Part shown: piece by piece, positions 1-64,000 of the stretch
How the letters are laid out: every line of letters begins with the position of its first letter
How positions within the stretch are numbered: position 1 is the stretch's first letter
The notes under the pieces: model-generated
Seen by the model: the letters and a program-made list of their open reading frames with translations, nothing else
Told to the model about the DNA's origin: nothing
The model's database searches: none
NCBI GenBank assembly: GCA_965371805.1
Contig: CBDUZW010000004.1
Span: 82,954 to 146,953, forward strand
Source: an uncultured bacterium
GTDB taxonomy: Bacteria; Acidobacteriota; Aminicenantia; UBA2199
Direction: 5' to 3'
Length of the DNA: 64,000 nt
Translations under genes and position numbers: made by a program

Positions 1-143
1 CATTTGTATTTAAAAATATATCTGCATATTTTGTTCCGGTTCCATTTGTTTCCTATTTTATCTATATCCTGTTTAATGACAAAAAAGAATCTATTTTTAC
101 AAAAAGGAATCTGAAAAATAGTTTATTAATAATAGCTGGTACC

Positions 144-1943
144 TTGTCTGTATTCTTAACATGGTATATCCTTTTTTATCTTCCAAATAAAGAGTGGATA
201 ATGAGTGCTCCTGGCAAATATATTGGGAATCAAGTTGTTCCAAAAACTATAAGTCAGGCAATTGGAAATTTTTTTGCGTTTAACTGGAAAGAACATTTTT
301 TTAAAATTCCAATTATATGGCTCTTTTCAATTTTATACCTCCCGGTTTTTTACAGAAAATTGATTTTAAAAAAAAGTGATATAACTGATTTAGCATTTAC
401 ATTTTTCTTTCTTTCTCATACTGTCTTCTTTATGTTTATGAACCATAGACCTACAAGGTATCTTCTTCCTGTTATTTTTGCTATGATATTTATGACTCTA
501 CAATTTTTTTCCTATTTATTGAACACAAAAGAAAAACAGGTAGGTCCTTCCATTATTCAAAGGATTCTATTCATTATTCTTGATACGATATGGGTTATTA
601 TAGGATATTATTTTTGTTTCTCTCCATTATTTTTTAAGTATTTTGGCATTTTAAAAGCAAAAAAAATATCTATATTTGTAATTATTTCTGCTATAATATT
701 TTCTGTACTAATAAGTTTTATTAAACCAGGATCTTTTTCAAAAATCAGAGGAATGTTTTTTAAGGAAAAAATTGCTTATATTACAGTGTCTATTCTCTTT
801 GCTCTATCACTTTTTTTTAACCTATATTATTTAAAGAAGTGGGATGATAATAAAACATATACCGTATTGAATATAAATAAAGATTTGAAGAAAAATCTTA
901 ATAATGCCTTTGTTGCAGGATTAACTGCCCCGGTTTCAGTTCTGGAGAATAAACACAGGTCATTATTTCTTTTTCCGGACTTTGTAAACTGGAATAATGA
1001 TGGAACAAAAAACGACACATTTATTAAGTATCCAATCTCTCATGCGTTACTGGCAAGTTTTAATCATGAAATATCTTTGTATTTTCAAAGCTGGCCTAAA
1101 AGAATGGAAAATGCAAAATTGTTAAAAAATTATAATGTGAAAGATCAGTTTCTTCATTTATATTCATTTATACATCCCTATATAGAAAAAATAAAGAGAT
1201 TGGATAACCTTAATTTTGAATTAATAATTAAAAATCCCAACTCTGGTAAAACCGATATATATATAAATGAAATTTATTTAAGTAAAGAAAGTATAAATGA
1301 AGAAATAAAAGGTTCAGATGTTTATATTAAAAAGGGTAAGAAATTTATTACACTTAATAATGGAACATTAAAAGATCATAGTAGTACAATTGTCAACATT
1401 ACTTTAGATGAAAGACGAATTAATAACTCAAAATCGATACTTTTTAATATTGAGACATCATTAGAAAAAGAAGCATTAAGATATGAAGGTGAAAAATTTC
1501 CAGGAAGAACTGGAATTAATAAAAAAGTTAAAAGTAGTTCAGCAAACTTTGTTAGAGTTTTTGATGGCAAAAAAAATAAAACAGGATTTCTGATTCATGG
1601 GCCTCATGTTCCATTTGAATATACACAAGGATTTGTAAAAGCGGAGTTCAGCTTGAGTTTTAATAGAATCAACAACAATATCAGTCCTGTTTGTACAATT
1701 GATCTTTTTGATAAGGATAAAAAACAAAAATTTACAGAGAAAACAATTATCCCCAAAAGGGATAAGACAGGTTTAAATGTTTTTAAAAATTACTCTATTT
1801 ATACACATATTCCTTCAACAAAAAAGATTGAGTTCAGATTAAAAACAGCAGATTTAGGAAATAAGAATGAGAAAGCCAATATTTATATTGACTATGTTGA
1901 TATTACATATTATCAGGGGAAGACTTTTTTATTTGAAAATTAA
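144..1943 (+). CDS. Hypothetical integral membrane protein: N-terminal multi-TM region plus a roughly 350-aa soluble C-terminal domain. The frame is open back to window position 1, so the gene may be 5'-partial or may start at the ATG at 201.
   Basis: Long ORF. Hydrophobic helices over the first ~230 aa, then an Asn/Lys-rich soluble domain. No stop codon upstream in this frame within the window. The given start is TTG. Confidence 0.5.
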   Translation: MSVFLTWYILFYLPNKEWIMSAPGKYIGNQVVPKTISQAIGNFFAFNWKEHFFKIPIIWLFSILYLPVFYRKLILKKSDITDLAFTFFFLSHTVFFMFMNHRPTRYLLPVIFAMIFMTLQFFSYLLNTKEKQVGPSIIQRILFIILDTIWVIIGYYFCFSPLFFKYFGILKAKKISIFVIISAIIFSVLISFIKPGSFSKIRGMFFKEKIAYITVSILFALSLFFNLYYLKKWDDNKTYTVLNINKDLKKNLNNAFVAGLTAPVSVLENKHRSLFLFPDFVNWNNDGTKNDTFIKYPISHALLASFNHEISLYFQSWPKRMENAKLLKNYNVKDQFLHLYSFIHPYIEKIKRLDNLNFELIIKNPNSGKTDIYINEIYLSKESINEEIKGSDVYIKKGKKFITLNNGTLKDHSSTIVNITLDERRINNSKSILFNIETSLEKEALRYEGEKFPGRTGINKKVKSSSANFVRVFDGKKNKTGFLIHGPHVPFEYTQGFVKAEFSLSFNRINNNISPVCTIDLFDKDKKQKFTEKTIIPKRDKTGLNVFKNYSIYTHIPSTKKIEFRLKTADLGNKNEKANIYIDYVDITYYQGKTFLFEN

Positions 1944-1964
1944 AATTTGTGGTACAATTAATTA

Positions 1965-3857
1965 ATGAAATTAACTAATTATCTAAATAAAAAAAAATCA
2001 ATTGTAATTATTGTTATAATACTGATAATCCTGGTTATGTTGGTAATGTTTTTATCAAAAAAGAATAAATTATCAAACCTGAATCTTATTGCAAACTCAC
2101 CGGTATATAAAATGCAAAAAAATGCATATCAAAGTTATTTAAATATAAAAAAAAAGTGGAAACTGGAAGGAGTATTTAAGTCTGATGATTTAAATATATT
2201 TTATAAAAAACAAAAATGGAATGGAAGAATACGTTATAATGATATCAGTTATCATGCATTTTTTACTGTGAACAATTCCGAAATAAGCTATTCCATTAAG
2301 GGTAACGACTTAAAAGGGATTAATTTTAAAATATTTAATCCGAAAAATTCAGTAATGACTTATTTCATAGATATTAAGATAAATAATAAAAAAAAGCAGA
2401 TTTTTAAGAAACATTTTAGCAAAAAAGCACTTTATAGTGACGAAATATACTTTCCTGAGCCTGTCAATGGAGATCTTGAAATTATTTTTTCATCTACTGG
2501 TAAAGGACTTGGTGCATGGATCAATCCCCGCTTAATAAAACAGAAAAAAGACCCAAATATTGTTGTAATTATTATGGTGGATACACTGAGATATGACCAT
2601 ACCTCATTATTTGGATATCACAGAAAAACAACTCCCTTCCTTAAAGAATTAGCAAAAGATTCAGTCTTTTATAATAATGCATTTTCGACAACTTCATGGA
2701 CACTACCTGCACATGTTTCGCTTTTTAGTGGAAAAAATTTAACAGAACATGGAGTTATTGCTCCAACTGACATTATTTCTTGGAAATATCCATTATTAGC
2801 AGAGATATTTCAAAAGAAGGGTTTTGTTACAGCAGCATTCACTGGGGGTGGGTTTGTCGAAGACAGTTATGGATTTTACAGAGGTTTTCAATATTATTCA
2901 AATGTTCCTGGTAGAGTATTCAGTATGAAGTCTGCAGAAAGAGTTTTTTCACATTTTAAAAATTATATAAGCCGATTTAAAGATAATGATTTATTTGTTT
3001 TTCTTCATACCTATCAAGTACATGCTCCCTATAAAGCGCCACGTGATTATATTAATAGGATAAAAAAAAATGTTAAAGGCAATCTTATTGGCATATCAAA
3101 ATTTATAAAGGATAAGAAAAATTATTTTAAGCCTATAAATGATGAACAAAAACAATTAATGATAGACCTATATGATGCATCAATTCTCTATACAGACGAA
3201 GTTCTTATTGGAAATGTGATGAATTATTTAAAGGAAAAAGGACATTATGATAATGCAACCATTGCTGTGTTGAGTGATCATGGAGAAGAATTTTATGATC
3301 ACGGAAGCTGGGAACATGGGCATACGGTTTATGGTGAATTAACTAAAATACCACTTATAATAAAGTTTCCTTCTAATAGTGAGAATAAAAAAAATATAGT
3401 TGATAATAAACTAACATCTATAAGTGATATTCCTGGAATTATTTTGAAAGAAAATGGTTTTGATAAAAATCAAAAAGATAGTATTCAAATTAGAAGAAAT
3501 AATTCAGATTATTTAATTCCTATATTACTCCCGGTATCACCAATTATTAAACAAATTACGCCAAAGATATCATTTATGACAAATGATTTTCATTTTATTT
3601 ATAATAAAATCGACAAAAATAAACTTAGCTTTTTTGACCCATCACCAGTAAAAAAAGAGGTTTATGAACTCTATGAGCACCAAACAGATAAAATAGAAGA
3701 AATAAATGTTTATAAAACACACTTAAAACTTCACAAAAAATATAAAACCTTAATAAAAAAATATTTAAATAGATTGGAAAAGATAAATACAAAAAAACAT
3801 AAAATTGATGAAAAATTAAAAAAAAAGTTAAAATCCTTAGGTTATCTTGGGAATTAA
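1965..3857 (+). CDS. Sulfatase-like hydrolase/transferase of the alkaline-phosphatase superfamily, with a single N-terminal TM anchor
   Basis: N-terminal hydrophobic helix. The metal-site motif VVIIMVDTLRYDH and the later SDHGEEFYDHGSWEHGH are typical of sulfatase, LTA-synthase and phosphoethanolamine-transferase folds. Confidence 0.8.
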   Translation: MKLTNYLNKKKSIVIIVIILIILVMLVMFLSKKNKLSNLNLIANSPVYKMQKNAYQSYLNIKKKWKLEGVFKSDDLNIFYKKQKWNGRIRYNDISYHAFFTVNNSEISYSIKGNDLKGINFKIFNPKNSVMTYFIDIKINNKKKQIFKKHFSKKALYSDEIYFPEPVNGDLEIIFSSTGKGLGAWINPRLIKQKKDPNIVVIIMVDTLRYDHTSLFGYHRKTTPFLKELAKDSVFYNNAFSTTSWTLPAHVSLFSGKNLTEHGVIAPTDIISWKYPLLAEIFQKKGFVTAAFTGGGFVEDSYGFYRGFQYYSNVPGRVFSMKSAERVFSHFKNYISRFKDNDLFVFLHTYQVHAPYKAPRDYINRIKKNVKGNLIGISKFIKDKKNYFKPINDEQKQLMIDLYDASILYTDEVLIGNVMNYLKEKGHYDNATIAVLSDHGEEFYDHGSWEHGHTVYGELTKIPLIIKFPSNSENKKNIVDNKLTSISDIPGIILKENGFDKNQKDSIQIRRNNSDYLIPILLPVSPIIKQITPKISFMTNDFHFIYNKIDKNKLSFFDPSPVKKEVYELYEHQTDKIEEINVYKTHLKLHKKYKTLIKKYLNRLEKINTKKHKIDEKLKKKLKSLGYLGN

Positions 3858-4159
3858 TGTTTTTAATGTTAATAGTTACTGTCTTAAATAAGGTTTTATA
3901 GACAGCAACTCTTCATCGTTTTTATCTAATATTTTTATTGAATTAATAATAACACCTCATTTCATAGAATTGAAAGCAATTAAAGAGTATATTTCTAACT
4001 TTATGAATTTTGCTTTTTTTTGTTATTTTGGCTTTATATGAGCTTTATTGCTATTTATATCAGGAATTTTTATTAGAGCTTGCGAAATTACTGATCAATT
4101 ATATAAAAAAAACCTTAAAAACAAAGCCTTTGATAACATAATTTTAGTACTTTTTATAT

Positions 4160-6232
4160 TTATACCTTGGGAATTAAATTAATATCTACTAATTCAACAT
4201 GAGAATCAAAATCAATTGAAATGAATATACCTTCAAGGTTTTTTTTAAATTTCTTAAAGATATGTTCTATTATTTTTGAATTATTGATTTTTTTTGATAT
4301 TGAATATTTTTTTTTGTAATCCATTATTGAAAAAACAATACTTCCAGTAAAAGGTTCTCGAAGTTTTAGTTGTATTTGTCTGGTTTTTAAATGAAACCAG
4401 GAATACCTACGTTTAATTTTTGTAATAGGAAAATTTTCAATTACTTTTACAATAGTATGCTTTTTGTTTATTTTAATAATTCTGAAATAATCTTTTTGTT
4501 TTCCAATAAACATTTTAAGATCTTTTTTATTTACTTCAAATTTACTGTTCTCCCAATTAAATATTATATAATTGACTGAATAGTTCTCTAATAACCATTT
4601 GATTTTATCATTATTTATAATATTTTTAGAACTATATAATTTTTCATATATAATTGCATTATTTGGAACAGCTCTATATGCTGTCCGGCCATTAATATAA
4701 TAATTTGAATGAAAAAATGAATTTATTGTGTAACGACTATTTCTAATAGAACGTCTATTAAAAGAGTATATAGGTAATTCAAGTATTATTTTATCTTTTT
4801 CCTTTAAAATATTTTTTGTAAATTTTAATTTATCTAAGATAAATCCTTTATTAATATACATATGCTTATAGTTTTCTGCGAAAATAAAAACAAGAATGAT
4901 AAAAAAAAATGTTTTTTTATGTTTTATTTTTTTAAAAATAATTATAAACCCTTCAACAGAAATTAATGTAATTAGCAGAACTGCTAGTATTAAAATCCTA
5001 TGATAAAATCTGAAATTAGCCAATTGTGGAATTATTTTTGTAAAAAATCCATAAATTGAAAAATTAAGACCATTAAATATTAAAGAATATTTATAGTATA
5101 CTAAAATAATAAGTAAACTTAAGGGATAAAACAATTTTAATTCCATTGAGAGAGATTCTCTTTTAAAAATATAACTAAATAACATATAAAAAACAATAAG
5201 TATAAATAACCAATTTGCTAATTGATACATTTTATTTATTTCAAAAATAAATGATAGAAAAAGCAAAAAAGTCAAAATAATCGGAATCAAAAAATATTTA
5301 CTTTTTTTAAAAAGTGGGATAAAAAAAAGAAAAAATATAGTAAATCCTGGGAAAAAAGTTTTAAATGGATCTTTCTCATTTTGAATTCCAATTTTCTTAA
5401 GTAACAATGAACCAGAATTAAAAATTTCTGAAGTAGAGATTAGTGTTTTATAATTATTATTAAAATTTCTTTTTAATCCTGCATCTCCAATTGTTGTAAA
5501 AAAGGGATGATATATAATTATTAATAATAATAAAAAAGGAAGAACGGATATTACTAGTTTTTTAAATTTTTTTATTGATAAGAATTTATACAAAAAGGAC
5601 AATAGAATTATAAGTGGAATCAAAATAGCTGTTGAATAAAACCCATGATAAACACTAAATATACCTTGTAAGAGAATAAATAAACCCGTTTTAATTCCAT
5701 CTTTTATTAGTCCATATTTTAAAAATTTTATAAGAAAATACAAAATATAGGGAATAAAAAAAAAAGAAAAAACATTTAACACTCCAAAATGAGTTTTCTG
5801 AAATGGAAGCAAAAGATATATTATTGAGCCCAAATATGATGCTGCATTAGAATTTGAAGTTTCCTTTATAAGCAAAAAGAAACCAATACTCCCAATATAT
5901 AGTGCAAATAATAAATAAAGAGAATAACAGGAATTTAGATTTAAATTAAAAAGTTTTTTAAAAATAAAGAAGAATAATGACTCTCCATACAGGGGATGAC
6001 CATGAAAAGTAATATAGGACTCTGGATAATAATAATTCAAATGGTATAAAGAGTTAAAGCCATTTGTTAAAAAATTAATATTCCATCCAATAACACTCAT
6101 AATATAATATGAGTCAGGGGATGGATTAAATGGAACCTTTGACTCTAAAGCAGATTTTACTATTGGAAAATAAAGCGATATAACTATAACAAAAATAATT
6201 ATTAATGAGACTTTTTTCATAAAAAAAACCAC
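4160..6232 (-). CDS. Large polytopic membrane protein (690 aa, more than 10 predicted TM helices); possible membrane glycosyltransferase or polymerase-like protein
   Basis: Long ORF dominated by hydrophobic segments, with a periplasmic-type C-terminal domain. No specific motif recognised. Confidence 0.45.
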   Translation of the reverse strand: MVFFMKKVSLIIIFVIVISLYFPIVKSALESKVPFNPSPDSYYIMSVIGWNINFLTNGFNSLYHLNYYYPESYITFHGHPLYGESLFFFIFKKLFNLNLNSCYSLYLLFALYIGSIGFFLLIKETSNSNAASYLGSIIYLLLPFQKTHFGVLNVFSFFFIPYILYFLIKFLKYGLIKDGIKTGLFILLQGIFSVYHGFYSTAILIPLIILLSFLYKFLSIKKFKKLVISVLPFLLLLIIIYHPFFTTIGDAGLKRNFNNNYKTLISTSEIFNSGSLLLKKIGIQNEKDPFKTFFPGFTIFFLFFIPLFKKSKYFLIPIILTFLLFLSFIFEINKMYQLANWLFILIVFYMLFSYIFKRESLSMELKLFYPLSLLIILVYYKYSLIFNGLNFSIYGFFTKIIPQLANFRFYHRILILAVLLITLISVEGFIIIFKKIKHKKTFFFIILVFIFAENYKHMYINKGFILDKLKFTKNILKEKDKIILELPIYSFNRRSIRNSRYTINSFFHSNYYINGRTAYRAVPNNAIIYEKLYSSKNIINNDKIKWLLENYSVNYIIFNWENSKFEVNKKDLKMFIGKQKDYFRIIKINKKHTIVKVIENFPITKIKRRYSWFHLKTRQIQLKLREPFTGSIVFSIMDYKKKYSISKKINNSKIIEHIFKKFKKNLEGIFISIDFDSHVELVDINLIPKV

Positions 6233-6329
6233 CTATTTTAAATGTACTTTTCTATGTGTAGCAAACATAAATGCATTTAAACATAAATTTGCATTATTAT
6301 CAAGTATATTGACTTAAAAAACAGACATA

Positions 6330-7183
6330 ATTACTGGTTAGTAGAACAGGGAGTTTCAACCAGCCTCTCTTAGAACGATAGGTGAACCTCTCAGCTCATA
6401 CCACTCCCGCCGTCCAAAGCTCATCCTCCTACCCTAAACCCAAAACACCAATGTGCAAATAATCCCGGCATTGTACTACTAACATTATTTAACCACTTTT
6501 TTAGCCCCTTTGATGTCATGCCTGAATCGCTTATACTTATTACGAATCCATTTCCATAATCTAAAATTTAACTTAAAAAGGAAGGAACTTAAACATCGTT
6601 TATGAAATTATCCATAGTAATTTATCCAACCTTGTACCTTTGGGTTTATCAGTTTCGCAATATCTTCTATACTAAGATCTGTTCTCAAATGTATTTTCAT
6701 TCTCCGTATTTCACTACCCATTTTCTTTATTGCTTCATTACTAGCTCCGGGTAAAAATTCTTTGAATTTTCTCCCCTTAGGTGATTTTGCTGTTCTTTCA
6801 CGAAATGAGTATCCCGGAAATGTGAATTCCGAATTTTCATGTTTAGCTTTACGATTACTATCCTTGCAGTAGATAATCTTTGTCTTTTCCGGATGAAGTT
6901 CCAGTTTGCATTTTTCCAACCTCTTACTGATTTTAGCTAATACAAACACCGCTTGCCTGAAACTTTTGCAATGTACAATTGCATCATCTGCATAACGCTC
7001 AAACGCCAGAGATGGAAACTCTCTTTCCAGCCACTTATTAAATGCATAATGTAGAAAAATATTTACCAAAAAAGGACTATTAACTCCTCCTTGAGGGGTT
7101 CCTTTAGAACGTTCTTCAATATTTCCATTCTTCTTCTGTACAGGTGCTTTCAATGTACATCTTTTGAAGATGATAAAAAGCAA
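6330..7183 (-). mobile_element. Truncated group II intron: C-terminal part of the intron-encoded reverse transcriptase/maturase plus a GC-rich 3' intron RNA segment (domain V/VI region)
   Basis: The ORF at 6608-7183 encodes RT motifs including FERYADDAIVHC (YADD) and the maturase X-domain tail QGWINYYG. The N-terminal RT domains 0-4 are missing. 6330-6600 is locally GC-rich and paired, which is unusual for this genome. Confidence 0.75.
6608..7183 (-). pseudogene. Group II intron reverse transcriptase/maturase, N-terminally truncated fragment (191 aa)
   Basis: YADD motif, thumb/X domain, and C-terminal QGWINYYG. Lacks RT domains 0-4, so it is non-functional. Confidence 0.75.
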
Positions 7184-7417
7184 CTGTTAATAAATCTTTA
7201 TGAGGCATCAATTCTCTATACAGATGAAACGCTTATCGGCAATGTAGTAAAACAGTTAAAAGAATTCGGATACTTTAAAAATCCTAAAATTTCATAGTAA
7301 ATTTAAAAAATTGATTAAACTATATTTAAAAAAAACAGTAGTTTTAACCAAAAAAAAAAGCACTATTGACAAAAAATTGGTAAAAAAATTAAAATCACTA
7401 GGGTATCTCGGCAATTA
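7141..7417 (+). pseudogene. C-terminal remnant of a sulfatase paralog (homologous to the 1965-3857 gene), broken into two frames with an internal deletion
   Basis: Translation 7141-7294 gives DDKKQLLINLYEASILYTDETLIGNVVKQLKEFGY. The intact sulfatase has DEQKQLMIDLYDASILYTDEVLIGNVMNYLKEKGHY. 7340-7417 encodes ...KKLVKKLKSLGYLGN*, the same as the sulfatase C-terminus KLKKKLKSLGYLGN*. Confidence 0.7.
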
Positions 7418-8431
7418 ATAAATTTTTAATCTCTTTAGTTCCTCTCTAACTTTGACAGAAAATTCTTTTGCTCCTCTTTGATTTAAATGATCGGGATCAT
7501 GAAAGAAAATCCCATCATTTCTAAAAAACAAATTATGAAAATCTAAAATTTGTACATTTCTGTATTTTTTTATCATAAATGTAATTTTGTTATAGTAATT
7601 TTCAACTTTTACTATTTTTGCTGCATATTCATAATAAATTTTTGAAACAGGATATTTAACTAAAATAAGTTTTATGTTATGTTTTAAGCATATTTGCAAG
7701 ATTTTTTTAAAATATTTTTTGACAGTTTTGTCGAATGATTTTTGCTTATAATAATGTAAACCTATCCTTTGCTTAGTTCTCTTCCCTCTTTTATAAAAAA
7801 AATCATTCTTTTTTATTACAAAGCCTTGAAAAACCATTGGTTTGACTCGAGCCTTTCTTTTTTTTGATGGAGTAAAATTAAATATAGTTTTAAATTCACC
7901 TAAATAGGGAAATAATTTAGCACTTATATATTTTCCTATAAATCTTAGTGGCATTTTTTTTTCAGATCCAAGTTCCAAATAATTAACATATCTTATCCAG
8001 TAAAAGTCATGCCAAAATCTATCTGCCCGCCATGTTGAAAAAGTATGAAGATCAATTGGCAATATCACAGTTTTTAATTTATTATTTTTTTCAAGTATAT
8101 ATTTCAGCTTGTAATAATTATAAATGTAATTTTCTCCAAAAGAGGAGAAATTAAATCCATTTTTAAATACTCTGGGATCAAATCCTGTAGCGGCATGAGA
8201 ATCTCCTAAAGCGATTATTTCAGTTTTATTTTCAGCTTTATGACATTGAACATCAACTTTATATGCCCTGCTATTATAAAGTTTTTTTTTTATAAATAGA
8301 TTTGAAAAAAAATAATTTAAACTGAAAAAAATAATAAAAAATAATCCGAATTTTACTATACGTTTGAATATATATTTTTTCGATTTCTTAGAATTGTCCA
8401 TAAATAAACTCAGTTTTTTGGTATATTCCAA
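7415..8431 (-). CDS. SGNH/DltD/AlgJ-like periplasmic protein, the probable acyl-transfer partner of the adjacent MBOAT
   Basis: N-terminal TM anchor and an IIALGDSHAATGFDP motif (GDSx-like). Lies immediately downstream of the MBOAT gene and overlaps it, an operon arrangement typical of AlgI/AlgJ and DltB/DltD systems. Confidence 0.45.
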   Translation of the reverse strand: MEYTKKLSLFMDNSKKSKKYIFKRIVKFGLFFIIFFSLNYFFSNLFIKKKLYNSRAYKVDVQCHKAENKTEIIALGDSHAATGFDPRVFKNGFNFSSFGENYIYNYYKLKYILEKNNKLKTVILPIDLHTFSTWRADRFWHDFYWIRYVNYLELGSEKKMPLRFIGKYISAKLFPYLGEFKTIFNFTPSKKRKARVKPMVFQGFVIKKNDFFYKRGKRTKQRIGLHYYKQKSFDKTVKKYFKKILQICLKHNIKLILVKYPVSKIYYEYAAKIVKVENYYNKITFMIKKYRNVQILDFHNLFFRNDGIFFHDPDHLNQRGAKEFSVKVREELKRLKIY

Positions 8432-9890
8432 AAATCAATATTGAAAAAATAAAAAAAAAGTAGATACTCCATCTTAACCATATTTTTATGTTATTAACCA
8501 ACAGAAAAGAGTCCTTTTTTTCAAGAAAATACTCAACAAATAGCAAGATTAATATAGCTATTATTGAGATATAAAAATTACCATAAGATATCCCCCCAAT
8601 AGAATTGATACTTTGAACTGATTTTCCAGACGCTAAGTTTTGACCAGAGAAAAAACGGCCAATTATAGAAAAAGCCTTTTCAAAAGATTCCGCTCTAAAA
8701 AATATCCATAGAAATGAAATTGAAAAAAATGTGAATATTCTTTTTATAAGAAAATGTATCTTTGGTGATTGTTTTAACTTAATCTTTTTCACAAAGTTTT
8801 TTCTGATTTTTCTTGTTAATAGTGAAAAAACTAATAATATACCATGGAGGAAGCCCCAAAACACAAAAGTCCATTTTGCTCCATGCCATAAACCACATAA
8901 TATCATTGTAATGAGAGTGCCTGAAATATATCCCCAAACTTCAACTTTTTTAAATAAAAATTTTGATCGGTCAAATTGTTTCATAAATGAGTAGGATAAA
9001 GGGAGAAAGAGGTAATCCCGAAGCCAAAGTGATAATGAGATATGCCATCTTTTCCAGAAATCAGATATTGATATTGCAAAATATGGCTGTTTAAAATTGG
9101 CCATTAATTTAAAGCCTAATATTCGACTTAAACCGATCACGATGTCAGTATAACCTGAAAAATCGCAGTATATTTGGAATGAATAAAAAAGAACTGCAAT
9201 CATTACCGTTGTTCTCGAAAAAGCATCAGGGCTGACAAAAACTGAATCTACCATAATCCCGACCCGATCTGCTATAACAAGCTTTTTAAAAAGCCCCCAG
9301 CCAACCAATTGTAAACCTTCTGTAATTTGATTTAGATTGAATTTCAGATCATTTTTAAACTGTTCTAAAAGATTACTTGCTCTATCAATAGGACCTGCAA
9401 TTAATTCAGGGAAAAAGGATATATATAATGCAAAGTGAACAAAATCTTTTTCAGCTTTTAACTGGCCTCGATAGACATCTGTCAGATAGCTTAATTTTTT
9501 AAAAATATAATATGAAATTCCAATAGGTAATAAGATTCTTGCAGGTGAAAATTTATTACTAATATTAAAGGATCCAAATATTGTGTTAATGAATTCAGTA
9601 AAAAAATCAAGATATTTAAAGGTAATTAATATGCCTGCATTTATGAATATTATAAGAAGAAATATAAGTTTTTTCTTAAAGTTTCTATTTATACTATCTA
9701 TCCATAATGCAAAAATGTAATCCAATATAGTCAGGGTTATAAGAAGGAGTAAATATTTATAAGAAAAACTCAAATAGAAATAATAGCTTGCAATAAGCAA
9801 AGATAAACTGCGAAAAAAAGGTGAAAGCATAGAACTAACTATCAAAATTATAGTAAAAAATATAAAAAATTCAAAACTTAAAAATTCCAT
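8388..9890 (-). CDS. MBOAT-family membrane-bound O-acyltransferase (AlgI/DltB-like)
   Basis: 500-aa polytopic protein with the conserved MBOAT histidine region FWKRWHISLSLWLRDYLFLPL. Confidence 0.8.
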   Translation of the reverse strand: MEFLSFEFFIFFTIILIVSSMLSPFFRSLSLLIASYYFYLSFSYKYLLLLITLTILDYIFALWIDSINRNFKKKLIFLLIIFINAGILITFKYLDFFTEFINTIFGSFNISNKFSPARILLPIGISYYIFKKLSYLTDVYRGQLKAEKDFVHFALYISFFPELIAGPIDRASNLLEQFKNDLKFNLNQITEGLQLVGWGLFKKLVIADRVGIMVDSVFVSPDAFSRTTVMIAVLFYSFQIYCDFSGYTDIVIGLSRILGFKLMANFKQPYFAISISDFWKRWHISLSLWLRDYLFLPLSYSFMKQFDRSKFLFKKVEVWGYISGTLITMILCGLWHGAKWTFVFWGFLHGILLVFSLLTRKIRKNFVKKIKLKQSPKIHFLIKRIFTFFSISFLWIFFRAESFEKAFSIIGRFFSGQNLASGKSVQSINSIGGISYGNFYISIIAILILLFVEYFLEKKDSFLLVNNIKIWLRWSIYFFFIFSILIFGIYQKTEFIYGQF

Positions 9891-10193
9891 TTAATTCTTT
9901 TATCAAAAAATTTTGTCAATCTTCAGCCCATATTTAGTATACATATCCAAGATTTTTTATGTTTTTCTTCATATTTAAATTGTTCATTTATATTTATATT
10001 TGTCTAGTTTTATAGCAATTGTTGATAATATCATAAGAGCGTTTTAGAGTCAATTCTGTGATTGATCTTATTACAGTTTTTACTTTTCAATAATCTGTGT
10101 TTTATAAATTTAAGAAATATGAACCCTTAAAAAAGAAATAATTAAAAATTCCAAAAATATATAATAAAACCATAAAATACTTGTAAATATCTA

Positions 10194-10229
10194 TTGACGA
10201 TCACGTTTAAATTGGTACAATGTATAATA
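10194..10229 (+). promoter_or_regulatory. Candidate sigma70-type promoter for rocD
   Basis: TTGACG, then a 16-nt spacer, then TACAAT (TATAAT follows). Located about 35 nt upstream of the strong RBS AAGAGGTG. AT-rich background makes chance matches likely. Confidence 0.3.
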
Positions 10230-10258
10230 AATAATTAAAATTAAAAAAGAGGTGAAAA

Positions 10259-11464
10259 ATGGGAAAATTAGGATCAGATCAATTAATGGAGATGGAACAT
10301 AAGTTTGGTGCTCATAATTATCATCCTTTGGAAGTAGTTATATCCAGGGCAGAAGGTATTTGGGTTGAAAATCCAGAAGGGGAAAAATTTATTGATATGC
10401 TCAGTGCATATTCAGCAGTAAATCAGGGACATAGACATCCAAAAATAATTAAAGCATTAAAAGACCAGGCAGATATATTAACACTTACTTCAAGGGCATT
10501 TTTTAACGACAAATGGCCTGTCTTTGCTAAAAAACTTTCAGAGCTAACAAAGAAGGAAATGATCTTGCCGATGAATACGGGTGCCGAAGCAGTTGAAACG
10601 GCAATAAAAACTATGAGAAAATGGGGATACCTAAAAAAAGGTGTAAAGAAAGACCAGGCTGAGATCATTGTATTTGATGAGAATTTTCATGGTAGAACAA
10701 CTACTATAGTCTCTTTTTCAACAGATCCTGTTGCAAAAGATAATTATGGTCCATTTACTCCTGGATTCAAGATTGTTGCATACAATGATCTGGATGCAGT
10801 TAAGAATGCAATTAATGAAAATACAGTTGGTATTCTTGTTGAGCCTATTCAGGGAGAAGCAGGAGTTGTAGTTCCTGATGATGGGTTTTTAAAAGGATTG
10901 TCCAGCTTATCCAAAGAAAACAACTTCTTATTAGCAGTTGATGAAGTACAGACTGGATTCGCAAGAACAGGAAAAATGTTCGCTTTTATGTATGAGGGAA
11001 TTGATCCTGATATTATTATTATGGGGAAAGCTCTTGGCGGAGGCGTTTTCCCGGTTAGTGCAGTTGCTGCAAATGAAGATGTACTGGGAGTATTTAAACC
11101 AGGTTCACATGGCTCAACATTTGGTGGAAATCCACTAGGTTGTGCTGTCGCTATTGCTTCTATTGATGTACTTCTTGATGAAAATTTGGTTGAAAAATCA
11201 TATGAACTTGGGAAATATTTTATGGAGCAATTAGAAAGCTTGAAATCTGATAAGATCAAACTTGTCAGAGGCAGGGGTTTATTGATAGGAATCGTTTTAA
11301 ATGAATCTGCAGGAAAAGCCAGACAATATACAAGTGCATTAAAGGATAAAGGTCTTCTGTGCAAGGAAACACATGACTGGATTATCCGATTTGCGCCACC
11401 ACTTGTAATTACTAAAGAAGATATCGATTATGCAATAGAAAAGATCCGGGAAGTATTAGGATAA
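10259..11464 (+). CDS. rocD: Ornithine--oxo-acid aminotransferase (class III PLP aminotransferase)
   Basis: KFGAHNYHPLEVV...SAYSAVNQGHRHPKII closely matches the ornithine aminotransferase N-terminal signature. 401 aa. The PLP-lysine region is present. Confidence 0.85.
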   Translation: MGKLGSDQLMEMEHKFGAHNYHPLEVVISRAEGIWVENPEGEKFIDMLSAYSAVNQGHRHPKIIKALKDQADILTLTSRAFFNDKWPVFAKKLSELTKKEMILPMNTGAEAVETAIKTMRKWGYLKKGVKKDQAEIIVFDENFHGRTTTIVSFSTDPVAKDNYGPFTPGFKIVAYNDLDAVKNAINENTVGILVEPIQGEAGVVVPDDGFLKGLSSLSKENNFLLAVDEVQTGFARTGKMFAFMYEGIDPDIIIMGKALGGGVFPVSAVAANEDVLGVFKPGSHGSTFGGNPLGCAVAIASIDVLLDENLVEKSYELGKYFMEQLESLKSDKIKLVRGRGLLIGIVLNESAGKARQYTSALKDKGLLCKETHDWIIRFAPPLVITKEDIDYAIEKIREVLG

Positions 11465-11471
11465 ATATTCA

Positions 11472-12452
11472 ATGATAATATTCAGGACGCAAGTTTCTGA
11501 GGAGATCGGATTTGGTCACATTAAGAGATCTGCTTATCTTGCGTCCCTGATTAAAAAAAAGAACGATGTTCTTTTTGTATTTAAAAAAGATAAGTCCGCG
11601 ATCCGATTTCTTGATGAAAAAAAATTCAAATATATCCTTTCAAAAAACTTAGATCAGCTAAATTGGGATCAGGTTACTGGTATTGTGTTTGATATACGGA
11701 CAATAGGACAACAGGATAGTGATATCCTTAGGATTGCTAAAGAAAAGAAAATAAAAACTGTTCAAATAACCGAACTTGGATTATGCCAGCTTGAGGTTGA
11801 TGTATTAATAAACTGCTCTAGTGATGTAATTGAACCATTATCCGGAGTGGCAGGTAATGTGTTAAACGGACCTCAATTTTCTATAATGCACCATAAATTT
11901 ATTCATTTTAATAATATCAACAAAAAATACAGGAAAAATGTTAAAAATATATTGATTTCTCTTGGTGGTGGGGTGAAGTATCGACAATTAAGAGATATTA
12001 TAGATATATTATATAGAAACAATTATAAGCTAAAGCTGACTGGCGGTTATTATTTAAAAAAATCAGCAAGAAAAATATTAAAAAGGATATATCCAAAAAT
12101 AAAATTTGTCGGGATTGTTGAATCTCTCGCAAGGCCTCTATATGAGACAGATATTGCTGTTATTGCTGCAGGGACGACTTCCTATGAAGCTGCGGCTGTA
12201 GGGACCCCGGCGCTTTATTTTTTTTATAATAAGGAACAGGAGTTTACTGCTGACTCTTTGGAAAAAGCAGGCTTAGGAATAAAAATTTCTAATTTGAAGA
12301 ATTCTTATAAAGAAAAACTATTAAATGTATTGGATAGTATTACAATGGAAGATAGGGCTTTAATGGGAACTAAAGGTAAACAACTTGTTTTTGGAAATGG
12401 TGTTTATAAAATTATAGATTCGCTTGCAAAAATGGAGTTTATAAAAAAATGA
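11472..12452 (+). CDS. PseG/SpsG-like UDP-sugar hydrolase (glycosyltransferase family 28 C-terminal-domain fold)
   Basis: N-terminal SEEIGFGHIKRSAYLA is like the PseG motif SQIGxGHxxR. About 325 aa, C-terminal Rossmann-like half. Overlaps the next gene by 4 nt. Confidence 0.5.
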   Translation: MIIFRTQVSEEIGFGHIKRSAYLASLIKKKNDVLFVFKKDKSAIRFLDEKKFKYILSKNLDQLNWDQVTGIVFDIRTIGQQDSDILRIAKEKKIKTVQITELGLCQLEVDVLINCSSDVIEPLSGVAGNVLNGPQFSIMHHKFIHFNNINKKYRKNVKNILISLGGGVKYRQLRDIIDILYRNNYKLKLTGGYYLKKSARKILKRIYPKIKFVGIVESLARPLYETDIAVIAAGTTSYEAAAVGTPALYFFYNKEQEFTADSLEKAGLGIKISNLKNSYKEKLLNVLDSITMEDRALMGTKGKQLVFGNGVYKIIDSLAKMEFIKK

Positions 12453-13432
12453 GTTTTTCTGTTATTATTACCGCAGCTTCAAGAAGGGTTGCTCTTGTAA
12501 AAAGTTTTAAAAATGCTCTAAAAGGTACAAATGGTAAGGTCATAGCTGTAGATTATGATATGTATTCCTCAGCATTGTTTTTTGCAGATGAATATTATAA
12601 AGTGCCTCTAGTAAATGATAAAGATTATATTAGTTCTATTCAGAAGATAGCACAGAAAGAAAATGTTAAACTCGTAATACCAACGATAGATCAGGAACTT
12701 TTATTATGGTCGGAAGTTAAGGAGAGTTTCGAAGAAATCGGAATTTCGGTTTCTATATCTCCAAAAGATACAATTAAAATTTGCGGGGATAAATTAAACA
12801 CTTATGATTTTTTTGTAAAAAACGGTCTTCCTTTTCCAGAATCCTTTGATTCTACTGATTTGCCTGATAACTTGAAATTTCCACTTTTTATTAAGCCAAG
12901 AATGGGGAGAGGAAGTGTTGATTCAATTCAGATAAATGATTGGGAAGATCTTAATTTTCATATTAAAAAAATTTCAGACCCAATAATTTCAGAATTTCTT
13001 GAGGGAGATGAATTCACAACAGATGCTCTGTTCTCAAAAGATGGAAAATTACTTAGATGTGTTCATAGGTATAGACTTGTTGTAAGGGCAGGTGTGTCTG
13101 ACAGAGGCAAAACATTTAAAAATGTTGAGCTTACAGAATATATTGTTAAAATTGGGAATCTATTGAAACTTGAGGGTGCAATAAACATTCAGGGTAAAAT
13201 CAAGGATAAAACTATAAAATTTTTTGAAATTAATCCAAGGTACTCCGGTGGCATTCAACTTACAATTGCTTCAGGAGTAAATTTTGCAAAAATACTTATT
13301 GATGAATTGAAAGGCAAAAACCATATACCAGATTTATATAATTATGATGAAGGGATTATTATGACCAGTTTTGAGGACAGCCTTTTTCTTGATCAGGAAG
13401 GCAATATCAGCAAAATCCAAAATTATGAGTAA
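12449..13432 (+). CDS. ATP-grasp domain ligase
   Basis: EFLEGDEFTTD and EINPRYSGG motifs are characteristic of ATP-grasp enzymes. The start overlaps the upstream gene (ATGA), indicating an operon. Confidence 0.55.
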   Translation: MSFSVIITAASRRVALVKSFKNALKGTNGKVIAVDYDMYSSALFFADEYYKVPLVNDKDYISSIQKIAQKENVKLVIPTIDQELLLWSEVKESFEEIGISVSISPKDTIKICGDKLNTYDFFVKNGLPFPESFDSTDLPDNLKFPLFIKPRMGRGSVDSIQINDWEDLNFHIKKISDPIISEFLEGDEFTTDALFSKDGKLLRCVHRYRLVVRAGVSDRGKTFKNVELTEYIVKIGNLLKLEGAINIQGKIKDKTIKFFEINPRYSGGIQLTIASGVNFAKILIDELKGKNHIPDLYNYDEGIIMTSFEDSLFLDQEGNISKIQNYE

Positions 13433-13447
13433 AAAATAAAATATTAA

Positions 13448-13476
13448 TTGACTTTTTATTTTTTTAATTTTATATT
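13448..13476 (+). promoter_or_regulatory. Candidate promoter for the chemotaxis operon
   Basis: TTGACT, a 17-nt spacer, then TATATT, about 45 nt upstream of the STAS-like gene. Weak evidence because the region is AT-rich. Confidence 0.25.
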
Positions 13477-13522
13477 AATTGTATAATGGAATATAAAAAA
13501 TATATTCGGGGGTTAGAAGCTT

Positions 13523-13876
13523 ATGAGTAATTTGAAAGTTATTAAAGAAAAAAAATCGGATACTTTAGTCTTCTCCGAGAAACTTCTTAAAGAAGATATA
13601 AGGGAATTGAAAAAGGAAATCTTAGCTTCTATAGATAGAGCTGAGAAGATAACTATTAAATTTGATGGATTAAAAGAAACAGACATATTTTTTGTTCAAT
13701 TATTATGTGCTGCCCATAAATATGCAGTCAAAAAAAAAAAAAATCTGGAGATCTCGGAAGCTCTTCCTGAACAATTGAAGACTGTTCTTGAAAACTATGG
13801 TTTTTATAGGGAAAAAGGCTGTATTAAAGAGAAAGAAGATGACTGTTTTTGGTTTAAAGAGGTGACAAATGTCTGA
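13523..13876 (+). CDS. Small STAS-like (anti-sigma-antagonist fold) protein preceding cheA
   Basis: 117 aa. ITIKFDGLKETDIFFVQLL resembles the STAS motif DLSxVxFIDSSGL. The stop overlaps the cheA start. Confidence 0.3.
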   Translation: MSNLKVIKEKKSDTLVFSEKLLKEDIRELKKEILASIDRAEKITIKFDGLKETDIFFVQLLCAAHKYAVKKKKNLEISEALPEQLKTVLENYGFYREKGCIKEKEDDCFWFKEVTNV

Positions 13877-16025
13877 TGAAATAGAAGAGTTTGGAGAGAT
13901 ATTCAAAGAAGAAACATATGAATTGTTAATTGAGTTAGAAAATTCACTTATGGAATTGGAAGGTGAACCTGAAAACATAGAGTTGATTGGAAGTATATTT
14001 CGGGCATTACATACTATAAAAGGTTCTGGAGCTATGTTTGGTTTTGAAACGATATCGGCTTTTGCACATCAGGTAGAGAATGTATTCGACCTTGTTAGAG
14101 AAGGATCTATAAAGGTTACAAAAGATTTGATAGGATATACTTTGCAGGCAAAAGATTTTATTCGTGAAATTGTTGAATCTACCGATTTAACTTCTGATCA
14201 GGAGGATATGAAAAACGATATTCTAACTAAATTGAAGGACTATAGTGATAAGAACTCTTCTGATAAGCACAGTATTGAAAAAAAGGTAGATGAGAAAGAG
14301 GGAGAAACAATAGAGCCTGAAAAAACAGATATGCAAAGTCTGCAGGACAATGAATTAGAAATAACTTTCAGGATTAGATTTACTCCTTCAGAAAAAATAC
14401 TTCAAGGAGGGAATGATCCTGCTGCATTAATCTCTGAATTGAGAGAACTAGGAAAAAGCAGTATTGTTGTTCATGTGAATTCAATTCCTGATTTAGATGA
14501 GATTCAACCGGATTATTGCTATATCTACTGGGATATTCTTCTTACAACTAATCAAAGTCTTGATACTATAAAAGATATATTCATATTTCTTGATGAAGAG
14601 TCTAAGGTTCAAATAGATATAATTGATGAAGGTGATGCTGAAGAAGGAGACTATAAGAAACTAGGACATATTCTTGTAGAGAAAGGTGATCTGTCGATTG
14701 AAGAAATGAAGAATGCCGTTTCCAAACAGCCGAAGTTTGGCGAGATTCTGGTTGAAAAAGGAATAGCTGAGCCTGAAAAGATTGTATCAGCCTTAATGGA
14801 ACAGAAACATGTCAGGGAGGTTAGAAAGGAAAGAACTGATAAGACCGTATCGGCTTCTCTCAGAGTGTCTTCTGTAAAAGTTGATAAACTTGTAGATCTG
14901 GTAGGAGAAATGGTCACAGCTCAGGCTAGATTAGCACAGATAAGTATCAATGTTGGTGATAATGAGCTAGTAGGTTTATCAGAAGATATAGAAAGATTAA
15001 TTTGGGAATTGAGAGACAATACAATGGAAATGCGGATGCTGCCTTTTGGCAGTACCTTTGGCCGATTTAGAAGACTGGTCAGGGATCTATCTGAAAATCT
15101 AAATAAGGATATAGAATTGACTACTCTTGGTGGAGAAACTGAACTTGATAAAACGGTAATTGAAAAACTGGGAGATCCACTGACTCATATTATCAGAAAC
15201 TGTCTTGATCACGGAATAGAGGAACCAGATGAAAGGGTAAAAAAAGGCAAACCAAAGCAAGGGACAATACATCTTTCTGCTTATCATTCAGGTGCAAATG
15301 TTATAATACAAATAAGCGATGATGGCGCAGGATTAGATCTTGAAAGGATTGAAAAAAAAGCTATCAGCAAGGGATTAGTGCCTACAGACAGAAAATTATC
15401 AACCAAAGAGATTAGCGGTTTGATATTTGAACCGGGTTTTTCGACAGCACAGGAAGTAACCGATGTTTCAGGCAGGGGTGTTGGCATGGATGTCGTGAAG
15501 AAGAATATAAACCTGCTGCGCGGATTAATTGATGTTGATAGTGAGTCTGGTAAAGGAACTACTATAAAACTTAAAATACCTTTAACATTGGCAATTATTG
15601 ATGGTCTATTGGTTGCGATTGAAAATGAAAAATTTGTTTTACCATTATCAATGGTTGAGGAATGTATAGAAATTAAATATAGTGATATAGAGAATGCAAA
15701 TGGAAGAAATTTTGTAAAAAGAAGAGGTGAGTTGATCCCTTATATTAATCTTAGAGAAGTTTTTAAATTAAAGGATGAAATTCCTCTTTTGCAACAAGTT
15801 GTAATAACCAATATTGATAATGAAAGGATTGGATTTGTGGTTGACACTGTTATTGGAGGTCATCAAACTGTCATAAAATCTTTAGGGTCAATATATAAAG
15901 ACATTGATGGTGTTTCAGGTGCAACAATACTGGGAGATGGTACAATTGCACTTATTCTTGATGCACTTAAAATCATTAATAATGCTGAATTGGATAAGTT
16001 AAATAAAGATAAAAAGACTGGGTAA
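13869..16025 (+). CDS. cheA: Chemotaxis histidine kinase CheA
   Basis: HPt motif ALHTIKGSGAMFGFE, dimerisation and HATPase regions (DDGAGLD, GRGVGMDVV), and a C-terminal CheW-like domain. Confidence 0.9.
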   Translation: MSDEIEEFGEIFKEETYELLIELENSLMELEGEPENIELIGSIFRALHTIKGSGAMFGFETISAFAHQVENVFDLVREGSIKVTKDLIGYTLQAKDFIREIVESTDLTSDQEDMKNDILTKLKDYSDKNSSDKHSIEKKVDEKEGETIEPEKTDMQSLQDNELEITFRIRFTPSEKILQGGNDPAALISELRELGKSSIVVHVNSIPDLDEIQPDYCYIYWDILLTTNQSLDTIKDIFIFLDEESKVQIDIIDEGDAEEGDYKKLGHILVEKGDLSIEEMKNAVSKQPKFGEILVEKGIAEPEKIVSALMEQKHVREVRKERTDKTVSASLRVSSVKVDKLVDLVGEMVTAQARLAQISINVGDNELVGLSEDIERLIWELRDNTMEMRMLPFGSTFGRFRRLVRDLSENLNKDIELTTLGGETELDKTVIEKLGDPLTHIIRNCLDHGIEEPDERVKKGKPKQGTIHLSAYHSGANVIIQISDDGAGLDLERIEKKAISKGLVPTDRKLSTKEISGLIFEPGFSTAQEVTDVSGRGVGMDVVKKNINLLRGLIDVDSESGKGTTIKLKIPLTLAIIDGLLVAIENEKFVLPLSMVEECIEIKYSDIENANGRNFVKRRGELIPYINLREVFKLKDEIPLLQQVVITNIDNERIGFVVDTVIGGHQTVIKSLGSIYKDIDGVSGATILGDGTIALILDALKIINNAELDKLNKDKKTG

Positions 16026-16028
16026 ATT

Positions 16029-16901
16029 ATGGGAACAATATTAGATCCAAATACAATATATAAAGCAAAATTAAGTGAAAAGGATTTTTTAAAACTTCAG
16101 AATATTATTCAAGGTGAATATGGGATAAAAATGCCTTTAACTAAAAAAGATATGCTTGAAGCTCGATTAAGAAAGAGACTTAAAGCTCACTCTTTTGCTA
16201 ATTTCTCACAATATTGTGATTACTTATTTTCAGAAGTAGGCATGAAGGAAGAGTTAATTCATATGCTTGATATGGTCACTACTAATAAAACAGATTTTTT
16301 TAGAGAAGCTGATCATTTTGATTTTCTTATTAAATCTGTTCTTCCCGGAATGATCACCGGTGAAGGGCTTGGAATAAACAAAAAACTTATGATCTGGAGT
16401 GCCGGGTGTTCTACTGGTGAAGAACCATATACTCTAGCAATGGTCCTTAATGAATTTAGAGAAAGGGTCCCAGGGCTTAGTTTTCAATATTTGATTTTAG
16501 CAACTGATCTCTCTTCAAGAGTTCTTGAAAGTGCTCAAAGGGCTGTTTATCATGAGAATAAAATTGTCCCGGTTCCGAAAAATGCTAAAAATAAGTATAT
16601 ATTAAGAAGTAAAGACCCTTCCAAAAAATTAGTTCGGATTATTCCTGAATTAAGATCATTGATAAAATTCAGACGATTGAATTTTCTTGATAGTAATTAT
16701 GGAATGAGAGAGCCCATTGATATAGTCTTCTTTCGAAATGTCCAGATATATTTTGAAAAGGAGACACAACGTTCTATACTTTTAAAAATTTATAATACTA
16801 TGAGGCATGGAGGGTATTTATTTATTGGACATTCTGAAACTTTAAATGGGTTGGATCTCCCGTTTGAGCAAATAATACCAACAGTTTATAGAAAGGTTTA
16901 A
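16029..16901 (+). CDS. cheR: Chemotaxis protein methyltransferase CheR
   Basis: SAM-methyltransferase region IWSAGCSTGEEPYTLAM. 290 aa. Immediately follows cheA. Confidence 0.9.
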   Translation: MGTILDPNTIYKAKLSEKDFLKLQNIIQGEYGIKMPLTKKDMLEARLRKRLKAHSFANFSQYCDYLFSEVGMKEELIHMLDMVTTNKTDFFREADHFDFLIKSVLPGMITGEGLGINKKLMIWSAGCSTGEEPYTLAMVLNEFRERVPGLSFQYLILATDLSSRVLESAQRAVYHENKIVPVPKNAKNKYILRSKDPSKKLVRIIPELRSLIKFRRLNFLDSNYGMREPIDIVFFRNVQIYFEKETQRSILLKIYNTMRHGGYLFIGHSETLNGLDLPFEQIIPTVYRKV

Positions 16902-16920
16902 CTTGAGGAGCTGACTAAGA

Positions 16921-17985
16921 ATGAGAAAAATTAAAGTTTTAATTGTTGATGATTCTGCTAGTGTTCGCCAAACTCTTAATAAAATACTCTCATCTGATCC
17001 TGAAATAGAGGTAGTAGGGACCGCCTTTGACCCGTTTAATGCGGCTGAAAAACTGGAAACTATTGTACCTGATGTAATAACACTTGATATTGAAATGCCT
17101 CGAATGGATGGAGTTACTTTTTTAAAAAAACTAATGAGCCAGTCACCAATTCCAGTTGTAATATGCTCAAGTCTTGCTGAAAGAGGAGCTGAAACAACTT
17201 TAAAGGCAATAGAGTATGGTGCTGTTGAGATAATTGAAAAGCCTAAAATAGGGACAAAAAATTTTTTTGAAGAATCGAAGATCATGATCTGTGATATTAT
17301 AAAAGCTGCATCAAAGGCTAATGTAAAAAAACTCTCTAATCTAAGGAGTTCATACAATAAAAAACTTTCTGCAGATGCAATAATACCAAAATCCAGATCA
17401 GGTGCAATGTTGAAAACTACTGAAAAAATTATTGTAGTAGGTGCTTCAACAGGCGGAACTGAAGCCTTGAGGGTTTTTCTTGAATCGATGCCTTTGGACT
17501 CTCCCGGTATTGTAATCGTTCAGCATATGCCTGAAAATTTTACTAAAGCTTTCGCAAACAGGATCAATGGATTATGTGAAATAACAGTTAAAGAAGCTTC
17601 TGATAATGATACGATCATACCTGGACAAGCACTTATTGCCCCAGGCAATAAACATATGTTGCTGAAAAGAAGTGGAGCAAGATATTATGTTGATATAAAA
17701 AAGGGACCTCTTGTTTCCAGACACAGACCTTCAGTTGATGTTCTTTTTAGATCTGCAGCAAGGTACGCAGGTAAAAATGCTGTAGGGGTTATTATGACCG
17801 GGATGGGAGATGATGGAGCGAAGGGAATGCTTGAAATGATGGAAGCTGGAGCGTATACAATTGCTCAGGATGAAAACAGTTGCGTTGTTTTCGGGATGCC
17901 CCAGGAGGCAATAAAACACGGTGGAGTAAAAAAGATACTTCCATTAAAGAACATTGCTCATGCCGCATTAAGGGAGTGTTTTTAA
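16921..17985 (+). CDS. cheB: Chemotaxis response regulator protein-glutamate methylesterase CheB
   Basis: N-terminal receiver (KVLIVDDS...DIEMPRMDG) plus a C-terminal methylesterase with GASTGG and HMP motifs. Confidence 0.9.
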
Positions 17986-18007
17986 TGCTCTTAATAAATT
18001 CTCTTAT

Positions 18008-19024
18008 TTAAAATAGTTTTGTTATTTCTGCTTCGAATTTTGGATATAATACTTTTTTTTCTGTAATTATCGCTGTAATCATAGAATTAGGCGTTATATC
18101 AAATGCCGGGTTAAATACTTCAGTTTCATCCATGGCTATCCTCTGCCCTCTGAAGAAGATCACTTCGTTTTTGTCCCTTTCCTCAATTGGAATATCGGAT
18201 CCTGTTTTTATTGAAATATCAATTGTTGAAGTTGGCGCTGCAATATAGAATGGGATATTATGGTGTTTTGCTAAAATTGCAATTGAATAAGTTCCAATTT
18301 TATTTGCAACATCACCATTACCTGCAATTCTGTCAGCTCCAACAACAACACTGTCTATTATACCTTTTGACATTAGATGTCCAATCATATTGTCTGTGGC
18401 AAGTTTTACTTTTATATTGTCTTTTTGAAGTTCCCATACAGTAAGTCTTGCACCCTGCAAAAAAGGTCTTGTCTCACCTGCAATAACAGAAATGTTTTTT
18501 TTGTTTTCGATTGCTGCTCTGATGACACCTAAAGCTGTTCCATATCCTGCAGTAGCTAAAGCTCCTGCATTACAATGGGTCAGAACGATCGTATTGTCTG
18601 CAAGCAGAATTTGCCCTTTTTTTCCAATGTCTTTATTTATTTCTACATCTTCTTTATCGATAATCTGAGCTTCTTTTACTATTTTTTTTTTTAATAATTC
18701 AGGATCATGTTCATATTTATTAAAAACGCCATCCATCCTTTTTAATGCCCAAAAAAGATTTACAGCAGTAGGTCTTGTCGCAGCAATTGTATCATGTATT
18801 TTCCTGTAATCATTTTTTAGATTACCTGTAGACTTTAATATTCCTAATGCGACCCCCATTGCAGCTGCGACTCCAATAGCCGGAGCTCCCCTGATTACCA
18901 TGGTTTTTATACTTTCTGCAACTTCTTCATAAGAGTTGTGCTCAATATAGGTCTCTTCAACAGGCAAAACCCTTTGATCGAGCATATAGACTTTATTATT
19001 TTTCCATTCAATTATGGGGTACAT
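18008..19024 (-). CDS. mtnA: S-methyl-5-thioribose-1-phosphate isomerase (eIF2B-like family)
   Basis: 338 aa. CNAGALATAGYGTALGVIRA and GADRIAGNGDVANKIGT are MtnA/e2B2 family hallmarks. Confidence 0.8.
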   Translation of the reverse strand: MYPIIEWKNNKVYMLDQRVLPVEETYIEHNSYEEVAESIKTMVIRGAPAIGVAAAMGVALGILKSTGNLKNDYRKIHDTIAATRPTAVNLFWALKRMDGVFNKYEHDPELLKKKIVKEAQIIDKEDVEINKDIGKKGQILLADNTIVLTHCNAGALATAGYGTALGVIRAAIENKKNISVIAGETRPFLQGARLTVWELQKDNIKVKLATDNMIGHLMSKGIIDSVVVGADRIAGNGDVANKIGTYSIAILAKHHNIPFYIAAPTSTIDISIKTGSDIPIEERDKNEVIFFRGQRIAMDETEVFNPAFDITPNSMITAIITEKKVLYPKFEAEITKLF

Positions 19025-19055
19025 ATCGACTTTCCTTTAATTTATTTGATATAAA

Positions 19056-19610
19056 TTATCTTAACCATCCAGGAGGTATACTTGATCTTTTGGCTTCCTC
19101 TAAAAACTGTTCCAATTTATTTTTGAGATGTGGAACCTGCTGTTTGCTTTTGCTAAGTTCAATTCTAGTTTTTTTTATATCTGCTTTTATCTGAATTTTT
19201 GCAGGAATATAATCTGTATTTAAGTTGTCTGTTATTAATTTATTTAATCTTGAGGTTAGAGTAGAAACTTTTTCTTCATAAAATTTAATACTATTCTCAA
19301 GATTGATTTTTTCTGATCTCCAATATTCCTGGTCTTTATTTTTATTACTCTCCTGGTTGTCACTGTTTTTTTGAGAGGGTTGGATAATTGAGGATGTAAT
19401 ATTGCTTCCAGACAATTTTACTACTTTTTTTGATGAATTTTTTGATAATTTAATGATATTTTCATTAGTAATTTTAATAACTGATTTTTTGATTTTTTTT
19501 CTTCTCTTCTCTTCTTTTTTTTGCAATTTTACAAGATCGTCTTTTGCAGTCAGGTTTGTCCCAACTGCAAAAAACAAAACTACTGATAAAATGAATAAAT
19601 ATTTGATCAT
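19056..19610 (-). CDS. Secreted coiled-coil protein, hypothetical
   Basis: Signal peptide followed by a Lys/Glu-rich coiled coil. Its stop codon overlaps the start of the upstream OmpA-family gene. Confidence 0.4.
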   Translation of the reverse strand: MIKYLFILSVVLFFAVGTNLTAKDDLVKLQKKEEKRRKKIKKSVIKITNENIIKLSKNSSKKVVKLSGSNITSSIIQPSQKNSDNQESNKNKDQEYWRSEKINLENSIKFYEEKVSTLTSRLNKLITDNLNTDYIPAKIQIKADIKKTRIELSKSKQQVPHLKNKLEQFLEEAKRSSIPPGWLR

Positions 19611-20845
19611 TATTTTCCAATAATTGTTATTGTCACCCTTCTATTCTTTTTTCTGGATTCTTCTGTTGTATTATCAAACTCACAATTATTTTCTCCATAA
19701 AAATAAGATTCAATAAGTGTGGGATCGATTTTTAGTTTTTCAACTATATATTTCTTTACTGCTTCGACTCTTTCTTTTGCTAATTTAAGATTATATTCAA
19801 CTCTTCCAATATTACAGGTAAATCCTTTCAGAACAATTGTATATTGTGTTTTGTCTTTAATGAAATCTGCTATTTTAGCTGTTTCAATAGGCTTTGTATC
19901 TGAAATACTATTATCGCTTAAATCAAATAAAATAACTAGTTCAAGAACTTTGTCATCCTCTTTTATTTCAATTTCTTTCTGCTTGGATCCAATTTCCGGC
20001 AGTTTTTCTTTCCCTTCAAAAACATTTTTTCTGAAAATTGGAAGATGAGTGAACTTATCTCCGATATGTACCGGGTTAGATAATTTCAACAGCTTAACAG
20101 TTGAATTAGTTTTTTGAGCAGATACAACAATTCCTGTCCCTGTAATCAATGGGGGGAGATTTTTATTAAATTCTTTGTAAAACAGAAGGAAATCACCTTT
20201 TTTTAAGAACGCATTTCCTACATCAACAGCTATCATATAATCGTCTCCAAACATTGTTCTAGTTGCCATTTTATCAGATTTTTTATGATAAACGACCCTT
20301 CCATTAATGTCAGATTTAATTAATTTACAATTTTTATAATTAATTTGTTCTTCAAATATTGGTTTTTCCTGTTTATGTTTTATTAGAAAATCACCTATAT
20401 AGACAGGATGGCAGCCTTCTTTTAGCTTAACAATTGCTTTGTCTTCATAAGTGCATGTTACTATAGCTAGAGACTTTTTTCCATAATATGTTCCAAGAGA
20501 GCCTGTTTTGAAAGGATGGCCTACTTTCCCGCCATTTTCTATAACAGAGAAAACATCTCCATCTTTTATTCCATCTTTTGATCCTTTATTTATGTACATT
20601 TCGTTCTCATCTGTATAAAAAGTTTTCCCAAGCCATTTCTGTTTTGCTCCAATTATTACTACGTCTTCAGCAATTTTATCAGTGATAAAAAATGAACAGT
20701 TAAATTCAGATCTTGATATTAATAAAGATTTTGTTTTGTAAATATACGCTTTTTCATACATTTGTTTTACAGTTTGCTTTTGGTTTTGTCCTATTAATGA
20801 AAATGATATTATAAGCATTAGTATTATTATAAATGTTTTTTTCAT
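19610..20845 (-). CDS. OmpA-family protein (N-terminal unknown domain plus C-terminal OmpA peptidoglycan-binding domain)
   Basis: Signal peptide. The C-terminal roughly 110 aa carry an OmpA-like fold (...NLKLAKERVEAVKKYIV...NRRVTITI). Confidence 0.7.
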   Translation of the reverse strand: MKKTFIIILMLIISFSLIGQNQKQTVKQMYEKAYIYKTKSLLISRSEFNCSFFITDKIAEDVVIIGAKQKWLGKTFYTDENEMYINKGSKDGIKDGDVFSVIENGGKVGHPFKTGSLGTYYGKKSLAIVTCTYEDKAIVKLKEGCHPVYIGDFLIKHKQEKPIFEEQINYKNCKLIKSDINGRVVYHKKSDKMATRTMFGDDYMIAVDVGNAFLKKGDFLLFYKEFNKNLPPLITGTGIVVSAQKTNSTVKLLKLSNPVHIGDKFTHLPIFRKNVFEGKEKLPEIGSKQKEIEIKEDDKVLELVILFDLSDNSISDTKPIETAKIADFIKDKTQYTIVLKGFTCNIGRVEYNLKLAKERVEAVKKYIVEKLKIDPTLIESYFYGENNCEFDNTTEESRKKNRRVTITIIGK

Positions 20846-21444
20846 TTTCTACTCCTGTTTTTTTTTATTTTTTGTCTATAGTTTAATGATGATTTTCTAA
20901 AATCTGAGTCTTGATATTCTTTTAATATTTTTTGAAATGCAAGGTCTGCTTTATTATAGTGTTTTTGTTTAAAATAAATATAACCAATTTTATATAGTGC
21001 ATAATCAGCTTTTTCGCTAAAAGGGAAATATCTATATATAAGTTTATAGTAATTTACTGCGTCGTTTAACTTGTTTAATTTTAAGTAAGACTCAGCTAGC
21101 CAGAAGAGGGAATTGTCTATTATCTTGTCATTAGAGTACATTAGAACAATTTGTTCCAATGTCAGAATTGCCTTTGAATAATTTTCTTCAAGGAATAGTT
21201 TGTATCCCTTTGCATAGATTGCTTTTTTGTTTTTGTCTTTTTTATCTGTTTTTCTGATTTTTGAAACAGTCAGGTTCTTAGATATTTTTTTTAGATTTTC
21301 CTCTGTTTTTATTTGACTTGATTCCAGTTGATATAACTGCTCATTTATCCCTACAATATCTTTTTTAATTCTATCATTGTCAATACTTTTACATGATATC
21401 ATAACTAAAGTGACTATCAGGAAAATTAATATTTGTTTTTTCAT
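20842..21444 (-). CDS. TPR-repeat lipoprotein (YbgF/CpoB-like)
   Basis: Lipobox LVMISC, coiled coil, then TPR repeats (AILTLEQIV..., AESYLKLNKLNDAVNYYK..., ALYKIGYIYF). Confidence 0.55.
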   Translation of the reverse strand: MKKQILIFLIVTLVMISCKSIDNDRIKKDIVGINEQLYQLESSQIKTEENLKKISKNLTVSKIRKTDKKDKNKKAIYAKGYKLFLEENYSKAILTLEQIVLMYSNDKIIDNSLFWLAESYLKLNKLNDAVNYYKLIYRYFPFSEKADYALYKIGYIYFKQKHYNKADLAFQKILKEYQDSDFRKSSLNYRQKIKKNRSRK

Positions 21445-21561
21445 TCTATACCAGTTCTATTAAATCATAAAAAAAAAAAAAAAACAACTACTTATTGCTG
21501 TTTTTTTTTTTTCAATATGATATATTGAGTTGTTGTTTATTTTATAATATAGGATAATTAT

Positions 21562-21960
21562 ATGGATTTAAGAATAGTTGCTATTGATGATGATAAAAAG
21601 ATAACAGTATTTTTGAAAAAGGAACTTGAAAAATCAGGTAATATAGTTTTTACTGCAAATAATGGTACTGCAGGATTAGAACTTGTTAAAAAAAAAAATC
21701 CGGATCTTGTTATATGTGATATGCTGATCCCTGGAATTCATGGTGCTGAACTAGCTAGGCAGTTAAGGGCTGATCCTCTTCTTACAGATTTAAAAATTAT
21801 TTTGATGACAGCGGTTTATAAAAAAATCAGCTGGTTAGTGGAATTAAAGTCATTGGCTGATGGTTTTCTTGATAAACCCTTTGGAATTCCCCAGGTAACA
21901 GAATTGATTAATAAAGTAATGGTGAAAAATAAAAAAAATAGGAGAGAAGATGGGAAATAA
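21562..21960 (+). CDS. Single-domain response regulator (receiver only)
   Basis: DDD...ICDMLIPGIHG receiver signature. 132 aa. Confidence 0.8.
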   Translation: MDLRIVAIDDDKKITVFLKKELEKSGNIVFTANNGTAGLELVKKKNPDLVICDMLIPGIHGAELARQLRADPLLTDLKIILMTAVYKKISWLVELKSLADGFLDKPFGIPQVTELINKVMVKNKKNRREDGK

Positions 21961-22324
21961 AGTTGTAATAGTAGATGATGATGTAAAAATTGTAATTTTA
22001 CTTGAAAAAGTTCTTGCCAAGCTGGGATTTGAGGTTTTCAGTGCTGGAGATGGGGATAAAGCTCTGGAACTTGTAAAAAAGGAAAAACCTGATTTGTTGA
22101 TTAGCGATATGTTGATCCCTGGCATTCATGGAATTGAACTGTCAAAAATGGTAAAACAGGATCCGGACTTAAAGGATACGATTGTAATTTTAATGACATC
22201 TGTTTATAGTAAACTTGAATATACATCCAAAGATATGACTTCACAAGCGGATGAATTTATAGAAAAACCAATTGATGTAAAAGATATTATTAGTCTGATT
22301 GGCAGATTGAAAGATTGGAGCTGA
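21950..22324 (+). CDS. Single-domain response regulator (receiver only), tandem paralog of the previous gene
   Basis: VVIVDDD...ISDMLIPGIHG. About 45% identical to the upstream receiver. Overlaps it by 11 nt. Confidence 0.8.
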   Translation: MGNKVVIVDDDVKIVILLEKVLAKLGFEVFSAGDGDKALELVKKEKPDLLISDMLIPGIHGIELSKMVKQDPDLKDTIVILMTSVYSKLEYTSKDMTSQADEFIEKPIDVKDIISLIGRLKDWS

Positions 22325-22348
22325 CCTTATCTTAAAAGACAAATAATA

Positions 22349-24160
22349 ATGAATAAATTAAAAAAAGGTGGAAGCAGTGATGTTGATTCTGTTTACAATC
22401 GAGAATTTGAGATTCTTGAGAAAGCTTTAAAATATCTTGATTCTGATGGTATTCCAAATGAAGAATTTTATGGAGAGTATAAAAACCTCGCAAAGAATTA
22501 TAAAAAATTACTGCGGCAGACTATCAAGATAACTAAAGTTGGAGATAGTAACCAGAGAAAGGTTCTTCAGGCAAATGATAAAATTGAAGAACAAAATAGT
22601 GAACTTGAAAAAGCAAGAAAAGAAGCTGATAGAGCAAATAGTGCAAAAAGTGATTTTCTTGCGAAGATGAGCCATGAGATAAGAACGCCGATGAATGCAG
22701 TTCTTGGAATGACCGAATTGACTCTGTTAACCGATTTAAATGCGGAGCAGCTTGATTATCTGCAAACTGTCAAAAGTGCTGGACAGAACCTTCTCCATAT
22801 CATAAATGATATTTTAGATTTTTCAAAAATTGAAGCGAAACAGTTAACACTTGAAAGTATAGACTTTGACTTGAATGAATTGATAACATCAACTGTAAAA
22901 ATGTTAACTGTAAATGCAGAAAAAAAAGGGTTGAAGCTACTCTCAAAAATAGAAAAAAATGTGCCAATTGTTTTGAGAGGTGATTCGGTTCGTATAAGAC
23001 AGATTATAATTAATCTTATAGGTAATGCAATAAAATTTACATCTGAGGGGAATATTTTAATAGGTGCCGCTCTTGTTGATGAGAAAAATCAGAGAGAGGG
23101 AATATTTAACGTGCTTTTTTCGATAACAGATAAAGGTATTGGAATGAATGAGGAACAACAGGGGAAGATTTTTGAAAGTTTTAGTCAGGCAGATAGTTCC
23201 ACTACAAGAAAATATGGAGGAACCGGATTAGGCCTGGCAATATGTAAACAGCTGTCTGAACTGATGGGTGGAGGCATAAGTGTTGTGAGTGAACCGGGAA
23301 ATGGTAGTACTTTCAGCTTTTCAGTACTACTAAAACAAGGAGATCCCAAAGTTCTGGAAGAGTTTAAAAAAGAAAAAATGGTTGATGTTAAAGATATCAG
23401 CCCATTAAAGATACTTCTTGCCGAAGATAATAAGATGAACATTAAGTTAGCCCTTACCTTTTTAGAGAAGGCAGGACATTCAGTGACAGTTGCATATAAT
23501 GGTATAGAAGCTTTGAATGAATTAAAAATGGGGCGATTTGATGTGATTCTTATGGATGTTGAAATGCCTGGTATGGATGGACTTGAAGCAGCCGCATTAA
23601 TAAGGAAAGGTGAGTGTGGAACTGAAAAAAAATCAATTCCTATCGTTGCGATGACCGCACATTCTCTCCCTGAATATAAAGATAAAGTATTTAAAGCTGG
23701 AATGAATGAGTTTATTACTAAACCTATAGATCTTGCATTGTTAAACAGAACTCTTGCCAAAATTATTCCTGAATATTCAAATGTAGACCTAAAAGTTAAA
23801 ACATCATATATCAAACCGGATTTAGATGAAACTATAAGGTTTAATAAAAAGAAAGCTATTGATAAACTAGGTGATGATCTTGATTTGTTCAAACAATTTT
23901 GTGGGATGTTTGTAGATGAAATACCTGAGATTTCAAAGCAATTAAATATTGTTATTGAAAATAAGGATAGTGAGGAAATCAGAAAAAAAGCACATTATTT
24001 AAAAGGTTCGGCTGCTATGCTTGGATTAGATATTATATGTGAGATTTCAGCAAAGCTCGAAGCTGCCGGGAAAGAGAATAAGTTAGAGGAGACAGGAGAA
24101 TTATTTAAGACACTCTCAAATGAACTTCTGATTTCAGAAAAATTAATTGCAGAATTATAA
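22349..24160 (+). CDS. Cytoplasmic hybrid sensor histidine kinase: N-terminal helical module, HisKA, HATPase, receiver and C-terminal HPt
   Basis: H-box [15 protein letters not shown] (His109). GNAIKFT and GGTGLGLAI ATPase boxes. Receiver [14 protein letters not shown]. HPt motif [12 protein letters not shown]. No TM segment. Confidence 0.85.
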
Positions 24161-24169
24161 AGGAAAAAT

Positions 24170-24931
24170 ATGATCAAATCTAAAAGACTTGAAAATGATA
24201 TGTATGAGAAAGAATCAATTCTTCTTGAAAATGTAGTACAGGGTTCTTTAAATGAAAATCTCTCAAAAGATGAATTACATTCAAAACTTTCTTTTTTAAT
24301 TAAATCTTATGGCAAGTTGTTAAAACTTATTAGAAAAATAACAAAGGTAGGGGATGCTAATCAGAGAAAGCTTGTTCTTGCATATGATGAAATAGAGAAA
24401 CAGAAGAAAGAACTGGACAGTGCTTATTATAAGTTAGACCTATTGGCAAGAAAAGATCCTCTTACTCAACTTTCAAACAGAAGAGATTTTCTTGAAAAAG
24501 TAAATACAGAGATGGTAAGGTTTGAAAGGGATAAAAAAGAATTTGCTTTTGTTCTAAGTGATATAGATGATTTTAAATCTTTTAATGATAAATATGGACA
24601 TGACTGTGGTGACTTTGTTTTAAAAAAAGTTTCTGAAGTATTTTCGAAAACAATCAGAAAACAGGATGCCGTAGGCAGGTGGGGGGGGGAAGAATTTATT
24701 CTGCTACTTCCTGGATCCCTGGCGGATGGTGCAATAAAGATCGCTGAAATAATAAGAAAAGCGATATCTGAACAGACATATGTATATGGAGATCTAAAAC
24801 TATCTATTACTATGACTTTTGGCGTATCTATTTATGATGGATCCGGGGATATCGATAGTTGCATTAAAGAAGCAGATGAGGCTTTATATCTAGGCAAACA
24901 AAAGGGAAAAAATTGTGTTATATGGAGATAA
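24170..24931 (+). CDS. GGDEF diguanylate cyclase with an N-terminal helical stalk (SiaD-like)
   Basis: GGEEF active site (RWGGEEF). Upstream RxxD-type region. No TM segment. The N-terminal 45-70 aa block is shared with the hybrid kinase. Confidence 0.8.
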   Translation: MIKSKRLENDMYEKESILLENVVQGSLNENLSKDELHSKLSFLIKSYGKLLKLIRKITKVGDANQRKLVLAYDEIEKQKKELDSAYYKLDLLARKDPLTQLSNRRDFLEKVNTEMVRFERDKKEFAFVLSDIDDFKSFNDKYGHDCGDFVLKKVSEVFSKTIRKQDAVGRWGGEEFILLLPGSLADGAIKIAEIIRKAISEQTYVYGDLKLSITMTFGVSIYDGSGDIDSCIKEADEALYLGKQKGKNCVIWR

Positions 24932-25493
24932 TATGGATAAACTAAAACTTTTTGAGTATTATAATAAGATGTGTAACCAGAATATTGTTCTGGACTTCCA
25001 GGGAGTTATTTCTCAGGATCTGCTTGTAGGCATGGCTGAGATGATAAAAAACAAATTCACTCAGAAATTTGGAAAAACAACAATGGTAAAAAAAATGTTT
25101 TCCGTATTTATTGAGCTTGCACAGAATATTGCCTACTATTCTTTTGAGAGGGTTGAGCTTGAAAAAGGGAAAGAAAAAGTTGGTGCCGGTATTATTGTTG
25201 TAACTGAACAGGATACATATTATACAATTACATCAGGTAATAAGATAGAGAAAGATAAAGCCATGGCAGTTGTAAAACAATGTGAGCATTTGAATAGATT
25301 AAATGAAGATGAATTGAAAGTTTATTATAAAGGGAAACTGAGAGAACCAAGACCTGAAGGAAAAAAAGGCGGTGGAGTCGGTTTAGTAGAAATTTTGAGA
25401 AAAGCAAAAAGTAAGATAGAGTATAAGGTAACTCCTATCAATGATATAGAATCATTTTTAGTGTTATCTGTGAAAATAGAGGAGATATTATGA
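24915..25493 (+). CDS. SiaB-family protein kinase-like (GHKL/anti-sigma-kinase fold)
   Basis: 192 aa. ISQDLLVGMAEMIK near the N-terminus and the G-box KKGGGVGLVEILRKA near the C-terminus fit the SiaB-family pattern. Overlaps both the DGC gene and the SiaC-like gene. Confidence 0.5.
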   Translation: MLYGDNMDKLKLFEYYNKMCNQNIVLDFQGVISQDLLVGMAEMIKNKFTQKFGKTTMVKKMFSVFIELAQNIAYYSFERVELEKGKEKVGAGIIVVTEQDTYYTITSGNKIEKDKAMAVVKQCEHLNRLNEDELKVYYKGKLREPRPEGKKGGGVGLVEILRKAKSKIEYKVTPINDIESFLVLSVKIEEIL

Positions 25494-25864
25494 AAGATCT
25501 AAAAGTTAAAAAAACAAAATACACACTGGATATTGATTTTAATGGAACAACAGGAGTGCTGGAGATGGCTGGTTCCTCTTATCCTGAGAATGCGATTGAT
25601 TTTTATAAACCAATAATTAATTGGATAGAATCCTTTATTAAAGAAGAAGCTAAACCCATAACTTTGAATTTCAGACTGAATTATCTAAATACTAGCTCGA
25701 CAAAATGTATACTTGATATATTTGAAATTCTTGAAGAATATAACGAAAAGAATGAGGTAATAGTTAATTGGTACTATGAAGAGGATGATGAAGATATTCT
25801 GGAAACTGGTGAAGAAATGGGAGAAGATATGGAAATCTCAATGAACTTCATCCCTATTAAATAG
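25490..25864 (+). CDS. SiaC-like DUF1987 phosphoprotein
   Basis: 124 aa. GSSYPENAIDFY and the LNYLNTSSTK block, with Thr at position 68, match the SiaC/DUF1987 signature including the phospho-acceptor threonine. Confidence 0.6.
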   Translation: MKDLKVKKTKYTLDIDFNGTTGVLEMAGSSYPENAIDFYKPIINWIESFIKEEAKPITLNFRLNYLNTSSTKCILDIFEILEEYNEKNEVIVNWYYEEDDEDILETGEEMGEDMEISMNFIPIK

Positions 25865-25940
25865 ACAGGATTGTTTACAAATTATTCTGATCAAAAAAAT
25901 ATATGATAATTATGGAATGTAATATTCCCACCTCCAGCAA

Positions 25941-25985
25941 CCAGAAACCTCTTTATAAAAGGTTTCCGGTCGCAATAAATTTTTA
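25941..25985 (+). terminator. Candidate intrinsic terminator after the siaC-like gene
   Basis: Imperfect hairpin CCAGAAACCTCTTT-ATA-AAAGGTTTCCGG followed by an A/T-rich tail. Confidence 0.3.
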
Positions 25986-26021
25986 AAATAATTACATCTT
26001 AAAAGGAGACAAAATTCTAAT

Positions 26022-26424
26022 TTAATAAAATGTTAGAATTGCACTTTTATCACAGCCCTCATCTTAGGATGAAAAGTACAGTAATAGCTCCAATCACCTT
26101 CCCATTGAAAAGTATGCTTAAAAGTCATGTTGGGAGATAGTGTTGCGGAATTAAAATCTTCAAATAACACCCTTGAGAGATCGCTCGTTGAACTAGGAGT
26201 ACCACTGTAACAGTATGGTTTGAAGATCCTTTATTAACCCATGTGATCTCTGTGTTTGGGTTGGTTACTGTAATGCTTGTTGGTACAAAATAGTTGTCAT
26301 ATATATATACTGTATTGATTGGCGGCGTTTCATCTTTCGCTTCCGCTACAGCACTTTTCTTGCAGCCTGGTATTGATAATATAGTTAAGGATGCGATTAA
26401 TAATATTATCAATGTTTTCATCAT
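26022..26424 (-). pseudogene. Cupredoxin (blue-copper) lipoprotein interrupted by a single-nucleotide frameshift near 26200
   Basis: Frame 1 (the 26125-26424 ORF) gives a lipobox signal peptide (LSIPGC) and ...TEITWVNKGSSNHTVTV. A second frame continues ...SDLSRVLFEDF...TFKHTFQWEGDWSYYCTFHPKMRAVIKVQF*, which supplies the Cys, His and Met copper ligands. Confidence 0.5.
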
Positions 26425-26671
26425 ATCAACCTCCTTTGAAATTGCATTAGCCTATATTGTTATAAATTAACGAAAAATTCAACAAAATTATTTTTTTTTT
26501 AAAATTAAATTTAAAATGAAAGAATTATTCCACAATGCTTAAGTAAAATAAGCAATAAAAAATATAGTTAAATCATTTTATTTTCTGAAATTAAATTTTT
26601 AATTATATATTATCTATAAACTATTAATATGAAATCTTAAGAAGGAAAAAAGAAGAGAAATCAACGCATTT

Positions 26672-27199
26672 TTATTTCACAATAATTTTTGTCGAAATAA
26701 TTGCCATCAGTTTACCTTTCCCATTTCTAAACATCAGTATACCTTTTAACTGTTTCTGGCTCCTGGAAAAATTAAAAATGGGATTGATTATCTGTTTCCA
26801 GACTGACGGTTCAGTGCTTGGGAAAGTTGTGGGTTCAACTCCAAATATATGTGTTCTATTACCTTTGGGTGCAATGTAACCTCTAGGCAAATATTTGCCT
26901 AGACTCACCGGTCTTTTATTATCTCCAATTTTAAGCAAAATCTGGGTGAGCTCTGAAATTTTTGCTTTACCTAGTGCATTTAAGACATTGACCATTTGTA
27001 TTCTATAATTGCCGCTATTTGATTTTTCCATCGTCAACACTCTTATAGAGGGGTTTGTATTAAAGGAATTCCATCTATTTAACATATTTTTCTTTGAATC
27101 GTTTTTAGAGAGAATTGGTCCTGTACAAATAATCAAAAATACAATAGTTAAAATGAATAAATATTTTTTTTTCATTCTTCCCCCTGAAAGTCTTCCCAC
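26672..27199 (-). CDS. Hypothetical secreted protein
   Basis: ORF with an N-terminal signal/TM helix (MKKKYLFILTIVFLIICTG). No recognisable domain. Confidence 0.35.
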   Translation of the reverse strand: MGRLSGGRMKKKYLFILTIVFLIICTGPILSKNDSKKNMLNRWNSFNTNPSIRVLTMEKSNSGNYRIQMVNVLNALGKAKISELTQILLKIGDNKRPVSLGKYLPRGYIAPKGNRTHIFGVEPTTFPSTEPSVWKQIINPIFNFSRSQKQLKGILMFRNGKGKLMAIISTKIIVK

Positions 27200-27293
27200 A
27201 TATTTAAATAAAAGTTATAGTCAAAAATCTCATTTTATAGAATTTTTCCATAATTTACTCTAAGTTCTATAAAATGACAGGTGATTTTATGGG

Positions 27294-27908
27294 TCAGAAA
27301 AAAGAGAGATCGCCTTCTCCCTCTCTAATTATAACTGGTGGGTCAACGGAAAAATCGACTATTGAAGATGGCTTATTTGGTCTTATTCCGCTGTCTAATA
27401 TTAAGTCAATTTCATGTCCAAACATTTTGGCTATTTCTAAAGGATCAGTAAAGTAGTCATCTTCTCCCTTTGGGACACTTGCACTTAATATTGGCATTCC
27501 CATCTCTAGACTTATACATTTAGATACTTCACAGTTTGGAACTCTTATTCCAATAGTTTTCCTTTTTTGTAGTATAGATTTATGAACACTTTTTGAGGCA
27601 GGAAGAATAAAGGTATATTTTCCCGGAAGTACTTTTTTCATTAGCCGGAAAGTTGAGTTGGACACTTTAACCCAATCTCCGATCTCTTTTAGGTCAGGAA
27701 AAACAAAACTTAGAAGCTTGTGTTTATTTATTTTTTTAATTCTTAAGATTGTCTCAATGGCTTTTTTTTGTGTAATATCTGCTGCAAGTCCATATATTGT
27801 GTCAGTCGGATATACAATAACCCCACCTTTTTTCAGAATATCTGCTGCATGTATCATCTGTTTTCTATGAGGTGTATCGATATATACTTGTTGAATTTCT
27901 ACTCCCAT
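27294..27908 (-). CDS. tsaC: L-threonylcarbamoyladenylate synthase (YrdC/Sua5 family)
   Basis: VYPTDTIYGLAADITQKKAIETILRIKK is the YrdC-domain signature. 204 aa. Confidence 0.8.
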   Translation of the reverse strand: MGVEIQQVYIDTPHRKQMIHAADILKKGGVIVYPTDTIYGLAADITQKKAIETILRIKKINKHKLLSFVFPDLKEIGDWVKVSNSTFRLMKKVLPGKYTFILPASKSVHKSILQKRKTIGIRVPNCEVSKCISLEMGMPILSASVPKGEDDYFTDPLEIAKMFGHEIDLILDSGIRPNKPSSIVDFSVDPPVIIREGEGDLSFF

Positions 27909-27929
27909 TTTGAATATTATTTATCTCAA

Positions 27930-28154
27930 TTAATCCTGTGGTTGTACCCATTCTATCTGTCTTTTATTGAGAAAAATTACAGGGAATGAATTACCATCAG
28001 TTGAGACTTCATTGAGGATTATAAAATCAGAATCTAATGTTGTAAACATATCTGATAATCTTTCCTGAAGCTCAATATTTATCGTACCTTCAAAAATTGA
28101 ACCACTAATAGTTTTTACAGCGACTTTTTTTTTATTAATAAACTTATCTTGCAT
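27930..28154 (-). CDS. Small hypothetical protein (74 aa)
   Basis: ORF only. Lies in an operon position upstream of tsaC. Confidence 0.3.
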   Translation of the reverse strand: MQDKFINKKKVAVKTISGSIFEGTINIELQERLSDMFTTLDSDFIILNEVSTDGNSFPVIFLNKRQIEWVQPQD

Positions 28155-28192
28155 TTATTCCTCCAATAATTTACTATGTAATTGTACAATTT

Positions 28193-28915
28193 TTAAAATT
28201 TAAAAGCAAATCCACCTCTGAAGATTAAGCCATCATAGACTGCAACCTCTCCAAGAAAATAAATATTGTTGGTTATTTCTCCCTTTACTCCAATAGAGAA
28301 ATATATAATGGGAAAAAAACTGAGGGGGAATTTTTTTCCTTCCTCTTCTTCATATTCTTCTATTAATTCTGTTAAAGTAGTTTCCTCATTTATTTCACTC
28401 ACAATGGCACCGGCAGCTGTCGTACCGGTGATTGTGCCATTAATAAATCCATTTATTCTTCCAATTCCAAAGCCAAAACCAAAAAAAGGATGAACTCTAT
28501 ACTTGGGGGCTATATCCCACCTTAAACTGAAATTAAATGAATGCGGCTGAATATTGAAGATTCCAATTGCACTTATTTCACTTGAAACTCCGTAAATTGT
28601 ATCTTTGTAATTACCAGAAAGATCGCCTTTGAAATTATTCTTTTCATATGATACCCCTAGCGAAAATGATCCGTACTTGCCTTTAGGGTAATATCTGAGA
28701 TCTATTCCATAGTTATTCCCATTTGAGTCAAAGTTCAGGTCTCCTTTATTACTATCGAAATTATCAAAAACATCTTCTAGGCCCTTTTCTATAAAGGGTT
28801 TTGCAAAATTAATCGACCAATATGAGTAGTGTATGCCAACTTCCCATTTTCCGTTCCCATAAATATTGGCAAATAACAAAAATATAGTTAGTATTAATAA
28901 AAACGTTTTTTTCAT
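28193..28915 (-). CDS. Outer-membrane beta-barrel protein
   Basis: Signal peptide, alternating hydrophobic beta-strand pattern, and a C-terminal aromatic residue (...FAFKF). Confidence 0.55.
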   Translation of the reverse strand: MKKTFLLILTIFLLFANIYGNGKWEVGIHYSYWSINFAKPFIEKGLEDVFDNFDSNKGDLNFDSNGNNYGIDLRYYPKGKYGSFSLGVSYEKNNFKGDLSGNYKDTIYGVSSEISAIGIFNIQPHSFNFSLRWDIAPKYRVHPFFGFGFGIGRINGFINGTITGTTAAGAIVSEINEETTLTELIEEYEEEEGKKFPLSFFPIIYFSIGVKGEITNNIYFLGEVAVYDGLIFRGGFAFKF

Positions 28916-29065
28916 CTTTTCACCTCCTTAAAAGGGTTATTATAAATGTAGGATTTTTTTTTAAAAAATTCAACAAAAAAGTTGAATAATAAATAATAAA
29001 GTATTAGAATACTGTTTAATTGATGTTACTTTTAACAATAAAAAAATATATATAGGAGGTCTGTT

Positions 29066-29443
29066 TTGTATAAAAAAACAAGGTTTTTTGATTTGAACTA
29101 TTACAAGTTTTTAGGTTCTTGGGCTTGGATTCTGCATAGGTTGACCGGTCTTGCTCTAATTTTTTACCTGTCGTTACATATTTTTGTAATTAATACGTTA
29201 ACCAGAGGAGCCGATCAGTTTAATGAAGTGATGAAGTTTTTGGGATCTCCGCTATTTAAATACCTTGAAATAGGCCTATGGTTTGTTATCCTATTTCATG
29301 CTTTTAATGGGGTAAGGATTTTAATCGTTGATTTCTCCAAAGGGTCTCTTTATCATAAAAAGTTATTTTGGATATTGATGGCAATAGCTTTTATAATGTG
29401 GGTATGGGGTAGTTATACTATACTTTCTCACATTTTAGGATAG
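29066..29443 (+). CDS. sdhC: Succinate dehydrogenase/fumarate reductase cytochrome b subunit
   Basis: 125 aa with 3 TM helices and heme-ligand histidines. First gene of the sdhCDAB operon. Confidence 0.7.
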   Translation: MYKKTRFFDLNYYKFLGSWAWILHRLTGLALIFYLSLHIFVINTLTRGADQFNEVMKFLGSPLFKYLEIGLWFVILFHAFNGVRILIVDFSKGSLYHKKLFWILMAIAFIMWVWGSYTILSHILG

Positions 29444-29453
29444 GAGATAAATT

Positions 29454-29840
29454 ATGAAAAAAAGATTAACTGAAACTTCAAAAACTGGAGCTATAGCCTG
29501 GTTATTTCAAAGAATAACAGCTGTTATTTTATTTATATTATTGATTGCTCATTATATTGGATATCATTTTCTCTCAAAAGGTGTTACTCCTGGTGGCAAG
29601 GATATAACTTTTAAAGAGGTTCAAGGGCTAATGAGTTCACCTTTTTTTAATCTAATTCAATTCCTTTTTCTTCTAACAGCTTTATATCATGGAATAAATG
29701 GGATCTGGATGGTAATTGAAGATTATATTTCTAATAAAGGGTGGAGGCTATTTCTTTACAGTGTATTAATTATTGTAGGAATAAGTTTATTATTTGTGGG
29801 GACTTTGACAATTTTAAAAGTCTCATCTTTAGGAGCTTAA
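29454..29840 (+). CDS. sdhD: Succinate dehydrogenase membrane anchor subunit
   Basis: 128 aa with 3 TM helices. Positioned between sdhC and sdhA. Confidence 0.65.
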
Positions 29841-29842
29841 AG

Positions 29843-31579
29843 ATGAATATTATTGAATCAGAACGACATCATAAAATAGATGCTGTAATTGTAGGTGCAG
29901 GTCTAGCAGGACTTAGAGCAGCACTTGAAATTGCAAAGAATGGACAGAGAGTTGCCGTTGTAACTAAAGTATATCCAACACGATCACATTCCGGTGCGGC
30001 TCAGGGTGGAATAGCAGCTTCACTTGCAAATGTTGCTGAAGACTCATTAGAGATGCATATGTTTGATACTATTAAAGGTAGTGACTATCTTGGAGATCAG
30101 GATATCATTGAGTTTTTTGTTGCTGAAGCAAGAAAAACAGTATATGAGCTTGAGAATATGGGAGTGCCATTTTCAAGAACAGTGGATGGAAAGATAAATC
30201 AGAGACCTTTTGGCGGACATCAATCTCCGAGGGCCTGTTTTTCGGCAGATATTACCGGGCATGTTCTACTACATACGTTATATGAACAATGTGTCAAATA
30301 TAATGTTCTTTTTTTTAATGAATTTCAAGTTTTTTCACTCTTAATAAAGGATAATGTTTCTAGAGGGCTTGTTGCCTGGGACATAAGATATGGGGGATTT
30401 CATACCTTTCATGCAAAGTCTGTCTTGCTTGCAACAGGTGGCTATGGCAGAGCTTTTGAAATTACGTCTAATGCACATGCGAACACTGGTGACAGCCTGG
30501 CATTAATTCTGGAGAATGGACTTCCTCTTGAAGATATGGAATTTGTCCAATTTCACCCAACTGGAATATACAAACATGGAATTCTAATGTCTGAAGCCTG
30601 CCGTGGAGAGGGAGGCTATCTCACTAATGGCAAAGGTGAGCGGTTTATGGAAAATTATGCAAAGGATAAAATGGAACTTGCTCCAAGAGATGTAGTGTCC
30701 AGATCTGAACAGTCAGAAATAAATGAAGGCCGGGGTGTTGATGGAAAGGATTTTCTTTATCTTGATATGAGGCATCTGGGAAGTAAAAAAATATTAGAGA
30801 GACTCCCGCAGGTAAGGGATCTTGCATTAAATTATTTGAAAGTTGATATGATCTACGATCCTGTTCCAATTCAACCTACTGCACATTACTCAATGGGAGG
30901 AATTCCTGCAAATATAAATACTGAAGTTATTTTAGATGCAAAAGGTACTGTAGTTAAAGGATTGTATACAGCTGGAGAAGCAGCATGTCTTTCTCTGCAT
31001 GGTGGAAATAGACTGGGTACAAATTCCTTACAGGATGCAGCAACTTTTGGAAGAGTTGCCGGTCAATCTATATCTAAATTTAATGAGCAGAATCTATTTG
31101 AAGCTCTTCCTTCTAACTATATTGATAACGCTAAAGGGAAAGTATCTGCATTAATGGATGGAAAAGGAAAAGAAAGACATTCAGAGATTAGAGAAGAATT
31201 ACAGAAGAGTATGACAAAACATGTTGGTGTTTTTAGAAAAGAAGAGGATATGGTTAAATTGAAAGGAATCATTAAAGATCTCCAGGAAAGATTTAAAAAT
31301 GTTTCAATAGATGATAAGGGAGATATTTATAATATGGATCTTTTTGAAGCTTTTGAGGTTGGAAATCTATTGTCATTTTCTGAGGTGATGGTAGAAGGTG
31401 CTATTGCAAGAAAAGAGTCAAGAGGTGCACATTTTAGAACGGATTTCCCTAAACGGGATGATAAAACCTGGATGAAACATACATTCGCATGGAAGACTGA
31501 AGATGGTGTTAAACTTGATCATTCAAAAGAAGTTGTTATTTATATGGATAGATTCCCGCCGATTGAAAGGAAATACTAA
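29843..31579 (+). CDS. sdhA: Succinate dehydrogenase/fumarate reductase flavoprotein subunit
   Basis: Start re-assigned to the ATG at 29843 ([24 protein letters not shown]), which has an AGGAG RBS and sits directly after the sdhD stop. FAD-binding site [14 protein letters not shown] motif and the C-terminal flavoprotein region are present. Confidence 0.9.
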
Positions 31580-31590
31580 GGAGAACTGAG

Positions 31591-32298
31591 ATGTCTAAAG
31601 AAAAAAGAAATATAAAAATTTTAAGATATGATCCAAAAACTGACAAAAAACCATATTGGAAATCCTATGACCTTGAGTTTGATCCTGAATTAACAATTCT
31701 AGATGTGCTAAATGAGATCCATTGGAAGGTAGATGGCTCTCTTGCCTATAGACGATCCTGCAGGAGTGCTATATGCGGGTCGTGTGCAATGAAGATAAAC
31801 GGACAAAATCTTCTTGCCTGTGAAACTCCTTTACACAAATTTAAAGGAACTATTAAGATAGAACCTTTACCAGGTTTTCCAATTTTAAAAGATCTTGTTG
31901 TTGATATGGATGGTTTTTTTGAAAAAATGAATAGGGTAAAACCCTATCTGATTTTGGAAAAACCTGCTCCGGATAAGGAGTTTTTACAATCTCCTGAGGA
32001 GTTTGAAAATATCAGAGAGGCTGCAAACTGTATTTTATGTGGAGCCTGTACTTCGTCCTGTCCAAGTTTATGGGCGAATGAAGATTATTTAGGACCGGCA
32101 GCTTTACTGAAAGCTTATAGATTTGTTTTTGACACAAGGGATGATGGTTCAGTTGACAGGATAGATATTGTAAATGACAAGAATGGTATTTGGCGTTGTC
32201 ACACAATCTTTAATTGTATGGAAGCTTGTCCGAAAAACATTAAAATCACAGAGTATCTTTCGAGGCTAAAGATAAAAGTCTTAGAAAATTCAATATAA
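31591..32298 (+). CDS. sdhB: Succinate dehydrogenase iron-sulfur subunit
   Basis: 2Fe-2S motif CRSAICGSCAM, 4Fe-4S motif CILCGACTSSCP, and 3Fe-4S motif CHTIFNCMEACP. Confidence 0.9.
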   Translation: MSKEKRNIKILRYDPKTDKKPYWKSYDLEFDPELTILDVLNEIHWKVDGSLAYRRSCRSAICGSCAMKINGQNLLACETPLHKFKGTIKIEPLPGFPILKDLVVDMDGFFEKMNRVKPYLILEKPAPDKEFLQSPEEFENIREAANCILCGACTSSCPSLWANEDYLGPAALLKAYRFVFDTRDDGSVDRIDIVNDKNGIWRCHTIFNCMEACPKNIKITEYLSRLKIKVLENSI

Positions 32299-32302
32299 AA
32301 AA

Positions 32303-32345
32303 GTGTGGGGGGAATTCCCCCCACACTCTTGACTTTTGTTTTAAA
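32303..32345 (+). terminator. Rho-independent terminator after sdhB
   Basis: Perfect GC-rich hairpin GTGTGGGGGGAATTCCCCCCACAC followed by a T-rich stretch. Confidence 0.6.
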
Positions 32346-32405
32346 AACATTTAAATTATAGTATTATCTGGTTTAAATTAGAGAATATATAACAAAAGAG
32401 GTAGA

Positions 32406-33164
32406 ATGGATATATCGACGATTATTGGATTGTTAACAGCCATAATTTTGATTGTTATGGCCATGGGAAGCAATCTTGCTTCATTTATAGATGCTCCTTC
32501 GTTAATGATTGTTGTTGGTGGTACTATTGGTGCTATATTTATAAGATACCCTTTGAACAGTGTCTTTTCCATATATAAAATTGGTTTGAAGACAATTCTT
32601 ACCAAGTTGGAGAGTCCTGATGCTATGATAAGAAATATTCTGTCCCTATCGGTTGAAGCAAAAAAAAATGGAATTCTAGGACTTGAAAAAGTTAAGATAG
32701 AAAACGCATTTCTGAAAAAGGGAGTCCAGCTTGCTATTGATGGAGTCGAACCGGAACTGATAGAGGCTGTTTTGAAAATAGATGTTGCTTCAACCGGAGC
32801 AAGACATGAAGTTGGGATAGGCATGCTGGCTTCTGGAGGCGATGCCGCTCCTGCTTTTGGGATGATTGGTACTCTTGTTGGATTAGTATTAATGCTTGGA
32901 AATATGGATGATCCAAAGTCTATCGGACCTGCGATGTCCATTGCTCTGCTTACAACACTATATGGTTCAATACTTGCAAATGTTTTCTTCATACCCTTAT
33001 CAGATAAACTGACATTTTTTCATCTAAGGGAAGCTGAATTGAAAAATCTAATAATAAGTGGTATTTTGTCTATTGCAAATGGTGACCATCCTGCAGTAGT
33101 TCAGGAAAAACTGGCTTCCTTCTTACAGCCAAGTTTAAGAGCATCAATAGAACAGAGAAAATAG
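32406..33164 (+). CDS. motA: Flagellar motor stator protein MotA (MotA/TolQ/ExbB family)
   Basis: 252 aa, 4 TM helices. The conserved C-terminal channel helices (GPAMSIALLTTLYGSILAN) are present. Followed by an OmpA-type MotB gene. Confidence 0.75.
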   Translation: MDISTIIGLLTAIILIVMAMGSNLASFIDAPSLMIVVGGTIGAIFIRYPLNSVFSIYKIGLKTILTKLESPDAMIRNILSLSVEAKKNGILGLEKVKIENAFLKKGVQLAIDGVEPELIEAVLKIDVASTGARHEVGIGMLASGGDAAPAFGMIGTLVGLVLMLGNMDDPKSIGPAMSIALLTTLYGSILANVFFIPLSDKLTFFHLREAELKNLIISGILSIANGDHPAVVQEKLASFLQPSLRASIEQRK

Positions 33165-33168
33165 AAAA

Positions 33169-33888
33169 ATGTCTGAAGATCAGGAATGCCCCAAAGCTAA
33201 AAAAGGAGCTCCTTTATGGATGGTTACCTTTGGAGATATGATGAGTCTTCTCCTTACATTTTTTGTTCTGCTCCTCTCCTTTGCAAATATGGATATGATT
33301 AAATATAAAGAGGTTTTAGGTTCAGTTGAAAAGGCATTCGGGACCCAGAAAGAACGGTTGATACTAGGTACCGAAGAAGAAGAACCCGAAATAAAAAAAG
33401 ATGTGCCAAAGTACCCAAAGGAAACGCAGAGAGATCTAAAAAAAAAAAAACTAATAGAGCTGTTAAATGACCGTGTAAGAGAGGAAAATCTCACCGAAAG
33501 TGTCAGTGTAATTGAAGATCAAAAAGGTGTGAGACTTGAGATCCAGGGGGGGATAATGTTTAAACCTGGTGGTATTATACTCTTACCGGGGGCAAAAACT
33601 CTATTTCAAAAATTGATCCCAATCATAAGAACATCAGGATCACCTAAAATCTCTGTAGAAGGGCATTCTGACAATATGCCTTTTAGTAACGCTAGATTCT
33701 CATCAAACTGGGAGCTCTCTGCTGCAAGGGCAGGAAGTGTTGTCAGTTATCTTATTAGGAACGGAAGGTTACCCAAAAAGAAATTTGTTGTTGAAGGATA
33801 TGCAGATAATCGAAATATAACAGATAATTCAACGCCGGCAAAAAGAGCAGCAAATAGAAGAGTAGCAATAGTTTTTGAAGTTTTTTAG
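33169..33888 (+). CDS. motB: Flagellar motor stator protein MotB (OmpA-like C-terminal domain)
   Basis: Single TM helix with an Asp-containing plug region. C-terminal OmpA-like motif (NWELSAARA...ANRRVAIVF). Confidence 0.75.
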   Translation: MSEDQECPKAKKGAPLWMVTFGDMMSLLLTFFVLLLSFANMDMIKYKEVLGSVEKAFGTQKERLILGTEEEEPEIKKDVPKYPKETQRDLKKKKLIELLNDRVREENLTESVSVIEDQKGVRLEIQGGIMFKPGGIILLPGAKTLFQKLIPIIRTSGSPKISVEGHSDNMPFSNARFSSNWELSAARAGSVVSYLIRNGRLPKKKFVVEGYADNRNITDNSTPAKRAANRRVAIVFEVF

Positions 33889-33901
33889 TTAAACCTGATT
33901 C

Positions 33902-33999
33902 AACCAATTTTAATAGCGATCAGCACATTCAGCCGCACCATAAGTCATCACAAAACTCCTCGACATACTTATTAGTATGCCTGTGGTTTTTGTAATAAC
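33902..33999 (-). repeat. Copy 1 of a repeated leader-plus-mini-ORF element (MSRSFVMTYGAAECADRY*)
   Basis: Conserved about 33-nt leader ACAAAAACCACAGGCATACTAATAAGT followed by ATG (33966, minus) and an 18-codon ORF ending at 33910. Homologous to 34048-34130 and to 55484-55621. Confidence 0.5.
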
Positions 34000-34047
34000 T
34001 TCTGCTAGCAACATTTATGCACTGCTCATCTATAAAAATTTGTTAAA

Positions 34048-34130
34048 TCAGGTTCTTATAAACCAATTTTTATTGGGATCAGTACATTCTGCTGCACCAT
34101 AAATCATCACAAAAATCCTTGATATTCTAC
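34048..34130 (-). repeat. Copy 2 (degenerate) of the same element, overlapping the 3' end of the radical SAM gene
   Basis: About 80% nucleotide identity to copy 1. The first ATG is mutated to ATA. A shorter ORF, MIYGAAECTDPNKNWFIRT*, runs 34107 to 34048 on the minus strand. 2 of the 4 substitutions in the shared ORF core are synonymous. Confidence 0.45.
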
Positions 34131-35167
34131 CAGCAGCCTTTTATTATTTCCTGGCATTTAGCGCATTTTCCATCCTGCAGGCCGGGAACTTCAGTATAAT
34201 ATCCTGACCTTTTTACCAGGATATTCTTACAGTTTGGACATAATGTGTTTGAATATTTATTGTCCTGAATGTTTCCACTGTAAATGTATTTTAAACCCAT
34301 CTTTTTCCCAAGCTCCACAACTTTATAGATGGTTTCAATATTTGTAGGTTGATGATTATCGAAATTATAAGTTGGATAAAATCTAGAAATATGCCATGGG
34401 ATTTCAGGGTCTGTATTGAGAATAAACTCTATAAGTTTTTTAATCTCTTCCTCATTGTCATTTTTTCCATTTATTAACAAGGTTGTGATTTCAATGTGAA
34501 TGTCGGCTTCTTTAAATCTTCTAACTGTATTTAAAACCGGTTTTAATGAACCCTTACAGTATTTATTGTAAAAATCATCTGAAAAAGCTTTTATGTCAAT
34601 ATTAGCCGCATCAATATCCATAGATAGGTTGTCAATTGCTTCATTACTTAAGAAACCGTTTGAAACCATTATGTTTTTCAGACCTTCTTTTTTTGCCTTT
34701 ATTGCAACCGTTTTCATCAACTCATAGTAAACTGTAGGTTCGGTGTATGTGTAAGCTATAGATTTTGCACTAGATGTGATAGCTGCTTTTATAATATCCG
34801 ACTCAAGTATTTTTTTTCCATAAATTTCATGGTTCTTTTGTACCATTGAAATAGAATGATTTTGACAAAAATCACAGCTGAAATTGCATCCCATGGCTGC
34901 TATCGAAAATGATATTGAAGCTGGTAAGAAATGATATAAAGGTTTTTTCTCAATTGGATCTGAAGACATTGAAATTACCTTATCGGAATTTAATGAATAT
35001 AATTCTCCAGATATGTTTTTCCTAACCCTGCAAATTCCTGTTTTATTCAGAGCTATTTTGCAATAATGGGGGCATAATAAACACGTAATCCTGCCATCTT
35101 TAAGTTTTTTAAAAAGCTTTCCTTTTATCATTGGTAGTTTTGTCAATAGTTTCAGAGATACGCTCAC
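34127..35167 (-). CDS. AmmeMemoRadiSam-type radical SAM enzyme
   Basis: CxxC-type N-terminal cysteines (CLLCPHYCK...GICRVR), the PIEKKPLYHF motif, and the radical SAM cluster motif CNFSCDFCQN. 346 aa. Confidence 0.6.
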   Translation of the reverse strand: MSVSLKLLTKLPMIKGKLFKKLKDGRITCLLCPHYCKIALNKTGICRVRKNISGELYSLNSDKVISMSSDPIEKKPLYHFLPASISFSIAAMGCNFSCDFCQNHSISMVQKNHEIYGKKILESDIIKAAITSSAKSIAYTYTEPTVYYELMKTVAIKAKKEGLKNIMVSNGFLSNEAIDNLSMDIDAANIDIKAFSDDFYNKYCKGSLKPVLNTVRRFKEADIHIEITTLLINGKNDNEEEIKKLIEFILNTDPEIPWHISRFYPTYNFDNHQPTNIETIYKVVELGKKMGLKYIYSGNIQDNKYSNTLCPNCKNILVKRSGYYTEVPGLQDGKCAKCQEIIKGCW

Positions 35168-35215
35168 TCTTTTTACTATTTCGACTAAAGGACTATTTTA
35201 TAATGAATATATTAT

Positions 35216-35539
35216 TTAAGCAAGAAGTTCTTTTAGTTTTTCTTCTATCATAGCTGGAGCGACTGATCCTACTAATTGACTTTGGACATTTTTGTTTTTT
35301 ATAAAAAGAATAGTTGGTAATCCTCTTACCATGTATCTTGAAGATGTTCTAGGGCAATCATTTACATTTATCTTTACAATATTAACAGATGAGCCATAAT
35401 CAAGTGCCATTCTTTCAAGAGGTGGTTCCAGTGATTTACAGGGTTCACAGGTTGGTGACCAAAAATCGACTATTAATGTTTTCGGATCATCCAAAAATTT
35501 CCCAAAACTCAAATCGTCTGCCTTAACTACTTTACCCAT
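35216..35539 (-). CDS. trxA: Thioredoxin
   Basis: 107 aa with the WSPTCEPCK active-site motif. Confidence 0.8.
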   Translation of the reverse strand: MGKVVKADDLSFGKFLDDPKTLIVDFWSPTCEPCKSLEPPLERMALDYGSSVNIVKINVNDCPRTSSRYMVRGLPTILFIKNKNVQSQLVGSVAPAMIEEKLKELLA

Positions 35540-35795
35540 TTATTTTCCCCTTATTGGTTATATAAAACCATGCAAAAATCCCTCAAATCTAAGTTGAGGT
35601 GACACACTGTATGTAGCGTATTCAGTCTTTCTTAACGCTAACTGTATTGTAAACTTTTAAAAAAAAAAAGTCAAGAGAAAAAAATATTTTTTTTTGGAGT
35701 TAATTATTTAAGCTGTGTATAATACTTTTCTCTTGACTTTAAAAGTAAATTTTCATAGAATTTTTTATAATTTTATTTTGTAATAGGAGTGTAAT

Positions 35796-35993
35796 ATGAA
35801 AATCTTTGTAGATGATAAAGAAATAGAAATCTTTGTTGGAGCTAGAATTGCTGATATTCTTAGATCGTATTCAGAAGTAGAGTATGAAGACATAAAAAAA
35901 GGCAAAAAAAATATTTATGATGAATTTGATAATAGAGTTAGTCTTGATGGTGCAGTAGCTTCCGGTAATAGATATTATTTAAGGAAGAGTTGA
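35796..35993 (+). CDS. Small hypothetical protein (65 aa)
   Basis: ORF whose stop overlaps the start of the nucleotidase gene (ATGA). No recognisable domain. Confidence 0.25.
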   Translation: MKIFVDDKEIEIFVGARIADILRSYSEVEYEDIKKGKKNIYDEFDNRVSLDGAVASGNRYYLRKS

Positions 35994-38044
35994 TGAGAAA
36001 TACAAAGCGATATTCTGTTATTTCAATAGTTATTTTTGTCTTCTTGTGTATTACAATAAATAATTTTGCAAAAGATGTAAAAGTAACTATCTTTCATATG
36101 AATGATATTCATTCGAATATAAAAAACTTTGCTAAGGTTGCAAAAATTGTTAAAGAAGCAAAAATGAAAAACAAAAATGTTTATTTATTCAATTGCGGAG
36201 ACAATTTCAGTGGTAATCCTATTGTCGACCAGTTTGATCCAAGAGGTGAACCTTTGCTTATACTCTTCAAACTCATGAACTTTGATGTTTTAGCATTAGG
36301 GAATCATGATTTTGATTATGGACATAAGGTGTTAAGAAGATTTATTTTAAAAAGTTCATTTAGAACTCTTTGCGCTAATTTCGAAGATACAAAAGGCCTT
36401 TTAAAAAATGTTTCTCCATACACTATTCTGAAAACGGATGGTGGCTTAAAAATAGCGTTACTTGGACTTATTCAAGTTGAAAAAGATACAAAACGTCCCA
36501 GTACTCATCCCAAAAACATACCAGGAATTATATTTAAGGACGAGTTGGATACAATAGAGCAATATGAATTTCTACAAAAAAAAAACAATGCATTGATTGT
36601 TCTTTCTCATATGGGGTTTGAAAAGGATGTAAAATCTTCTGAGAAATTCAACTGGATCGATCTGATAATTGGAGGCCATTCTCATACTATTATTGAGGAA
36701 CCAAAAGAGTTTAACGGGGTTTTGATAACACAGGCAGGTTCTAAGGGGGAGTATTTAGGCAAGGTAGATTTGGTTTTTAGAAATAAAGTCTTAATCAGCA
36801 AAACAGGTACTTTAATAGATCTGACAAAAGTAAAAAAAGAGGATGAAGAGATAAAAAAGATTGTTAAAAATTTCAATAGCAATGAAACCATGAAAAGAGT
36901 TATCACGAACTTACCATTTAGACTGGAAGGAAAAAGGGAACTGGGAAATATGATTTGCGATGCAATAATTGATCACCAAAATGTTGACATTGCTCTTATG
37001 AACAGAGGCGGTATCAGAATTGGAAGACTAAATAAAAAAGTAACTGTTAAAGATATTTATACAATGCACCCCTTTAATAATGATCTTATAGTATTCAACC
37101 TTACTCCTACTGAGATAAGATCTTTGATTGAAACCAGCTTTAAAAAAGGAGGTAAGATAGATCTTTATTCAGGAGGATTGTCTTATACTGTTTTTAAACC
37201 TGTTAGCAAGAAATTTGGGATTGAAAAAATAATTCTTAAAGACAAAAATGGAGAATTGTTAAATGAATCAAAAAAATATTCGGTATGTGTTAATAATTAC
37301 ATAGCTTCTTCATATAAATTCAAGAAGGAAGATGCTGGAAAATCTGCAAACATTACGCTTGCTGAAGTTGTTACTGAATATTTAAAGAGCAGAAAAACCT
37401 TTTCAAATTATAAAAAAATAGTACGAACTGAAATTAAACTTTTTATAGATAAGGATGCAAAAACTATTGGTGTTACAGCTGCAACGATCAGTAACGAAGG
37501 AATAAGAGAAGGTTCCTGCAGTTCGGGGAATCTTATTACAGATGCACTCAGATCTGAATTAAAAGCTGATGTTGCGTTTTATCCAAGTAGAAATATCAAT
37601 GCGGGAACGACAATTAAAGCGTCAGAGAAAATCTATATGGATTTTATTCCTTTAATTTACAAATATTCATCGACAAATAAAATAATTTCAGGATATATTA
37701 AAGGGAAGGACATTTCCGACTTTCTTTTTAAAATATTGAAATATAGAAACAAGGCAGATCTTCAGGTCGCAGGAATAAACTATACGATAAGGAAAAATAA
37801 ATCAGGTAAAGTGGTTGGTTTAGATTGCTATATAGAAAAAAAAAGAATAGTGGATTCTAAAATATATAAAGCTGTATTCACTGATTATGAATTTGAAAAA
37901 TTCTATGATATAAAAGATAAGGTTGAAAATATACAAAAAAGCAAACGAACGATCGTTCAGATACTTAATGACTATATAGTTAAACAAAAAAAGATTTCAA
38001 AGAGTATAGAAGAGAAGAGAATAAAGATTATAGAGGAAAATTAG
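35990..38044 (+). CDS. Bifunctional metallophosphatase/5'-nucleotidase (UshA-like)
   Basis: Signal/TM segment. Calcineurin-like motifs [16 protein letters not shown] and GNHDFDYG. C-terminal 5'-nucleotidase domain. Confidence 0.8.
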
Positions 38045-38045
38045 A

Positions 38046-38615
38046 ATGGCGCAATTATATTTTAGATATTCTACAATGAATGCAGGAAAATCAACTGAGA
38101 TTCTTAAAATAGCTCATAACTATAGTGAACAGAACAAATTAGTCCTACTTCTCACTCCAGCAATTGACACAAGATATGGAGTTGGGAAAATAACATCAAG
38201 GATGGGCTTTCAAAAGGATGCAATAATTATCTCAGACAAAATCAACATTAAAGATATTACAGAAAAAGAAAACCCCGATTGCGTTTTAGTTGATGAGGGA
38301 CAATTTTTATCAAGAGAGAATGTTATTGAGCTTACAGAGGTGGTTGACAAACTAAATATTCCGGTTATTGTTTATGGATTAAAGAATGATTATAGAAACA
38401 GGCTTTTTGAAGGTAGTGAGGCCTTATTATTGTTCTCAGATAAAATAGAAGAAGTTAAGACTGTATGCTGGTATTGTACAAAAAAAGCAACTATGCTGAT
38501 TAAGTATAAAGATGGAGTTCCTGTAAATAAAGGGGAGCAAATTGAGATAGGCGGCAATGACAAATATGTTTCGGTTTGTAGAAAATGTTATTCATCAAAA
38601 GTTGAATTAGTATAA
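38046..38615 (+). CDS. tdk: Thymidine kinase
   Basis: P-loop [11 protein letters not shown] and C-terminal zinc-ribbon cysteines (CWYC...CRKC). Confidence 0.9.
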
Positions 38616-38652
38616 TTCTTTTATAAATTCTCCTGATTCTTACTGAATTTTT

Positions 38653-39933
38653 CTAGTCTGATTTTTCATCACTAATAATGGCAGATAGATTTTTTGAAAT
38701 TTTGGTGATCTTATCCAATTTGTCATTATTAATTTTATTTTTGTCTTCTTCTGTTTTTATGTTTTTTTTCAAATGATCTATTGATGATATAAGGATTTTT
38801 TCTTTCTCATCTTTAGCTTTTTCTATATCTCCGATCTCTTTTTTTATGTTTTTAATTTCTTTTGTTTCTGACTCTAATTGTTTCTCAACTTCCTCAAATT
38901 CTTTTTTTAATGAATCAAATGTAGATTTATTCTGTTCATTTTCCTCTTCTAAGTCTACTTTATCTGATTTTAGGGTATTTATCTCATCCATTAAGCTTGT
39001 TTCCAATATTTTTTTATCTGATTTTATTTGTTCAATATCTGAAGTTAATATACTGACCTTTTCTTTATTCTCATTCTTAATCTTCTCTAATTCACTGTTC
39101 AGATTGCTTAATTCTTCTTCAATGTTTTCATGTCCATCTGTACTCTTTTTTAAATCTTCTTTTAGGTCACTATTTATTATCAGGAGTTCCTTATTTTCCT
39201 TTTTCATGAAACCATTCTGTTTTTCCATGGATAATATCTCTGCATTTAATTCAGAAATCTTTATCTTATGTTTCTCTAAATCTTCTTTATCAGGCTGCTT
39301 TTTGTCTTCAATTTTTTTTTCTTCAGGTTTTTTCTTCACCTTTTTTAATTCAATTTCCTTAGTTTTTATTTCTGAACTATCTGCAAAAGAAAGGTCTATT
39401 TCTCCACTATGGTCCTTTGCATCTTCTACAGTAAATATTCCTTGACTCGATTCGTTATCTTCAAGCAATTCATTATCAAAAATATCCATTTCCTCTATAT
39501 CTTCATAGAGCTCTTCGGCAAAAGGACTTTCGTCTTTGGGTTCCTTTTTATTGCTTGCTTTTACTATTTTCGGCAATATTGAATACTTCTTTAATAGTTC
39601 GTCCAGGGAAATAATGATTTCAGAATCTTTCAAAAATTCATCTGGTGGGTGTAAGAGTTTTTTATAATCTTCAATCTCGTTTTTTGTTGTCTCAGAGACT
39701 ACAATGATTACAATTGAATCATTTGTTGATTTACATACTTTTAGTAACTCATGTGCAACAAAAATATTCAAGTCTTGTACTTCAAGATCAAGAATAACAA
39801 GTGAGGGCTTGTTTTTGTCTAAATAGGTAACAGCTTCTTCACTTGATTTAATAGTTTTCTCTTTTCCATTACATATAGGGTCTATGACTTTAATAATTTC
39901 TTCTCTTTCACTAATAACTAATATATTGCTCAT
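38653..39933 (-). CDS. Receiver-domain protein with a roughly 300-aa acidic Glu/Lys-rich coiled-coil tail
   Basis: Start re-assigned to MSNILVIS (39933), 2 nt after the polA stop. Receiver Asp in SLVILDLEV. The remainder is a low-complexity charged coiled coil (EELSNLNSELEKIKNENKEK...). Confidence 0.5.
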   Translation of the reverse strand: MSNILVISEREEIIKVIDPICNGKEKTIKSSEEAVTYLDKNKPSLVILDLEVQDLNIFVAHELLKVCKSTNDSIVIIVVSETTKNEIEDYKKLLHPPDEFLKDSEIIISLDELLKKYSILPKIVKASNKKEPKDESPFAEELYEDIEEMDIFDNELLEDNESSQGIFTVEDAKDHSGEIDLSFADSSEIKTKEIELKKVKKKPEEKKIEDKKQPDKEDLEKHKIKISELNAEILSMEKQNGFMKKENKELLIINSDLKEDLKKSTDGHENIEEELSNLNSELEKIKNENKEKVSILTSDIEQIKSDKKILETSLMDEINTLKSDKVDLEEENEQNKSTFDSLKKEFEEVEKQLESETKEIKNIKKEIGDIEKAKDEKEKILISSIDHLKKNIKTEEDKNKINNDKLDKITKISKNLSAIISDEKSD

Positions 39934-39935
39934 AT

Positions 39936-42641
39936 TTACTCCATTAACTCTGCCATTTCTCCCCAATTCTTACCTTTTTTAAGAGAAATATTTAGAGGAA
40001 CATCTATTGCGGTGGCATTTTTCATTTCATTGGATACTATTTTTATTAAATCTGTTTCTTCATCTAAAGGATATTCAAATATTATTTCATCATGAACTGA
40101 GAGTAACATTTTAGAATCCATATTCTTAATTTTCTTATGAATATTTATCATTGCCATTTTTATAATCTCAGCAGCTGAACCCTGTATAATTGTATTCACA
40201 GACATTCTTTTTCCATTTTCTTTGACACTCTGGATTGAACTTTGAAGTTCGGGTAATTCTCTTTTTCTTCCAGCCATAGTTATAACAAAGCCATCTTTTT
40301 CTGCATTCTCAATTGTTTGGTCAATATAATCTTTTACTCCGGAATATTTCTCAAAATATGTTTCAATAAACTCTTTTGCCTCTTTAAAACTGACACCTAG
40401 TTCTTTCGATAGAGAATAGGCACCGGAACCGTATATAATGGAGAAATTAATGATTTTCGCTCTTTTTCTTTTAAGCTGATTGTCCATAAATAAATCTCTG
40501 CCAAAAACCAGATTCGCTGTTTGAGAATGAATATCCAGGTTGTTTTTAAACGCATTTTTCAAATTTTTATCCTTGGAAAAATGCGCCATTACCCTTAACT
40601 CTATCTGAGAATAATCTGCTGCTAAAAGATACTTGTTTTTGTCACTAATAAATAACTTTCTTATATTAATGTCATCTTTCTCAAATACAGGAATATTCTG
40701 TAAATTGGGATTGGATGATGATAGTCTACCAGTTGCAGTTACTGTCTGGTTAAAAGATGTATGTATTCTAGCTGATGGGGAGATATGTTCTTTTAGTCCA
40801 ATCAGGTATGTTGAGTAGAGTTTTTTCCATCCCCTGTATTTTATTAAATTCTCTACAATAGGAATGTTTTTATATTCAGAAAGAACCTCAATGTCTGTTG
40901 AATAACTCTTGGTTTTTTTGGTTTTTTTGGATATGGGAAGTTTCATTTTTTCAAACAATAATTCTCCAAGTTGTTTAGATGAATTAATATTAAGTTCATA
41001 TCCAGCCTGTTTAATAATTGTTCTTTCTATTTTTGATAATTTTTGTTCCAGTTGATCGATTGAGTTCTGTAAATTATCAACATCAACTTTAATTCCATTA
41101 TATTCCATATCCATAAGTACAGGGATTAGTGGTATTTCGATTGTATTATACAGTTTATTTAAGCCTCTCTCATCTAGAAGCGGCGTAAAGACTTCTACTA
41201 GTTTTATAGATGTATTGGAATCGTCAATGCAGTATTTCCCAACTGTTTCAATATCTATTGATTCTAAGGGTTTTGCTTCTTTTCCGGTTCCAATAATTTT
41301 TTCAAAGGTGTCCTGGCTTATGTTTAAATATTCAAATGTAAGGTCCTTTAATTTATGGGATCGTCTATTAGGAAATATCAGTCCTGAAGCAATCATTGCA
41401 TCTTCTGAAACTCCATTAACCTTGATATCAATGCTTTTTAAAAAGAGAATGTCAAATTTCAGGTTAAAACCCATTTTCTTTATTTCACTATTTTCAAAAA
41501 TAGGTGTTAAGATTGATCTAACATCTTCAAATGTAAATAAAACATCCTTTTTATTCATTTCTGGAAATTTTATCGGGATATAGTATCCGCAGTCTTGAAA
41601 GGAGATGGATATTCCTACTATCTCAGAATTATAAAATGATAAACCTGTTGTCTCCAGATCAAATGCAAAAAACCCTCTATCTGTTATTTCTTTTTTTAGA
41701 TTGAGTAATTGATCTTTAGACTTAATAATACAATATTTAACATTGTTTGCCTCTCCCTGATCTTTTAAAATTTCATCTATTTTACTTAACAGAGTCCGGA
41801 ATGAATATTTTTTGTAAAATAATGCCAATTCCTTCGAAACAATATGTTTTATATCTCCTTTTTTAAATGTAAAATTATCTGGTGCTTTTGCATCTAATAA
41901 TATTAGTCTTCTTGATAGGTCAATCTCTGATCTGCTGGCCTCTAATTTTTTTTTGAACTTATCTTCAATAGTGTCTATATTCTCAAAGATAGATTTAATT
42001 GAGCTGTACTTGTCAATCAATTTTTTTGCTGTCTTTTCTCCGATCCCTTTTGCACCAGGGATATTGTCAGATGAATCTCCCATTAAAGCCAGATAATCTA
42101 CTATCTGATCCGGATATAGTCCATAATGTTCTTTTATATCCTCAGTTCCCAGTTTTTTCTTTAATTTAGGGTGAAATATTGTTGTGTCTTCATCGACAAG
42201 TTGAAACATATCTTTGTCAGCAGTAAAAATTATGACTTCATCTTTGCTTTTTTCTGCTTCCTTTTTTAAAAAATAGATGATGTCATCACCTTCATAGGAA
42301 GGTATTTCAATTGTATCAATCTGTTTTAATTTCAAATATTCTTTTATCAGGGGAATCTGGAGTACTAATTCCTCTGGAGGTTCTTTTCTATTTCCCTTAT
42401 ACTCAGGATACATATCATGTCTAAATGTTTTTCCTTTTGAGTCCAGAGCAACTATAAGGTAGTCAGGATTTAGTTCTTTGAGAAGATAATCAATGCGGGC
42501 TATGAAACCATATAATGCACCTGTAGCTGTTCCATTTGCGGACCTCATATTTCCAAAAGCATAAAAGGAACTGAATATAAGATACATTCCATCAATTAAT
42601 AATATTTTTTTTTTTTTTACTTCTCCAAAAAGGTGTGACAT
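39936..42641 (-). CDS. polA: DNA polymerase I
   Basis: 901 aa with 5'-3' exonuclease, 3'-5' exonuclease-like and polymerase domains. Motif A DYSQIELR and motif B/C region RRxAKxINFxIIYG, VHDE. Confidence 0.95.
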   Translation of the reverse strand: MSHLFGEVKKKKILLIDGMYLIFSSFYAFGNMRSANGTATGALYGFIARIDYLLKELNPDYLIVALDSKGKTFRHDMYPEYKGNRKEPPEELVLQIPLIKEYLKLKQIDTIEIPSYEGDDIIYFLKKEAEKSKDEVIIFTADKDMFQLVDEDTTIFHPKLKKKLGTEDIKEHYGLYPDQIVDYLALMGDSSDNIPGAKGIGEKTAKKLIDKYSSIKSIFENIDTIEDKFKKKLEASRSEIDLSRRLILLDAKAPDNFTFKKGDIKHIVSKELALFYKKYSFRTLLSKIDEILKDQGEANNVKYCIIKSKDQLLNLKKEITDRGFFAFDLETTGLSFYNSEIVGISISFQDCGYYIPIKFPEMNKKDVLFTFEDVRSILTPIFENSEIKKMGFNLKFDILFLKSIDIKVNGVSEDAMIASGLIFPNRRSHKLKDLTFEYLNISQDTFEKIIGTGKEAKPLESIDIETVGKYCIDDSNTSIKLVEVFTPLLDERGLNKLYNTIEIPLIPVLMDMEYNGIKVDVDNLQNSIDQLEQKLSKIERTIIKQAGYELNINSSKQLGELLFEKMKLPISKKTKKTKSYSTDIEVLSEYKNIPIVENLIKYRGWKKLYSTYLIGLKEHISPSARIHTSFNQTVTATGRLSSSNPNLQNIPVFEKDDINIRKLFISDKNKYLLAADYSQIELRVMAHFSKDKNLKNAFKNNLDIHSQTANLVFGRDLFMDNQLKRKRAKIINFSIIYGSGAYSLSKELGVSFKEAKEFIETYFEKYSGVKDYIDQTIENAEKDGFVITMAGRKRELPELQSSIQSVKENGKRMSVNTIIQGSAAEIIKMAMINIHKKIKNMDSKMLLSVHDEIIFEYPLDEETDLIKIVSNEMKNATAIDVPLNISLKKGKNWGEMAELME

Positions 42642-42651
42642 TATGACCTTA

Positions 42652-42975
42652 CTATTGATTTAGATAGTCAATAACCATATCATCAAGAGATTCATTATCC
42701 AGATTCTGAGTTTCTAAAGATAACATATGCAGGAATTTTCCTTTTCTCAGTTCTGTCCCTACTTCATCGTGTTGAACTTTCATCATTTTTTTTACACGGT
42801 TTCTCATATCCGGTAGTTCTTTGAGGTGTCCATAGGATATTCTTCTTGATAATAAAATTTCTCCATTATGATAAACAAGAGTTTCTATTGTAGGATTATT
42901 ATCTCCTTTCTCTTCTGTTTGAATATGAAAGATCTCATTCCTATACTTAATATCTGTATTAAAGCCAACTATCAT
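42652..42975 (-). CDS. Small hypothetical protein (107 aa) upstream of polA
   Basis: ORF only, positioned in the operon upstream of polA. Confidence 0.3.
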   Translation of the reverse strand: MIVGFNTDIKYRNEIFHIQTEEKGDNNPTIETLVYHNGEILLSRRISYGHLKELPDMRNRVKKMMKVQHDEVGTELRKGKFLHMLSLETQNLDNESLDDMVIDYLNQ

Positions 42976-43145
42976 AAAAAAATAATAAAATAAAAGAGGT
43001 GTAAAGTCAATAGCAGATTACTATTGAAATGAAATTTTGCCCTTAATAATATAAAAAAGCAATCAAATTCAATTTTTTTTTAGAAAACTGTTTTTTTTTT
43101 TTTTTTAATATTATAAAATAATATATTGTTTTTGGAGGATTAATT

Positions 43146-43607
43146 ATGAAACTTGCAAAATATTTAAAAGTTGAAAATGTTTTTATTGGAGATAGTTTTG
43201 AAAATACAGATGCTTTTTACGCAGAATTTTCATTGTTTTTAAAAAAAAAGGGGATCGTAGTAGACAATGATAAAGTTAAGAGGCTATTTATAAAAAGAGA
43301 AAACATCCAGTCAACAGCAATAGGAAAAGGACTTGCAGCTCCACATATCTTTAGTGATGAGTTTTCAGATTTTACTATTTGTGCTGCACTGATAAAGAAT
43401 GGTATGGAGTACAAAGCTCCTGATGATGAAAAAGTATTTCTAGTCTTTTTAATTATGAGTGATGACAGGGATGTGGGTCTTCATTTAAAAGTACTCGCTC
43501 ATATTGCAAGGCTTGCTAAAAGTACCGATATAACTGACTCTGTCAAATTAGATTTAAATGCTGAGCAGTTAATCGGGCATATTTTAGATAATGAAAATTT
43601 AATCTGA
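43146..43607 (+). CDS. ptsN: PTS EIIA(Ntr/Fru)-type domain protein (PtsN-like)
   Basis: 153 aa. Active-site region AIGKGLAAPH with the phosphorylatable His. Confidence 0.65.
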   Translation: MKLAKYLKVENVFIGDSFENTDAFYAEFSLFLKKKGIVVDNDKVKRLFIKRENIQSTAIGKGLAAPHIFSDEFSDFTICAALIKNGMEYKAPDDEKVFLVFLIMSDDRDVGLHLKVLAHIARLAKSTDITDSVKLDLNAEQLIGHILDNENLI

Positions 43608-43608
43608 A

Positions 43609-43944
43609 ATGCAACTTGCCATTTTAATATTAAATAAGGAAGAGTTGCTCGAAGTCCTTTTAGAGGGTCTGCTGGAGATAGGAATTAGTGGGGCTACCAT
43701 CATGGATTCAATGGGAATGGGGCATATTCTTTCAACTGAAGTACCAATATTTGCAGGATTAAAATTTATGTTTACAGGAAGCAGACCTTATAATAAAACA
43801 ATTATTTCAGCGATACAGGAAGACAAAGTAGCTCCAATGAAAGAGATGGTAGAAAAAATACTTGGACCTCTCAAGGAAAGTGGAAATGGGATATTGTTTT
43901 TCATAAAACTACACGATGTTCTAGGATTAAAAGCTGAAATATAA
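43609..43944 (+). CDS. PII-like (GlnB-fold) small regulatory protein
   Basis: 111 aa. Its layout parallels GlnB: an N-terminal beta-alpha-beta segment (ILNKEELLEVLLEGLLEIGISGATIMDSMGMGH) and a C-terminal segment (GNGILFFIKLHDV). Immediately precedes the transporter genes. Confidence 0.4.
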   Translation: MQLAILILNKEELLEVLLEGLLEIGISGATIMDSMGMGHILSTEVPIFAGLKFMFTGSRPYNKTIISAIQEDKVAPMKEMVEKILGPLKESGNGILFFIKLHDVLGLKAEI

Positions 43945-43959
43945 AGGTTCTCTCTATTA

Positions 43960-45225
43960 ATGAAACAGTTATTTGTTATCTCTCTTTTAATCTTTATTGC
44001 AATATCAGGTTCCAGACTTTCTTTTTTTAATAGAAGATTGTCACTTGGCTTTAAAAACATTATGTTAACTGGAACTGAATATATATTAATTGGTGTTTTA
44101 CTGGGTAATTTAGGATTTAAACTAATTGATTTAAATACATTCTTAACATTTGAACCGATTCTTATATTTGGTCTGAGTGCAATAGGACTTCTTTTTGGAT
44201 TACAATTTAATCTGGTTCAATTAAAAAAAATTCCCACTCATTATTTTTTCGTTTCATTTATTCAATCTTTTTTTACATTTTTAATTGTCTCTACTGTTAT
44301 GTATTTCTCTTTAGGTTTTTTTCTTGATTTAAGTAAAAATGCATTAATTTTAGTTTCTTTGACAATTGGAAGTTTTTCATCATGTACCGCACAATCCGGC
44401 TTGGCAATAGTGGGTCAAAATTATAGATTTAAGAACCATAAAACATTTGAAATGTTAAGGTATGTTGCAGGTATTGATGGTTTTTATGCAATTATCTTTT
44501 TTATATTTGCTCTTAGTCTTTTTGCAGAGGGAAATATCATCGATATTTCTTTTTCCAACTCCATAGCCTGGTTTTTCTTATCTGTCTTTATGGGGATTTT
44601 GCCGGCAATAATATTTGTAATTCTGAGTAGAACCAGATTCTCCAGGCAGGAATTCTTTGCTTTTTTAGTAGGGACGATACTTTTTTGTGGAGGTATCTCA
44701 TATCAAATAAATTATTCCCCTTTAATTGCTGGGTTTGTTTGCGGGATAGTAATTGCAAATTTTTGCCGGCATAGTTTTAGAGCTTTGTCCAGTATTATAA
44801 AATCTGAAAAGTCCATTTATATAATTCTTCTGGTATTTCTCGGGGCGATCTGGAAAATAAATTCAGTTTCCATTTTTTGCATATCTTTAATCTATGTTTT
44901 GTCTAGAAGTATTGGGAAGATATTCGGTACAAATATTGGGATAAATGTCTTTTTTAAAGATAAGTCATATCCAAAATTACTGGGCTTAGGTCTACTCTCT
45001 GAAGGAGGTATCTCAATTGCAATTGTAATGAGCTTCAAGTTGTTATATCCGGAATTAGCTGCTCCATTAATATCTGTAACAATAATTTCAGTGTTTTTTA
45101 ATGAATTATTCAGTCCATTTTTAATCTTGAGACAGTTTAAGAAGTCAGAGATGATAAACGAAAATATCAGGCAGAAGGCAATAAAACATTATTCTGATAA
45201 AAATATTAAGCATAAAGTAAAATGA
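43960..45225 (+). CDS. Cation:proton antiporter-like membrane protein (CPA superfamily)
   Basis: 421 aa with about 11 TM helices. Paralogous architecture to the next gene, which it overlaps by 4 nt. Confidence 0.5.
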   Translation: MKQLFVISLLIFIAISGSRLSFFNRRLSLGFKNIMLTGTEYILIGVLLGNLGFKLIDLNTFLTFEPILIFGLSAIGLLFGLQFNLVQLKKIPTHYFFVSFIQSFFTFLIVSTVMYFSLGFFLDLSKNALILVSLTIGSFSSCTAQSGLAIVGQNYRFKNHKTFEMLRYVAGIDGFYAIIFFIFALSLFAEGNIIDISFSNSIAWFFLSVFMGILPAIIFVILSRTRFSRQEFFAFLVGTILFCGGISYQINYSPLIAGFVCGIVIANFCRHSFRALSSIIKSEKSIYIILLVFLGAIWKINSVSIFCISLIYVLSRSIGKIFGTNIGINVFFKDKSYPKLLGLGLLSEGGISIAIVMSFKLLYPELAAPLISVTIISVFFNELFSPFLILRQFKKSEMINENIRQKAIKHYSDKNIKHKVK

Positions 45226-46574
45226 TACGAAAAATAGTAGCATTATTTATTATAGTAGGAACAATGCTGATACTAATGGGCAGAAATATGGAGCAGAATT
45301 TAAAATCTCTTTCTCCCACACTTGTTCTTGGATTTATGCTTCTATCTGCATATTGTATCGGATTTATTCTTGAGCGATTAGGATTGCCAAGGATTACAGG
45401 ATATATATTGGCGGGTCTTTTAATGGGACCATATGTTTTGAAGTTTTTTTCGACTGATGATATACATAATTTGGATTTTCTAAATAGTTTGGCTCTGGCA
45501 TTTATTGCATTTAGCGCAGGTGGTGAATTAAGGTTGAAAAATATTAAGGAAAAGTTCAGGTCGATTCTGTTTTTGATTATAGGAGTAACAGGATTTGTGT
45601 TTCTTGGAGTAACCCTTGCTGTATTTTTGTTGTCAGATCTAATCCCGTTTATGAATGGAATGCCCTCAATTATAAAACTGGCAATTTCAGCAATTTTTGG
45701 CGTTATTGCTGTTGCAAGATCTCCTTCTTCTGCAATCGCTATTATTAGTGAAACAAAATCAAAGGGATATTATACTGATCTGGTATTAAGTGTTACGATT
45801 GCAATGGATGTTGTGATAATAATATTTTTTGCATTAATAATATCAGTTTCAAATATTCTTATATCACCGGACTCCACGTTTTCAGTTTTGTTTTTACTTG
45901 AATTAGTATTCGAAATAGCTATCGCATTTGTTTTAGGTTTCTTATTAGGGAAATTGATTATATTTCTTATCGAAAAAGTAAAAATTGAATTTCCTGTAGT
46001 GATAATTGCAATGGGATTTCTTGTTATAAAGTTTTCACATCTACTTAGTATGCAACTGCATGAAGTGCATGATATAAGTATCAATTTGGAACCCTTACTA
46101 ATATGTATTGCTGCTGGTTTTACTGTTATGAATGTATCAAAACATGGTAGTACTTTTCTTCATCGAATGGATGAAATTTCTACTCCTATTTATATTGGCT
46201 TCTTTGTTATTACCGGGGCATCCATCAACATTAATGAATTAAAAGACGGATGGATAATTGGTATTGTTATTGTGGTAATTAGAATAATTATGATTTTTGC
46301 CGGATCTTTTTTAAGTGGATATTTTGCCGGCGATAAGCCTAAAATTTATATGAATACATGGTATGGGTTTATGACCCAGGCTGGTGTAAGCTTAGGTCTT
46401 CTTTCTGAGGTTGGAAGAAGGTTCCCTGAATATGGAGTCTCAATTCAGACTATTTTGATTGCATCAATTACAATTAATCAAATTATTGGCCCCATTGGAT
46501 TTAAATATGCTTTAAATAAAGTTGGAGAAACTGAAAAAGAACGTTTGAAACTTAAAGAGAAAGGAATCGAATAA
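45222..46574 (+). CDS. CPA2-family monovalent cation:proton antiporter (KefB/NhaP-like)
   Basis: LGLPRITGYILAGLLMGPYVL is the CPA signature. 12-13 TM helices. Confidence 0.65.
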   Translation: MIRKIVALFIIVGTMLILMGRNMEQNLKSLSPTLVLGFMLLSAYCIGFILERLGLPRITGYILAGLLMGPYVLKFFSTDDIHNLDFLNSLALAFIAFSAGGELRLKNIKEKFRSILFLIIGVTGFVFLGVTLAVFLLSDLIPFMNGMPSIIKLAISAIFGVIAVARSPSSAIAIISETKSKGYYTDLVLSVTIAMDVVIIIFFALIISVSNILISPDSTFSVLFLLELVFEIAIAFVLGFLLGKLIIFLIEKVKIEFPVVIIAMGFLVIKFSHLLSMQLHEVHDISINLEPLLICIAAGFTVMNVSKHGSTFLHRMDEISTPIYIGFFVITGASININELKDGWIIGIVIVVIRIIMIFAGSFLSGYFAGDKPKIYMNTWYGFMTQAGVSLGLLSEVGRRFPEYGVSIQTILIASITINQIIGPIGFKYALNKVGETEKERLKLKEKGIE

Positions 46575-46707
46575 ACATGACATTGAAAAAAATAAGGATT
46601 AATATATGAATTAGAAAACCTCTTGGTCTAATTATTGATTCTTTATTAATTGACATTTAGATGTTTTTTAATTATATTTAGTTCTAAAGGGGAAAAAGGA
46701 CTTTTAT

Positions 46708-48132
46708 ATGATATCAATAATACAAGGTGGAATGGGAGTAGCCGTTTCAAATTATAAGTTGGCCAATGCTGTTTCTAAAGAAGGTGGATTGGGTGTTATT
46801 AGTGGAACAGGAATTGAGATCATTGTTCTGGCCAGGTTGCAGGAAGGTGATGTAAATGGAGATGTCCAACGTGCTCTTGCCCATTTTCCGGATCAGGTAA
46901 TTGCAGGAAAACTTATTGAAAAATATTATGTAGAGAATGGGATTGCAAAAGAAAAACCCTATATCTCTCTCCAAAAGTGGACAATGGATTCTGACAAATG
47001 GGTACAGCAGGTTAATGTTCTCTGTGGATTTGTGGAGGTCTGGTTAGCTAAGGAGGGACATAAAAATCCTGTAGGCATTAATTTGCTGGAAAAGGTTTTT
47101 ACTCCCAATCAGGCTCTTTTATATGGTGCCATGTTAGCAGGTGTTGATTATGTTATCATGGGAGCAGGAATTCCTATCCAGGTCCCGGGTATTTTAGATA
47201 GTTTTGTAAAACATGAGGATACCCTTTATAAGATTGAGTGCAAAGATGCTGAAATAAATGATCAATGCAGCCTGCATTTTAAACCCGGTTGGTTATTTAC
47301 AGGATTAAAAAATAAAACAGGAGAGTTAAAGCGCCCGAAATTTTTACCTATAATCTCTTCAAATGTATTGGCGCTGGCTCTACTAAAAAGAGCAACAGGA
47401 AAAATTGATGGTTTTATTGTTGAAACATCTGTGGCGGGAGGACATAATGCACCGCCCAGGGGCAATAAGGTAAATGAGAAAGGGGAGCCTCTCTATGGCC
47501 CGAAAGATGAAGTTAATCTTGAAAAATTAAGTCAATTAGGCCTCCCTTTCTGGCTGGCAGGTGGTTATGGCACCAAAGACGGTCTGGAAAAGGCGAAGAA
47601 AAGTGGAGCTGTAGGTATCCAGGTTGGTACTGCCTTTGCGTATACGAATGAAAGTGGGTTGAGATCTGATGCAAAAGACAGTGTGTTAAAAATGGTTGCA
47701 GAAGGCGGACTGGAATTTACAACTTCTGCCCGTTGTTCTCCTTCTGGCTTTCCTTTCAAGGTCGTAAGTGTCAAAGGCTCCTTGTCTGAAAAAGAAGTAT
47801 ATGATGCACGGACAAGGATATGTGATAAAGGTCACCTCAGGCACGCATATAAGACCCCGGATGGGAAAATTGGATTCCGTTGTCCGGCAGAGAATGTTGA
47901 TGCTTATCTTAAGAAAGGCGGAAAAATTGAGGATACGGTTGAAAGGCGATGCTTATGCAACGCTCTTGTCTCTGCAGCAGGCTACCATCAAAGAAGAAAA
48001 GGCGATTATAATGAAGGTTTTATTGTCACTTCCGGTGATGATGTTGTAAATTTGAATATCTTCCAGAAAGATGGAAAAATTCACTATTCAGTAAAGGATG
48101 TCATTGATATTCTTAAGGGTAAAAGTTTGTAA
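46708..48132 (+). CDS. Nitronate monooxygenase (NMO/NPD) family FMN-dependent oxidoreductase with a C-terminal Cys-rich extension
   Basis: N-terminal IQGGMGVAVSNYKLANAVSKEGGLGVIS and GGHNAP are typical of the NMO TIM-barrel. About 120 extra C-terminal residues contain CxxC and CxC. Confidence 0.6.
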   Translation: MISIIQGGMGVAVSNYKLANAVSKEGGLGVISGTGIEIIVLARLQEGDVNGDVQRALAHFPDQVIAGKLIEKYYVENGIAKEKPYISLQKWTMDSDKWVQQVNVLCGFVEVWLAKEGHKNPVGINLLEKVFTPNQALLYGAMLAGVDYVIMGAGIPIQVPGILDSFVKHEDTLYKIECKDAEINDQCSLHFKPGWLFTGLKNKTGELKRPKFLPIISSNVLALALLKRATGKIDGFIVETSVAGGHNAPPRGNKVNEKGEPLYGPKDEVNLEKLSQLGLPFWLAGGYGTKDGLEKAKKSGAVGIQVGTAFAYTNESGLRSDAKDSVLKMVAEGGLEFTTSARCSPSGFPFKVVSVKGSLSEKEVYDARTRICDKGHLRHAYKTPDGKIGFRCPAENVDAYLKKGGKIEDTVERRCLCNALVSAAGYHQRRKGDYNEGFIVTSGDDVVNLNIFQKDGKIHYSVKDVIDILKGKSL

Positions 48133-48187
48133 TAAATTACATATTGTGTTTTTACCGATTTGGAGATATAATTAATTTCAGAATTAT

Positions 48188-48260
48188 GCGTTCGTTGCTT
48201 AATGGATAAAGCACTTGACTACGAATCAAGCGATTGGGGGTTCGACTCCCTCCGGACGCG
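48188..48260 (+). tRNA. tRNA-Arg (anticodon ACG)
   Basis: Cloverleaf folded by hand: acceptor GCGTTCG/CGGACGC, D arm GCTT/AAGC, anticodon arm CTTGA-CTACGAA-TCAAG, T arm GGGGG-TTCGACT-CCCTC, discriminator G. Followed by a T8 run. Confidence 0.85.
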
Positions 48261-48318
48261 TTTTTTTTCCTGAATTTAAGTTGACTTTTTTTTTCAAAAA
48301 AATTATTATACTTTTTAT

Positions 48319-48993
48319 ATGGATTTAAAAAATAACTTGAATGGATCTGATCCTGGAATTGATGAAGATCTTAATGACAAAAATTTTAAAAATGCATTTC
48401 ATATTGATCTCCCAAATTTATATAATATAAAAAAAGGAAATAGTGTGGTTAGTTGGCTGCTGTCTGCACGCGAATTTCTAAGTGCCTCAAGGTTAATTGA
48501 TATCAATGTAAAAAAACTCAGTGATAAACATCAGTTTTTATATGATAATAAAAAAAAATTCCCTATATCATGGTTTGCTATTGATCCAAATAGAATGTTA
48601 AAGGGGATGGCTGTTGAATCTGTTTTAAAGGCATTATGGCTGGATAATGGTAATATGATGCTTGTATTGGATAAGAATGACAGGGAAAGAAAAAAAATAG
48701 ACATTAATAGGATCCCTAATTCCGGTGATCATAACCTTATAGACTATTCAAATGAATTGGGACTGGAATTTAATAAAGATGAGAAGATCTATTTGGAAAT
48801 CCTTACGAATCATATTATTGCTGATGGTAGAGATCCTATTCATAAACAGGTAAAGATCACTTCACGTTACGGCACTAAATTTCTAAATGAGTATGAACAT
48901 ATTAAGAATATATTTTTAAAAATATTTAATGATTTTGGACAGGATGATCAGGATATAAATTTTGAGATTGAAGAGATAAAAAAATTATTGTAA
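48319..48993 (+). CDS. Hypothetical protein (224 aa) adjacent to tRNA-Arg
   Basis: ORF only. No recognisable domain. Confidence 0.35.
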   Translation: MDLKNNLNGSDPGIDEDLNDKNFKNAFHIDLPNLYNIKKGNSVVSWLLSAREFLSASRLIDINVKKLSDKHQFLYDNKKKFPISWFAIDPNRMLKGMAVESVLKALWLDNGNMMLVLDKNDRERKKIDINRIPNSGDHNLIDYSNELGLEFNKDEKIYLEILTNHIIADGRDPIHKQVKITSRYGTKFLNEYEHIKNIFLKIFNDFGQDDQDINFEIEEIKKLL

Positions 48994-49039
48994 ATTTCAT
49001 CTGTTACAATCGGGACATTACACCCTGAAGGTTCTTAAC

Positions 49040-49069
49040 TTGACTTATATTGGTGGATACAGTTAGAAT
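49040..49069 (+). promoter_or_regulatory. Candidate promoter for lpxD
   Basis: TTGACT, an 18-nt spacer, then TAGAAT, about 40 nt upstream of the GGAGAAG RBS. Confidence 0.3.
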
Positions 49070-49108
49070 ATTTACTTAAAAAAGTATTTGTATCTATAGG
49101 AGAAGAAA

Positions 49109-50146
49109 ATGGAAATTTCAGAATTTATTGGCTATGATAAGGGTTTAAAGCTTGAATATCCTTCTATCTGGGATGGAGATATCTCGGGCATAACGACTAT
49201 CAGTGTCCCTAAAAACAAGCATGTTTTCTTTCTGATGGAGTATAAATTTTATAAATACTGGCTGGAATCAGTAGGATCTTCTGAAAATGATGCCTGGAAA
49301 GAGACAGGTGCAATTGTCAGTAAAGGTCTATGGGAAACAGAAGATATAAAAAAAAATATAATTAAGAATGTCGGATTTGTTTTTGTTTCAGAAAATGCAG
49401 ATCTATCAATCTGTTTGCTGTCTAAACCGTTTTATATGGAAAAATTTGGTAATAAAAATGATATTGAAGATGGAAGAGATACGGGGACTGCCATAATTCA
49501 CAAGTCTGCATCGATTGCTACGAATGTATTTATTGGTGAGAATGTTAGAGTTGAAGAGAATGTAAAAATTCATTCCGGGTCGGTAATCATGTCAGAAGCG
49601 ACTTTAAAAAAAGGAACTGTCCTATATCCTAATGTAACAATTTATTATGGTGTTGAAATTGGAAAAAATTGCAGATTGCATTCAGGAGTAGTAATTGGAG
49701 CTGATGGTTTTGGGTATAAGAATGTAGATGGAGTTCATGAGAAAATCTGGCATACCGGCAGTGTTATTATTGGAGACAATGTGGAAATAGGCTCACTCTC
49801 TTCAGTTGACGGCGGTACATTTATACCAACCAGGGTAGGCGAAGGTACAATTATAGATAATCAGGTACAGATAGGACATAATTCTCAACTTGGAAAAAGA
49901 GTTATCTTTTGTGGTCACTCAGGTACAGCCGGGAGTGCTACTGTAGGTGATAATACTGTAGTAGGTGGTAAGGCGGGAATTGGCAATGATGTAAAAGTCG
50001 GAAAAAATTGTCAAATAGCTGGAAATGCTATGGTTAATACCTCCTGGCCTGAAAATAGTGTAATTGCCGGACATCCTGCAAGGCCTATTAGAGAGTGGTT
50101 AAGGGGACTTGCATATGTTAGAAAACAGGTTTCAGCTAAAAAATAG
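49109..50146 (+). CDS. lpxD: UDP-3-O-acylglucosamine N-acyltransferase
   Basis: N-terminal LpxD-type domain followed by left-handed beta-helix hexapeptide repeats. C-terminal HPARPIREWLRGLAYVRK is like the LpxD tail. Confidence 0.7.
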   Translation: MEISEFIGYDKGLKLEYPSIWDGDISGITTISVPKNKHVFFLMEYKFYKYWLESVGSSENDAWKETGAIVSKGLWETEDIKKNIIKNVGFVFVSENADLSICLLSKPFYMEKFGNKNDIEDGRDTGTAIIHKSASIATNVFIGENVRVEENVKIHSGSVIMSEATLKKGTVLYPNVTIYYGVEIGKNCRLHSGVVIGADGFGYKNVDGVHEKIWHTGSVIIGDNVEIGSLSSVDGGTFIPTRVGEGTIIDNQVQIGHNSQLGKRVIFCGHSGTAGSATVGDNTVVGGKAGIGNDVKVGKNCQIAGNAMVNTSWPENSVIAGHPARPIREWLRGLAYVRKQVSAKK

Positions 50147-50191
50147 GCTACTTGATTAAAGGCAATTTATTAATTAGAATGCTGTTTTATT

Positions 50192-50689
50192 ATGGTTGAT
50201 ATTAAATCGGATAAATTTTATATGCAGAAAGCATTGGCAAATGCAGAGGAAGCATATCGAATGAATGAGGTTCCTGTTGGCGCCGTAGTAGTCTTTGAGA
50301 ACGAGATAATTGGTGAAGGATACAACTCAGTTATTAGTAAATCAGATCCGACAGCTCATGCAGAGATAATTGCATTAAGGGCAGCAGGCAAAAAAATCGG
50401 CAATTACAGGGTATTGGAAGCTGATCTGTTTGTGACTCTTGAGCCATGCTTAATGTGCTATTCTGCAATGGTTCATGCAAGGATAAGGCGTCTCATTTAT
50501 GGCGCTATTGATAAAAAAACCGGATATTTTTCAACCGGAAGTTTTGAACTTGTGGGAGATATATTTAACCATAAAATAGAAAGGATTCCAGGCTTACTGG
50601 CCGAAGAATCCTCAGATTTACTAAAAAAGTTCTTCAAAGAACGGAGGGATGCCGGAGCGGCTGAACGGGGCGGTCTCGAAAATCGTTGA
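50192..50689 (+). CDS. tadA: tRNA adenosine(34) deaminase
   Basis: CDA-fold zinc motifs HAEIIALR and LEPCLMCYSAM. The ORF has no stop codon before the tRNA-Ser gene and overlaps it by 47 nt. Confidence 0.85.
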   Translation: MVDIKSDKFYMQKALANAEEAYRMNEVPVGAVVVFENEIIGEGYNSVISKSDPTAHAEIIALRAAGKKIGNYRVLEADLFVTLEPCLMCYSAMVHARIRRLIYGAIDKKTGYFSTGSFELVGDIFNHKIERIPGLLAEESSDLLKKFFKERRDAGAAERGGLENR

Positions 50690-50729
50690 CCTGGCAACAG
50701 GTCCTAGGGTTCAAATCCCTATCCCTCCG
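50643..50729 (+). tRNA. tRNA-Ser (anticodon CGA), type II with a long variable arm
   Basis: Acceptor GGAGGGA/TCCCTCC. D arm CCG...CGG. Anticodon arm GCGGT-CTCGAAA-ATCGT. Variable arm GACCTG-GCAA-CAGGTC. T arm TAGGG-TTCAAAT-CCCTA. Discriminator G. Confidence 0.8.
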
Positions 50730-51025
50730 GATTTGAACTCTGAGTAGGGTTCACCAATTCGGTATGTCCGAATTAGCATAGCATGATCTATATGCTACCA
50801 CACAGTGGTGAAAACAGCCGTTTTCATAAATCCCTTCCCTCTGATTGTTACAGGGGTTTGAATCCGAAGTTGTGGGTTCAACCAATTTGGAACACCCAAA
50901 TTAGCATTGGAGCAACGCGAACAACCCGAAGGGCAAACACAGCTGTGTTTGTAATCACACTCCCTCCGAGTTTTGAACTCGCAGATTAGGTTCAACCAAT
51001 TCGGAAATTCCGATCTGTGTTTTCG
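50730..51025 (+). repeat. Three tandem degenerate copies of the tRNA-Ser 3' end, each followed by a roughly 35-nt motif and a hairpin. Also contains an 18-nt perfect palindrome at 50934-50951.
   Basis: Direct repeats of ...CCCTCCG + G(A/G)TTTGAAYYC...TAGGGTTCAMCCAATTYGG + loop + CCRAATT occur at 50722-50780, 50838-50905 and 50961-51020. Degenerate tRNA ends: TCAAATCCCTATCCCTCCG (the genuine gene), CATAAATCCCTTCCCTCTG and CACTCCCTCCG. The region is GC-rich and non-coding. Confidence 0.5.
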
Positions 51026-51169
51026 TCAATTAATTGTACGATTCCATAACCTTTTAATAGGGTTTATAGCTATTGCTGTTTTGATGATTTTGATATTTAT
51101 ATAAAATAACTCATAATTATAATATTATGGAATATGCTCAGCTTCTATAAACAGAAAATAATAGTAATA

Positions 51170-52156
51170 TTACTGCTTTTTTAAATCATTAATTAAAGAT
51201 CTGAGAGATGAACTCTGTGGATCTTTAGGAGCCATCTTAATAAACTTCTCAAAATACTGGATAGATTGTTTAATATCACCTTTATTTAAATAGGCATATC
51301 CCAGTTTTGAATAATATAAAGCCTGTTCAGGTTTAAGTGTTATCGATAATTTATAATATTTTATAGCATCATCTGTTTTTCCTCTATTAAACATAATCTC
51401 AGCTAATCTAAAAACAATGGCTACATTTGGCAGAGATGAGGATTCGATTGATTTTTTATAGTTCAAAGCCGCTTTTTCAAGATCTTGTAATCCTGTATAT
51501 GCGTCTCCAATATTAGAAAAAATAAGGGCAACGTCTTCATTTCCTTTAAAATCAGGTATGTCCTTTTTATATCCTTCAATAACTCTTTTAAATGCTTCGA
51601 CGGCTCCTTTGTAATTTTTTAGCTCCATATAACAATTTCCGAGGTTTATTGCAACCTTATAGTTTTCAGGATATTTAATTACAAAATCCTTAAAAAATGG
51701 AAGCGCTTCAGCATATTTTTTGTCTTTAAAAAATTTATTCCCCTTTTTTATAATCACAGCTTTATCTGTTTTTTCAGTGTTATCCACTTTTTCTTGATTT
51801 GCAGATTCTTTTTTAAGAACAATATCCATAAATGAATTCCTACCCAGACTAGTCAATTTAATAGTTTTTTTCATGGTTTCATAACCCTCTTTTTCTGCAT
51901 AGAAATTAAATCTCCCGGATGCAAAACCAAAAATGCCCCATTCTCCCTTCTTATTACTCCGGGTATTCAGCTTAAATTCTTCCGAACTTATTTTTATAAT
52001 AGTTATTGTGACTTTCTCTAATGGATTTCCTGATTCGTTTTTTATTGATCCTGCAACACGCCCGCTTCCTCTTCCGCTCTGTGAAATAAGAGGAAAGGAA
52101 AGTATTATTAATGCAAACATTAGCGTTATGGTTTTTCTGATTCTTTGACTTTTCAT
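51170..52156 (-). CDS. Secreted TPR-repeat protein with an N-terminal carboxypeptidase-regulatory-like beta domain
   Basis: Signal peptide. The first ~100 aa are predicted beta-rich. At least 5 TPR motifs (AEALPFFKDFVIKY, GAVEAFKRVIEGY, ALNYKKSIES, AIKYYKLSITLKP, SIQYFEKFIKMAP). Confidence 0.55.
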   Translation of the reverse strand: MKSQRIRKTITLMFALIILSFPLISQSGRGSGRVAGSIKNESGNPLEKVTITIIKISSEEFKLNTRSNKKGEWGIFGFASGRFNFYAEKEGYETMKKTIKLTSLGRNSFMDIVLKKESANQEKVDNTEKTDKAVIIKKGNKFFKDKKYAEALPFFKDFVIKYPENYKVAINLGNCYMELKNYKGAVEAFKRVIEGYKKDIPDFKGNEDVALIFSNIGDAYTGLQDLEKAALNYKKSIESSSLPNVAIVFRLAEIMFNRGKTDDAIKYYKLSITLKPEQALYYSKLGYAYLNKGDIKQSIQYFEKFIKMAPKDPQSSSLRSLINDLKKQ

Positions 52157-52494
52157 TTTTTTCTCCCGACTAAATTATATCTATTCTATTCTGTATTTAC
52201 AAAAATTTTATATCATATACAATATTTATAGTCAAATATTTAATGCCCCTAAATTTTTACCAAATGCTACTGCAATGTCCAATATGTCCATAATGACAGC
52301 ATAAAATACAATCTCTTCATTTCAAAATAGTATAACTATGCTTCATTCTATTTAATCCTTTTGCTTATTATTACCGACATCTTAAACATTTTACCCCAAT
52401 TTTGATGGAAAATTCAGGTGTCTGAAAAATAAATTTAAATTTTACTTTGAAATTTTATCTTTTTTATATATAATAGTAAAAAAGGAGACTAAAT

Positions 52495-52896
52495 ATGCTT
52501 ACAAAATTTTCGATAATAACAAAAAAAAAACTGGAATTAATTGATATTACAGATGAAGTGAAAAGTATTATAGAAAAAAGCAATGTTAAGGATGGCATTG
52601 TTAATGTTTCTCTGCCTCACACATCTGCAGCGTTAATAACAGCTATTAATTCAGACGAGAATGCTAATCAGGATTTTTTTGATACTTTATCTAAATTGAT
52701 TCCAAAAGGTTTATTAGAATATAAACATATTGGAGAAAATTCAGACAGTCATATTAAATCTGCTCTGCTTGGTACTGAAAAAAACATAATAATTGAAGAG
52801 AGGGAATTATTATTGGGTAAATGGCAATCTCTCTTCTTATGTGAACTCGATGGACCAAGGGAGAGGCATATATTTGTTAAAATTCTAGTTGGATAA
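52495..52896 (+). CDS. yjbQ: YjbQ/UPF0047-family secondary thiamine-phosphate synthase enzyme
   Basis: 133 aa. IVNVSLPHTSAALIT and the DSHIKSALLG motif are characteristic of YjbQ. Confidence 0.7.
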   Translation: MLTKFSIITKKKLELIDITDEVKSIIEKSNVKDGIVNVSLPHTSAALITAINSDENANQDFFDTLSKLIPKGLLEYKHIGENSDSHIKSALLGTEKNIIIEERELLLGKWQSLFLCELDGPRERHIFVKILVG

Positions 52897-52989
52897 ATTA
52901 TATTATAATTTAAAAAACTTTAAAACAGAAAGGATATTTATATCTCATTGCATCTTGAAAAAACCTGCTATTTAGGGTAATATATTGTT

Positions 52990-54090
52990 ATGGGAAATAA
53001 TTATATATTGGCTATTAATCCAGGATCTACTTCGACTAAAGTTGCAGTATTCCAGGATGAAAAAATTATATGTGAGAGTAAAATATCACATGAAGTAGAA
53101 GAGATTTCAAAATTTGACCGGATAATAGACCAAAAAGAATTCAGAACAAAAGTTGTAATGAATTTTTTCAAGGAGAACTCTTTTGATCCTACTCTCCTGA
53201 ATGCTGTAGTTGGAAGGGGTGGAATCCTGACTCCAATGAAATCAGGTACTTATAAAGTAAATCAGGAAATGGTTGATTATTTAAAAGACAGTTATTTAGA
53301 ACATGCATCCAATCTTGGTGCAATTATAGCAGATGTCATTGCAAAAATAGTTGGGATTGAGGCTTATATTGTTGATCCGGTTGTGGTTGATGAAATGGAT
53401 GAGATTGCAAAGATTACAGGTATTCCCGAGATAAAAAGACAAAGCCTGTTTCATGCATTAAATCAAAAGGCTATGGCTAGAGAAGCAGCTAAATCCTTAA
53501 AGAAGGATTATAAATATTGCAATCTAATTGTTGCTCACCTTGGAGCTGGAATTTCAATTGGGATGCATAAAATGGGATCAGTTGTTGATGTGAATAATGG
53601 ATTAAATGGAGACGGTCCTTTCTCACCTGAAAGAGCGGGGACTTTACCAGCATGGAGTCTTGTTGAACTTTCTACATTGGGAACATTCTCTCTCCCTGAT
53701 ATGAAAAAAAAACTTACTGGTAAGGGTGGACTTGTTGCCCATCTTGGGATTAATGATCTGAGAGATGTTATAAAGAGGATAGATGCAGGAGATAAAAAAG
53801 CTGCTCTTATTTATGAGGCTATGGCATATAATATATCAAAGGAAATAGGCTTATTGGCTCCTGTTGTTAATGGGAATCTTGATGCGATAGTTTTAACCGG
53901 AGGCCTTGCATATAATGAGGGTTTTATAGACTTAATAAAGAAAAGAGTTGAGTTTCTAGCGCCGGTTCTGGTATTTCCGGGAGAGGATGAAATGACTGCT
54001 CTTGCTAATGGCGTATTAAGAGTTTTAAATAAAGAAGAGAATGCAAGAAATTGGAAATATAATCCAAATATAGATGGAGGGAAATTATGA
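52990..54090 (+). CDS. buk: Butyrate kinase
   Basis: ASKHA-fold N-terminal ILAINPGSTSTKVAVF, HLGAGISIG and LTGGLAYN motifs. Confidence 0.85.
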   Translation: MGNNYILAINPGSTSTKVAVFQDEKIICESKISHEVEEISKFDRIIDQKEFRTKVVMNFFKENSFDPTLLNAVVGRGGILTPMKSGTYKVNQEMVDYLKDSYLEHASNLGAIIADVIAKIVGIEAYIVDPVVVDEMDEIAKITGIPEIKRQSLFHALNQKAMAREAAKSLKKDYKYCNLIVAHLGAGISIGMHKMGSVVDVNNGLNGDGPFSPERAGTLPAWSLVELSTLGTFSLPDMKKKLTGKGGLVAHLGINDLRDVIKRIDAGDKKAALIYEAMAYNISKEIGLLAPVVNGNLDAIVLTGGLAYNEGFIDLIKKRVEFLAPVLVFPGEDEMTALANGVLRVLNKEENARNWKYNPNIDGGKL

Positions 54091-54992
54091 ATGCAATAAA
54101 AAATTTATCAGAACTGGAACAGTTGGTAAAGGAAAAAACAACACCAAAGATGTCTGTTGCCTTTGCCCAGGACGAAGATACAATTCTTGCTGTAAACAGG
54201 GCTGTTGATGAAAAAATTGTTGAGGCAATTTTAATAGGGGATAAGACAAAGATAGAGGGAATTTGTAAAAAACTTGATATTTTACCTGAGAAATTTGAGA
54301 TAATAAATGAACCTGATGAAAAAAAGAGTGGTACAAAAGCTGTAGAATTGATTGTAGAAGGGAAGGCTCATATTTTAATGAAGGGGCTGATATCTACTCC
54401 ATATTTTTTGAAGGCTATTTTAAATAAAGAATTTAACCTTATAAAAAAGGGTCAGGTTCTTTCTCATACAGCTGTGATTGAAATTGAAACCTATGACAAA
54501 CTTTTAATAGTTTCCGATGTAGCAATGATCCCGTATCCGGATTTGAATCAAAAGATACAAATGATCAATTACAATATTAAAATTTCCGAGAAATTGGGAA
54601 TTAAAAATCCTAAAATAGCAATCGTAACTGCAAATGAAAAAGTATCTGAAAAGATGCCTTCAACAGTTGATGCTGCTATTATTTCAAAAATGGCTGATAG
54701 AAAACAGATAAAGGGAGCAATTATTGATGGGCCTCTGGCCTTAGATGTTGCTTTATCAAAAAGAGCCTGTGATATTAAAGGACTGAAATCTCCAATCGAA
54801 GGTTATGCTGATGTTTTAATTTTTCCAAATATTGATGCTGGAAATGTTTTCTATAAAACTACGACTATACTCGGAAAGGCAAAACTTGCAGGAGTTGTGA
54901 CAGGGACACCATTCCCAACTGTACTTGTGTCCAGAGCGGATGATGATGATTCTAAATACTATTCAATTGTTCTAGCTTCAGCATTGGCTTAA
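54087..54992 (+). CDS. ptb: Phosphate butyryltransferase (phosphate acyltransferase family)
   Basis: 301 aa, phosphate acetyl/butyryltransferase fold. Start overlaps the buk stop (ATGA). Confidence 0.8.
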   Translation: MNAIKNLSELEQLVKEKTTPKMSVAFAQDEDTILAVNRAVDEKIVEAILIGDKTKIEGICKKLDILPEKFEIINEPDEKKSGTKAVELIVEGKAHILMKGLISTPYFLKAILNKEFNLIKKGQVLSHTAVIEIETYDKLLIVSDVAMIPYPDLNQKIQMINYNIKISEKLGIKNPKIAIVTANEKVSEKMPSTVDAAIISKMADRKQIKGAIIDGPLALDVALSKRACDIKGLKSPIEGYADVLIFPNIDAGNVFYKTTTILGKAKLAGVVTGTPFPTVLVSRADDDDSKYYSIVLASALA

Positions 54993-55039
54993 AGTAAAAA
55001 GTTAGTATATTATAACTTTGTGAACTTTAAATGAACTTT

Positions 55040-55405
55040 GGAAACGGATAAAGGATCGCCTTAAAGTGGATGTATTCTGCTTCAGGGAGGAAAGTCTGGG
55101 CTCCATAGGGAAAGGGTAGTTCCTAACAGGAACGGGTTTCCGATATACGGAAACTACGGAAAGTGTCTAAGAGAATAGACTGCTAAGGCTATTGCTTTAG
55201 TAAAGGTGAAATGGTGAGGTAAGAGCTCACCGGTTGAAAAAGTGATTTTTTGACGCAGGATAAACCCTACCCGGTGCAAGGCTTAATAAAAGGGTGCAAA
55301 GGCTTTCCCGGCCAATACCTTTAGGTTAGCCGCTCGAGCAATTAAGCAATTAATTGCCCAGATAAATGATCTTTTTTGACAGAACCCGGCTTATCGTCCG
55401 TTTCC
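55040..55405 (+). ncRNA. rnpB: RNase P RNA (bacterial type A)
   Basis: Conserved GAGGAAAGTCTGGGCTCCATAGGG (P4 5' strand region) and ACAGAACCCGGCTTATCG (P4 3' strand region). P1 pairing between GGAAACGGAT (5') and GTCCGTTTCC (3'). Length about 366 nt. Confidence 0.85.
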
Positions 55406-55483
55406 AATAGTTCATTTTTTTTATATATAACTTAAATTGAGTGATTGTTTTGGATGAAGAGTCTTATAGTGTTGTTTCCAGAA

Positions 55484-55621
55484 GGTTTTACAAAAACCAC
55501 AGGCATATTAATAAGTATGTCGAGGATTTTTGGGAAGCTTTATGGTGCAACAGGTTTGGACTATTCGCCGAAAGAAATGCTCAATTCAGGTATAAAAAGA
55601 TTTTTTTATAAGGAGGTCTAA
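55484..55621 (+). repeat. Copy 3 of the leader-plus-mini-ORF element. The 34-codon ORF (MSRIFGKLYGATGLDYSPKEMLNSGIKRFFYKEV*) has a stop that overlaps the mogA start codon (TAATG).
   Basis: The leader ACAAAAACCACAGGCATATTAATAAGT is nearly identical to the reverse complement of 33967-33999. ATG at 55517. The stop TAA at 55619-55621 shares its last A with the mogA ATG. The AAGGAGG RBS for mogA lies inside the ORF. Confidence 0.45.
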
Positions 55622-56091
55622 TGCTTATAATTTCAATTATAACATTGTCAGATAGAGCCTTTAACGGCATATATGAAGATTTGTCAGGACCAAAGATAAA
55701 AGAAATTATTCTAGAAAATAAAATAGATTGTAAAATTTCAAATATTATTATTCCTGATGAAGTAGAGGACCTTAAAAAAGAACTGCAAAAAAGCCTTGAC
55801 TCAGATTATATTATTACAACTGGTGGGACCGGGATTTCTCCCAGAGATATAACTCCTGAGGTCACAAGGTCTTTCTGTGATTTTGAACTTCCTGGGATAT
55901 CGGAAATGCTCAGGTATGAATCCTTGAAAGAAACACAACATGCCGTGTTTTCAAGAGGTTTTTCTGGAGTTAGAGGCAAAACTATAATTATTAATTTCCC
56001 CGGTTCTGTTAAGGCAGTTACCTTATGTACAAAATTAATTGTTCCAATTTTGGAACATGGGAAAAAAATGATCGAGGGGAAGGGGCACTAA
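55621..56091 (+). CDS. mogA: Molybdenum cofactor biosynthesis protein MogA/MoaB (molybdopterin adenylyltransferase family)
   Basis: 156 aa. TTGGTGISPRDITPE motif of the MogA/MoaB fold. Confidence 0.7.
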   Translation: MLIISIITLSDRAFNGIYEDLSGPKIKEIILENKIDCKISNIIIPDEVEDLKKELQKSLDSDYIITTGGTGISPRDITPEVTRSFCDFELPGISEMLRYESLKETQHAVFSRGFSGVRGKTIIINFPGSVKAVTLCTKLIVPILEHGKKMIEGKGH

Positions 56092-56111
56092 ACTTAGTTA
56101 GCACTTATTTG

Positions 56112-56849
56112 TTATTCTCCCAACAAAACTCTACAAAGTTGATACATATAGATGTCGCTGGTTCTGATATTTTCCAGATCTCCATCTTTAATCTTAAACC
56201 AGAGTAGAGATAAGTGTTGAAGTGATTTCAGAATTTTTTTATAATTTTTTATTTTAAAATTACTTTTAGAGGGTGCAATTTTTTTAAATTGTTTTAAGTG
56301 TTCCATTGCATATTTGTTTATATCATAAGTTCTGGAATTTGGATAAGTTGTCTGATAATTTTTAATTATTACTTCTCTAACATCTTGTTCCAGAAGTAAT
56401 TCACCTAGAAGATGGGAATTTTTTATGAAATCAGAATATTCTAAAGGGATTGATTGAAAAAACTCTTCTGTTAACAGATTTTGTTCTGCAATCTCTTTAT
56501 CATTTGAAATTGACCTTTGACAATATTTTTTTGAGGCTATTAATAAATAAGTTAGAGTGTTTTTAAGTGCATCTAATCTCTCTTTTGAAATCATGTAGAA
56601 ACTTTCATAATAGTTTAAGTCATCTTTCTGATGTTCTACAATTGATGAGAAAGTATTTTGTTTGTTCTGAAAAGAACTTATCATGTCCTCTTTAATTGTT
56701 TTTAAAAGTATCTCTACTTTAATAAAAAAAGATTCCATCTCTAATTCGTCTTTTATGTTCAAACTGTTTAATTTGTCAAAAAAGTCTTTCATACTTAAGT
56801 TTATACATAAATAAAAACAAAAAGTCAAGATTTTTTTACTATGTTTCAA
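56112..56849 (-). CDS. Hypothetical protein
   Basis: ORF only. The likely true start is the internal MKDFFDKL. Confidence 0.35.
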   Translation of the reverse strand: MKHSKKILTFCFYLCINLSMKDFFDKLNSLNIKDELEMESFFIKVEILLKTIKEDMISSFQNKQNTFSSIVEHQKDDLNYYESFYMISKERLDALKNTLTYLLIASKKYCQRSISNDKEIAEQNLLTEEFFQSIPLEYSDFIKNSHLLGELLLEQDVREVIIKNYQTTYPNSRTYDINKYAMEHLKQFKKIAPSKSNFKIKNYKKILKSLQHLSLLWFKIKDGDLENIRTSDIYMYQLCRVLLGE

Positions 56850-56914
56850 TGTTTTTTTTACTGGTTCTATTGACTTTCTTTAAAGAATTATATATTAATA
56901 TAAGTGGTGGAAAA

Positions 56915-57802
56915 ATGGAAGATATAAAAATTGGAATTATTGGTGGAAGTGGCTTTTATGATATGGAGTTTGAAGATGCGGAATATATTCATATTGATAC
57001 CCCTTTTGGGCAACCTTCAGAAAAAATACTGATTGGCAAAATTGATAATGTAAAAATTGCATTTTTGTCCAGACATGGAATTGGACACCGGTTCTCTCCA
57101 TCTGAAGTAAATTATAGAGCAAATCTATTTGCTTTAAAAACATTAGGTGTAAAAAACCTGGTTTCTTTTACCGCTGTTGGTTCATTGAAAGAAGAACTGA
57201 AACCGACAGACCTGGTTATACCGGATCAGTATTATGATAATACATTTAAGAGAGAAAAAACATTTTTTGAAAATGGGATAGTTGGACATGTCTCTATGGC
57301 TGAACCAACCTGTCCGGTTTTGTCTGATATTGCGTGTAAAATTGCAAAAGAGATTGGATTGTCTGTGCACAAAGGTGGAACCTATTTTAATATGGAAGGA
57401 CCTCAGTTTTCTTCCAGAGCAGAATCCTTTGCGTATAGACATCATGATTTTTCCATAATCGGTATGACTCAGGCTATTGAGGCAAAACTTGCCAAAGAAC
57501 TGGAAATGTGTTTTCTTCCCCTTGCTTTTGTAACAGATTATGATTGCTGGCATGAAGATACGGAAAATGTTTCAGTGGATATGGTTATTGAGAATCTTAA
57601 TAAAAATACTTCAAATGCACAGAAGATAGTAAATCTTCTTGCAACCAGCTTAACTTCTGATAATGCAGATTGTAAATGTGAGACATCACTCGAATATGCA
57701 ATCATGACAGATCCTAAATCAATTACTTATAATACCTTTAAAAGGCTAAAACCTATTATTTGCAAATACATTAAAGAACCTGGAGATAAAATTCATGAAT
57801 GA
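56915..57802 (+). CDS. mtnP: S-methyl-5'-thioadenosine phosphorylase
   Basis: Start re-assigned to MEDIKIGIIGGSGFYD, which has a GGTGGAAAAATG RBS. Strong MTAP similarity throughout (DTPFGQPS, HGIGHRFSPSEVNYRAN, EGPQFSSRAESFAYR, TDYDCWHED). Confidence 0.85.
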   Translation: MEDIKIGIIGGSGFYDMEFEDAEYIHIDTPFGQPSEKILIGKIDNVKIAFLSRHGIGHRFSPSEVNYRANLFALKTLGVKNLVSFTAVGSLKEELKPTDLVIPDQYYDNTFKREKTFFENGIVGHVSMAEPTCPVLSDIACKIAKEIGLSVHKGGTYFNMEGPQFSSRAESFAYRHHDFSIIGMTQAIEAKLAKELEMCFLPLAFVTDYDCWHEDTENVSVDMVIENLNKNTSNAQKIVNLLATSLTSDNADCKCETSLEYAIMTDPKSITYNTFKRLKPIICKYIKEPGDKIHE

Positions 57803-58859
57803 TCTAATACTTATAATTAACACTGGCAATACTTCTACAAAAATTGGGATTTATAAGGGTGAAATAAAACAGTTTGACGAATCCATTCCGCATAGTGATG
57901 AGGACCTCGCTGAATTTTCTGATATTAATTCTCAAAAGCAATATAGAGAAAATTTAATTTTCGGTTTTTTGAAAGATAAGAAAATAGAACTTAATCAGTT
58001 GAGAGCAGTAGCGGCAAGAGGAGGCCTTTTAAAACCTCTGGATAGTGGAACATACCTTGTAACTGAGGATATGATAACTGATCTTATTGAATGTAAAAGA
58101 GGGGCACATGCCTCTCATCTTTCTGCTCAAATAGGATACTCGATTGCAAAAAAAATGAATATCAAATGTTTCGTTGTAGATCCAATTTCAGTTGATGAAC
58201 TTGAGCCAATTGCCAGATATTCCGGCAATAAATTGTTTGAAAGAATTATGCTTTCTCATGCTTTAAATATGAAGGCTGTTGCAAAAAGATTTGCTAAAGA
58301 AAAATCCCTGGATTATAAAAAATTAAATCTTATTGTAATTCATCTTGGAACCGGTATCTCGATTTCAATTCATAGTGGTGGAAAGATGATCGATGCTATA
58401 AATTCAAGTGAAGAGGGATGCTTTTCTCCAGACAGATCAGGTGGTTTGCCTGTGCTTCAGGTTATAAGATATATTGATAAAACAGGTATTGATATAAAAA
58501 AATTAGAAAAGATGATATTTGGAAATGGAGGTTTGTTTTCATATTTGCAGACTAAAAACTTTTTCAAAGTTGAGGAATTATACAAAAAAGGTGAGATTGA
58601 AGTCATAAATGTTGTAAAAGCTATGGTTTATCAAGTGGCAAAAGAAGTTGGGGCATTTTCAACAGTCGTAAATGGAAATATTGATAATATATTAATTACC
58701 GGAGGTATGGCATATGTAGATTTTTTAATAGATCTTATCTCAAAAAGAATTAATTTTATTGCTCCAATCGAGATTTATCCTGGTGAGGATGAAATTGAAG
58801 CACTTGCAGAGGGAACCTTACGAGTATTGTCCGGTGAAGAACCACAACTTAAATATTAG
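57795..58859 (+). CDS. buk: Butyrate kinase paralog (acyl kinase), overlapping the mtnP stop
   Basis: ILIINTGNTSTKIGIY, HLGTGISISI and ITGGMAYV ASKHA motifs. About 40% identical to the buk gene at 52990. Confidence 0.8.
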   Translation: MNDLILIINTGNTSTKIGIYKGEIKQFDESIPHSDEDLAEFSDINSQKQYRENLIFGFLKDKKIELNQLRAVAARGGLLKPLDSGTYLVTEDMITDLIECKRGAHASHLSAQIGYSIAKKMNIKCFVVDPISVDELEPIARYSGNKLFERIMLSHALNMKAVAKRFAKEKSLDYKKLNLIVIHLGTGISISIHSGGKMIDAINSSEEGCFSPDRSGGLPVLQVIRYIDKTGIDIKKLEKMIFGNGGLFSYLQTKNFFKVEELYKKGEIEVINVVKAMVYQVAKEVGAFSTVVNGNIDNILITGGMAYVDFLIDLISKRINFIAPIEIYPGEDEIEALAEGTLRVLSGEEPQLKY

Positions 58860-58865
58860 ATAAGG

Positions 58866-59444
58866 ATGAAAGAGAAAAATAACCGAAATTCTCAAGGTGA
58901 TGTCGAAATAATGCTTCACTCAATTGACAATAGGATTGAAGCACTAAAGGCCCAATATAATTTGTTTTTTTCTGGCGATCTACGTGTTCCACCTGAACAG
59001 GAGAGAGAATCTCTTGAAAAAAAAGTTAGAAATATTTTTTATTCTGGTACAAAAAGTCCAAGATTGTCTTTGTTAATACAAAATATATCATCAAAGTTTG
59101 CACTTTATAATAATATGTGGTTAAAAAGATTAAATGCAATAGAAGGAGGCTTTACTATTAATAAGCGTAAACCAACACCTGTTGTAGAAAAAGAGATTAA
59201 AAAGAAAGAAGTGAAAATAAAGCCAATTAATGTAAGTTTAAACGAGGAGGACTCATTTGATCAGTTTTATGAGAAGTATAAAGATTTGAGTATAGGACAG
59301 TCTGCAAAAATAATGGAAAAGGAAAAAATGATAAACTCAATAAAGATGAAATTAATTACAGAAAATCTTATTGATGTTAAAATTGCTTTCCAGATCGAGA
59401 AAGGAAAAGTTAAATTAAAAATTAAAAGACAGAATTTTGAATAA
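58866..59444 (+). CDS. Hypothetical protein (192 aa)
   Basis: ORF in the same direction and tightly packed with its neighbours. No recognisable domain. Confidence 0.35.
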   Translation: MKEKNNRNSQGDVEIMLHSIDNRIEALKAQYNLFFSGDLRVPPEQERESLEKKVRNIFYSGTKSPRLSLLIQNISSKFALYNNMWLKRLNAIEGGFTINKRKPTPVVEKEIKKKEVKIKPINVSLNEEDSFDQFYEKYKDLSIGQSAKIMEKEKMINSIKMKLITENLIDVKIAFQIEKGKVKLKIKRQNFE

Positions 59445-60780
59445 ATCTAAAATTAGAATAAATATAGGATTGCTAAAACTATTTATTATAATTCTATCTT
59501 TTTTTATACTTGGAGATTATGGTTTTTCTCAAATTCAGGTTCAAACCTATCAACTAAACAATGGGCTGAGAGTTATTTTATCCCCAATAGAAAATATTCA
59601 CTCTGTGTGTGTTTTTACATATTTTAAAACTGGTGTAAGAGACGATCCTGTTGAATTGAAGGGAGCATCAACTATTTTTAAAAACATAAGACTTAAATCC
59701 GGGACAAGAAACTTCAACTATCTTGAAGGGCTTTTATACACAAAAAACCAAGGTGGTATAGCAGGCAGTAAGGTTGAATATGATTATTCATATTTTTATC
59801 AAATTGTTCAAGCAGAGAATTTAAATATTGCATTGATGTTGGAGGGAGAAAGGTTTAAATCTCTTAAGCTCAGCAATAGAGGGTTTCAGATCCAAAAAAA
59901 CAGACATATTCAGCGGTTAAAAAGACTTGTAAATTATAGTCGATATTATAATTCATATCTTTGGGTAAACTCAAAATTATTTGCAAATTCAGTTTATCAA
60001 TACCCGGTGATGGGGAGTCTTGACAAGATCATTAATATAAAAACAGATGATATTGATTCTGTTTATAATAGATATTCTGATCCGAATTTAACGACACTTA
60101 TAGTTACTGGTAAATTTGATACTATTGAAATCAAGAGAAAAATATTGAAATATTTCTCAACTATAAAATCCAGGGGGAATAAGACTATAAATTACTCACC
60201 TTTGAATTTAAAGACTGAATCTATATCTGCAACCGGTCTCTCTAAAAATGTTTCCGAACATTTTGTTATATTTGGAATTCAAGCTCCTTCTGTTCTTGAT
60301 CAGAGTTTTGAGACATTTTTATTTATGAAATATTTTTTGTTGGATAAAAGAAGAGACAGTATTTCCAACTATTTAAAAGATAAAAATAAACTGGATGTTT
60401 CAATAGATTTTAGACTTTCAGATAATATAGAATCGAATAGTCTGGTTATTGGAGTTTCTTCAAAAACTAAAATAAATATTGTTAGAACAAAATACCTAAT
60501 TCTAAGTTATTTTAAAAATTTGCCAACATTAATGCTTAAAAAAAAGATTGATATCAAAAATATTAAAAATCTGATGGAAATTGACTATAGGAAAAAATTA
60601 TCCGGGCTTGTATCCAGAAGTGAGTTACTAGCAAAATCTGAACATTTCTTTAATAATCTTGATATCAATAAAAACATTTTAAATAAAATTCAGAAGATTG
60701 GTCTTTATAATATAATAGGTCTGTGTAAAAAATATTTTACACAAAATAAAATAATTATGTTATATGAATATAATGATTAA
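59437..60780 (+). CDS. M16 (insulinase/pitrilysin)-like protein lacking the HxxEH zinc motif (probably non-catalytic)
   Basis: Signal peptide. N-terminal YQLNNGLRVILSP, typical of M16 domains. No HxxEH at the expected position. Confidence 0.4.
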   Translation: MNKSKIRINIGLLKLFIIILSFFILGDYGFSQIQVQTYQLNNGLRVILSPIENIHSVCVFTYFKTGVRDDPVELKGASTIFKNIRLKSGTRNFNYLEGLLYTKNQGGIAGSKVEYDYSYFYQIVQAENLNIALMLEGERFKSLKLSNRGFQIQKNRHIQRLKRLVNYSRYYNSYLWVNSKLFANSVYQYPVMGSLDKIINIKTDDIDSVYNRYSDPNLTTLIVTGKFDTIEIKRKILKYFSTIKSRGNKTINYSPLNLKTESISATGLSKNVSEHFVIFGIQAPSVLDQSFETFLFMKYFLLDKRRDSISNYLKDKNKLDVSIDFRLSDNIESNSLVIGVSSKTKINIVRTKYLILSYFKNLPTLMLKKKIDIKNIKNLMEIDYRKKLSGLVSRSELLAKSEHFFNNLDINKNILNKIQKIGLYNIIGLCKKYFTQNKIIMLYEYND

Positions 60781-62152
60781 AACAAAATTATTTCAAAAGG
60801 TCTTGTTTTTAACAATGTTTTTGATAATTTCTAAACCGATTTTTCCAGAATCTTTATCCAATGACAATAAAGTTACAATATTTATTCGCGATTTTAAATT
60901 TGTAATTTTAAAAAATGATCAAATAGACTTTTTTCATGCAGAATTGATAATTTTGTATAAAACTAAAAATATAGGATCTGCTATTCCATATATTACAGCG
61001 AGAACAGTTTTCACTAAATCTCTTCAGTCAAAGTCTCCTATTTCTAAATCATTAAAGGCACTTGGTAATGATTATGAACTTCAATTCATGGCAGACCATT
61101 TGATACTTAAGATTAATTTTTTAAAGCAAAAACTCCCAAAATTCATGAAATTTCTTTCAGCTCTTTACAAAACAAATTTATTATCAGAAAAAGATTTAAA
61201 TTATGAGAAAAGAAAAATAATTGAAGAGTATAGGACAAATGATAAATTCAGGATAAAAATGGGTCTGTATTCTGCTTATAAATATTTTTTTAAAAATCAG
61301 ATTCTTGGGAATAATTTTTTTACAATTAACCAGGTAAAAGAATGTACGATTAATAATATTATTGTTCACTATAAAGGTACATATGTTCCAGAAAATTCAT
61401 CCCTGTATATTACAGGCAAATTAAATTCAAGCGTAATGATTTGGAGTGTAAAAAATTTTCTAAGGAAAATACCCAAAAGATTCAGTCAAATTAAAAAAAA
61501 AACTCAGATAAAAATAACCAGAATCTCAAGACCGATTGTTTTAAATATTCCTGGAATATTAACTCCGACTGTCATTTATATAAAGTTAGTAAAAATAAAA
61601 AATAAAAATTATGTTTCAAATATTATTATAAACGATAGATTATTTGGTCAATATCCTATTGATACAATTAGTGATAAATCATTAAAATACAAAATCAAAA
61701 AAAATTTTCTTATTAGTACAGAGATCTTGGCTCATAGAGGATTAGCAGTGATTAGTAATTCGATTAATATGAATTACATGTCTTTAAAGAATTTTCTTTA
61801 TTCTTTACAAAGTGAAATTAGAAAAATAAAAATGGAAATAATGGATAGAAGAAGCTATAAAAAATATTTTAATTATTTTTATGGAAGGTCTAAGGTAAAT
61901 TCCAGAAACTTCTCTAATCAACTTGAAGAGGAGCTAAGGAGATTTATTCTTTCCAGAGATGAACTTCCTGATAAACGAGAGAACAGAAGTCTGCATTTAA
62001 AAATTAATAATATTTTAAAAGAAGAGAGAAAAAATTTTTTTAAAACTAAAAAGGTTTTTTCCAAAAATGAGATTGTTGTTATAATTGGAGATATTGATAA
62101 AATTTTAAAGTATTTTCCAAAGATCAATGCTGAAATAGTTGATGTAGAATGA
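60764..62152 (+). CDS. Second M16-like or hypothetical secreted protein, paired with the previous gene
   Basis: Signal peptide. Size and tandem arrangement typical of two-component M16 pairs. Motif support is weak. Confidence 0.3.
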   Translation: MNIMIKTKLFQKVLFLTMFLIISKPIFPESLSNDNKVTIFIRDFKFVILKNDQIDFFHAELIILYKTKNIGSAIPYITARTVFTKSLQSKSPISKSLKALGNDYELQFMADHLILKINFLKQKLPKFMKFLSALYKTNLLSEKDLNYEKRKIIEEYRTNDKFRIKMGLYSAYKYFFKNQILGNNFFTINQVKECTINNIIVHYKGTYVPENSSLYITGKLNSSVMIWSVKNFLRKIPKRFSQIKKKTQIKITRISRPIVLNIPGILTPTVIYIKLVKIKNKNYVSNIIINDRLFGQYPIDTISDKSLKYKIKKNFLISTEILAHRGLAVISNSINMNYMSLKNFLYSLQSEIRKIKMEIMDRRSYKKYFNYFYGRSKVNSRNFSNQLEEELRRFILSRDELPDKRENRSLHLKINNILKEERKNFFKTKKVFSKNEIVVIIGDIDKILKYFPKINAEIVDVE

Positions 62153-62154
62153 TT

Positions 62155-63048
62155 TTAGATAAATATGCCTATTGAAAATGTAATCCCATATAATATAAGA
62201 ATTTTACCTGTGAAACTTAATATTTTGTTTAATTTTTCTCCATCTTCTGAAGTCTTAAGTATCTTATAAGGATAGAAAATTAATAAGAGTATTATTGCAG
62301 ATAGAGATGAGCATAAATAACTTTGATCAAATAATCCTATAATAATTGGAATAAATGCTGCAATTATTATGGAAAAAATATATTCATATATACCAAAATC
62401 TTTACCGAACCTGACGACCAGAGTTCTTTTTCCAGTTCTTCTGTCATTATTGATATCTCTTATATTATTTACTGCGAGAATTGCTACAGAGATTAATCCT
62501 GGTCCAAAGCCTAAGATGATAATTAATGGGTCTATAGACAGTGTTTGGACAAAATATGTTCCAGCAAGAGATACAGGCCCAAAAAACACCAGTACAAATA
62601 AATCACCAAAGCCTAGATATCCATAAGGAGAGGAGCCTCCTGTATAAAAATATCCTGCTAATAAAGATAATATTCCAATTATGATTATTGGGATACCCCC
62701 TCTTAATATCAGGACAATCGAACTGATAATTATTAAAAACAAAACAAAATAAATAGAGTTTTTCATCTGGTTTACTGTAACAAGACCCGCTTGTGTAACT
62801 CTTACCGGTCCAATCCTTTTCTCATCATCAGTACCATTTTTGAAGTCAGAATAGTCGTTTACCAGATTTGTACCTATTTGAATAAGAATGGCACATATAA
62901 TTGTAGTTAAACTTAGAAATAAGTGAAATGAATTATGTTTTATAGCAATAGCAGTACCCATAATGACAGGAACTATTGAAGCAGGCAATGTCTTTGGACG
63001 AATTGCCATCCACCATATTCCTGAAGATTCTAATATCTTTTTATTCAT
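62155..63048 (-). CDS. menA: UbiA-family prenyltransferase, probably 1,4-dihydroxy-2-naphthoate octaprenyltransferase
   Basis: Polytopic protein with NDYSDFKNGTD (first Asp-rich motif) and DINNDRRTGKRTL (second). Start is probably MNKKILESS rather than the upstream M. Confidence 0.65.
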   Translation of the reverse strand: MNKKILESSGIWWMAIRPKTLPASIVPVIMGTAIAIKHNSFHLFLSLTTIICAILIQIGTNLVNDYSDFKNGTDDEKRIGPVRVTQAGLVTVNQMKNSIYFVLFLIIISSIVLILRGGIPIIIIGILSLLAGYFYTGGSSPYGYLGFGDLFVLVFFGPVSLAGTYFVQTLSIDPLIIILGFGPGLISVAILAVNNIRDINNDRRTGKRTLVVRFGKDFGIYEYIFSIIIAAFIPIIIGLFDQSYLCSSLSAIILLLIFYPYKILKTSEDGEKLNKILSFTGKILILYGITFSIGIFI

Positions 63049-63311
63049 AATTGAATTATAATGCAAAATGCAATATATATCCAATCTGATTTGAGGGATA
63101 AGGAAAAAGCAAGATAAATAATTGATGATAAAGGTATATTAGTGATAAATGTAACAATATAGATACAGACTTTAACTAAATGTCACTTTTTTATGACAAA
63201 AAAAATCTATTTTGCTATAATATATTGGCAGAGAAAATGCTGCTTAATATTTACAAGTTAAATTGAACGATTGTTTTATAAATTATTTAATTTAGTTTAG
63301 AGGAGATTATT

Positions 63312-64000
63312 ATGAAAAAAACAATTTATTTTACCATTAGTTTATTAACAATAATATTTTTGTCTTACTGTACAATTCATTTTCCATATGATTATGAAAC
63401 AATAGGCAGGCAGCATAAAATAGTTTTTAAAATTGTTCCCGAAGATGCTCTTGTTCTTCTGAATGGGAAATTGATAGGTGAAGCATATGAGTTTTCAACA
63501 TGGGAATCTGCTTTACGTATCTCTTCAAAAGACAATGAATTAATAGTCAAAAGAGAAGGTTTTATTGAAGAGGTTATTGATCTTTATGAGTATGATGGAA
63601 GAGAATTTATTGTAAAGGTTAATCTTAAAAGGGATGATGAATATAAACCGGAAAGAAGAGTAATTCGTAAGAGAGAATTAAAGCAAAAGGAAACAGATCA
63701 ACGAAAAAAGATAGAAGGTGTTGCAGTAAGACCTAAAAAAATAAAAAATTTAGAGATAAAATCTGATGAAGACGATATCATTTTTCATAAAACCTCGCTT
63801 TCACTAAGTGTCTCGCCATCAGATGCTGCAATATATATAAATAAAAAATTCTGGGGAATTTCACCTAAATCAGGCAGGATAAATAATATTGTTTTAAGAA
63901 CAGGCAAGTATTCACTGGAAATCATCAAACCTGGCTATGTGAGTGTTATAAAAACAATTATAGTTTCAGGAAAAATGAAGAACCTTGATATGATAATTGC
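63312..64000 (+). CDS. PEGA-domain lipoprotein (3'-partial, runs off the window)
   Basis: Starts at the ATG at 63312 (MKKTIYFTISLLTIIFLSYC, lipobox). Repeated beta-rich modules resembling PEGA domains (EIIKPGYVSVIKTIIVSG). No stop before the window end. Confidence 0.4.
   Translation, partial: MKKTIYFTISLLTIIFLSYCTIHFPYDYETIGRQHKIVFKIVPEDALVLLNGKLIGEAYEFSTWESALRISSKDNELIVKREGFIEEVIDLYEYDGREFIVKVNLKRDDEYKPERRVIRKRELKQKETDQRKKIEGVAVRPKKIKNLEIKSDEDDIIFHKTSLSLSVSPSDAAIYINKKFWGISPKSGRINNIVLRTGKYSLEIIKPGYVSVIKTIIVSGKMKNLDMII

Follow-up and report, generated by a model that had tools for sequence, protein, structure and literature searches.

We asked whether a single SiaC-type phosphoprotein could act on two different signalling enzymes, since a sequence-only reading of the 64-kb window (the whole stretch of DNA analysed) had noted an N-terminal block shared by a hybrid histidine kinase and a neighbouring diguanylate cyclase, and had proposed it as a common docking site for the SiaC-like protein encoded beside them. 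SiaC (DUF1987) proteins are widespread, and to our knowledge their only known target is SiaD in Pseudomonas aeruginosa. The SiaABCD system of that species consists of the PP2C phosphatase SiaA, the kinase SiaB, the DUF1987 protein SiaC and the cyclase SiaD (structures 6KKP and 7E6G), and the most that the authors of the structure could propose was a modulation of neighbouring proteins by DUF1987 members (PMC8457831). Syntenic MAG loci place the window in Aminicenantes/Acidobacteriota. The window genes (Table 1) were assigned to an operon because they overlap or are separated by gaps of 1-24 nt: the two response regulator genes overlap by 11 nt, siaB starts 1-2 nt past the cyclase stop codon, and siaB and siaC overlap by 4 nt. 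Promoter and terminator scans performed no better than on shuffled sequence in the AT-rich window DNA. The likely start of siaB is the ATG at 24933 rather than the mechanical ORF start (GTG 24915), as homologues begin with MDKLKLFEYY.

Table 1. Features of the predicted operon, with positions in the 64-kb window.
Feature	Position	Strand	Basis
Single-domain response regulator 1 (REC only, 132 aa)	21562..21960	+	Pfam Response_reg, E=2e-21
Single-domain response regulator 2 (REC only, 124 aa)	21950..22324	+	Pfam Response_reg, E=6e-24
Cytoplasmic hybrid histidine kinase, 603 aa	22349..24160	+	N-terminal module, HisKA, HATPase_c, REC, Hpt
Kinase N-terminal stalk module, putative SiaC-docking, aa 1-98	22349..22642	+	Family HMM, 99.9 bits
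Kinase motif core, aa 60-71, equivalent to SiaD K77-M88	22526..22561	+	Motif search, alignment
SiaD-like diguanylate cyclase, 253 aa (module and GGDEF)	24170..24931	+	Pfam GGDEF, E=8.5e-44
Cyclase N-terminal stalk module, aa 1-93	24170..24448	+	Family HMM, 82.4 bits
Cyclase motif core KITKVGDANQRK, aa 56-67	24335..24370	+	Motif search, alignment
SiaB-family protein kinase (DUF6272)	24933..25493	+	Pfam DUF6272 (PF19788), E=5e-37
SiaC-family regulatory phosphoprotein (DUF1987, PF09345)	25490..25864	+	Pfam SiaC, E=1.6e-42

The likeness between the two proteins is broader than first described. BLASTP aligned kinase residues 15-111 with cyclase residues 11-115 at 36% identity (E=2e-16, ~105 residues), showing the whole ~95-residue N-terminus to be homologous, where the sequence-only reading had limited the similarity to a block at kinase residues 47-75 and cyclase residues 45-70 and had called the rest unrelated. 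The kinase limits and the identity of about 65% given for this block stood (17/27 residues, 63%), and only the cyclase end shifts, the block running from 45 to 71; beyond the motif, E19, L23, L47 and Y51 are conserved family-wide. The same reading had allowed that the motif might be a generic coiled-coil heptad spread over many proteins of the genome, which is not the case in the window, since a search of all six reading frames for KITKVGDxNQRK, with as many as 4 substitutions allowed, gave two occurrences and no more, and a family HMM matches the kinase and the cyclase only among the window ORFs.

At the DNA level the block is 63% identical, and the same codon is used for 7 of the 17 identical residues; on this codon evidence it is an old paralogy under protein-level selection and not the product of recent duplication or gene conversion. 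It could be argued that the similarity reflects just such a local event, or low-complexity coiled-coil composition without specific function, as the genes are adjacent, the region is rich in Lys, Leu and Glu and helical, and the best PDB profile matches were designed coiled coils at marginal E-values. This is extremely improbable, being effectively refuted by the codon data, the window HMM matches and the extent of the family: 600 cluster representatives were found at E≤1e-3, nearly all of them matched at residues 1-95, the extreme N-terminus, and other MAGs conserve the kinase copy and the cyclase copy as two distinct orthologous lineages.

The module, of ~90 residues, is unnamed; no Pfam family covers the region, and it is absent from both Pfam and NCBIfam. 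Both window proteins follow its consensus, Y-x-K-L-L-x4-K-[IV]-T-[KR]-[IV]-[GS]-D-x-x-Q-x-K-L. The search of other genomes for the motif, which had been proposed earlier, located the module on histidine kinases and GGDEF cyclases and on many other output domains, including class III cyclases, Ser/Thr kinases, PP2C phosphatases, HD-domain proteins (Pfam HD_5), MFS transporters and small CxxC proteins. The module adjoins siaB-siaC in 17/19 informative lineages, with the reservation that the loci were retrieved by motif or picked for output diversity and are not an unbiased sample; the outputs in the linked lineages are histidine kinases, GGDEF cyclases, adenylate/guanylate cyclases, Ser/Thr kinases, MFS and CxxC proteins, and two well-flanked module proteins (L014 and L031) have no siaBC nearby. 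Response regulator 2 is a conserved partner, located directly upstream of the hybrid kinase gene, and in most related loci with upstream sequence a homologue precedes a module-bearing hybrid kinase, while counterparts of response regulator 1 are present in some (L002, L009, L018). One lineage (L036/L037) has the order response regulator, module-bearing hybrid kinase, SiaB and SiaC without a cyclase, the hybrid kinase being the sole module-bearing protein.

We then compared the stalks with P. aeruginosa SiaD, which has two experimentally defined SiaC-binding motifs on its stalk, using the contact residues from PMC8457831. The motif is homologous to this SiaD site: SiaD YHKQLRRLEKVARISDRYQ aligns with the core of the kinase block, and the proximal (YHKQLRRLEKVARISDRYQQ) and distal (LEQLVRLERIARISDGFQS) SiaD motifs align with the cyclase counterpart YGKLLKLIRKITKVGDANQR and with the kinase. 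At the SiaD contacts K77, V78, R80, I81, D83 and Q86 the kinase and the cyclase have the identical residue or a conservative exchange, R74, R84, Y85, M88, R90 and D91 are not conserved, and S82, which forms a hydrogen bond to SiaC T68, is replaced by Gly; members from Cloacimonetes (KVTKISDKYQ) bridge the SiaD and window forms. The SiaD stalk sequence was exposed by a chimeric query and then tested directly against the family HMM, which scored the proximal motif at 19.5 bits (E=4e-8, one-target test). At database scale the similarity is weak: when the whole PDB was searched with profiles of 4 and of 9 N-terminal sequences, SiaD 7E6G was missed and only designed coiled coils came up, at marginal E-values. 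The isolated kinase N-terminus, which has no GGDEF domain, had SiaD NF038266 as its sole match among 18,950 NCBIfam models, located at the stalk (E=0.02), and isolated modules of other non-GGDEF proteins, such as a CxxC protein (E=0.0011) and a small kinase (E=0.00085), also had it as their only or top model; the matches lie at profile positions 53-104.

The cyclase as a whole also resembles SiaD. It has a GGDEF domain after a long stalk with the motif K-[VI]-x-[RK]-[IV]-[SG]-D-x-x-Q, the active-site GGEEF at 172-176 and the I-site RKQD (RxxD) at 163-166; NF038266 is its best NCBIfam match (169.6 bits, below the equivalog cut-off of 290, aligned from residue 43), and 7e6g_A (SiaD) is the best PDB fold match for its AlphaFold2 model, over the full length (248 columns). 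The coiled-coil GGDEF structures 3i5c, 5llw and 6ttr are also listed in this fold search. Unlike SiaD, which binds four SiaC per dimer through two tandem motifs, the window stalks each have a single motif and a single HMM domain, and no second tandem motif was found, with nothing motif-like 32 residues upstream. By analogy, and with just the one motif on each stalk, a 2:2 stoichiometry is predicted for SiaC bound here.

In the AlphaFold2 model of the kinase, a short helix (17-31) and a loop are followed by a continuous 90-residue stalk helix (37-126, pLDDT 92-96 over residues 61-90) which extends through H109, and in that of the cyclase (mean pLDDT 89.6) a helix at 2-26 and a loop precede a stalk helix (33-93) leading into the GGDEF domain, with the N-terminal helix folded beside the stalk as in SiaD. 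The block thus lies inside one long helix in both proteins, and not immediately before a coiled coil as originally described. A helix-turn-helix hairpin at KITKVGD, an idea derived from the designed antiparallel coiled-coil matches, was rejected, as both models have one continuous helix. Counted from the motif Asp, the catalytic landmark lies at heptad-quantised distances in 23/24 GGDEF members (20, 27, 34, 41, 48 or 62 residues) and in 29/32 kinases (29, 36, 43, 50, 57 or 64 residues). The window kinase falls in the modal class, with 43 residues between the invariant D66 and H109, and the window cyclase has 34 residues (20 + 14) from D62 to the D of DPLT, which puts it in heptad register with the proximal SiaD motif. 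Coiled-coil linkers and signalling helices that precede DHp and GGDEF domains (for example in PadC, DgcZ and the GCN4-WspR fusion) likewise form a continuous helix into the catalytic domain and vary in length by whole heptads, but they carry a signal from a covalently attached sensor, whereas here there is no sensor and the conserved surface motif is predicted to serve a separate protein.

Both proteins of the switch itself are present. SiaB scored 169.3 bits with NF038262 (SiaB_fam_kinase, cut-off 85) and SiaC 144 bits with Pfam SiaC (cut-off 24.5), the latter being a family member and not an equivalog by its NCBIfam score (116.9, below 150). Compared with the SiaC of PDB entries 6KKO and 7E6G (E=2.6e-22), YLNTSS at residues 65-70 is conserved and aligns with P. 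aeruginosa Y65-N67-T68-S69, with the T68 codon at 25691-25693. The interface residues Y31, Y65, N67, T68, S69, E110 and D114 are all conserved, and E110 and D114 on the acidic helix are the partners of SiaD K77 and R80. R103 is changed to D in every family member, and the stalk has lost D91 and acquired an invariant Lys, which is consistent with a charge swap. Covariation of SiaC with G-type and S-type stalks was also looked for and gave no strict rule, as one locus (L024) has both types and a single SiaC.

The module could also be a homo- or hetero-oligomerisation or scaffold element, giving mixed kinase-cyclase coiled coils or binding SiaB without any binding of SiaC, with the likeness to SiaD due to common descent. 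The stalk cores of a single locus hardly differ from one another, which would likewise favour heteromeric coiled coils, conservation is lacking at several SiaC contacts as described above, and the SiaD N-terminus drives a pentamer without SiaC (PMC8457831). We nevertheless consider this improbable: many loci, L035, L036, L028 and L006 among them, have only one protein with the module, so hetero-oligomerisation is not the general role, while the best-conserved positions are the SiaC-contacting K, V/I, R/K, I/V, D and Q and not just the hydrophobic a/d core. In addition, a small or polar residue (G/S) in the core at position 'a' makes a coiled coil less stable but suits insertion of the SiaC T68 loop (PMC8457831), and the SiaC side of the interface is conserved.

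The kinase has HisKA (99-163), HATPase_c (211-328), REC (355-466) and Hpt (517-593) domains, all above the Pfam cut-offs, with the phosphorelay residues H109, D403 and H549 in canonical motifs. It has no transmembrane segment (maximum KD19 1.19), and Pfam and hydropathy analysis gave only the 98-residue stalk module N-terminal of HisKA, with no PAS, GAF, HAMP or transmembrane region; the cyclase likewise has no transmembrane or sensor domain besides the module. As the stalk is the sole possible input region in this sensor-less kinase, the kinase would be regulated through it. The proposal that kinase and cyclase share a SiaC docking stalk thus has computational support in the match of the motif to the SiaD site and in the siaBC linkage, and we think it likely, by analogy with SiaD, that the SiaC/SiaB switch acts on both enzymes via a portable stalk module that docks unphosphorylated SiaC. 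As judged from the sequences, one threonine phospho-switch probably controls two signalling pathways in this operon.

In the proposed mechanism, the stalks of two protomers would pair as a parallel coiled coil, as in the P. aeruginosa SiaC-SiaD complex, and SiaC would bind K-[IV]-T-[KR]-[IV]-[GS]-D-x-x-Q, its T68 loop inserting where the conserved Gln and the small residue of the 'a' position lie (kinase G65, cyclase G61). Phosphorylation of T68 by SiaB would release SiaC. On the SiaD-like cyclase, SiaC would stabilise the active dimer so that c-di-GMP is made, and the sensor-less hybrid kinase would relay phosphate from H109 via D403 and H549 to the two upstream single-domain response regulators. 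With SiaC docked on the stalks, one SiaB/SiaC switch would therefore act on cyclase and kinase at once.

The missing component is SiaA. Pfam detected no SiaA/PP2C (SpoIIE) domain in the 36 scanned of 59 candidate window ORFs (each at least 100 aa), and a local PP2C HMM found none in any window ORF of at least 60 aa, a result that covers the 64-kb window, so that the genome may hold a copy elsewhere. With the same local HMM, every non-kinase locus whose sequence extends far enough upstream proved to have a SiaA-like gene ahead of siaB (L006-8, L028-30, L035, L038/39), whereas there was none in any locus combining response regulator and histidine kinase genes with siaBC, including the window and the 20-kb locus L001. 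This distribution, together with a gene fusion in L015 which joins module, histidine kinase, REC and SiaB, favours a reading in which the kinase is mainly an input, its His-Asp relay replacing SiaA and setting SiaB activity, and its stalk motif serving feedback or titrating SiaC from the cyclase. A precedent is HptB-HsbR-HsbA, where a REC domain controls the partner-switch kinase/phosphatase (cited in PMC7647112). However, taking the phosphate off Thr is beyond a histidine kinase and still calls for a phosphatase, and with no sensor besides the SiaC-type stalk a pure input kinase has nothing to sense. A mainly input role is therefore rather unlikely, although it is compatible, as a feedback loop, with SiaC acting on both stalks and does not exclude it. 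The kinase and response regulators would probably feed back on SiaB in place of SiaA.

The locus departs from the SiaABCD partner switch of P. aeruginosa: it retains SiaB- and SiaC-family proteins with the conserved T68 loop, and adds the module-bearing hybrid histidine kinase and the two single-domain response regulators. Other systems share parts of this arrangement. In HptB-HsbR-HsbA-HsbD of P. aeruginosa and BgrSTUWV-BgrR of Sinorhizobium meliloti, a phosphorylatable STAS-like antagonist also binds and activates a cyclase (PMC7647112 and PMC8457831), and a His-Asp relay is also coupled to a Ser/Thr partner switch through REC. In both, the relay acts ahead of the switch, a canonical STAS protein serves as antagonist, and no kinase is known to bear a shared docking module, whereas the window kinase itself bears the predicted docking motif of the antagonist. 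Small proteins which bind a kinase and change its autophosphorylation include Sda, KipI and FixT. Unlike the predicted SiaC-stalk interaction, these inhibitors act on the DHp or catalytic domains, and they are not known to be phospho-switches or to use a portable N-terminal stalk in common with other enzyme classes. In the searchable literature no paper was found describing a SiaC-type switch wired to both a kinase and a cyclase, in agreement with the earlier remark that no description of such wiring was known to its author.

A bolder, still tentative extension is that the stalk is a universal plug-in adaptor, which would place any enzyme or transporter with the module in the correct heptad register under SiaC control, with kinase and response regulator feedback on SiaB in place of SiaA and three signalling chemistries coupled. 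If true, a single SiaC in this organism would drive two outputs jointly, c-di-GMP synthesis and a His-Asp phosphorelay, in a self-contained loop. The module could provide a sequence-level rule predicting SiaC targets, so that the stalk on other enzyme types could mark these, and it points to loci in which two or three targets would share one switch. Pfam and NCBIfam would gain from a model of it, and signalling proteins might be rewired by grafting the stalk on in heptad register. A Thr-phosphorylation partner switch could thereby gate a histidine kinase, and other enzymes, directly.

The N-terminal regions of the hybrid histidine kinase and the GGDEF cyclase contain the block described in the sequence-only reading (kinase residues 47-75, cyclase residues 45-71, 17/27 positions identical), and its core KITKVGDxNQRK, allowing up to four substitutions, occurs just twice in the six-frame window. 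The remainder of the two N-termini had been considered unrelated, but a BLASTP alignment of the two extends over about 105 residues (36% identical, E=2e-16), and where the block had been placed before a coiled coil, the AlphaFold2 models have a single helix running through the motif into the catalytic region of both proteins. Because the block DNA is only 63% identical between the two genes and the same codon is used at just 7/17 identical residues, the similarity is ancient paralogy kept by protein-level selection and does not come from a recent copy. Neither window protein has a sensor other than this module, or a membrane segment. According to the window ORFs and Pfam, the operon genes are close-packed and all on the plus strand (see table). 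The mechanical SiaB ORF begins at GTG 24915, overlapping the cyclase gene; since homologues begin at the MDKLKLFEYY methionine, translation more likely starts at the ATG two bases past the cyclase stop codon.

P. aeruginosa SiaD has two SiaC-binding motifs, based on the SiaC-SiaD crystal structure and the S50A/Q54A and S82A/Q86A mutants (PMC8457831). Its stalk sequence in PDB 7E6G was obtained by chimeric query, and the distal (LEQLVRLERIARISDGFQS) and proximal (YHKQLRRLEKVARISDRYQQ) motifs were aligned with the window cyclase motif (YGKLLKLIRKITKVGDANQR), the kinase counterpart being 20 residues. The SiaD contacts K77, V78, R80, I81, D83 and Q86 are the same or conservatively changed in the window stalks, S82 is replaced by Gly, and R74, R84, Y85, M88, R90 and D91 are not matched; Cloacimonetes members with KVTKISDKYQ are intermediate between the two forms. 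Against the proximal SiaD motif, a single target chosen beforehand, the family HMM scored 19.5 bits (E=4e-8). In the reverse, unbiased test of isolated modules against all 18,950 NCBIfam models, the kinase N-terminus matched a single model, in its stalk region (E=0.02): NF038266 ('biofilm regulation diguanylate cyclase SiaD'), which was also matched by the modules of a CxxC protein (E=0.0011) and a small kinase (E=0.00085). As profile searches of the whole PDB did not retrieve SiaD, we take the likeness to be short and modest, supported by convergent lines and not by a single strong score; at the level of sequence, we consider homology of the module motif to the SiaD site to be demonstrated.

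Module and catalytic domains are in strict heptad register, the distance from the motif Asp being 20, 27, 34, 41, 48 or 62 residues to the GGDEF-domain DxLT in 23/24 members, and 29, 36, 43, 50, 57 or 64 residues to the H-box His in 29/32 kinases; the SiaD proximal motif is at 20, and the window cyclase (34) and kinase (43) are in the modal classes. The AlphaFold2 model of the cyclase (mean pLDDT 89.6) consists of helix 2-26, a loop and a single helix 33-93 into the GGDEF domain, with SiaD (7e6g_A) as its closest PDB match (248 aligned columns), while that of kinase residues 1-345 (mean pLDDT 87.4) has helix 17-31, a loop and a single helix 37-126, which passes through the motif and on to H109. 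G65 (SiaD S82) is at the 'a' core position and Q69 (SiaD Q86) at 'e', a predicted placement which matches the insertion of SiaC T68 between two SiaD stalk helices (PMC8457831). The window SiaC (E=2.6e-22 to P. aeruginosa SiaC) retains Y31, Y65, N67, T68, S69, E110 and D114, and in the crystal structure E110 and D114 pair with SiaD R80 and K77 (PMC8457831). In all SiaC proteins of this family, Asp takes the place of R103 (the SiaD D91 partner); their stalks lack D91 and have an invariant Lys one turn before it, which would fit a charge swap across the predicted interface.

The operon was also recovered in Aminicenantes/Acidobacteriota MAGs and metagenomes (word-indexed search, two contig scans), and among 1.84 billion representatives an exhaustive profile search gave 600 proteins at E<=1e-3 (116 at E<=1e-10), nearly all matching at residues 1-95. 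As the sequence-only reading had proposed looking for, the module is carried by further enzyme classes: a Pfam scan of the top 146 representatives found HATPase_c (45 members), HisKA (43), GGDEF (28), REC (11), SpoIIE (PP2C; 10), GAF (8), Guanylate_cyc (7), Hpt (6), Pkinase (3), HD_5 (3), MFS_1 (2), DUF6272 (1) and HTH_18 (1), with small CxxC proteins adding about 11 members. The module HMM had no matches beyond module proteins among 1,471 ORFs of all related-locus and window DNA, and no Pfam or NCBIfam model covers the module, a distinct family linked to siaBC. The CxxC proteins (~155 aa) consist of the module and a C-terminal segment of ~55 residues with two CxxC pairs (…IPICxxCKKVRDDKGYWNQVEQYISKHSEAKFSHAICPDC…), which matches no Pfam or NCBIfam family. 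Hybrid kinases on the short contigs L026 and L027, where siaBC was not found, combine module, REC and a C-terminal AraC-type HTH, and lie in tandem with a module-free HK-REC-HTH protein.

A module gene adjoins siaBC in 17/19 lineages with adequate flanks (a sample biased by locus retrieval), the exceptions being L014 and L031. Neighbourhoods include REC-PAS-GAF-PP2C, SiaB, SiaC, module-CxxC; PP2C, SiaB, SiaC, module-Ser/Thr kinase; SiaC, SiaB, module-GAF-cyclase; CHASE8-HAMP-PP2C, SiaB, SiaC, module-cyclase, with or without module-MFS before the cyclase; and response regulator (RR), module-hybrid kinase, SiaB, SiaC, without any cyclase. In many related loci a small histidine kinase convergent on siaC (motif KITRIGD[MR][NHQ][YQ]) is the third protein with the module; no such gene was found downstream of siaC in the window. 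On the syntenic metagenome contig L001 the kinase is broken into three ORFs, and cyclase and SiaC have internal deletions, the SiaC lacking the NTSS...EILEE segment with T68; this is either an assembly error or a decaying copy.

In L015 the module kinase is fused in frame to SiaB (module-HisKA-HATPase_c-REC-DUF6272), which replaces Hpt and is followed by siaC; this looks like a Rosetta-stone link between kinase and SiaB/SiaC switch, but may be an assembly artefact. With a local PP2C HMM, a SiaA-like gene was found upstream of siaB in all non-kinase loci for which upstream sequence was available (e.g. L006, L028, L035, L038), yet in neither the siaBC-bearing RR-kinase loci (L001, L002, L005, L010, L018, L020, L036) nor the 64-kb window. 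This distribution and the fusion of kinase and REC to SiaB suggest an additional feedback loop from the kinase/RR branch onto SiaB, which is the chief alternative, or complement, to a role of the kinase purely as output. L014 combines an RR-kinase pair with a large PP2C gene in convergent orientation, with siaBC not found within its flanks.

Location of the operon genes, related proteins and other features (window positions unless a locus is named)
Feature	Position	Strand	Remarks
Single-domain response regulator 1	21562-21960	+	
Single-domain response regulator 2	21950-22324	+	
Hybrid histidine kinase	22349-24160	+	603 aa; HisKA, HATPase_c, REC, Hpt
GGDEF cyclase	24170-24931	+	253 aa
SiaB-family kinase (DUF6272)	24933-25493	+	likely ATG start
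SiaC-family phosphoprotein	25490-25864	+	
Third module kinase	L005 9431-10372	-	these four ~315-335 aa, no REC/Hpt
Third module kinase	L010 9694-10704	-	
Third module kinase	L018 9731-10705	-	
Third module kinase	L020 3842-4828	-	
CxxC protein P0006	L006 4075-4545		these four directly 3' of siaB-siaC
CxxC protein P0007	L008 1680-2141		
CxxC protein P0008	L023 1029-1520		
CxxC protein P0009	L024 432-881		
Kinase-SiaB fusion	L015 4596-6671		
Syntenic operon with split kinase	L001 10001-13199		
Tandem hybrid kinases	L026 183-2222, 2630-4402		
Hybrid kinase	L027 274-2295		
Reverse transcriptase ORF	6608-7183	-	191 aa
Chemotaxis cluster	13523-17985	+	~3.6 kb upstream of operon
CheA	13869-16025		
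Large ORF	144-1943	+	
Large ORF	4160-6232	-	
Large ORF	38653-39966	-	
Large ORF	60764-62152	+	
Acetate/butyrate-kinase-like paralogues (two) and phosphotransacetylase/butyryltransferase gene	52990-54090, 54087-54992, 57795-58859		

Elsewhere in the window, the reverse transcriptase ORF has the C-terminal part of that domain (positions 111-204 of the RVT_1 profile) together with the beginning of a group II intron maturase domain, and we read it as a probable truncated group II intron ORF. The chemotaxis cluster also contains a 117-aa ORF and, by L001 synteny, a 290-aa CheR and a 354-aa CheB-type protein (REC and methylesterase), an arrangement shared with L001. Between cluster and operon lies a minus-strand block (IF-2B/MtnA-like, OmpA-like, TPR). 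In both acetate/butyrate-kinase-like paralogues the match to the Acetokinase profile is confined to its C-terminal half, and the phosphotransacetylase/butyryltransferase gene adjoins the first. The four large ORFs (437-690 aa) matched no Pfam family at E<=1e-5.

The window system resembles P. aeruginosa SiaABCD as a SiaBC(D)-type partner switch, but lacks SiaA in cis, has one motif per stalk against two in SiaD, and adds hybrid histidine kinases as a predicted second target class. Several independent lines of computation favour the proposed docking of SiaC on both stalks: unphosphorylated SiaC would clamp the dimeric stalks of kinase and cyclase, with two SiaC per dimer, and would be let go upon T68 phosphorylation by SiaB. 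The cyclase would be switched on in the manner of SiaD, while SiaC would shift the kinase autophosphorylation state, with either sign, and with it the relay from D403 via H549 to the two response regulators. Searches of the open-access literature for this wiring turned up only papers on P. aeruginosa SiaABCD, and the broad suggestion that proteins encoded nearby may be modulated by DUF1987 proteins (PMC8457831). The module would provide a general rule for finding candidate SiaC targets by sequence.

Follow-up and report, generated by a model that had tools for sequence, protein, structure and literature searches.

To our knowledge, studies of the SiaABCD system have been confined to Pseudomonas aeruginosa, where it is a biofilm switch with a single output, the cyclase SiaD. 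We take the system to consist of the PP2C phosphatase SiaA, the kinase SiaB, the phospho-switch protein SiaC, and SiaD (PDB: 6KKO, 7E6G). In the crystal structure of SiaD, residues K77–M89 contact SiaC, and T68 of SiaC is bonded to S82 and Q86. In the Bacillus general stress response, RsbT/RsbU has been described as an "exchangeable toolkit" (eLife 2025; PMC12143880): a small partner protein docks on a helical module at the N terminus, and on the coiled-coil linker, of dimeric enzymes, and the same module for partner binding occurs in PP2C phosphatases, GGDEF cyclases, and histidine kinases. Cyclase-controlling partner switches of the STAS type, HptB-HsbR-HsbA-HsbD of P. aeruginosa and BgrSTUWV-BgrR of Sinorhizobium, are summarized in PMC8457831.

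The stretch of DNA analyzed here (64 kb, hereafter the window) carries, between positions 21562 and 25864 and all on the forward strand, one run of signaling genes. They encode two stand-alone receivers, REC1 (21562..21960, 132 aa; Pfam Response_reg, 76.7 bits) and REC2 (21950..22324, 124 aa; 84.8 bits), a soluble hybrid histidine kinase (22349..24160, 603 aa), a SiaD-like diguanylate cyclase (24170..24931, 253 aa), a GHKL-like Ser/Thr protein kinase of the SiaB family (24933..25493, 186 aa), and a SiaC-family (DUF1987) phospho-switch protein (25490..25864, 124 aa). The last two genes overlap by 4 nt. The D-B-C gene order, which the first-pass annotation had pointed out, is one difference from SiaABCD; others are the lack of a linked SiaA and the addition of a hybrid histidine kinase, which shares the stalk of the cyclase, and of stand-alone receivers. 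A close relative, Aminicenantes, and metagenome contigs share the arrangement of REC, stalk-hybrid kinase, stalk-cyclase, SiaB, and SiaC genes. Promoter and terminator scans gave nothing beyond the level of shuffled sequence.

The 25490–25864 product matched Pfam SiaC (PF09345) over residues 7–122 with 144.4 bits (gathering cutoff, 24.5) and the SiaC chain 6kko_C with an E value of 2.6e-22, bearing out its earlier assignment to DUF1987/SiaC. The alignment to 6kko_C has no gaps through residue 88, and therefore Thr68 (codon 25691–25693) corresponds to Thr68 of Pseudomonas SiaC, the switch position, as the first-pass annotation had proposed; Y65, N67, and S69 are also identical, and the threonine lies in an N-T-S-S context. 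A scan of species-representative genomes revealed no match above 57% identity. The SiaB-like protein scored 169.3 bits with the NCBIfam SiaB-family kinase model NF038262 (cutoff, 85) and 126.9 bits with Pfam DUF6272. In its alignment with 6kko_A (E = 2e-20), the catalytic Glu (IEL), the QN box, and the GGGVGL G-box are matched. Its family was thus correctly named, but the start given earlier, GTG 24915, is merely that of the longest open reading frame; the real start is probably ATG 24933, because GGAG lies 6 nt upstream and the resulting 186 aa are as in the close relative.

The 24170–24931 product is, as previously suggested, a GGEEF cyclase with an N-terminal helical stalk. It matched Pfam GGDEF with 149.6 bits, and a GGEEF active site and an RKQD I-site can be read in its sequence. 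An AlphaFold2 model (pLDDT 87.5) has a helix at residues 11–26 followed by a continuous helix, 33–93, running into the GGDEF domain. Foldseek with this model returned SiaD (7e6g_A) as the top PDB match (E = 3.4e-19, full-length alignment), so that SiaD is the best PDB match both by fold and by the sequence profile described below. The best NCBIfam model was also SiaD (NF038266, 169.6 bits, aligned from residue 43). All scores were below the NCBIfam equivalog cutoffs for SiaB (NF038264, 107.1 bits versus 225), SiaC (NF038265, 116.9 versus 150), and SiaD (290), and we therefore consider the three proteins to be family members and not orthologues of the Pseudomonas proteins.

A phosphorelay kinase had been noted beside the module. 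It is real: HisKA (72.4 bits), HATPase_c (100.1 bits), Response_reg (91.8 bits), and Hpt (48.5 bits) domains follow the stalk module (stalk HMM, E = 3e-41) in one chain. It is not a mere neighbor, however. Its N terminus and that of the cyclase share a stalk module of ~100 residues (about 36–38% identity, E = 1e-16), present in the window in these two proteins only, and since this is the same putative SiaC-docking stalk, the kinase belongs to the module. The kinase stalk comprises aa 1–102 (22349..22654) with its core motif, I59–V72, at 22523–22564; the cyclase stalk comprises aa 1–96 (24170..24457) with the core R55–L68, RKITKVGDANQRKL, at 24332–24373. The core consensus is KITKVGDxNQRK. In an AlphaFold2 model of kinase residues 1–340 (pLDDT 90.5), a single helix, 37–126, holds both the motif and His109.

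A profile of 18 stalk sequences found SiaD (7e6g_A) as its best match in the whole PDB, with an E value of 0.011 that is marginal taken alone, and placed the stalk core on SiaD K77–M89, the proximal SiaC-binding motif. Like SiaD, the window cyclase carries an h-[SG]-D-x-x-Q motif in its stalk; the equivalents of SiaD D83 and Q86 are kept, but Ser82, which hydrogen-bonds SiaC Thr68, is replaced by Gly in the window stalks, and Arg84 and Tyr85 are likewise not conserved. Each chain has one motif instead of the two of SiaD, and the predicted stoichiometry is 2:2 versus 2:4.

The spacing between motif and catalytic domain is quantized. From the motif Gln to the Asp of the GGDEF-domain DxLT, it is 17, 24, 31, 38, 45, or 59 residues, 3 mod 7 in every case (120/120 cyclases). 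In the window cyclase, Q65 lies 31 residues before Asp96 of DPLT, i.e., the SiaD value of 17 plus two heptads, by which the stalk is longer; the proximal motif of SiaD is thus in the same register, and its distal motif is in another (49 residues, 0 mod 7). The SiaD stalk sequence was taken from a HMMER alignment to a motif-edited cyclase from locus L008, whose alignment scores were not counted as evidence. For kinases, the corresponding interval, motif Gln to H-box His, is 33, 40, 47, 54, or 61 residues (5 mod 7) in 38 of 42; the 40 residues between Q69 and the phospho-accepting His109 of the window kinase are the modal value. The motif Asp is kept in 303 of 304 module copies. Among 40 stalk-kinases, no column is invariant other than E19, D66, and H109. 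Conservation of the 14-residue core (0.64–0.69) is about double that elsewhere in the module (0.29–0.33). Covariation of stalk cores specific to a locus gave no signal (0.69 within versus 0.64 between loci). Judged by sequence comparison, the stalk core likely corresponds to the motif through which the Pseudomonas SiaD stalk binds SiaC, and is hence a predicted docking site.

To what other proteins is the module attached? At E ≤ 1e-3, an exhaustive HMMER search with the stalk found 260 representative clusters; the 18-sequence alignment gave no match at that threshold in a word-indexed homology search. Hosts include histidine kinases, GGDEF cyclases, class III cyclases, PP2C phosphatases, and Ser/Thr kinases, with kinases being the most common (46 of the best 150 stalk proteins). 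Fusion proteins, SiaC-stalk-GGDEF and stalk-GGDEF-SiaB, were also found; the former is weak "Rosetta stone" evidence, since it comes from a single cluster. A stalk-GAF-SiaB fusion in locus L013 was discounted, as an assembly gap has left an undetermined residue in its sequence. The distribution over kinases, GGDEF proteins, class III cyclases, and PP2C phosphatases follows the same logic as RsbT/RsbU, but no sequence relationship was detected: six module sequences had no significant match among Pfam families, including the RsbU N-terminal domain. Moreover, the partner here would be SiaC, a STAS-like phospho-protein controlled by Thr phosphorylation, whereas RsbT is a GHKL kinase controlled by release from the stressosome.

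We next consider the genomic company of the stalk. A stalk-bearing effector was present near every non-Bacteroidota SiaC locus but one (L011, Chlorobiota). In the opposite direction, a metagenome scan with the six-sequence stalk alignment showed SiaB and/or SiaC adjoining the stalk gene in 16 of 20 informative loci, with none nearby in 4; in individual look-ups of four stalk loci, SiaB/SiaC were adjacent in two and absent from the vicinity in two. The SiaB-SiaC loci of Bacteroidota (about 65 of 80 genome loci) have only housekeeping genes and no stalk effector nearby; they are a separate class, at odds with the stalk-docking model.

Experimental support for SiaC targets extends to SiaD-type cyclases only, and an ordinary SiaB/SiaC/SiaD switch might act here on the cyclase alone. 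The kinase would then be a co-transcribed neighbor, its stalk a shuffled-in paralogous dimerization coiled coil that does not bind SiaC. Consistent with this, some stalk-hybrid kinases are accompanied by a REC gene with no SiaB/SiaC nearby (L101/L119, L111, and L112). We nevertheless regard a switch confined to the cyclase as unlikely. The kinase and cyclase cores agree at 11 of 12 positions, against only ~38% identity for the modules as a whole; SiaB-SiaC occur with a stalk-kinase and without any cyclase in L003, L006, L019, L108, and L110; and the rank of kinases as the most common module host, the heptad-quantized spacing from motif to His, and the invariance of the motif Asp alongside the catalytic His all argue against it.

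A REC gene lies immediately upstream of the stalk-hybrid kinase in L001, L085, L088, L089, L094–L099, L101, and L119; nearly all such kinases are preceded by one, even at loci lacking SiaB/SiaC. This, like the stalk-GGDEF-SiaB fusions, would be expected if the stalk docked a different partner, e.g., stand-alone REC proteins or SiaB, with any effect of SiaC being indirect. We give this idea little credence. SiaB/SiaC adjoin short stalk-kinases, stalk-cyclases, and stalk-PP2Cs with REC absent (L003, L043, L048, L121, and L122), the core is aligned, in a common register, with the SiaD residues that contact SiaC, and the fusion of SiaC itself to a stalk-GGDEF protein also points to SiaC.

The explanation we favor, with a probability of roughly 0.6, is that the 21562–25864 genes are one signaling operon in which unphosphorylated SiaC docks on the stalks of both the kinase and the cyclase and so co-regulates c-di-GMP synthesis and a phosphorelay. 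SiaB would phosphorylate SiaC at Thr68, and the unphosphorylated form would bind the dimeric coiled-coil stalks. Each stalk is predicted to be a continuous helix whose heptad register is fixed relative to the GGDEF domain or to the DHp helix bearing His109, and for this reason docking may stabilize or re-register the dimer and alter its catalytic output. If it behaves like SiaD, the cyclase would be activated. A single Thr phospho-switch could thereby govern both c-di-GMP synthesis and a His-Asp phosphorelay ending on the stand-alone receivers. As summarized in PMC8457831, HptB-HsbR-HsbA-HsbD and BgrSTUWV-BgrR are similar in that a phosphorylatable antagonist-like protein swaps partners and modulates a diguanylate cyclase, with cross-talk to His-Asp phosphorelay components. 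By that summary, they differ in relying on canonical STAS proteins and REC-PP2C regulators, and no stalk docking module shared with a histidine kinase is described for them. A search of the accessible literature retrieved no report of a SiaC-regulated histidine kinase.

How phosphorylated SiaC might be reset bears on the first-pass view of the locus as a reduced or rewired SiaABCD without SiaA. An iterated profile search that did recover PP2C proteins elsewhere found no PP2C/SpoIIE protein in the 64-kb window, and PP2C was absent from Pfam results for ten unidentified or signaling-related window ORFs; the other window genes were judged to be housekeeping by eye or from the labels of a syntenic relative. 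The absence of SiaA is therefore upheld for the locus; it says nothing about the genome. Of the 16 different sister loci for which ~9.5 kb or more of context was available, 6 had an adjacent sensor-PP2C gene and 10 had none, so its absence from the window locus is typical and no proof of loss. Of the first-pass points, the protein families, the conserved Thr68, gene order D-B-C, and the absence of a PP2C gene from the window stand; the kinase has to be added to the module. Stalk-bearing PP2C genes were seen between SiaC and SiaB and also away from SiaB/SiaC; such phosphatases make up 9 of the best 150 stalk proteins, and the contig of one of these lacks SiaB/SiaC. Together with the 6/16 adjacency, these data indicate that unlinked phosphatases are normal in the clade.

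Since PP2C is missing from the window and from nine other long sister loci, one could imagine a system with no phosphatase at all, in which SiaC phosphorylation is one-way and reset by turnover or dilution, or SiaB mainly sequesters SiaC. We consider such a system improbable, given the adjacent sensor-PP2C genes of sister loci, the stalk-bearing PP2Cs, and the retention by SiaB of its catalytic Glu, N-box, and G-box; the absence of PP2C, moreover, refers to just 64 kb of the genome. A phosphatase encoded at another site is no less likely than a system with none, and under the dual-docking explanation the PP2C that resets SiaC would most likely be encoded elsewhere in the genome.

The occurrence of a likely docking site on the neighboring cyclase and histidine kinase alike suggests that the Pseudomonas-type switch also regulates two-component signaling in many uncultured bacteria. 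Whether this generalizes is, in our estimation, evenly balanced: the stalk may be an undescribed portable input module through which SiaB/SiaC, with or without PP2C, controls histidine kinases, diguanylate and class III nucleotidyl cyclases, PP2C phosphatases, and Ser/Thr kinases across a number of phyla that are largely uncultured, with two-component kinases as main targets and the window as a representative. If the stalk is the SiaC docking site, the SiaB/SiaC switch would be a general adaptor connecting Ser/Thr phosphorylation to phosphorelays, c-di-GMP, and cAMP/cGMP synthesis in Aminicenantes, Omnitrophota, Acidobacteriota, Ignavibacteriota, and Thiomargarita and relatives. The motif and its heptad register would then allow SiaC targets to be predicted from sequence in any genome, and the small proteins, which include no membrane sensor, would be a simple soluble model for control of a histidine kinase by partner binding to its coiled coil.

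As for the receivers, REC2 is the probable end acceptor of the phosphorelay. REC1 and REC2 are 47% identical to each other, and the close relative (L085) has a single gene of this kind.

The three open reading frames (ORFs) described in the first-pass annotation are present, and profile searches bore out the family assigned to each. The first (24170-24931, + strand) encodes a 253-aa GGDEF cyclase (Pfam GGDEF, 149.6 bits) with the expected GGEEF active site and an RKQD I-site. The second, annotated as a SiaB-family kinase gene at 24915-25493, scored 169.3 bits against NCBIfam NF038262 (SiaB-family kinase, cutoff 85) and 126.9 bits against Pfam DUF6272; an alignment with the solved structure of SiaB, 6kko_A (E = 2e-20), lines up the catalytic Glu, QN box, and G-box. 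The family assignment stands, but the start needs revision: it is most likely the ATG at 24933, which is preceded by GGAG 6 nt upstream and yields a 186-aa product matching that of a close relative, and not the GTG at 24915, which only gives the longest ORF. The third ORF (25490-25864, 124 aa) is, as proposed, a DUF1987/SiaC protein (Pfam PF09345, 144.4 bits; PDB SiaC, E = 2.6e-22). Its alignment with Pseudomonas SiaC is gapless to residue 88, so Thr68 indeed occupies the Pseudomonas phospho-switch position, Thr68; Y65, N67, and S69 are also identical. None of the three proteins reached its NCBIfam equivalog cutoff (SiaD, 169.6 vs 290; SiaB, 107.1 vs 225; SiaC, 116.9 vs 150), and we therefore treat them as family members, not orthologs.

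Upstream of the cyclase gene, on the same strand, lie genes for two stand-alone receivers and a soluble 603-aa hybrid kinase (22349-24160; HisKA, HATPase_c, REC, and Hpt domains); the genes are separated by 9 to 24 nt or overlap slightly. The operon and its chromosomal surroundings are shared with a close relative whose SiaC is 87% identical, except that this relative has a single receiver gene. The tandem receiver paralogs of the window (21562-22324) are 47% identical and overlap by 11 nt; since this relative carries just one copy, the pair looks like a lineage-specific duplication.

The first-pass annotation had placed a phosphorelay kinase next to the Sia-like genes. The kinase is there, but it is more than a neighbor: its N terminus (aa 15-111) is 36% identical to that of the cyclase (E = 1e-16). 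This ~100-residue stalk module, present in the window in only these two copies, is covered by no Pfam family. Its 14-residue cores (kinase I59-V72, cyclase R55-L68) are near-identical, one of the two reading RKITKVGDANQRKL, and conservation in the core is roughly double that of the remaining module (0.64-0.69 vs 0.29-0.33), with core similarity no higher within loci than between them. An exhaustive HMMER search with the two stalks yielded 260 representative clusters at E <= 1e-3; among the matches listed, the module lies at or near the N terminus. The best 150 of the 260 clusters include 46 histidine kinases (11 with REC, 5 with Hpt), 26 GGDEF proteins, 10 class III cyclases, 9 SpoIIE, 8 GAF, 2 Ser/Thr kinases, and 2 HD-type proteins.

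In Pseudomonas, SiaC Thr68 hydrogen-bonds S82 and Q86 of SiaD, SiaD residues K77, V78, R80, I81, D83, R84, Y85, and M88 make further contacts with SiaC, and phosphorylation of Thr68 blocks binding (PMC8457831). The best match of an 18-stalk profile in the whole PDB was SiaD (7e6g_A) at a marginal E value of 0.011, with the core 'KiTrvGDssQkKL' placed on K77-M89; a six-sequence profile gave the same match at only E = 0.67. G61, D62, and Q65 of the window cyclase are the equivalents of SiaD S82, D83, and Q86, and some family members have a core identical to that of Pseudomonas, R-[IVM]-S-D-R-Y-Q. When the AlphaFold2 model of the cyclase (pLDDT 87.5) was compared with the PDB by Foldseek, SiaD was the best (E = 3.4e-19) and the sole full-length match.

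We then define the register as the distance from the motif Q to the first catalytic landmark (DxLT Asp in cyclases, H-box His in kinases). It is 17, 24, 31, 38, 45, or 59 residues, all 3 mod 7, in 120/120 non-redundant cyclases, 97 of which, including that of the window, have 31. Among kinases, 38 of 42 have 33, 40, 47, 54, or 61 (all 5 mod 7); a spacing of 40 is found in 28, the window kinase among them. The proximal motif of Pseudomonas SiaD, with Q 17 residues ahead of the DPLT Asp, belongs to the cyclase series, and the distal motif, at 49 residues, falls outside it. The motif Asp is kept in 303 of 304 copies, and just three columns are invariant across 40 stalk-kinases: E19, D66, and H109, the phosphoacceptor. 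In the cyclase model, a helix (11-26) is followed by a single helix (33-93) running into the GGDEF domain; in the kinase model (aa 1-340, pLDDT 90.5), a single helix (37-126) holds both the motif and His109.

The marginal profile match, the register, and gene linkage together suggest that the stalk core is the counterpart of the SiaC-binding site of SiaD. We propose, with a probability of roughly 0.6 for the mechanism as a whole, a SiaC switch in which binding, phosphorylation, and effects on activity are all predictions. SiaB would phosphorylate SiaC at Thr68; unphosphorylated SiaC would dock on both dimeric stalks, that of the cyclase and that of the hybrid kinase, and alter catalytic output, because each stalk would be a rigid coiled coil whose register relative to its catalytic domain is fixed. 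For the cyclase, activation is predicted from the SiaD precedent, and the kinase would pass phosphate via its own REC and Hpt to the stand-alone receivers.

SiaABCD is the closest family, and the window system would work like it. The differences are the lack of a linked SiaA, one motif per chain instead of the two of SiaD, a stalk longer by two heptads, Gly instead of Ser82, and the kinase as a second, putative target. In concept, the nearest counterpart is the RsbT/RsbU N-terminal-domain 'exchangeable toolkit', a partner-binding module and coiled-coil linker common to PP2C phosphatases, GGDEF cyclases, and kinases (PMC12143880); no sequence relationship between the stalk and this module was detected. 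The searchable literature contains no mention of DUF6272, SiaB-family, or SiaC-like systems outside Pseudomonas, nor of SiaC acting on a kinase; a 2021 structure paper offers only the suggestion that DUF1987 proteins modulate 'adjacent proteins' (PMC8457831).

Searching species-representative genomes for SiaC turned up more than 574 loci, 80 of which were kept for analysis. In the non-Bacteroidota loci among these, a stalk-bearing protein adjoins SiaB/SiaC with one exception (L011, Chlorobiota, where SiaB-SiaC is present with no stalk match), and stalk outputs are HisKA/HATPase, GGDEF, class III cyclase, SpoIIE/PP2C, GAF, or a small Cys-rich tail. Among 31 metagenome loci anchored on the motif pattern alone, SiaB and/or SiaC is adjacent in 16, neither is adjacent in 4 on longer contigs, and 11 are too short to judge; about one-fifth of informative stalk loci have no SiaB/SiaC nearby. 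Two of four stalk proteins looked up, a stalk-GAF-cyclase and a stalk-SpoIIE lying between SiaC and SiaB, are directly flanked by both genes, and two are not. Fusions also occur: SiaC-stalk-GGDEF (one cluster) and stalk-GGDEF-SiaB. At L009:10410-11859, a 314-aa protein fuses SiaB to SiaC (Pfam DUF6272 + SiaC); the gene after it encodes 170 aa that match no Pfam family and comprise the stalk module joined to a Cys-rich tail (LPICSNCKKIRDDEGYW…HGLCPTCC).

In ~65 Bacteroidota loci (L014-L084, e.g., L018:8003-10381), a conserved SiaB-SiaC pair directly follows an RlmL-type (THUMP/UPF0020) methyltransferase gene and converges on that of an ABC transporter. Another SiaC, close to GMP synthase and an S41 peptidase, is present in many of these loci, and most have no adjacent stalk-bearing effector or PP2C.

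The exact architecture of the window was found again in Aminicenantes and several metagenome contigs, often with an added short stalk-kinase gene that is absent from the window and its close relative. These soluble kinases (~320-330 aa) are always convergent on SiaC (L001:8362-9360(-), L003:8394-9365(-), L089:9819-10790(-), L091:3839-4804(-), and L105:9743-10756(-)). Their core is G-D-[MKR]-[NH]-Y, with Tyr at the SiaD Q86 equivalent, and they may differ in SiaC affinity or phospho-state preference.

An iterated profile seeded on the SpoIIE domain found no PP2C/SpoIIE protein in the 64-kb window, whereas loci elsewhere yielded a dozen PP2C proteins. Pfam found no PP2C among ten unidentified or signaling-related window ORFs, the remaining genes having been classed as housekeeping by eye or via the labels of the syntenic relative. 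The earlier statement that SiaA is missing holds for the window, but it is no proof that the genome is without a SiaC phosphatase. The absence is real but typical of the clade. The operon of the close relative also has no PP2C, and of 16 distinct stalk-type loci for which ~9.5 kb or more of context was available, 6 have a linked sensor-PP2C and the other 10 have none. Where present, linked phosphatases are of the forms beta-propeller/Y_Y_Y-(HisKA-HATPase-REC)-SpoIIE, GAF-SpoIIE, or Pkinase-AAA-GAF-SpoIIE; stalk-SpoIIE proteins are also found apart from SiaB/SiaC. The phosphatase that would reset SiaC in the proposed mechanism is probably encoded at an unlinked site.

Giant ~1600-aa proteins (L091:4789-9582, L110:3190-8052(-)) with beta-propeller (Reg_prop), Y_Y_Y, HisKA, HATPase_c, REC, and SpoIIE domains adjoin the stalk/SiaB/SiaC module; each is a sensor histidine kinase joined via a receiver to the PP2C that presumably resets SiaC. 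A dense cluster at L122:5529-13110 comprises SiaC, stalk-SpoIIE, DUF6272 (SiaB), SBP-PAS-SpoIIE, HNOBA-class III cyclase, a second DUF6272, and dCache-SpoIIE. The phosphatase flanked by SiaC and SiaB in this cluster has a putative docking stalk of its own, hinting at recruitment of its substrate or at feedback.

Between SiaC and a Sua5/YrdC-like gene, the - strand at 26125-27199 carries a 99-aa ORF with a weak cupredoxin-like match and a 175-aa ORF of no family. Both are missing from the syntenic relative, where Sua5 directly follows SiaC, and they are probably an insertion or decayed genes. A chemosensory cluster (13523-17985) lies 4 kb upstream of the Sia-like operon: the gene for a small STAS_2-like protein (28.9 bits, just below the cutoff of 29.2) runs into the beginning of a CheA-like gene, with CheR and CheB next in line, and may encode a second partner-switch-type component attached to this cluster. 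Finally, a 191-aa ORF at 6608-7183 (- strand) appears by eye to be a reverse transcriptase fragment (RYADDAIVHC), perhaps left over from a group II intron or retron.

Follow-up and report, generated by a model that had tools for sequence, protein, structure and literature searches.

The spacer between rnpB and mogA in the window (the whole 64-kb stretch of DNA that was analysed) contains a repeat that is very probably a MITE with the ends of an IS1380-family IS, inserted between the two genes. The element has the sequence traits of a MITE: it is shorter than about 500 bp and holds no conserved coding sequence, it is bounded by TIRs and by a target duplication (TSD), it is dispersed in multiple copies, its ends are found on autonomous, full-length IS bearing a transposase, and the orthologous site is empty in relatives. 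The 34-codon upstream ORF (uORF) in front of mogA is probably a by-product of this insertion and not a conserved regulatory peptide.

The gene for the bacterial RNase P RNA class A, rnpB, is located at 55040-55409 on the plus strand (Rfam RF00010, 266.7 bits, E 6.8e-86), outside the element. The gene mogA (MogA/MoaB family, PF00994) was assigned to positions 55621-56091 of the plus strand from its ORF and its homologues; its product has thousands of PF00994 homologues, a number of them named MogA/MoaB. The Shine-Dalgarno sequence of mogA, AAGGAGG (55610-55616, plus strand), belongs to the native sequence and also lies outside the element, whose end is separated from the mogA ATG by 30 nt. The ORF of 34 aa, MSRIFGKLYGATGLDYSPKEMLNSGIKRFFYKEV*, extends over 55517-55621 on the plus strand and is fortuitous by our reading. 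The last A of its TAA (55619-55621) is the first base of the mogA ATG (55621-55623). All the sequence-level claims of the original prediction for this locus, namely rnpB directly upstream, an ORF ending in TAATG and the AAGGAGG motif, were confirmed.

A 'leader' followed by an MSRIF start had also been described as recurring in the window with one mismatch, and this recurrence was found again at about 33.9-34.1 kb. The minus strand carries a second occurrence of the 27-nt core around the ATG, ACAGGCATAYTAATAAGTATGTCGAGG, at 33958-33984, differing at one position; 0 matches were obtained in shuffled sequences. The window copies are similar over 120 nt at 76% identity. With a profile of related copies, nhmmer detected two copies of full length and a half copy in the 64-kb window (E 3e-51, 7e-42 and 9e-07). 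Because of the shuffle result, the 120-nt similarity and the nhmmer E-values, the repeat is real and far above chance. Folding of copy B first showed that a single long hairpin underlies the repeat, with the 'leader' as one arm and the 'ORF start' as the other. The stretch originally singled out began at 55484, within the 'leader', and the full unit covers 55431-55590.

This full unit, copy C (160 bp, plus strand, nhmmer E 3e-51), has a TIR pair, is self-complementary along its entire length and, folded as RNA, is predicted to reach -58.3 kcal/mol (z -7.55). A non-autonomous element with IS1380-type ends, it shares 84-88% identity with 10 copies from an Aminicenantes MAG. A perfect 5-bp duplication, TATAA, flanks it on the left (55426-55430) and on the right (55591-55595). 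The left TIR is CTTAAATTGAGTGATTG (55431-55447, plus strand; family consensus CCTAAATTGAGCGATTG) and the right TIR is GAAATGCTCAATTCAGG (55574-55590, plus strand), the reverse complement of which, CCTGAATTGAGCATTTC, is the partner of CTTAAATTGAGTGATTG in the pairing. Two to three mismatches are present per TIR; in the family consensus, the TIR is perfect over 17 nt. Judging from these mismatches, copy C may now be immobile. The apical stem-loop, GGCATATT-AATA-AGTATGTC (55502-55521, plus strand), is the best-conserved interior part of the ~160-bp subfamily and includes the ATG (55517-55519), which is paired inside it.

Copy B (159 bp; 33894-34052, minus strand; nhmmer E 7e-42; fold z -4.59) belongs to the same subfamily as copy C. 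Both of its TIRs have changed together to CCTGATTYAAC..., and its flanks, AAGAA and TTTAA, form no matching duplication. Half copy A (34061-34127, minus strand; nhmmer model positions 94-162, E 9e-07) consists of the 3' arm alone and is truncated at both ends. It adjoins copy B and starts at the stop codon of a radical-SAM gene (34127-35167, minus strand). Copies A and B look like a rearranged pair between convergent motB-like and radical-SAM genes. Insertion of copy B into copy A was ruled out, there being no duplication and no rest of A past B. A direct repeat of 123 nt with 71% identity was also noticed at 3141-3263 and 7169-7291 of the window, 4 kb apart; it is unrelated to the MITE.

Species-representative genomes were scanned with the 20-nt hairpin tip. 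Ten loci were obtained, each on a separate contig of the Candidatus Aminicenantes MAG GMC8.concoct.14 (JAOZTV01). At least 10 close copies are present in this MAG, all of them intergenic and in any orientation. Alignment of the MAG and window copies delimited a unit of ~160 bp with sharp boundaries and perfect TIRs, CCTAAATTGAGCGATT ... AATCGCTCAATTTAGG. Metagenomes were scanned with the 21-nt end, which at least 120 contigs carry, and inverted ends were then paired. Among the matches listed, the elements with CCTAAATTGAGCGATT ends form a small class (63 elements of 93-401 bp) and a long class (13 elements of ~1.7-1.9 kb). The G+C content of the elements of the family ranges from 35 to 63%. 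Two different MITE subfamilies with the same IS1380-type ends were observed within ~1.5 kb of each other on single contigs (L013, 201-427 and 1674-1857; L029, 8056-8234 and 8667-8893).

Perfect 5-bp duplications were found around 41 of the 62 small elements with both flanks, among the matches listed; in the outward control, for which the next 5 bp out were compared, direct repeats were found in 0 of these 62. The duplication had the form TNNNA in 38 of the 41 perfect cases, again among the matches listed, and the TATAA of copy C fits this form. A 3-bp duplication with ACC...GGT ends had been considered and was dropped. The 5-bp duplication with CC...GG ends was preferred, since nearly every copy has T and A at the positions 5 nt outside.

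Four long elements were read and each was found to encode a protein of 463-468 aa. When two of these proteins were scanned, both matched the NF033539 model 'IS1380 family transposase' (234.7 and 245.8 bits, for a cutoff of 180), and the same two match PF13701 at 110-117 bits. One of these two transposases has 2837 relatives at E ≤ 1e-50. Some of the relatives, from MAGs of several phyla, bear the NCBI name IS1380 family transposase. No match was obtained when a transposase of the IS1380 clade was searched against the 64-kb window by tblastn; as no IS1380-family transposase is encoded in the window, copy C is non-autonomous here. The sampled full-length IS resemble the MITE, and each other, for only ~20 nt at their ends, and the interiors are unrelated. 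Because the match between the IS and MITE ends is limited to about 20 nt, the MITE was judged not to derive from the sampled IS copies by a simple internal deletion. A blastn search of plasmids with one full-length IS (L012) returned a single weak match of 142 nt. The full-length copies comprise L011, L012, L028, L035-L037, L051, L067, L081, L089, L111, L113 and L130. A perfect 5-bp flanking duplication was found for 0 of these 13, the best being 4/5, among the matches listed.

The rnpB-mogA site was compared with that of related genomes. The closest MogA homologues are P0002 of the JAOZTV01 MAG (81% identity) and the proteins of two metagenome contigs (79% and 78%). Synteny of rnpB and mogA is kept in three relatives, L131, L132 and L133, whose MogA proteins are 78-81% identical. 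The MITE is absent from the rnpB-mogA spacer of all three, which represent related species and not strains of the same species. Their spacers measure 177, 110 and 53 nt. When 55431-55595 (the element with one TATAA) is taken out of the window, 46 nt of spacer remain, and this restored spacer is collinear with the 53-nt spacer of L133 from the 3' end of rnpB through the Shine-Dalgarno sequence into mogA.

The spacers of L131 (364-540) and L132 (1566-1675) contain a different long hairpin. It is made of AGGCA-rich tandem units of 7-8 nt and their inverted complement. The L131 hairpin reaches -83.8 kcal/mol, and that of L132 has GATTTTTTT after it. At 90%, a 40-nt piece of this AGGCA-rich hairpin was found again at another place in the same MAG (L007, 1483-1522). 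The L133 spacer has no hairpin at all. With the window, L131 and L132 taken together, three of four related genomes therefore have a long hairpin directly after rnpB. This site could be an insertion hotspot or could carry a selected structure.

The 34-aa ORF is composed of 74 nt of the MITE 3' arm, then the TSD, then 26 nt of the native mogA leader up to the TAA. The frame that begins at the ATG was followed in the 13 copies that keep the core. Stops were met at 8, 8, 8, 18, 25, 26, 26, 30, 30, 34, 41 and 44 codons; one frame runs off the flank, and one copy starts with CTG instead of ATG. Owing to a 1-nt indel, the window copy and L004 (...GLDYSPKEMLNSG) are out of frame with most MAG copies (...GFSLFAERIAQFR). 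The ATG core is absent altogether from other subfamilies with the same ends. No Shine-Dalgarno sequence is present in the 20 nt before the uORF ATG (CCACAGGCATATTAATAAGT), and the AUG is predicted to be paired in the 8-bp apical stem of the -58 kcal/mol hairpin. The 14 copies examined are all intergenic (14/14), in convergent, tandem and divergent gene settings. For three copies (window 55431-55590; L002, 4476-4636; L123, 5879-6037) a start codon follows at 23-30 nt, which places these copies just short of the ribosome-binding region; only the window copy has its ATG arm toward the gene. The TAATG at the mogA start (55619-55623 in the window) also occurs in L131 (539-543) and L132 (1674-1678), that is in three of four related genomes. 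In L131 and L132, the frame that ends at TAATG lacks a start and stays open over only 4-5 codons. Since TAATG is found without the ORF in these two relatives, the overlap is a native feature of the mogA leader. No uORF-like ORF was found in the three relatives with rnpB-mogA synteny, and equivalents of the Shine-Dalgarno sequence (GGAGG or AAGGAG) are present upstream of mogA in element-free relatives.

These data bear on the proposal, made in the original prediction, of a translationally coupled leader peptide for mogA. On this regulatory view, ribosomes would translate the 34-codon ORF and, by terminating at TAATG, couple or attenuate the translation of mogA; the repeat would be a family of leader cassettes. 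The ORF, its ATG and the TAATG overlap are all present, and most close copies keep the frame open through the 3' arm, for 25-41 codons. The proposal is nevertheless extremely improbable: neither the peptide nor the frame is conserved (the 1-nt indel sets the window copy against most MAG copies, and stops occur at 8 or 18 codons elsewhere), the uORF has no Shine-Dalgarno sequence and its AUG is held in the apical stem, and mogA has an AAGGAGG of its own. It is further weakened by the relatives with TAATG but no ORF in frame, in which the overlap predates the ORF, by the single start-proximal copy out of three that faces its gene, and by the same-end subfamilies devoid of the ATG core. The uORF is probably left untranslated, and mogA most likely relies on its own strong Shine-Dalgarno sequence, as in the element-free relatives. 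A mobile promoter cassette was considered along with the leader peptide. In this case an outward or internal promoter of the element would drive mogA, with a transcript start near the uORF ATG. Strong outward promoters are known in the IS1380-family elements ISEcp1 and ISPme1 (PMC9330008), the element stands only 30 nt from the mogA ATG, so that a promoter downstream of it is hardly possible, and a -35-like hexamer (TTTACA/TTGCAA) is conserved in the 5' arm when inspected by eye. The best candidate, also picked by eye and weak, combines TTTACA (55487-55492), a gap of 16-17 nt and TAATAA/AATAAG. Against this, the candidate -10 fits at only 3-4 of 6 positions, the invariant T6 not being among them, and a sigma-70 consensus scan of 55431-55590 showed no plus-strand promoter, with the restriction that Aminicenantes may follow promoter rules other than this consensus. 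The known IS1380 promoters sit in the IS interiors, which the MITE does not share, and the copies are found downstream of genes or between convergent genes as often as upstream. A promoter role is thus very unlikely.

Of the overall proposal of a 'mobile promoter/leader cassette or regulatory uORF family', only the first word stands: the element is a dispersed, transposon-like repeat. The promoter part finds no counterpart in the consensus scan of the plus strand, the leader part is not supported, and a uORF family does not agree with copies placed in every gene arrangement and with frames broken by indels.

The hairpin itself was analysed on both strands. The two strands of copy C differ, with z -7.55 for the forward one and -2.70 for the reverse. 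RNAalifold on 14 copies of the ~160-bp subfamily gave 58 pairs over the whole element, 25 of which show compensatory double changes, against 12.4±1.9 in shuffles. Paired cells amount to 92.8%, against 85.0±0.7% in shuffles (0/500 shuffles as high) and 33-50% with slid partners. The pair cells of these 14 copies include 96 G·U and 11 A·C. In 14/14 copies, the diverged metagenome ones included, the ATG-carrying forward strand has a fold that is 18-34 kcal/mol better than that of its reverse complement. Other subfamilies with the same ends have strand differences no larger than those of random 160-mers of the window; the median is 5 in all 63 small elements (the subfamily included, among the matches listed) vs 5.75 for the random 160-mers. 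Among 8 close copies, single transitions created G·U 16 times and A·C 6 times, and about 13-14 disruptive transversions were counted. From these counts, individual copies decay and the asymmetry is therefore mostly inherited from master copies. The orientation of the copies relative to the flanking genes shows no bias (about 4-6 sense, 7 antisense).

A purely selfish double-stranded DNA element would not predict this covariation and strand asymmetry. The asymmetry may come from selection acting on the element as a single strand, either RNA or an intermediate of transposition, from strand-biased deamination in the master lineage, or from the capture of a pre-existing RNA hairpin. That the ~160-bp subfamily is more than a selfish DNA repeat, its hairpin being selected on one specific single strand, is regarded as quite doubtful. 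Such selection may mean that the IS1380-family transposase acts on a folded single-stranded intermediate of the element; the pathway used by transposases of this family is not known (PMC9330008). It may otherwise mean that the element spreads a functional RNA hairpin that is reused by hosts, for example after rnpB, the spot at which two relatives have independently placed another long hairpin.

Reuse of the MITE hairpin as a forward-strand RNA at the present site would give it the role of a 3' terminator or insulator of rnpB, or of a 5' stabiliser or RNase III site of the mogA mRNA. This is rather unlikely, although several observations speak for it. The covariation is strong, G·U cells far outnumber A·C cells, the forward strand has the much lower z, and copy C is sense-oriented between rnpB and mogA. 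A-U pairs from the flanks lengthen the stem of the element, and a U7 run is located 2 nt further on, an architecture that is atypical of an intrinsic terminator. A different long hairpin occupies the same spot in two relatives, with GATTTTTTT behind it in L132. On the other side, the terminator scan gave nothing on the plus strand in the element. Given the A-U-extended stem and the U7 run, a terminator or insulator effect on rnpB read-through is therefore conceivable, although unsupported. The orientation of the copies is unbiased or mostly antisense, disruptive transversions build up in single copies, and the spacer of L133 is hairpin-free. The element has no match in Rfam at the gathering score, and only chance-level eukaryotic matches at E up to 10. 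This lack of an Rfam match was also the reason for discarding a Moco riboswitch in front of mogA.

We therefore return to the insertion of a MITE as the preferred explanation. An IS1380-family DDE transposase, acting in trans, would recognise the 16-22-bp ends (CCTAAATTGAGCGATT...) and would insert the element at T-N-N-N-A in AT-rich intergenic DNA, with duplication of 5 bp. Copy C would have entered the TATAA of a 46-nt rnpB-mogA spacer, 30 nt before the mogA ATG, and the native Shine-Dalgarno sequence and the native TAATG would both have been spared. One open frame in the 3' arm of the MITE runs into the native TAA, and in this way the 34-codon 'uORF' appears. The insertion probably has little or no effect on mogA expression. 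Should transcription come in from rnpB, the -58 kcal/mol hairpin would now be part of the mogA leader.

The element resembles the bacterial hairpin MITEs, such as Correia/NEMIS of Neisseria, ERIC/YPAL of enterobacteria and RUP of pneumococcus. It is ~160 bp long, non-coding, with TIRs and a TSD; it is dispersed in AT-rich intergenic DNA, often near gene starts or ends; and a single long stem-loop is predicted for its transcript. For MITEs, these traits (small size, absence of coding sequence, TIR, TSD, intergenic location, long stem-loop) are summarised in PMC10969869. It differs from those hairpin MITEs by its ends and 5-bp TNNNA duplication, which are of the IS1380 type, by its hosts, which are uncultured Aminicenantes-like bacteria, and by the marked strand asymmetry of its hairpin. 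The IS1380 family is not mentioned as a MITE parent in the same 2024 review of prokaryotic MITEs (PMC10969869), and neither a MITE derived from that family nor one described in Aminicenantes turned up in our literature search.

The termini of the element begin with CC, as do those of the IS1380-family IS ISEcp1 and ISPme1. The IRL of ISEcp1, located 151 nt upstream of the annotated transposase gene, starts with CCTAGATTCTACG and agrees with CCTAAATTGAGCG at 9 of 13 positions. ISEcp1 also produces 5-bp AT-rich duplications, for example TATGA (PMC2887853). In line with the IS1380 family, the full-length elements with the same ends encode transposases that score above the NF033539 cutoff. Unlike IS1380-family IS, the window element has no transposase and has only ~20 nt per end in common with the sampled IS copies; an outward promoter of the ISEcp1 type was not identified in it.

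A comparison can also be made with the Rickettsia palindromic elements (RPE) and with the small ORF-carrying mobile sequences of enterobacteria, which are likewise palindromic with one frame open over much of their length. Insertion of a palindromic mobile repeat with an open frame can therefore create or extend an ORF, here one of 34 aa (up to 58 aa). Unlike RPE, the copies examined are all intergenic and not in frame in genes, and the open frame is not preserved. With coupled upstream ORFs and leader peptides, the present case has in common a short ORF ending in TAATG over the downstream start codon. It departs from them in the absence of a conserved peptide and of a Shine-Dalgarno sequence, in the sequestered AUG, in an overlap motif that is older than the ORF, and in the lack of a conserved link of the copies to a gene class.

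The uORF, the 'leader' and the copies at the terminator region are thus one MITE, for which annotation as a leader peptide or as a regulatory family should be avoided. The MITE belongs to a large, environmentally widespread set, in which one nearly invariant IS1380-type end is combined with many hairpin bodies, and this set is paired with a very abundant clade of the IS1380 family. If the strand-asymmetric hairpin is selected, it could inform on how IS1380-family elements move or on the reuse of MITE hairpins as RNA.
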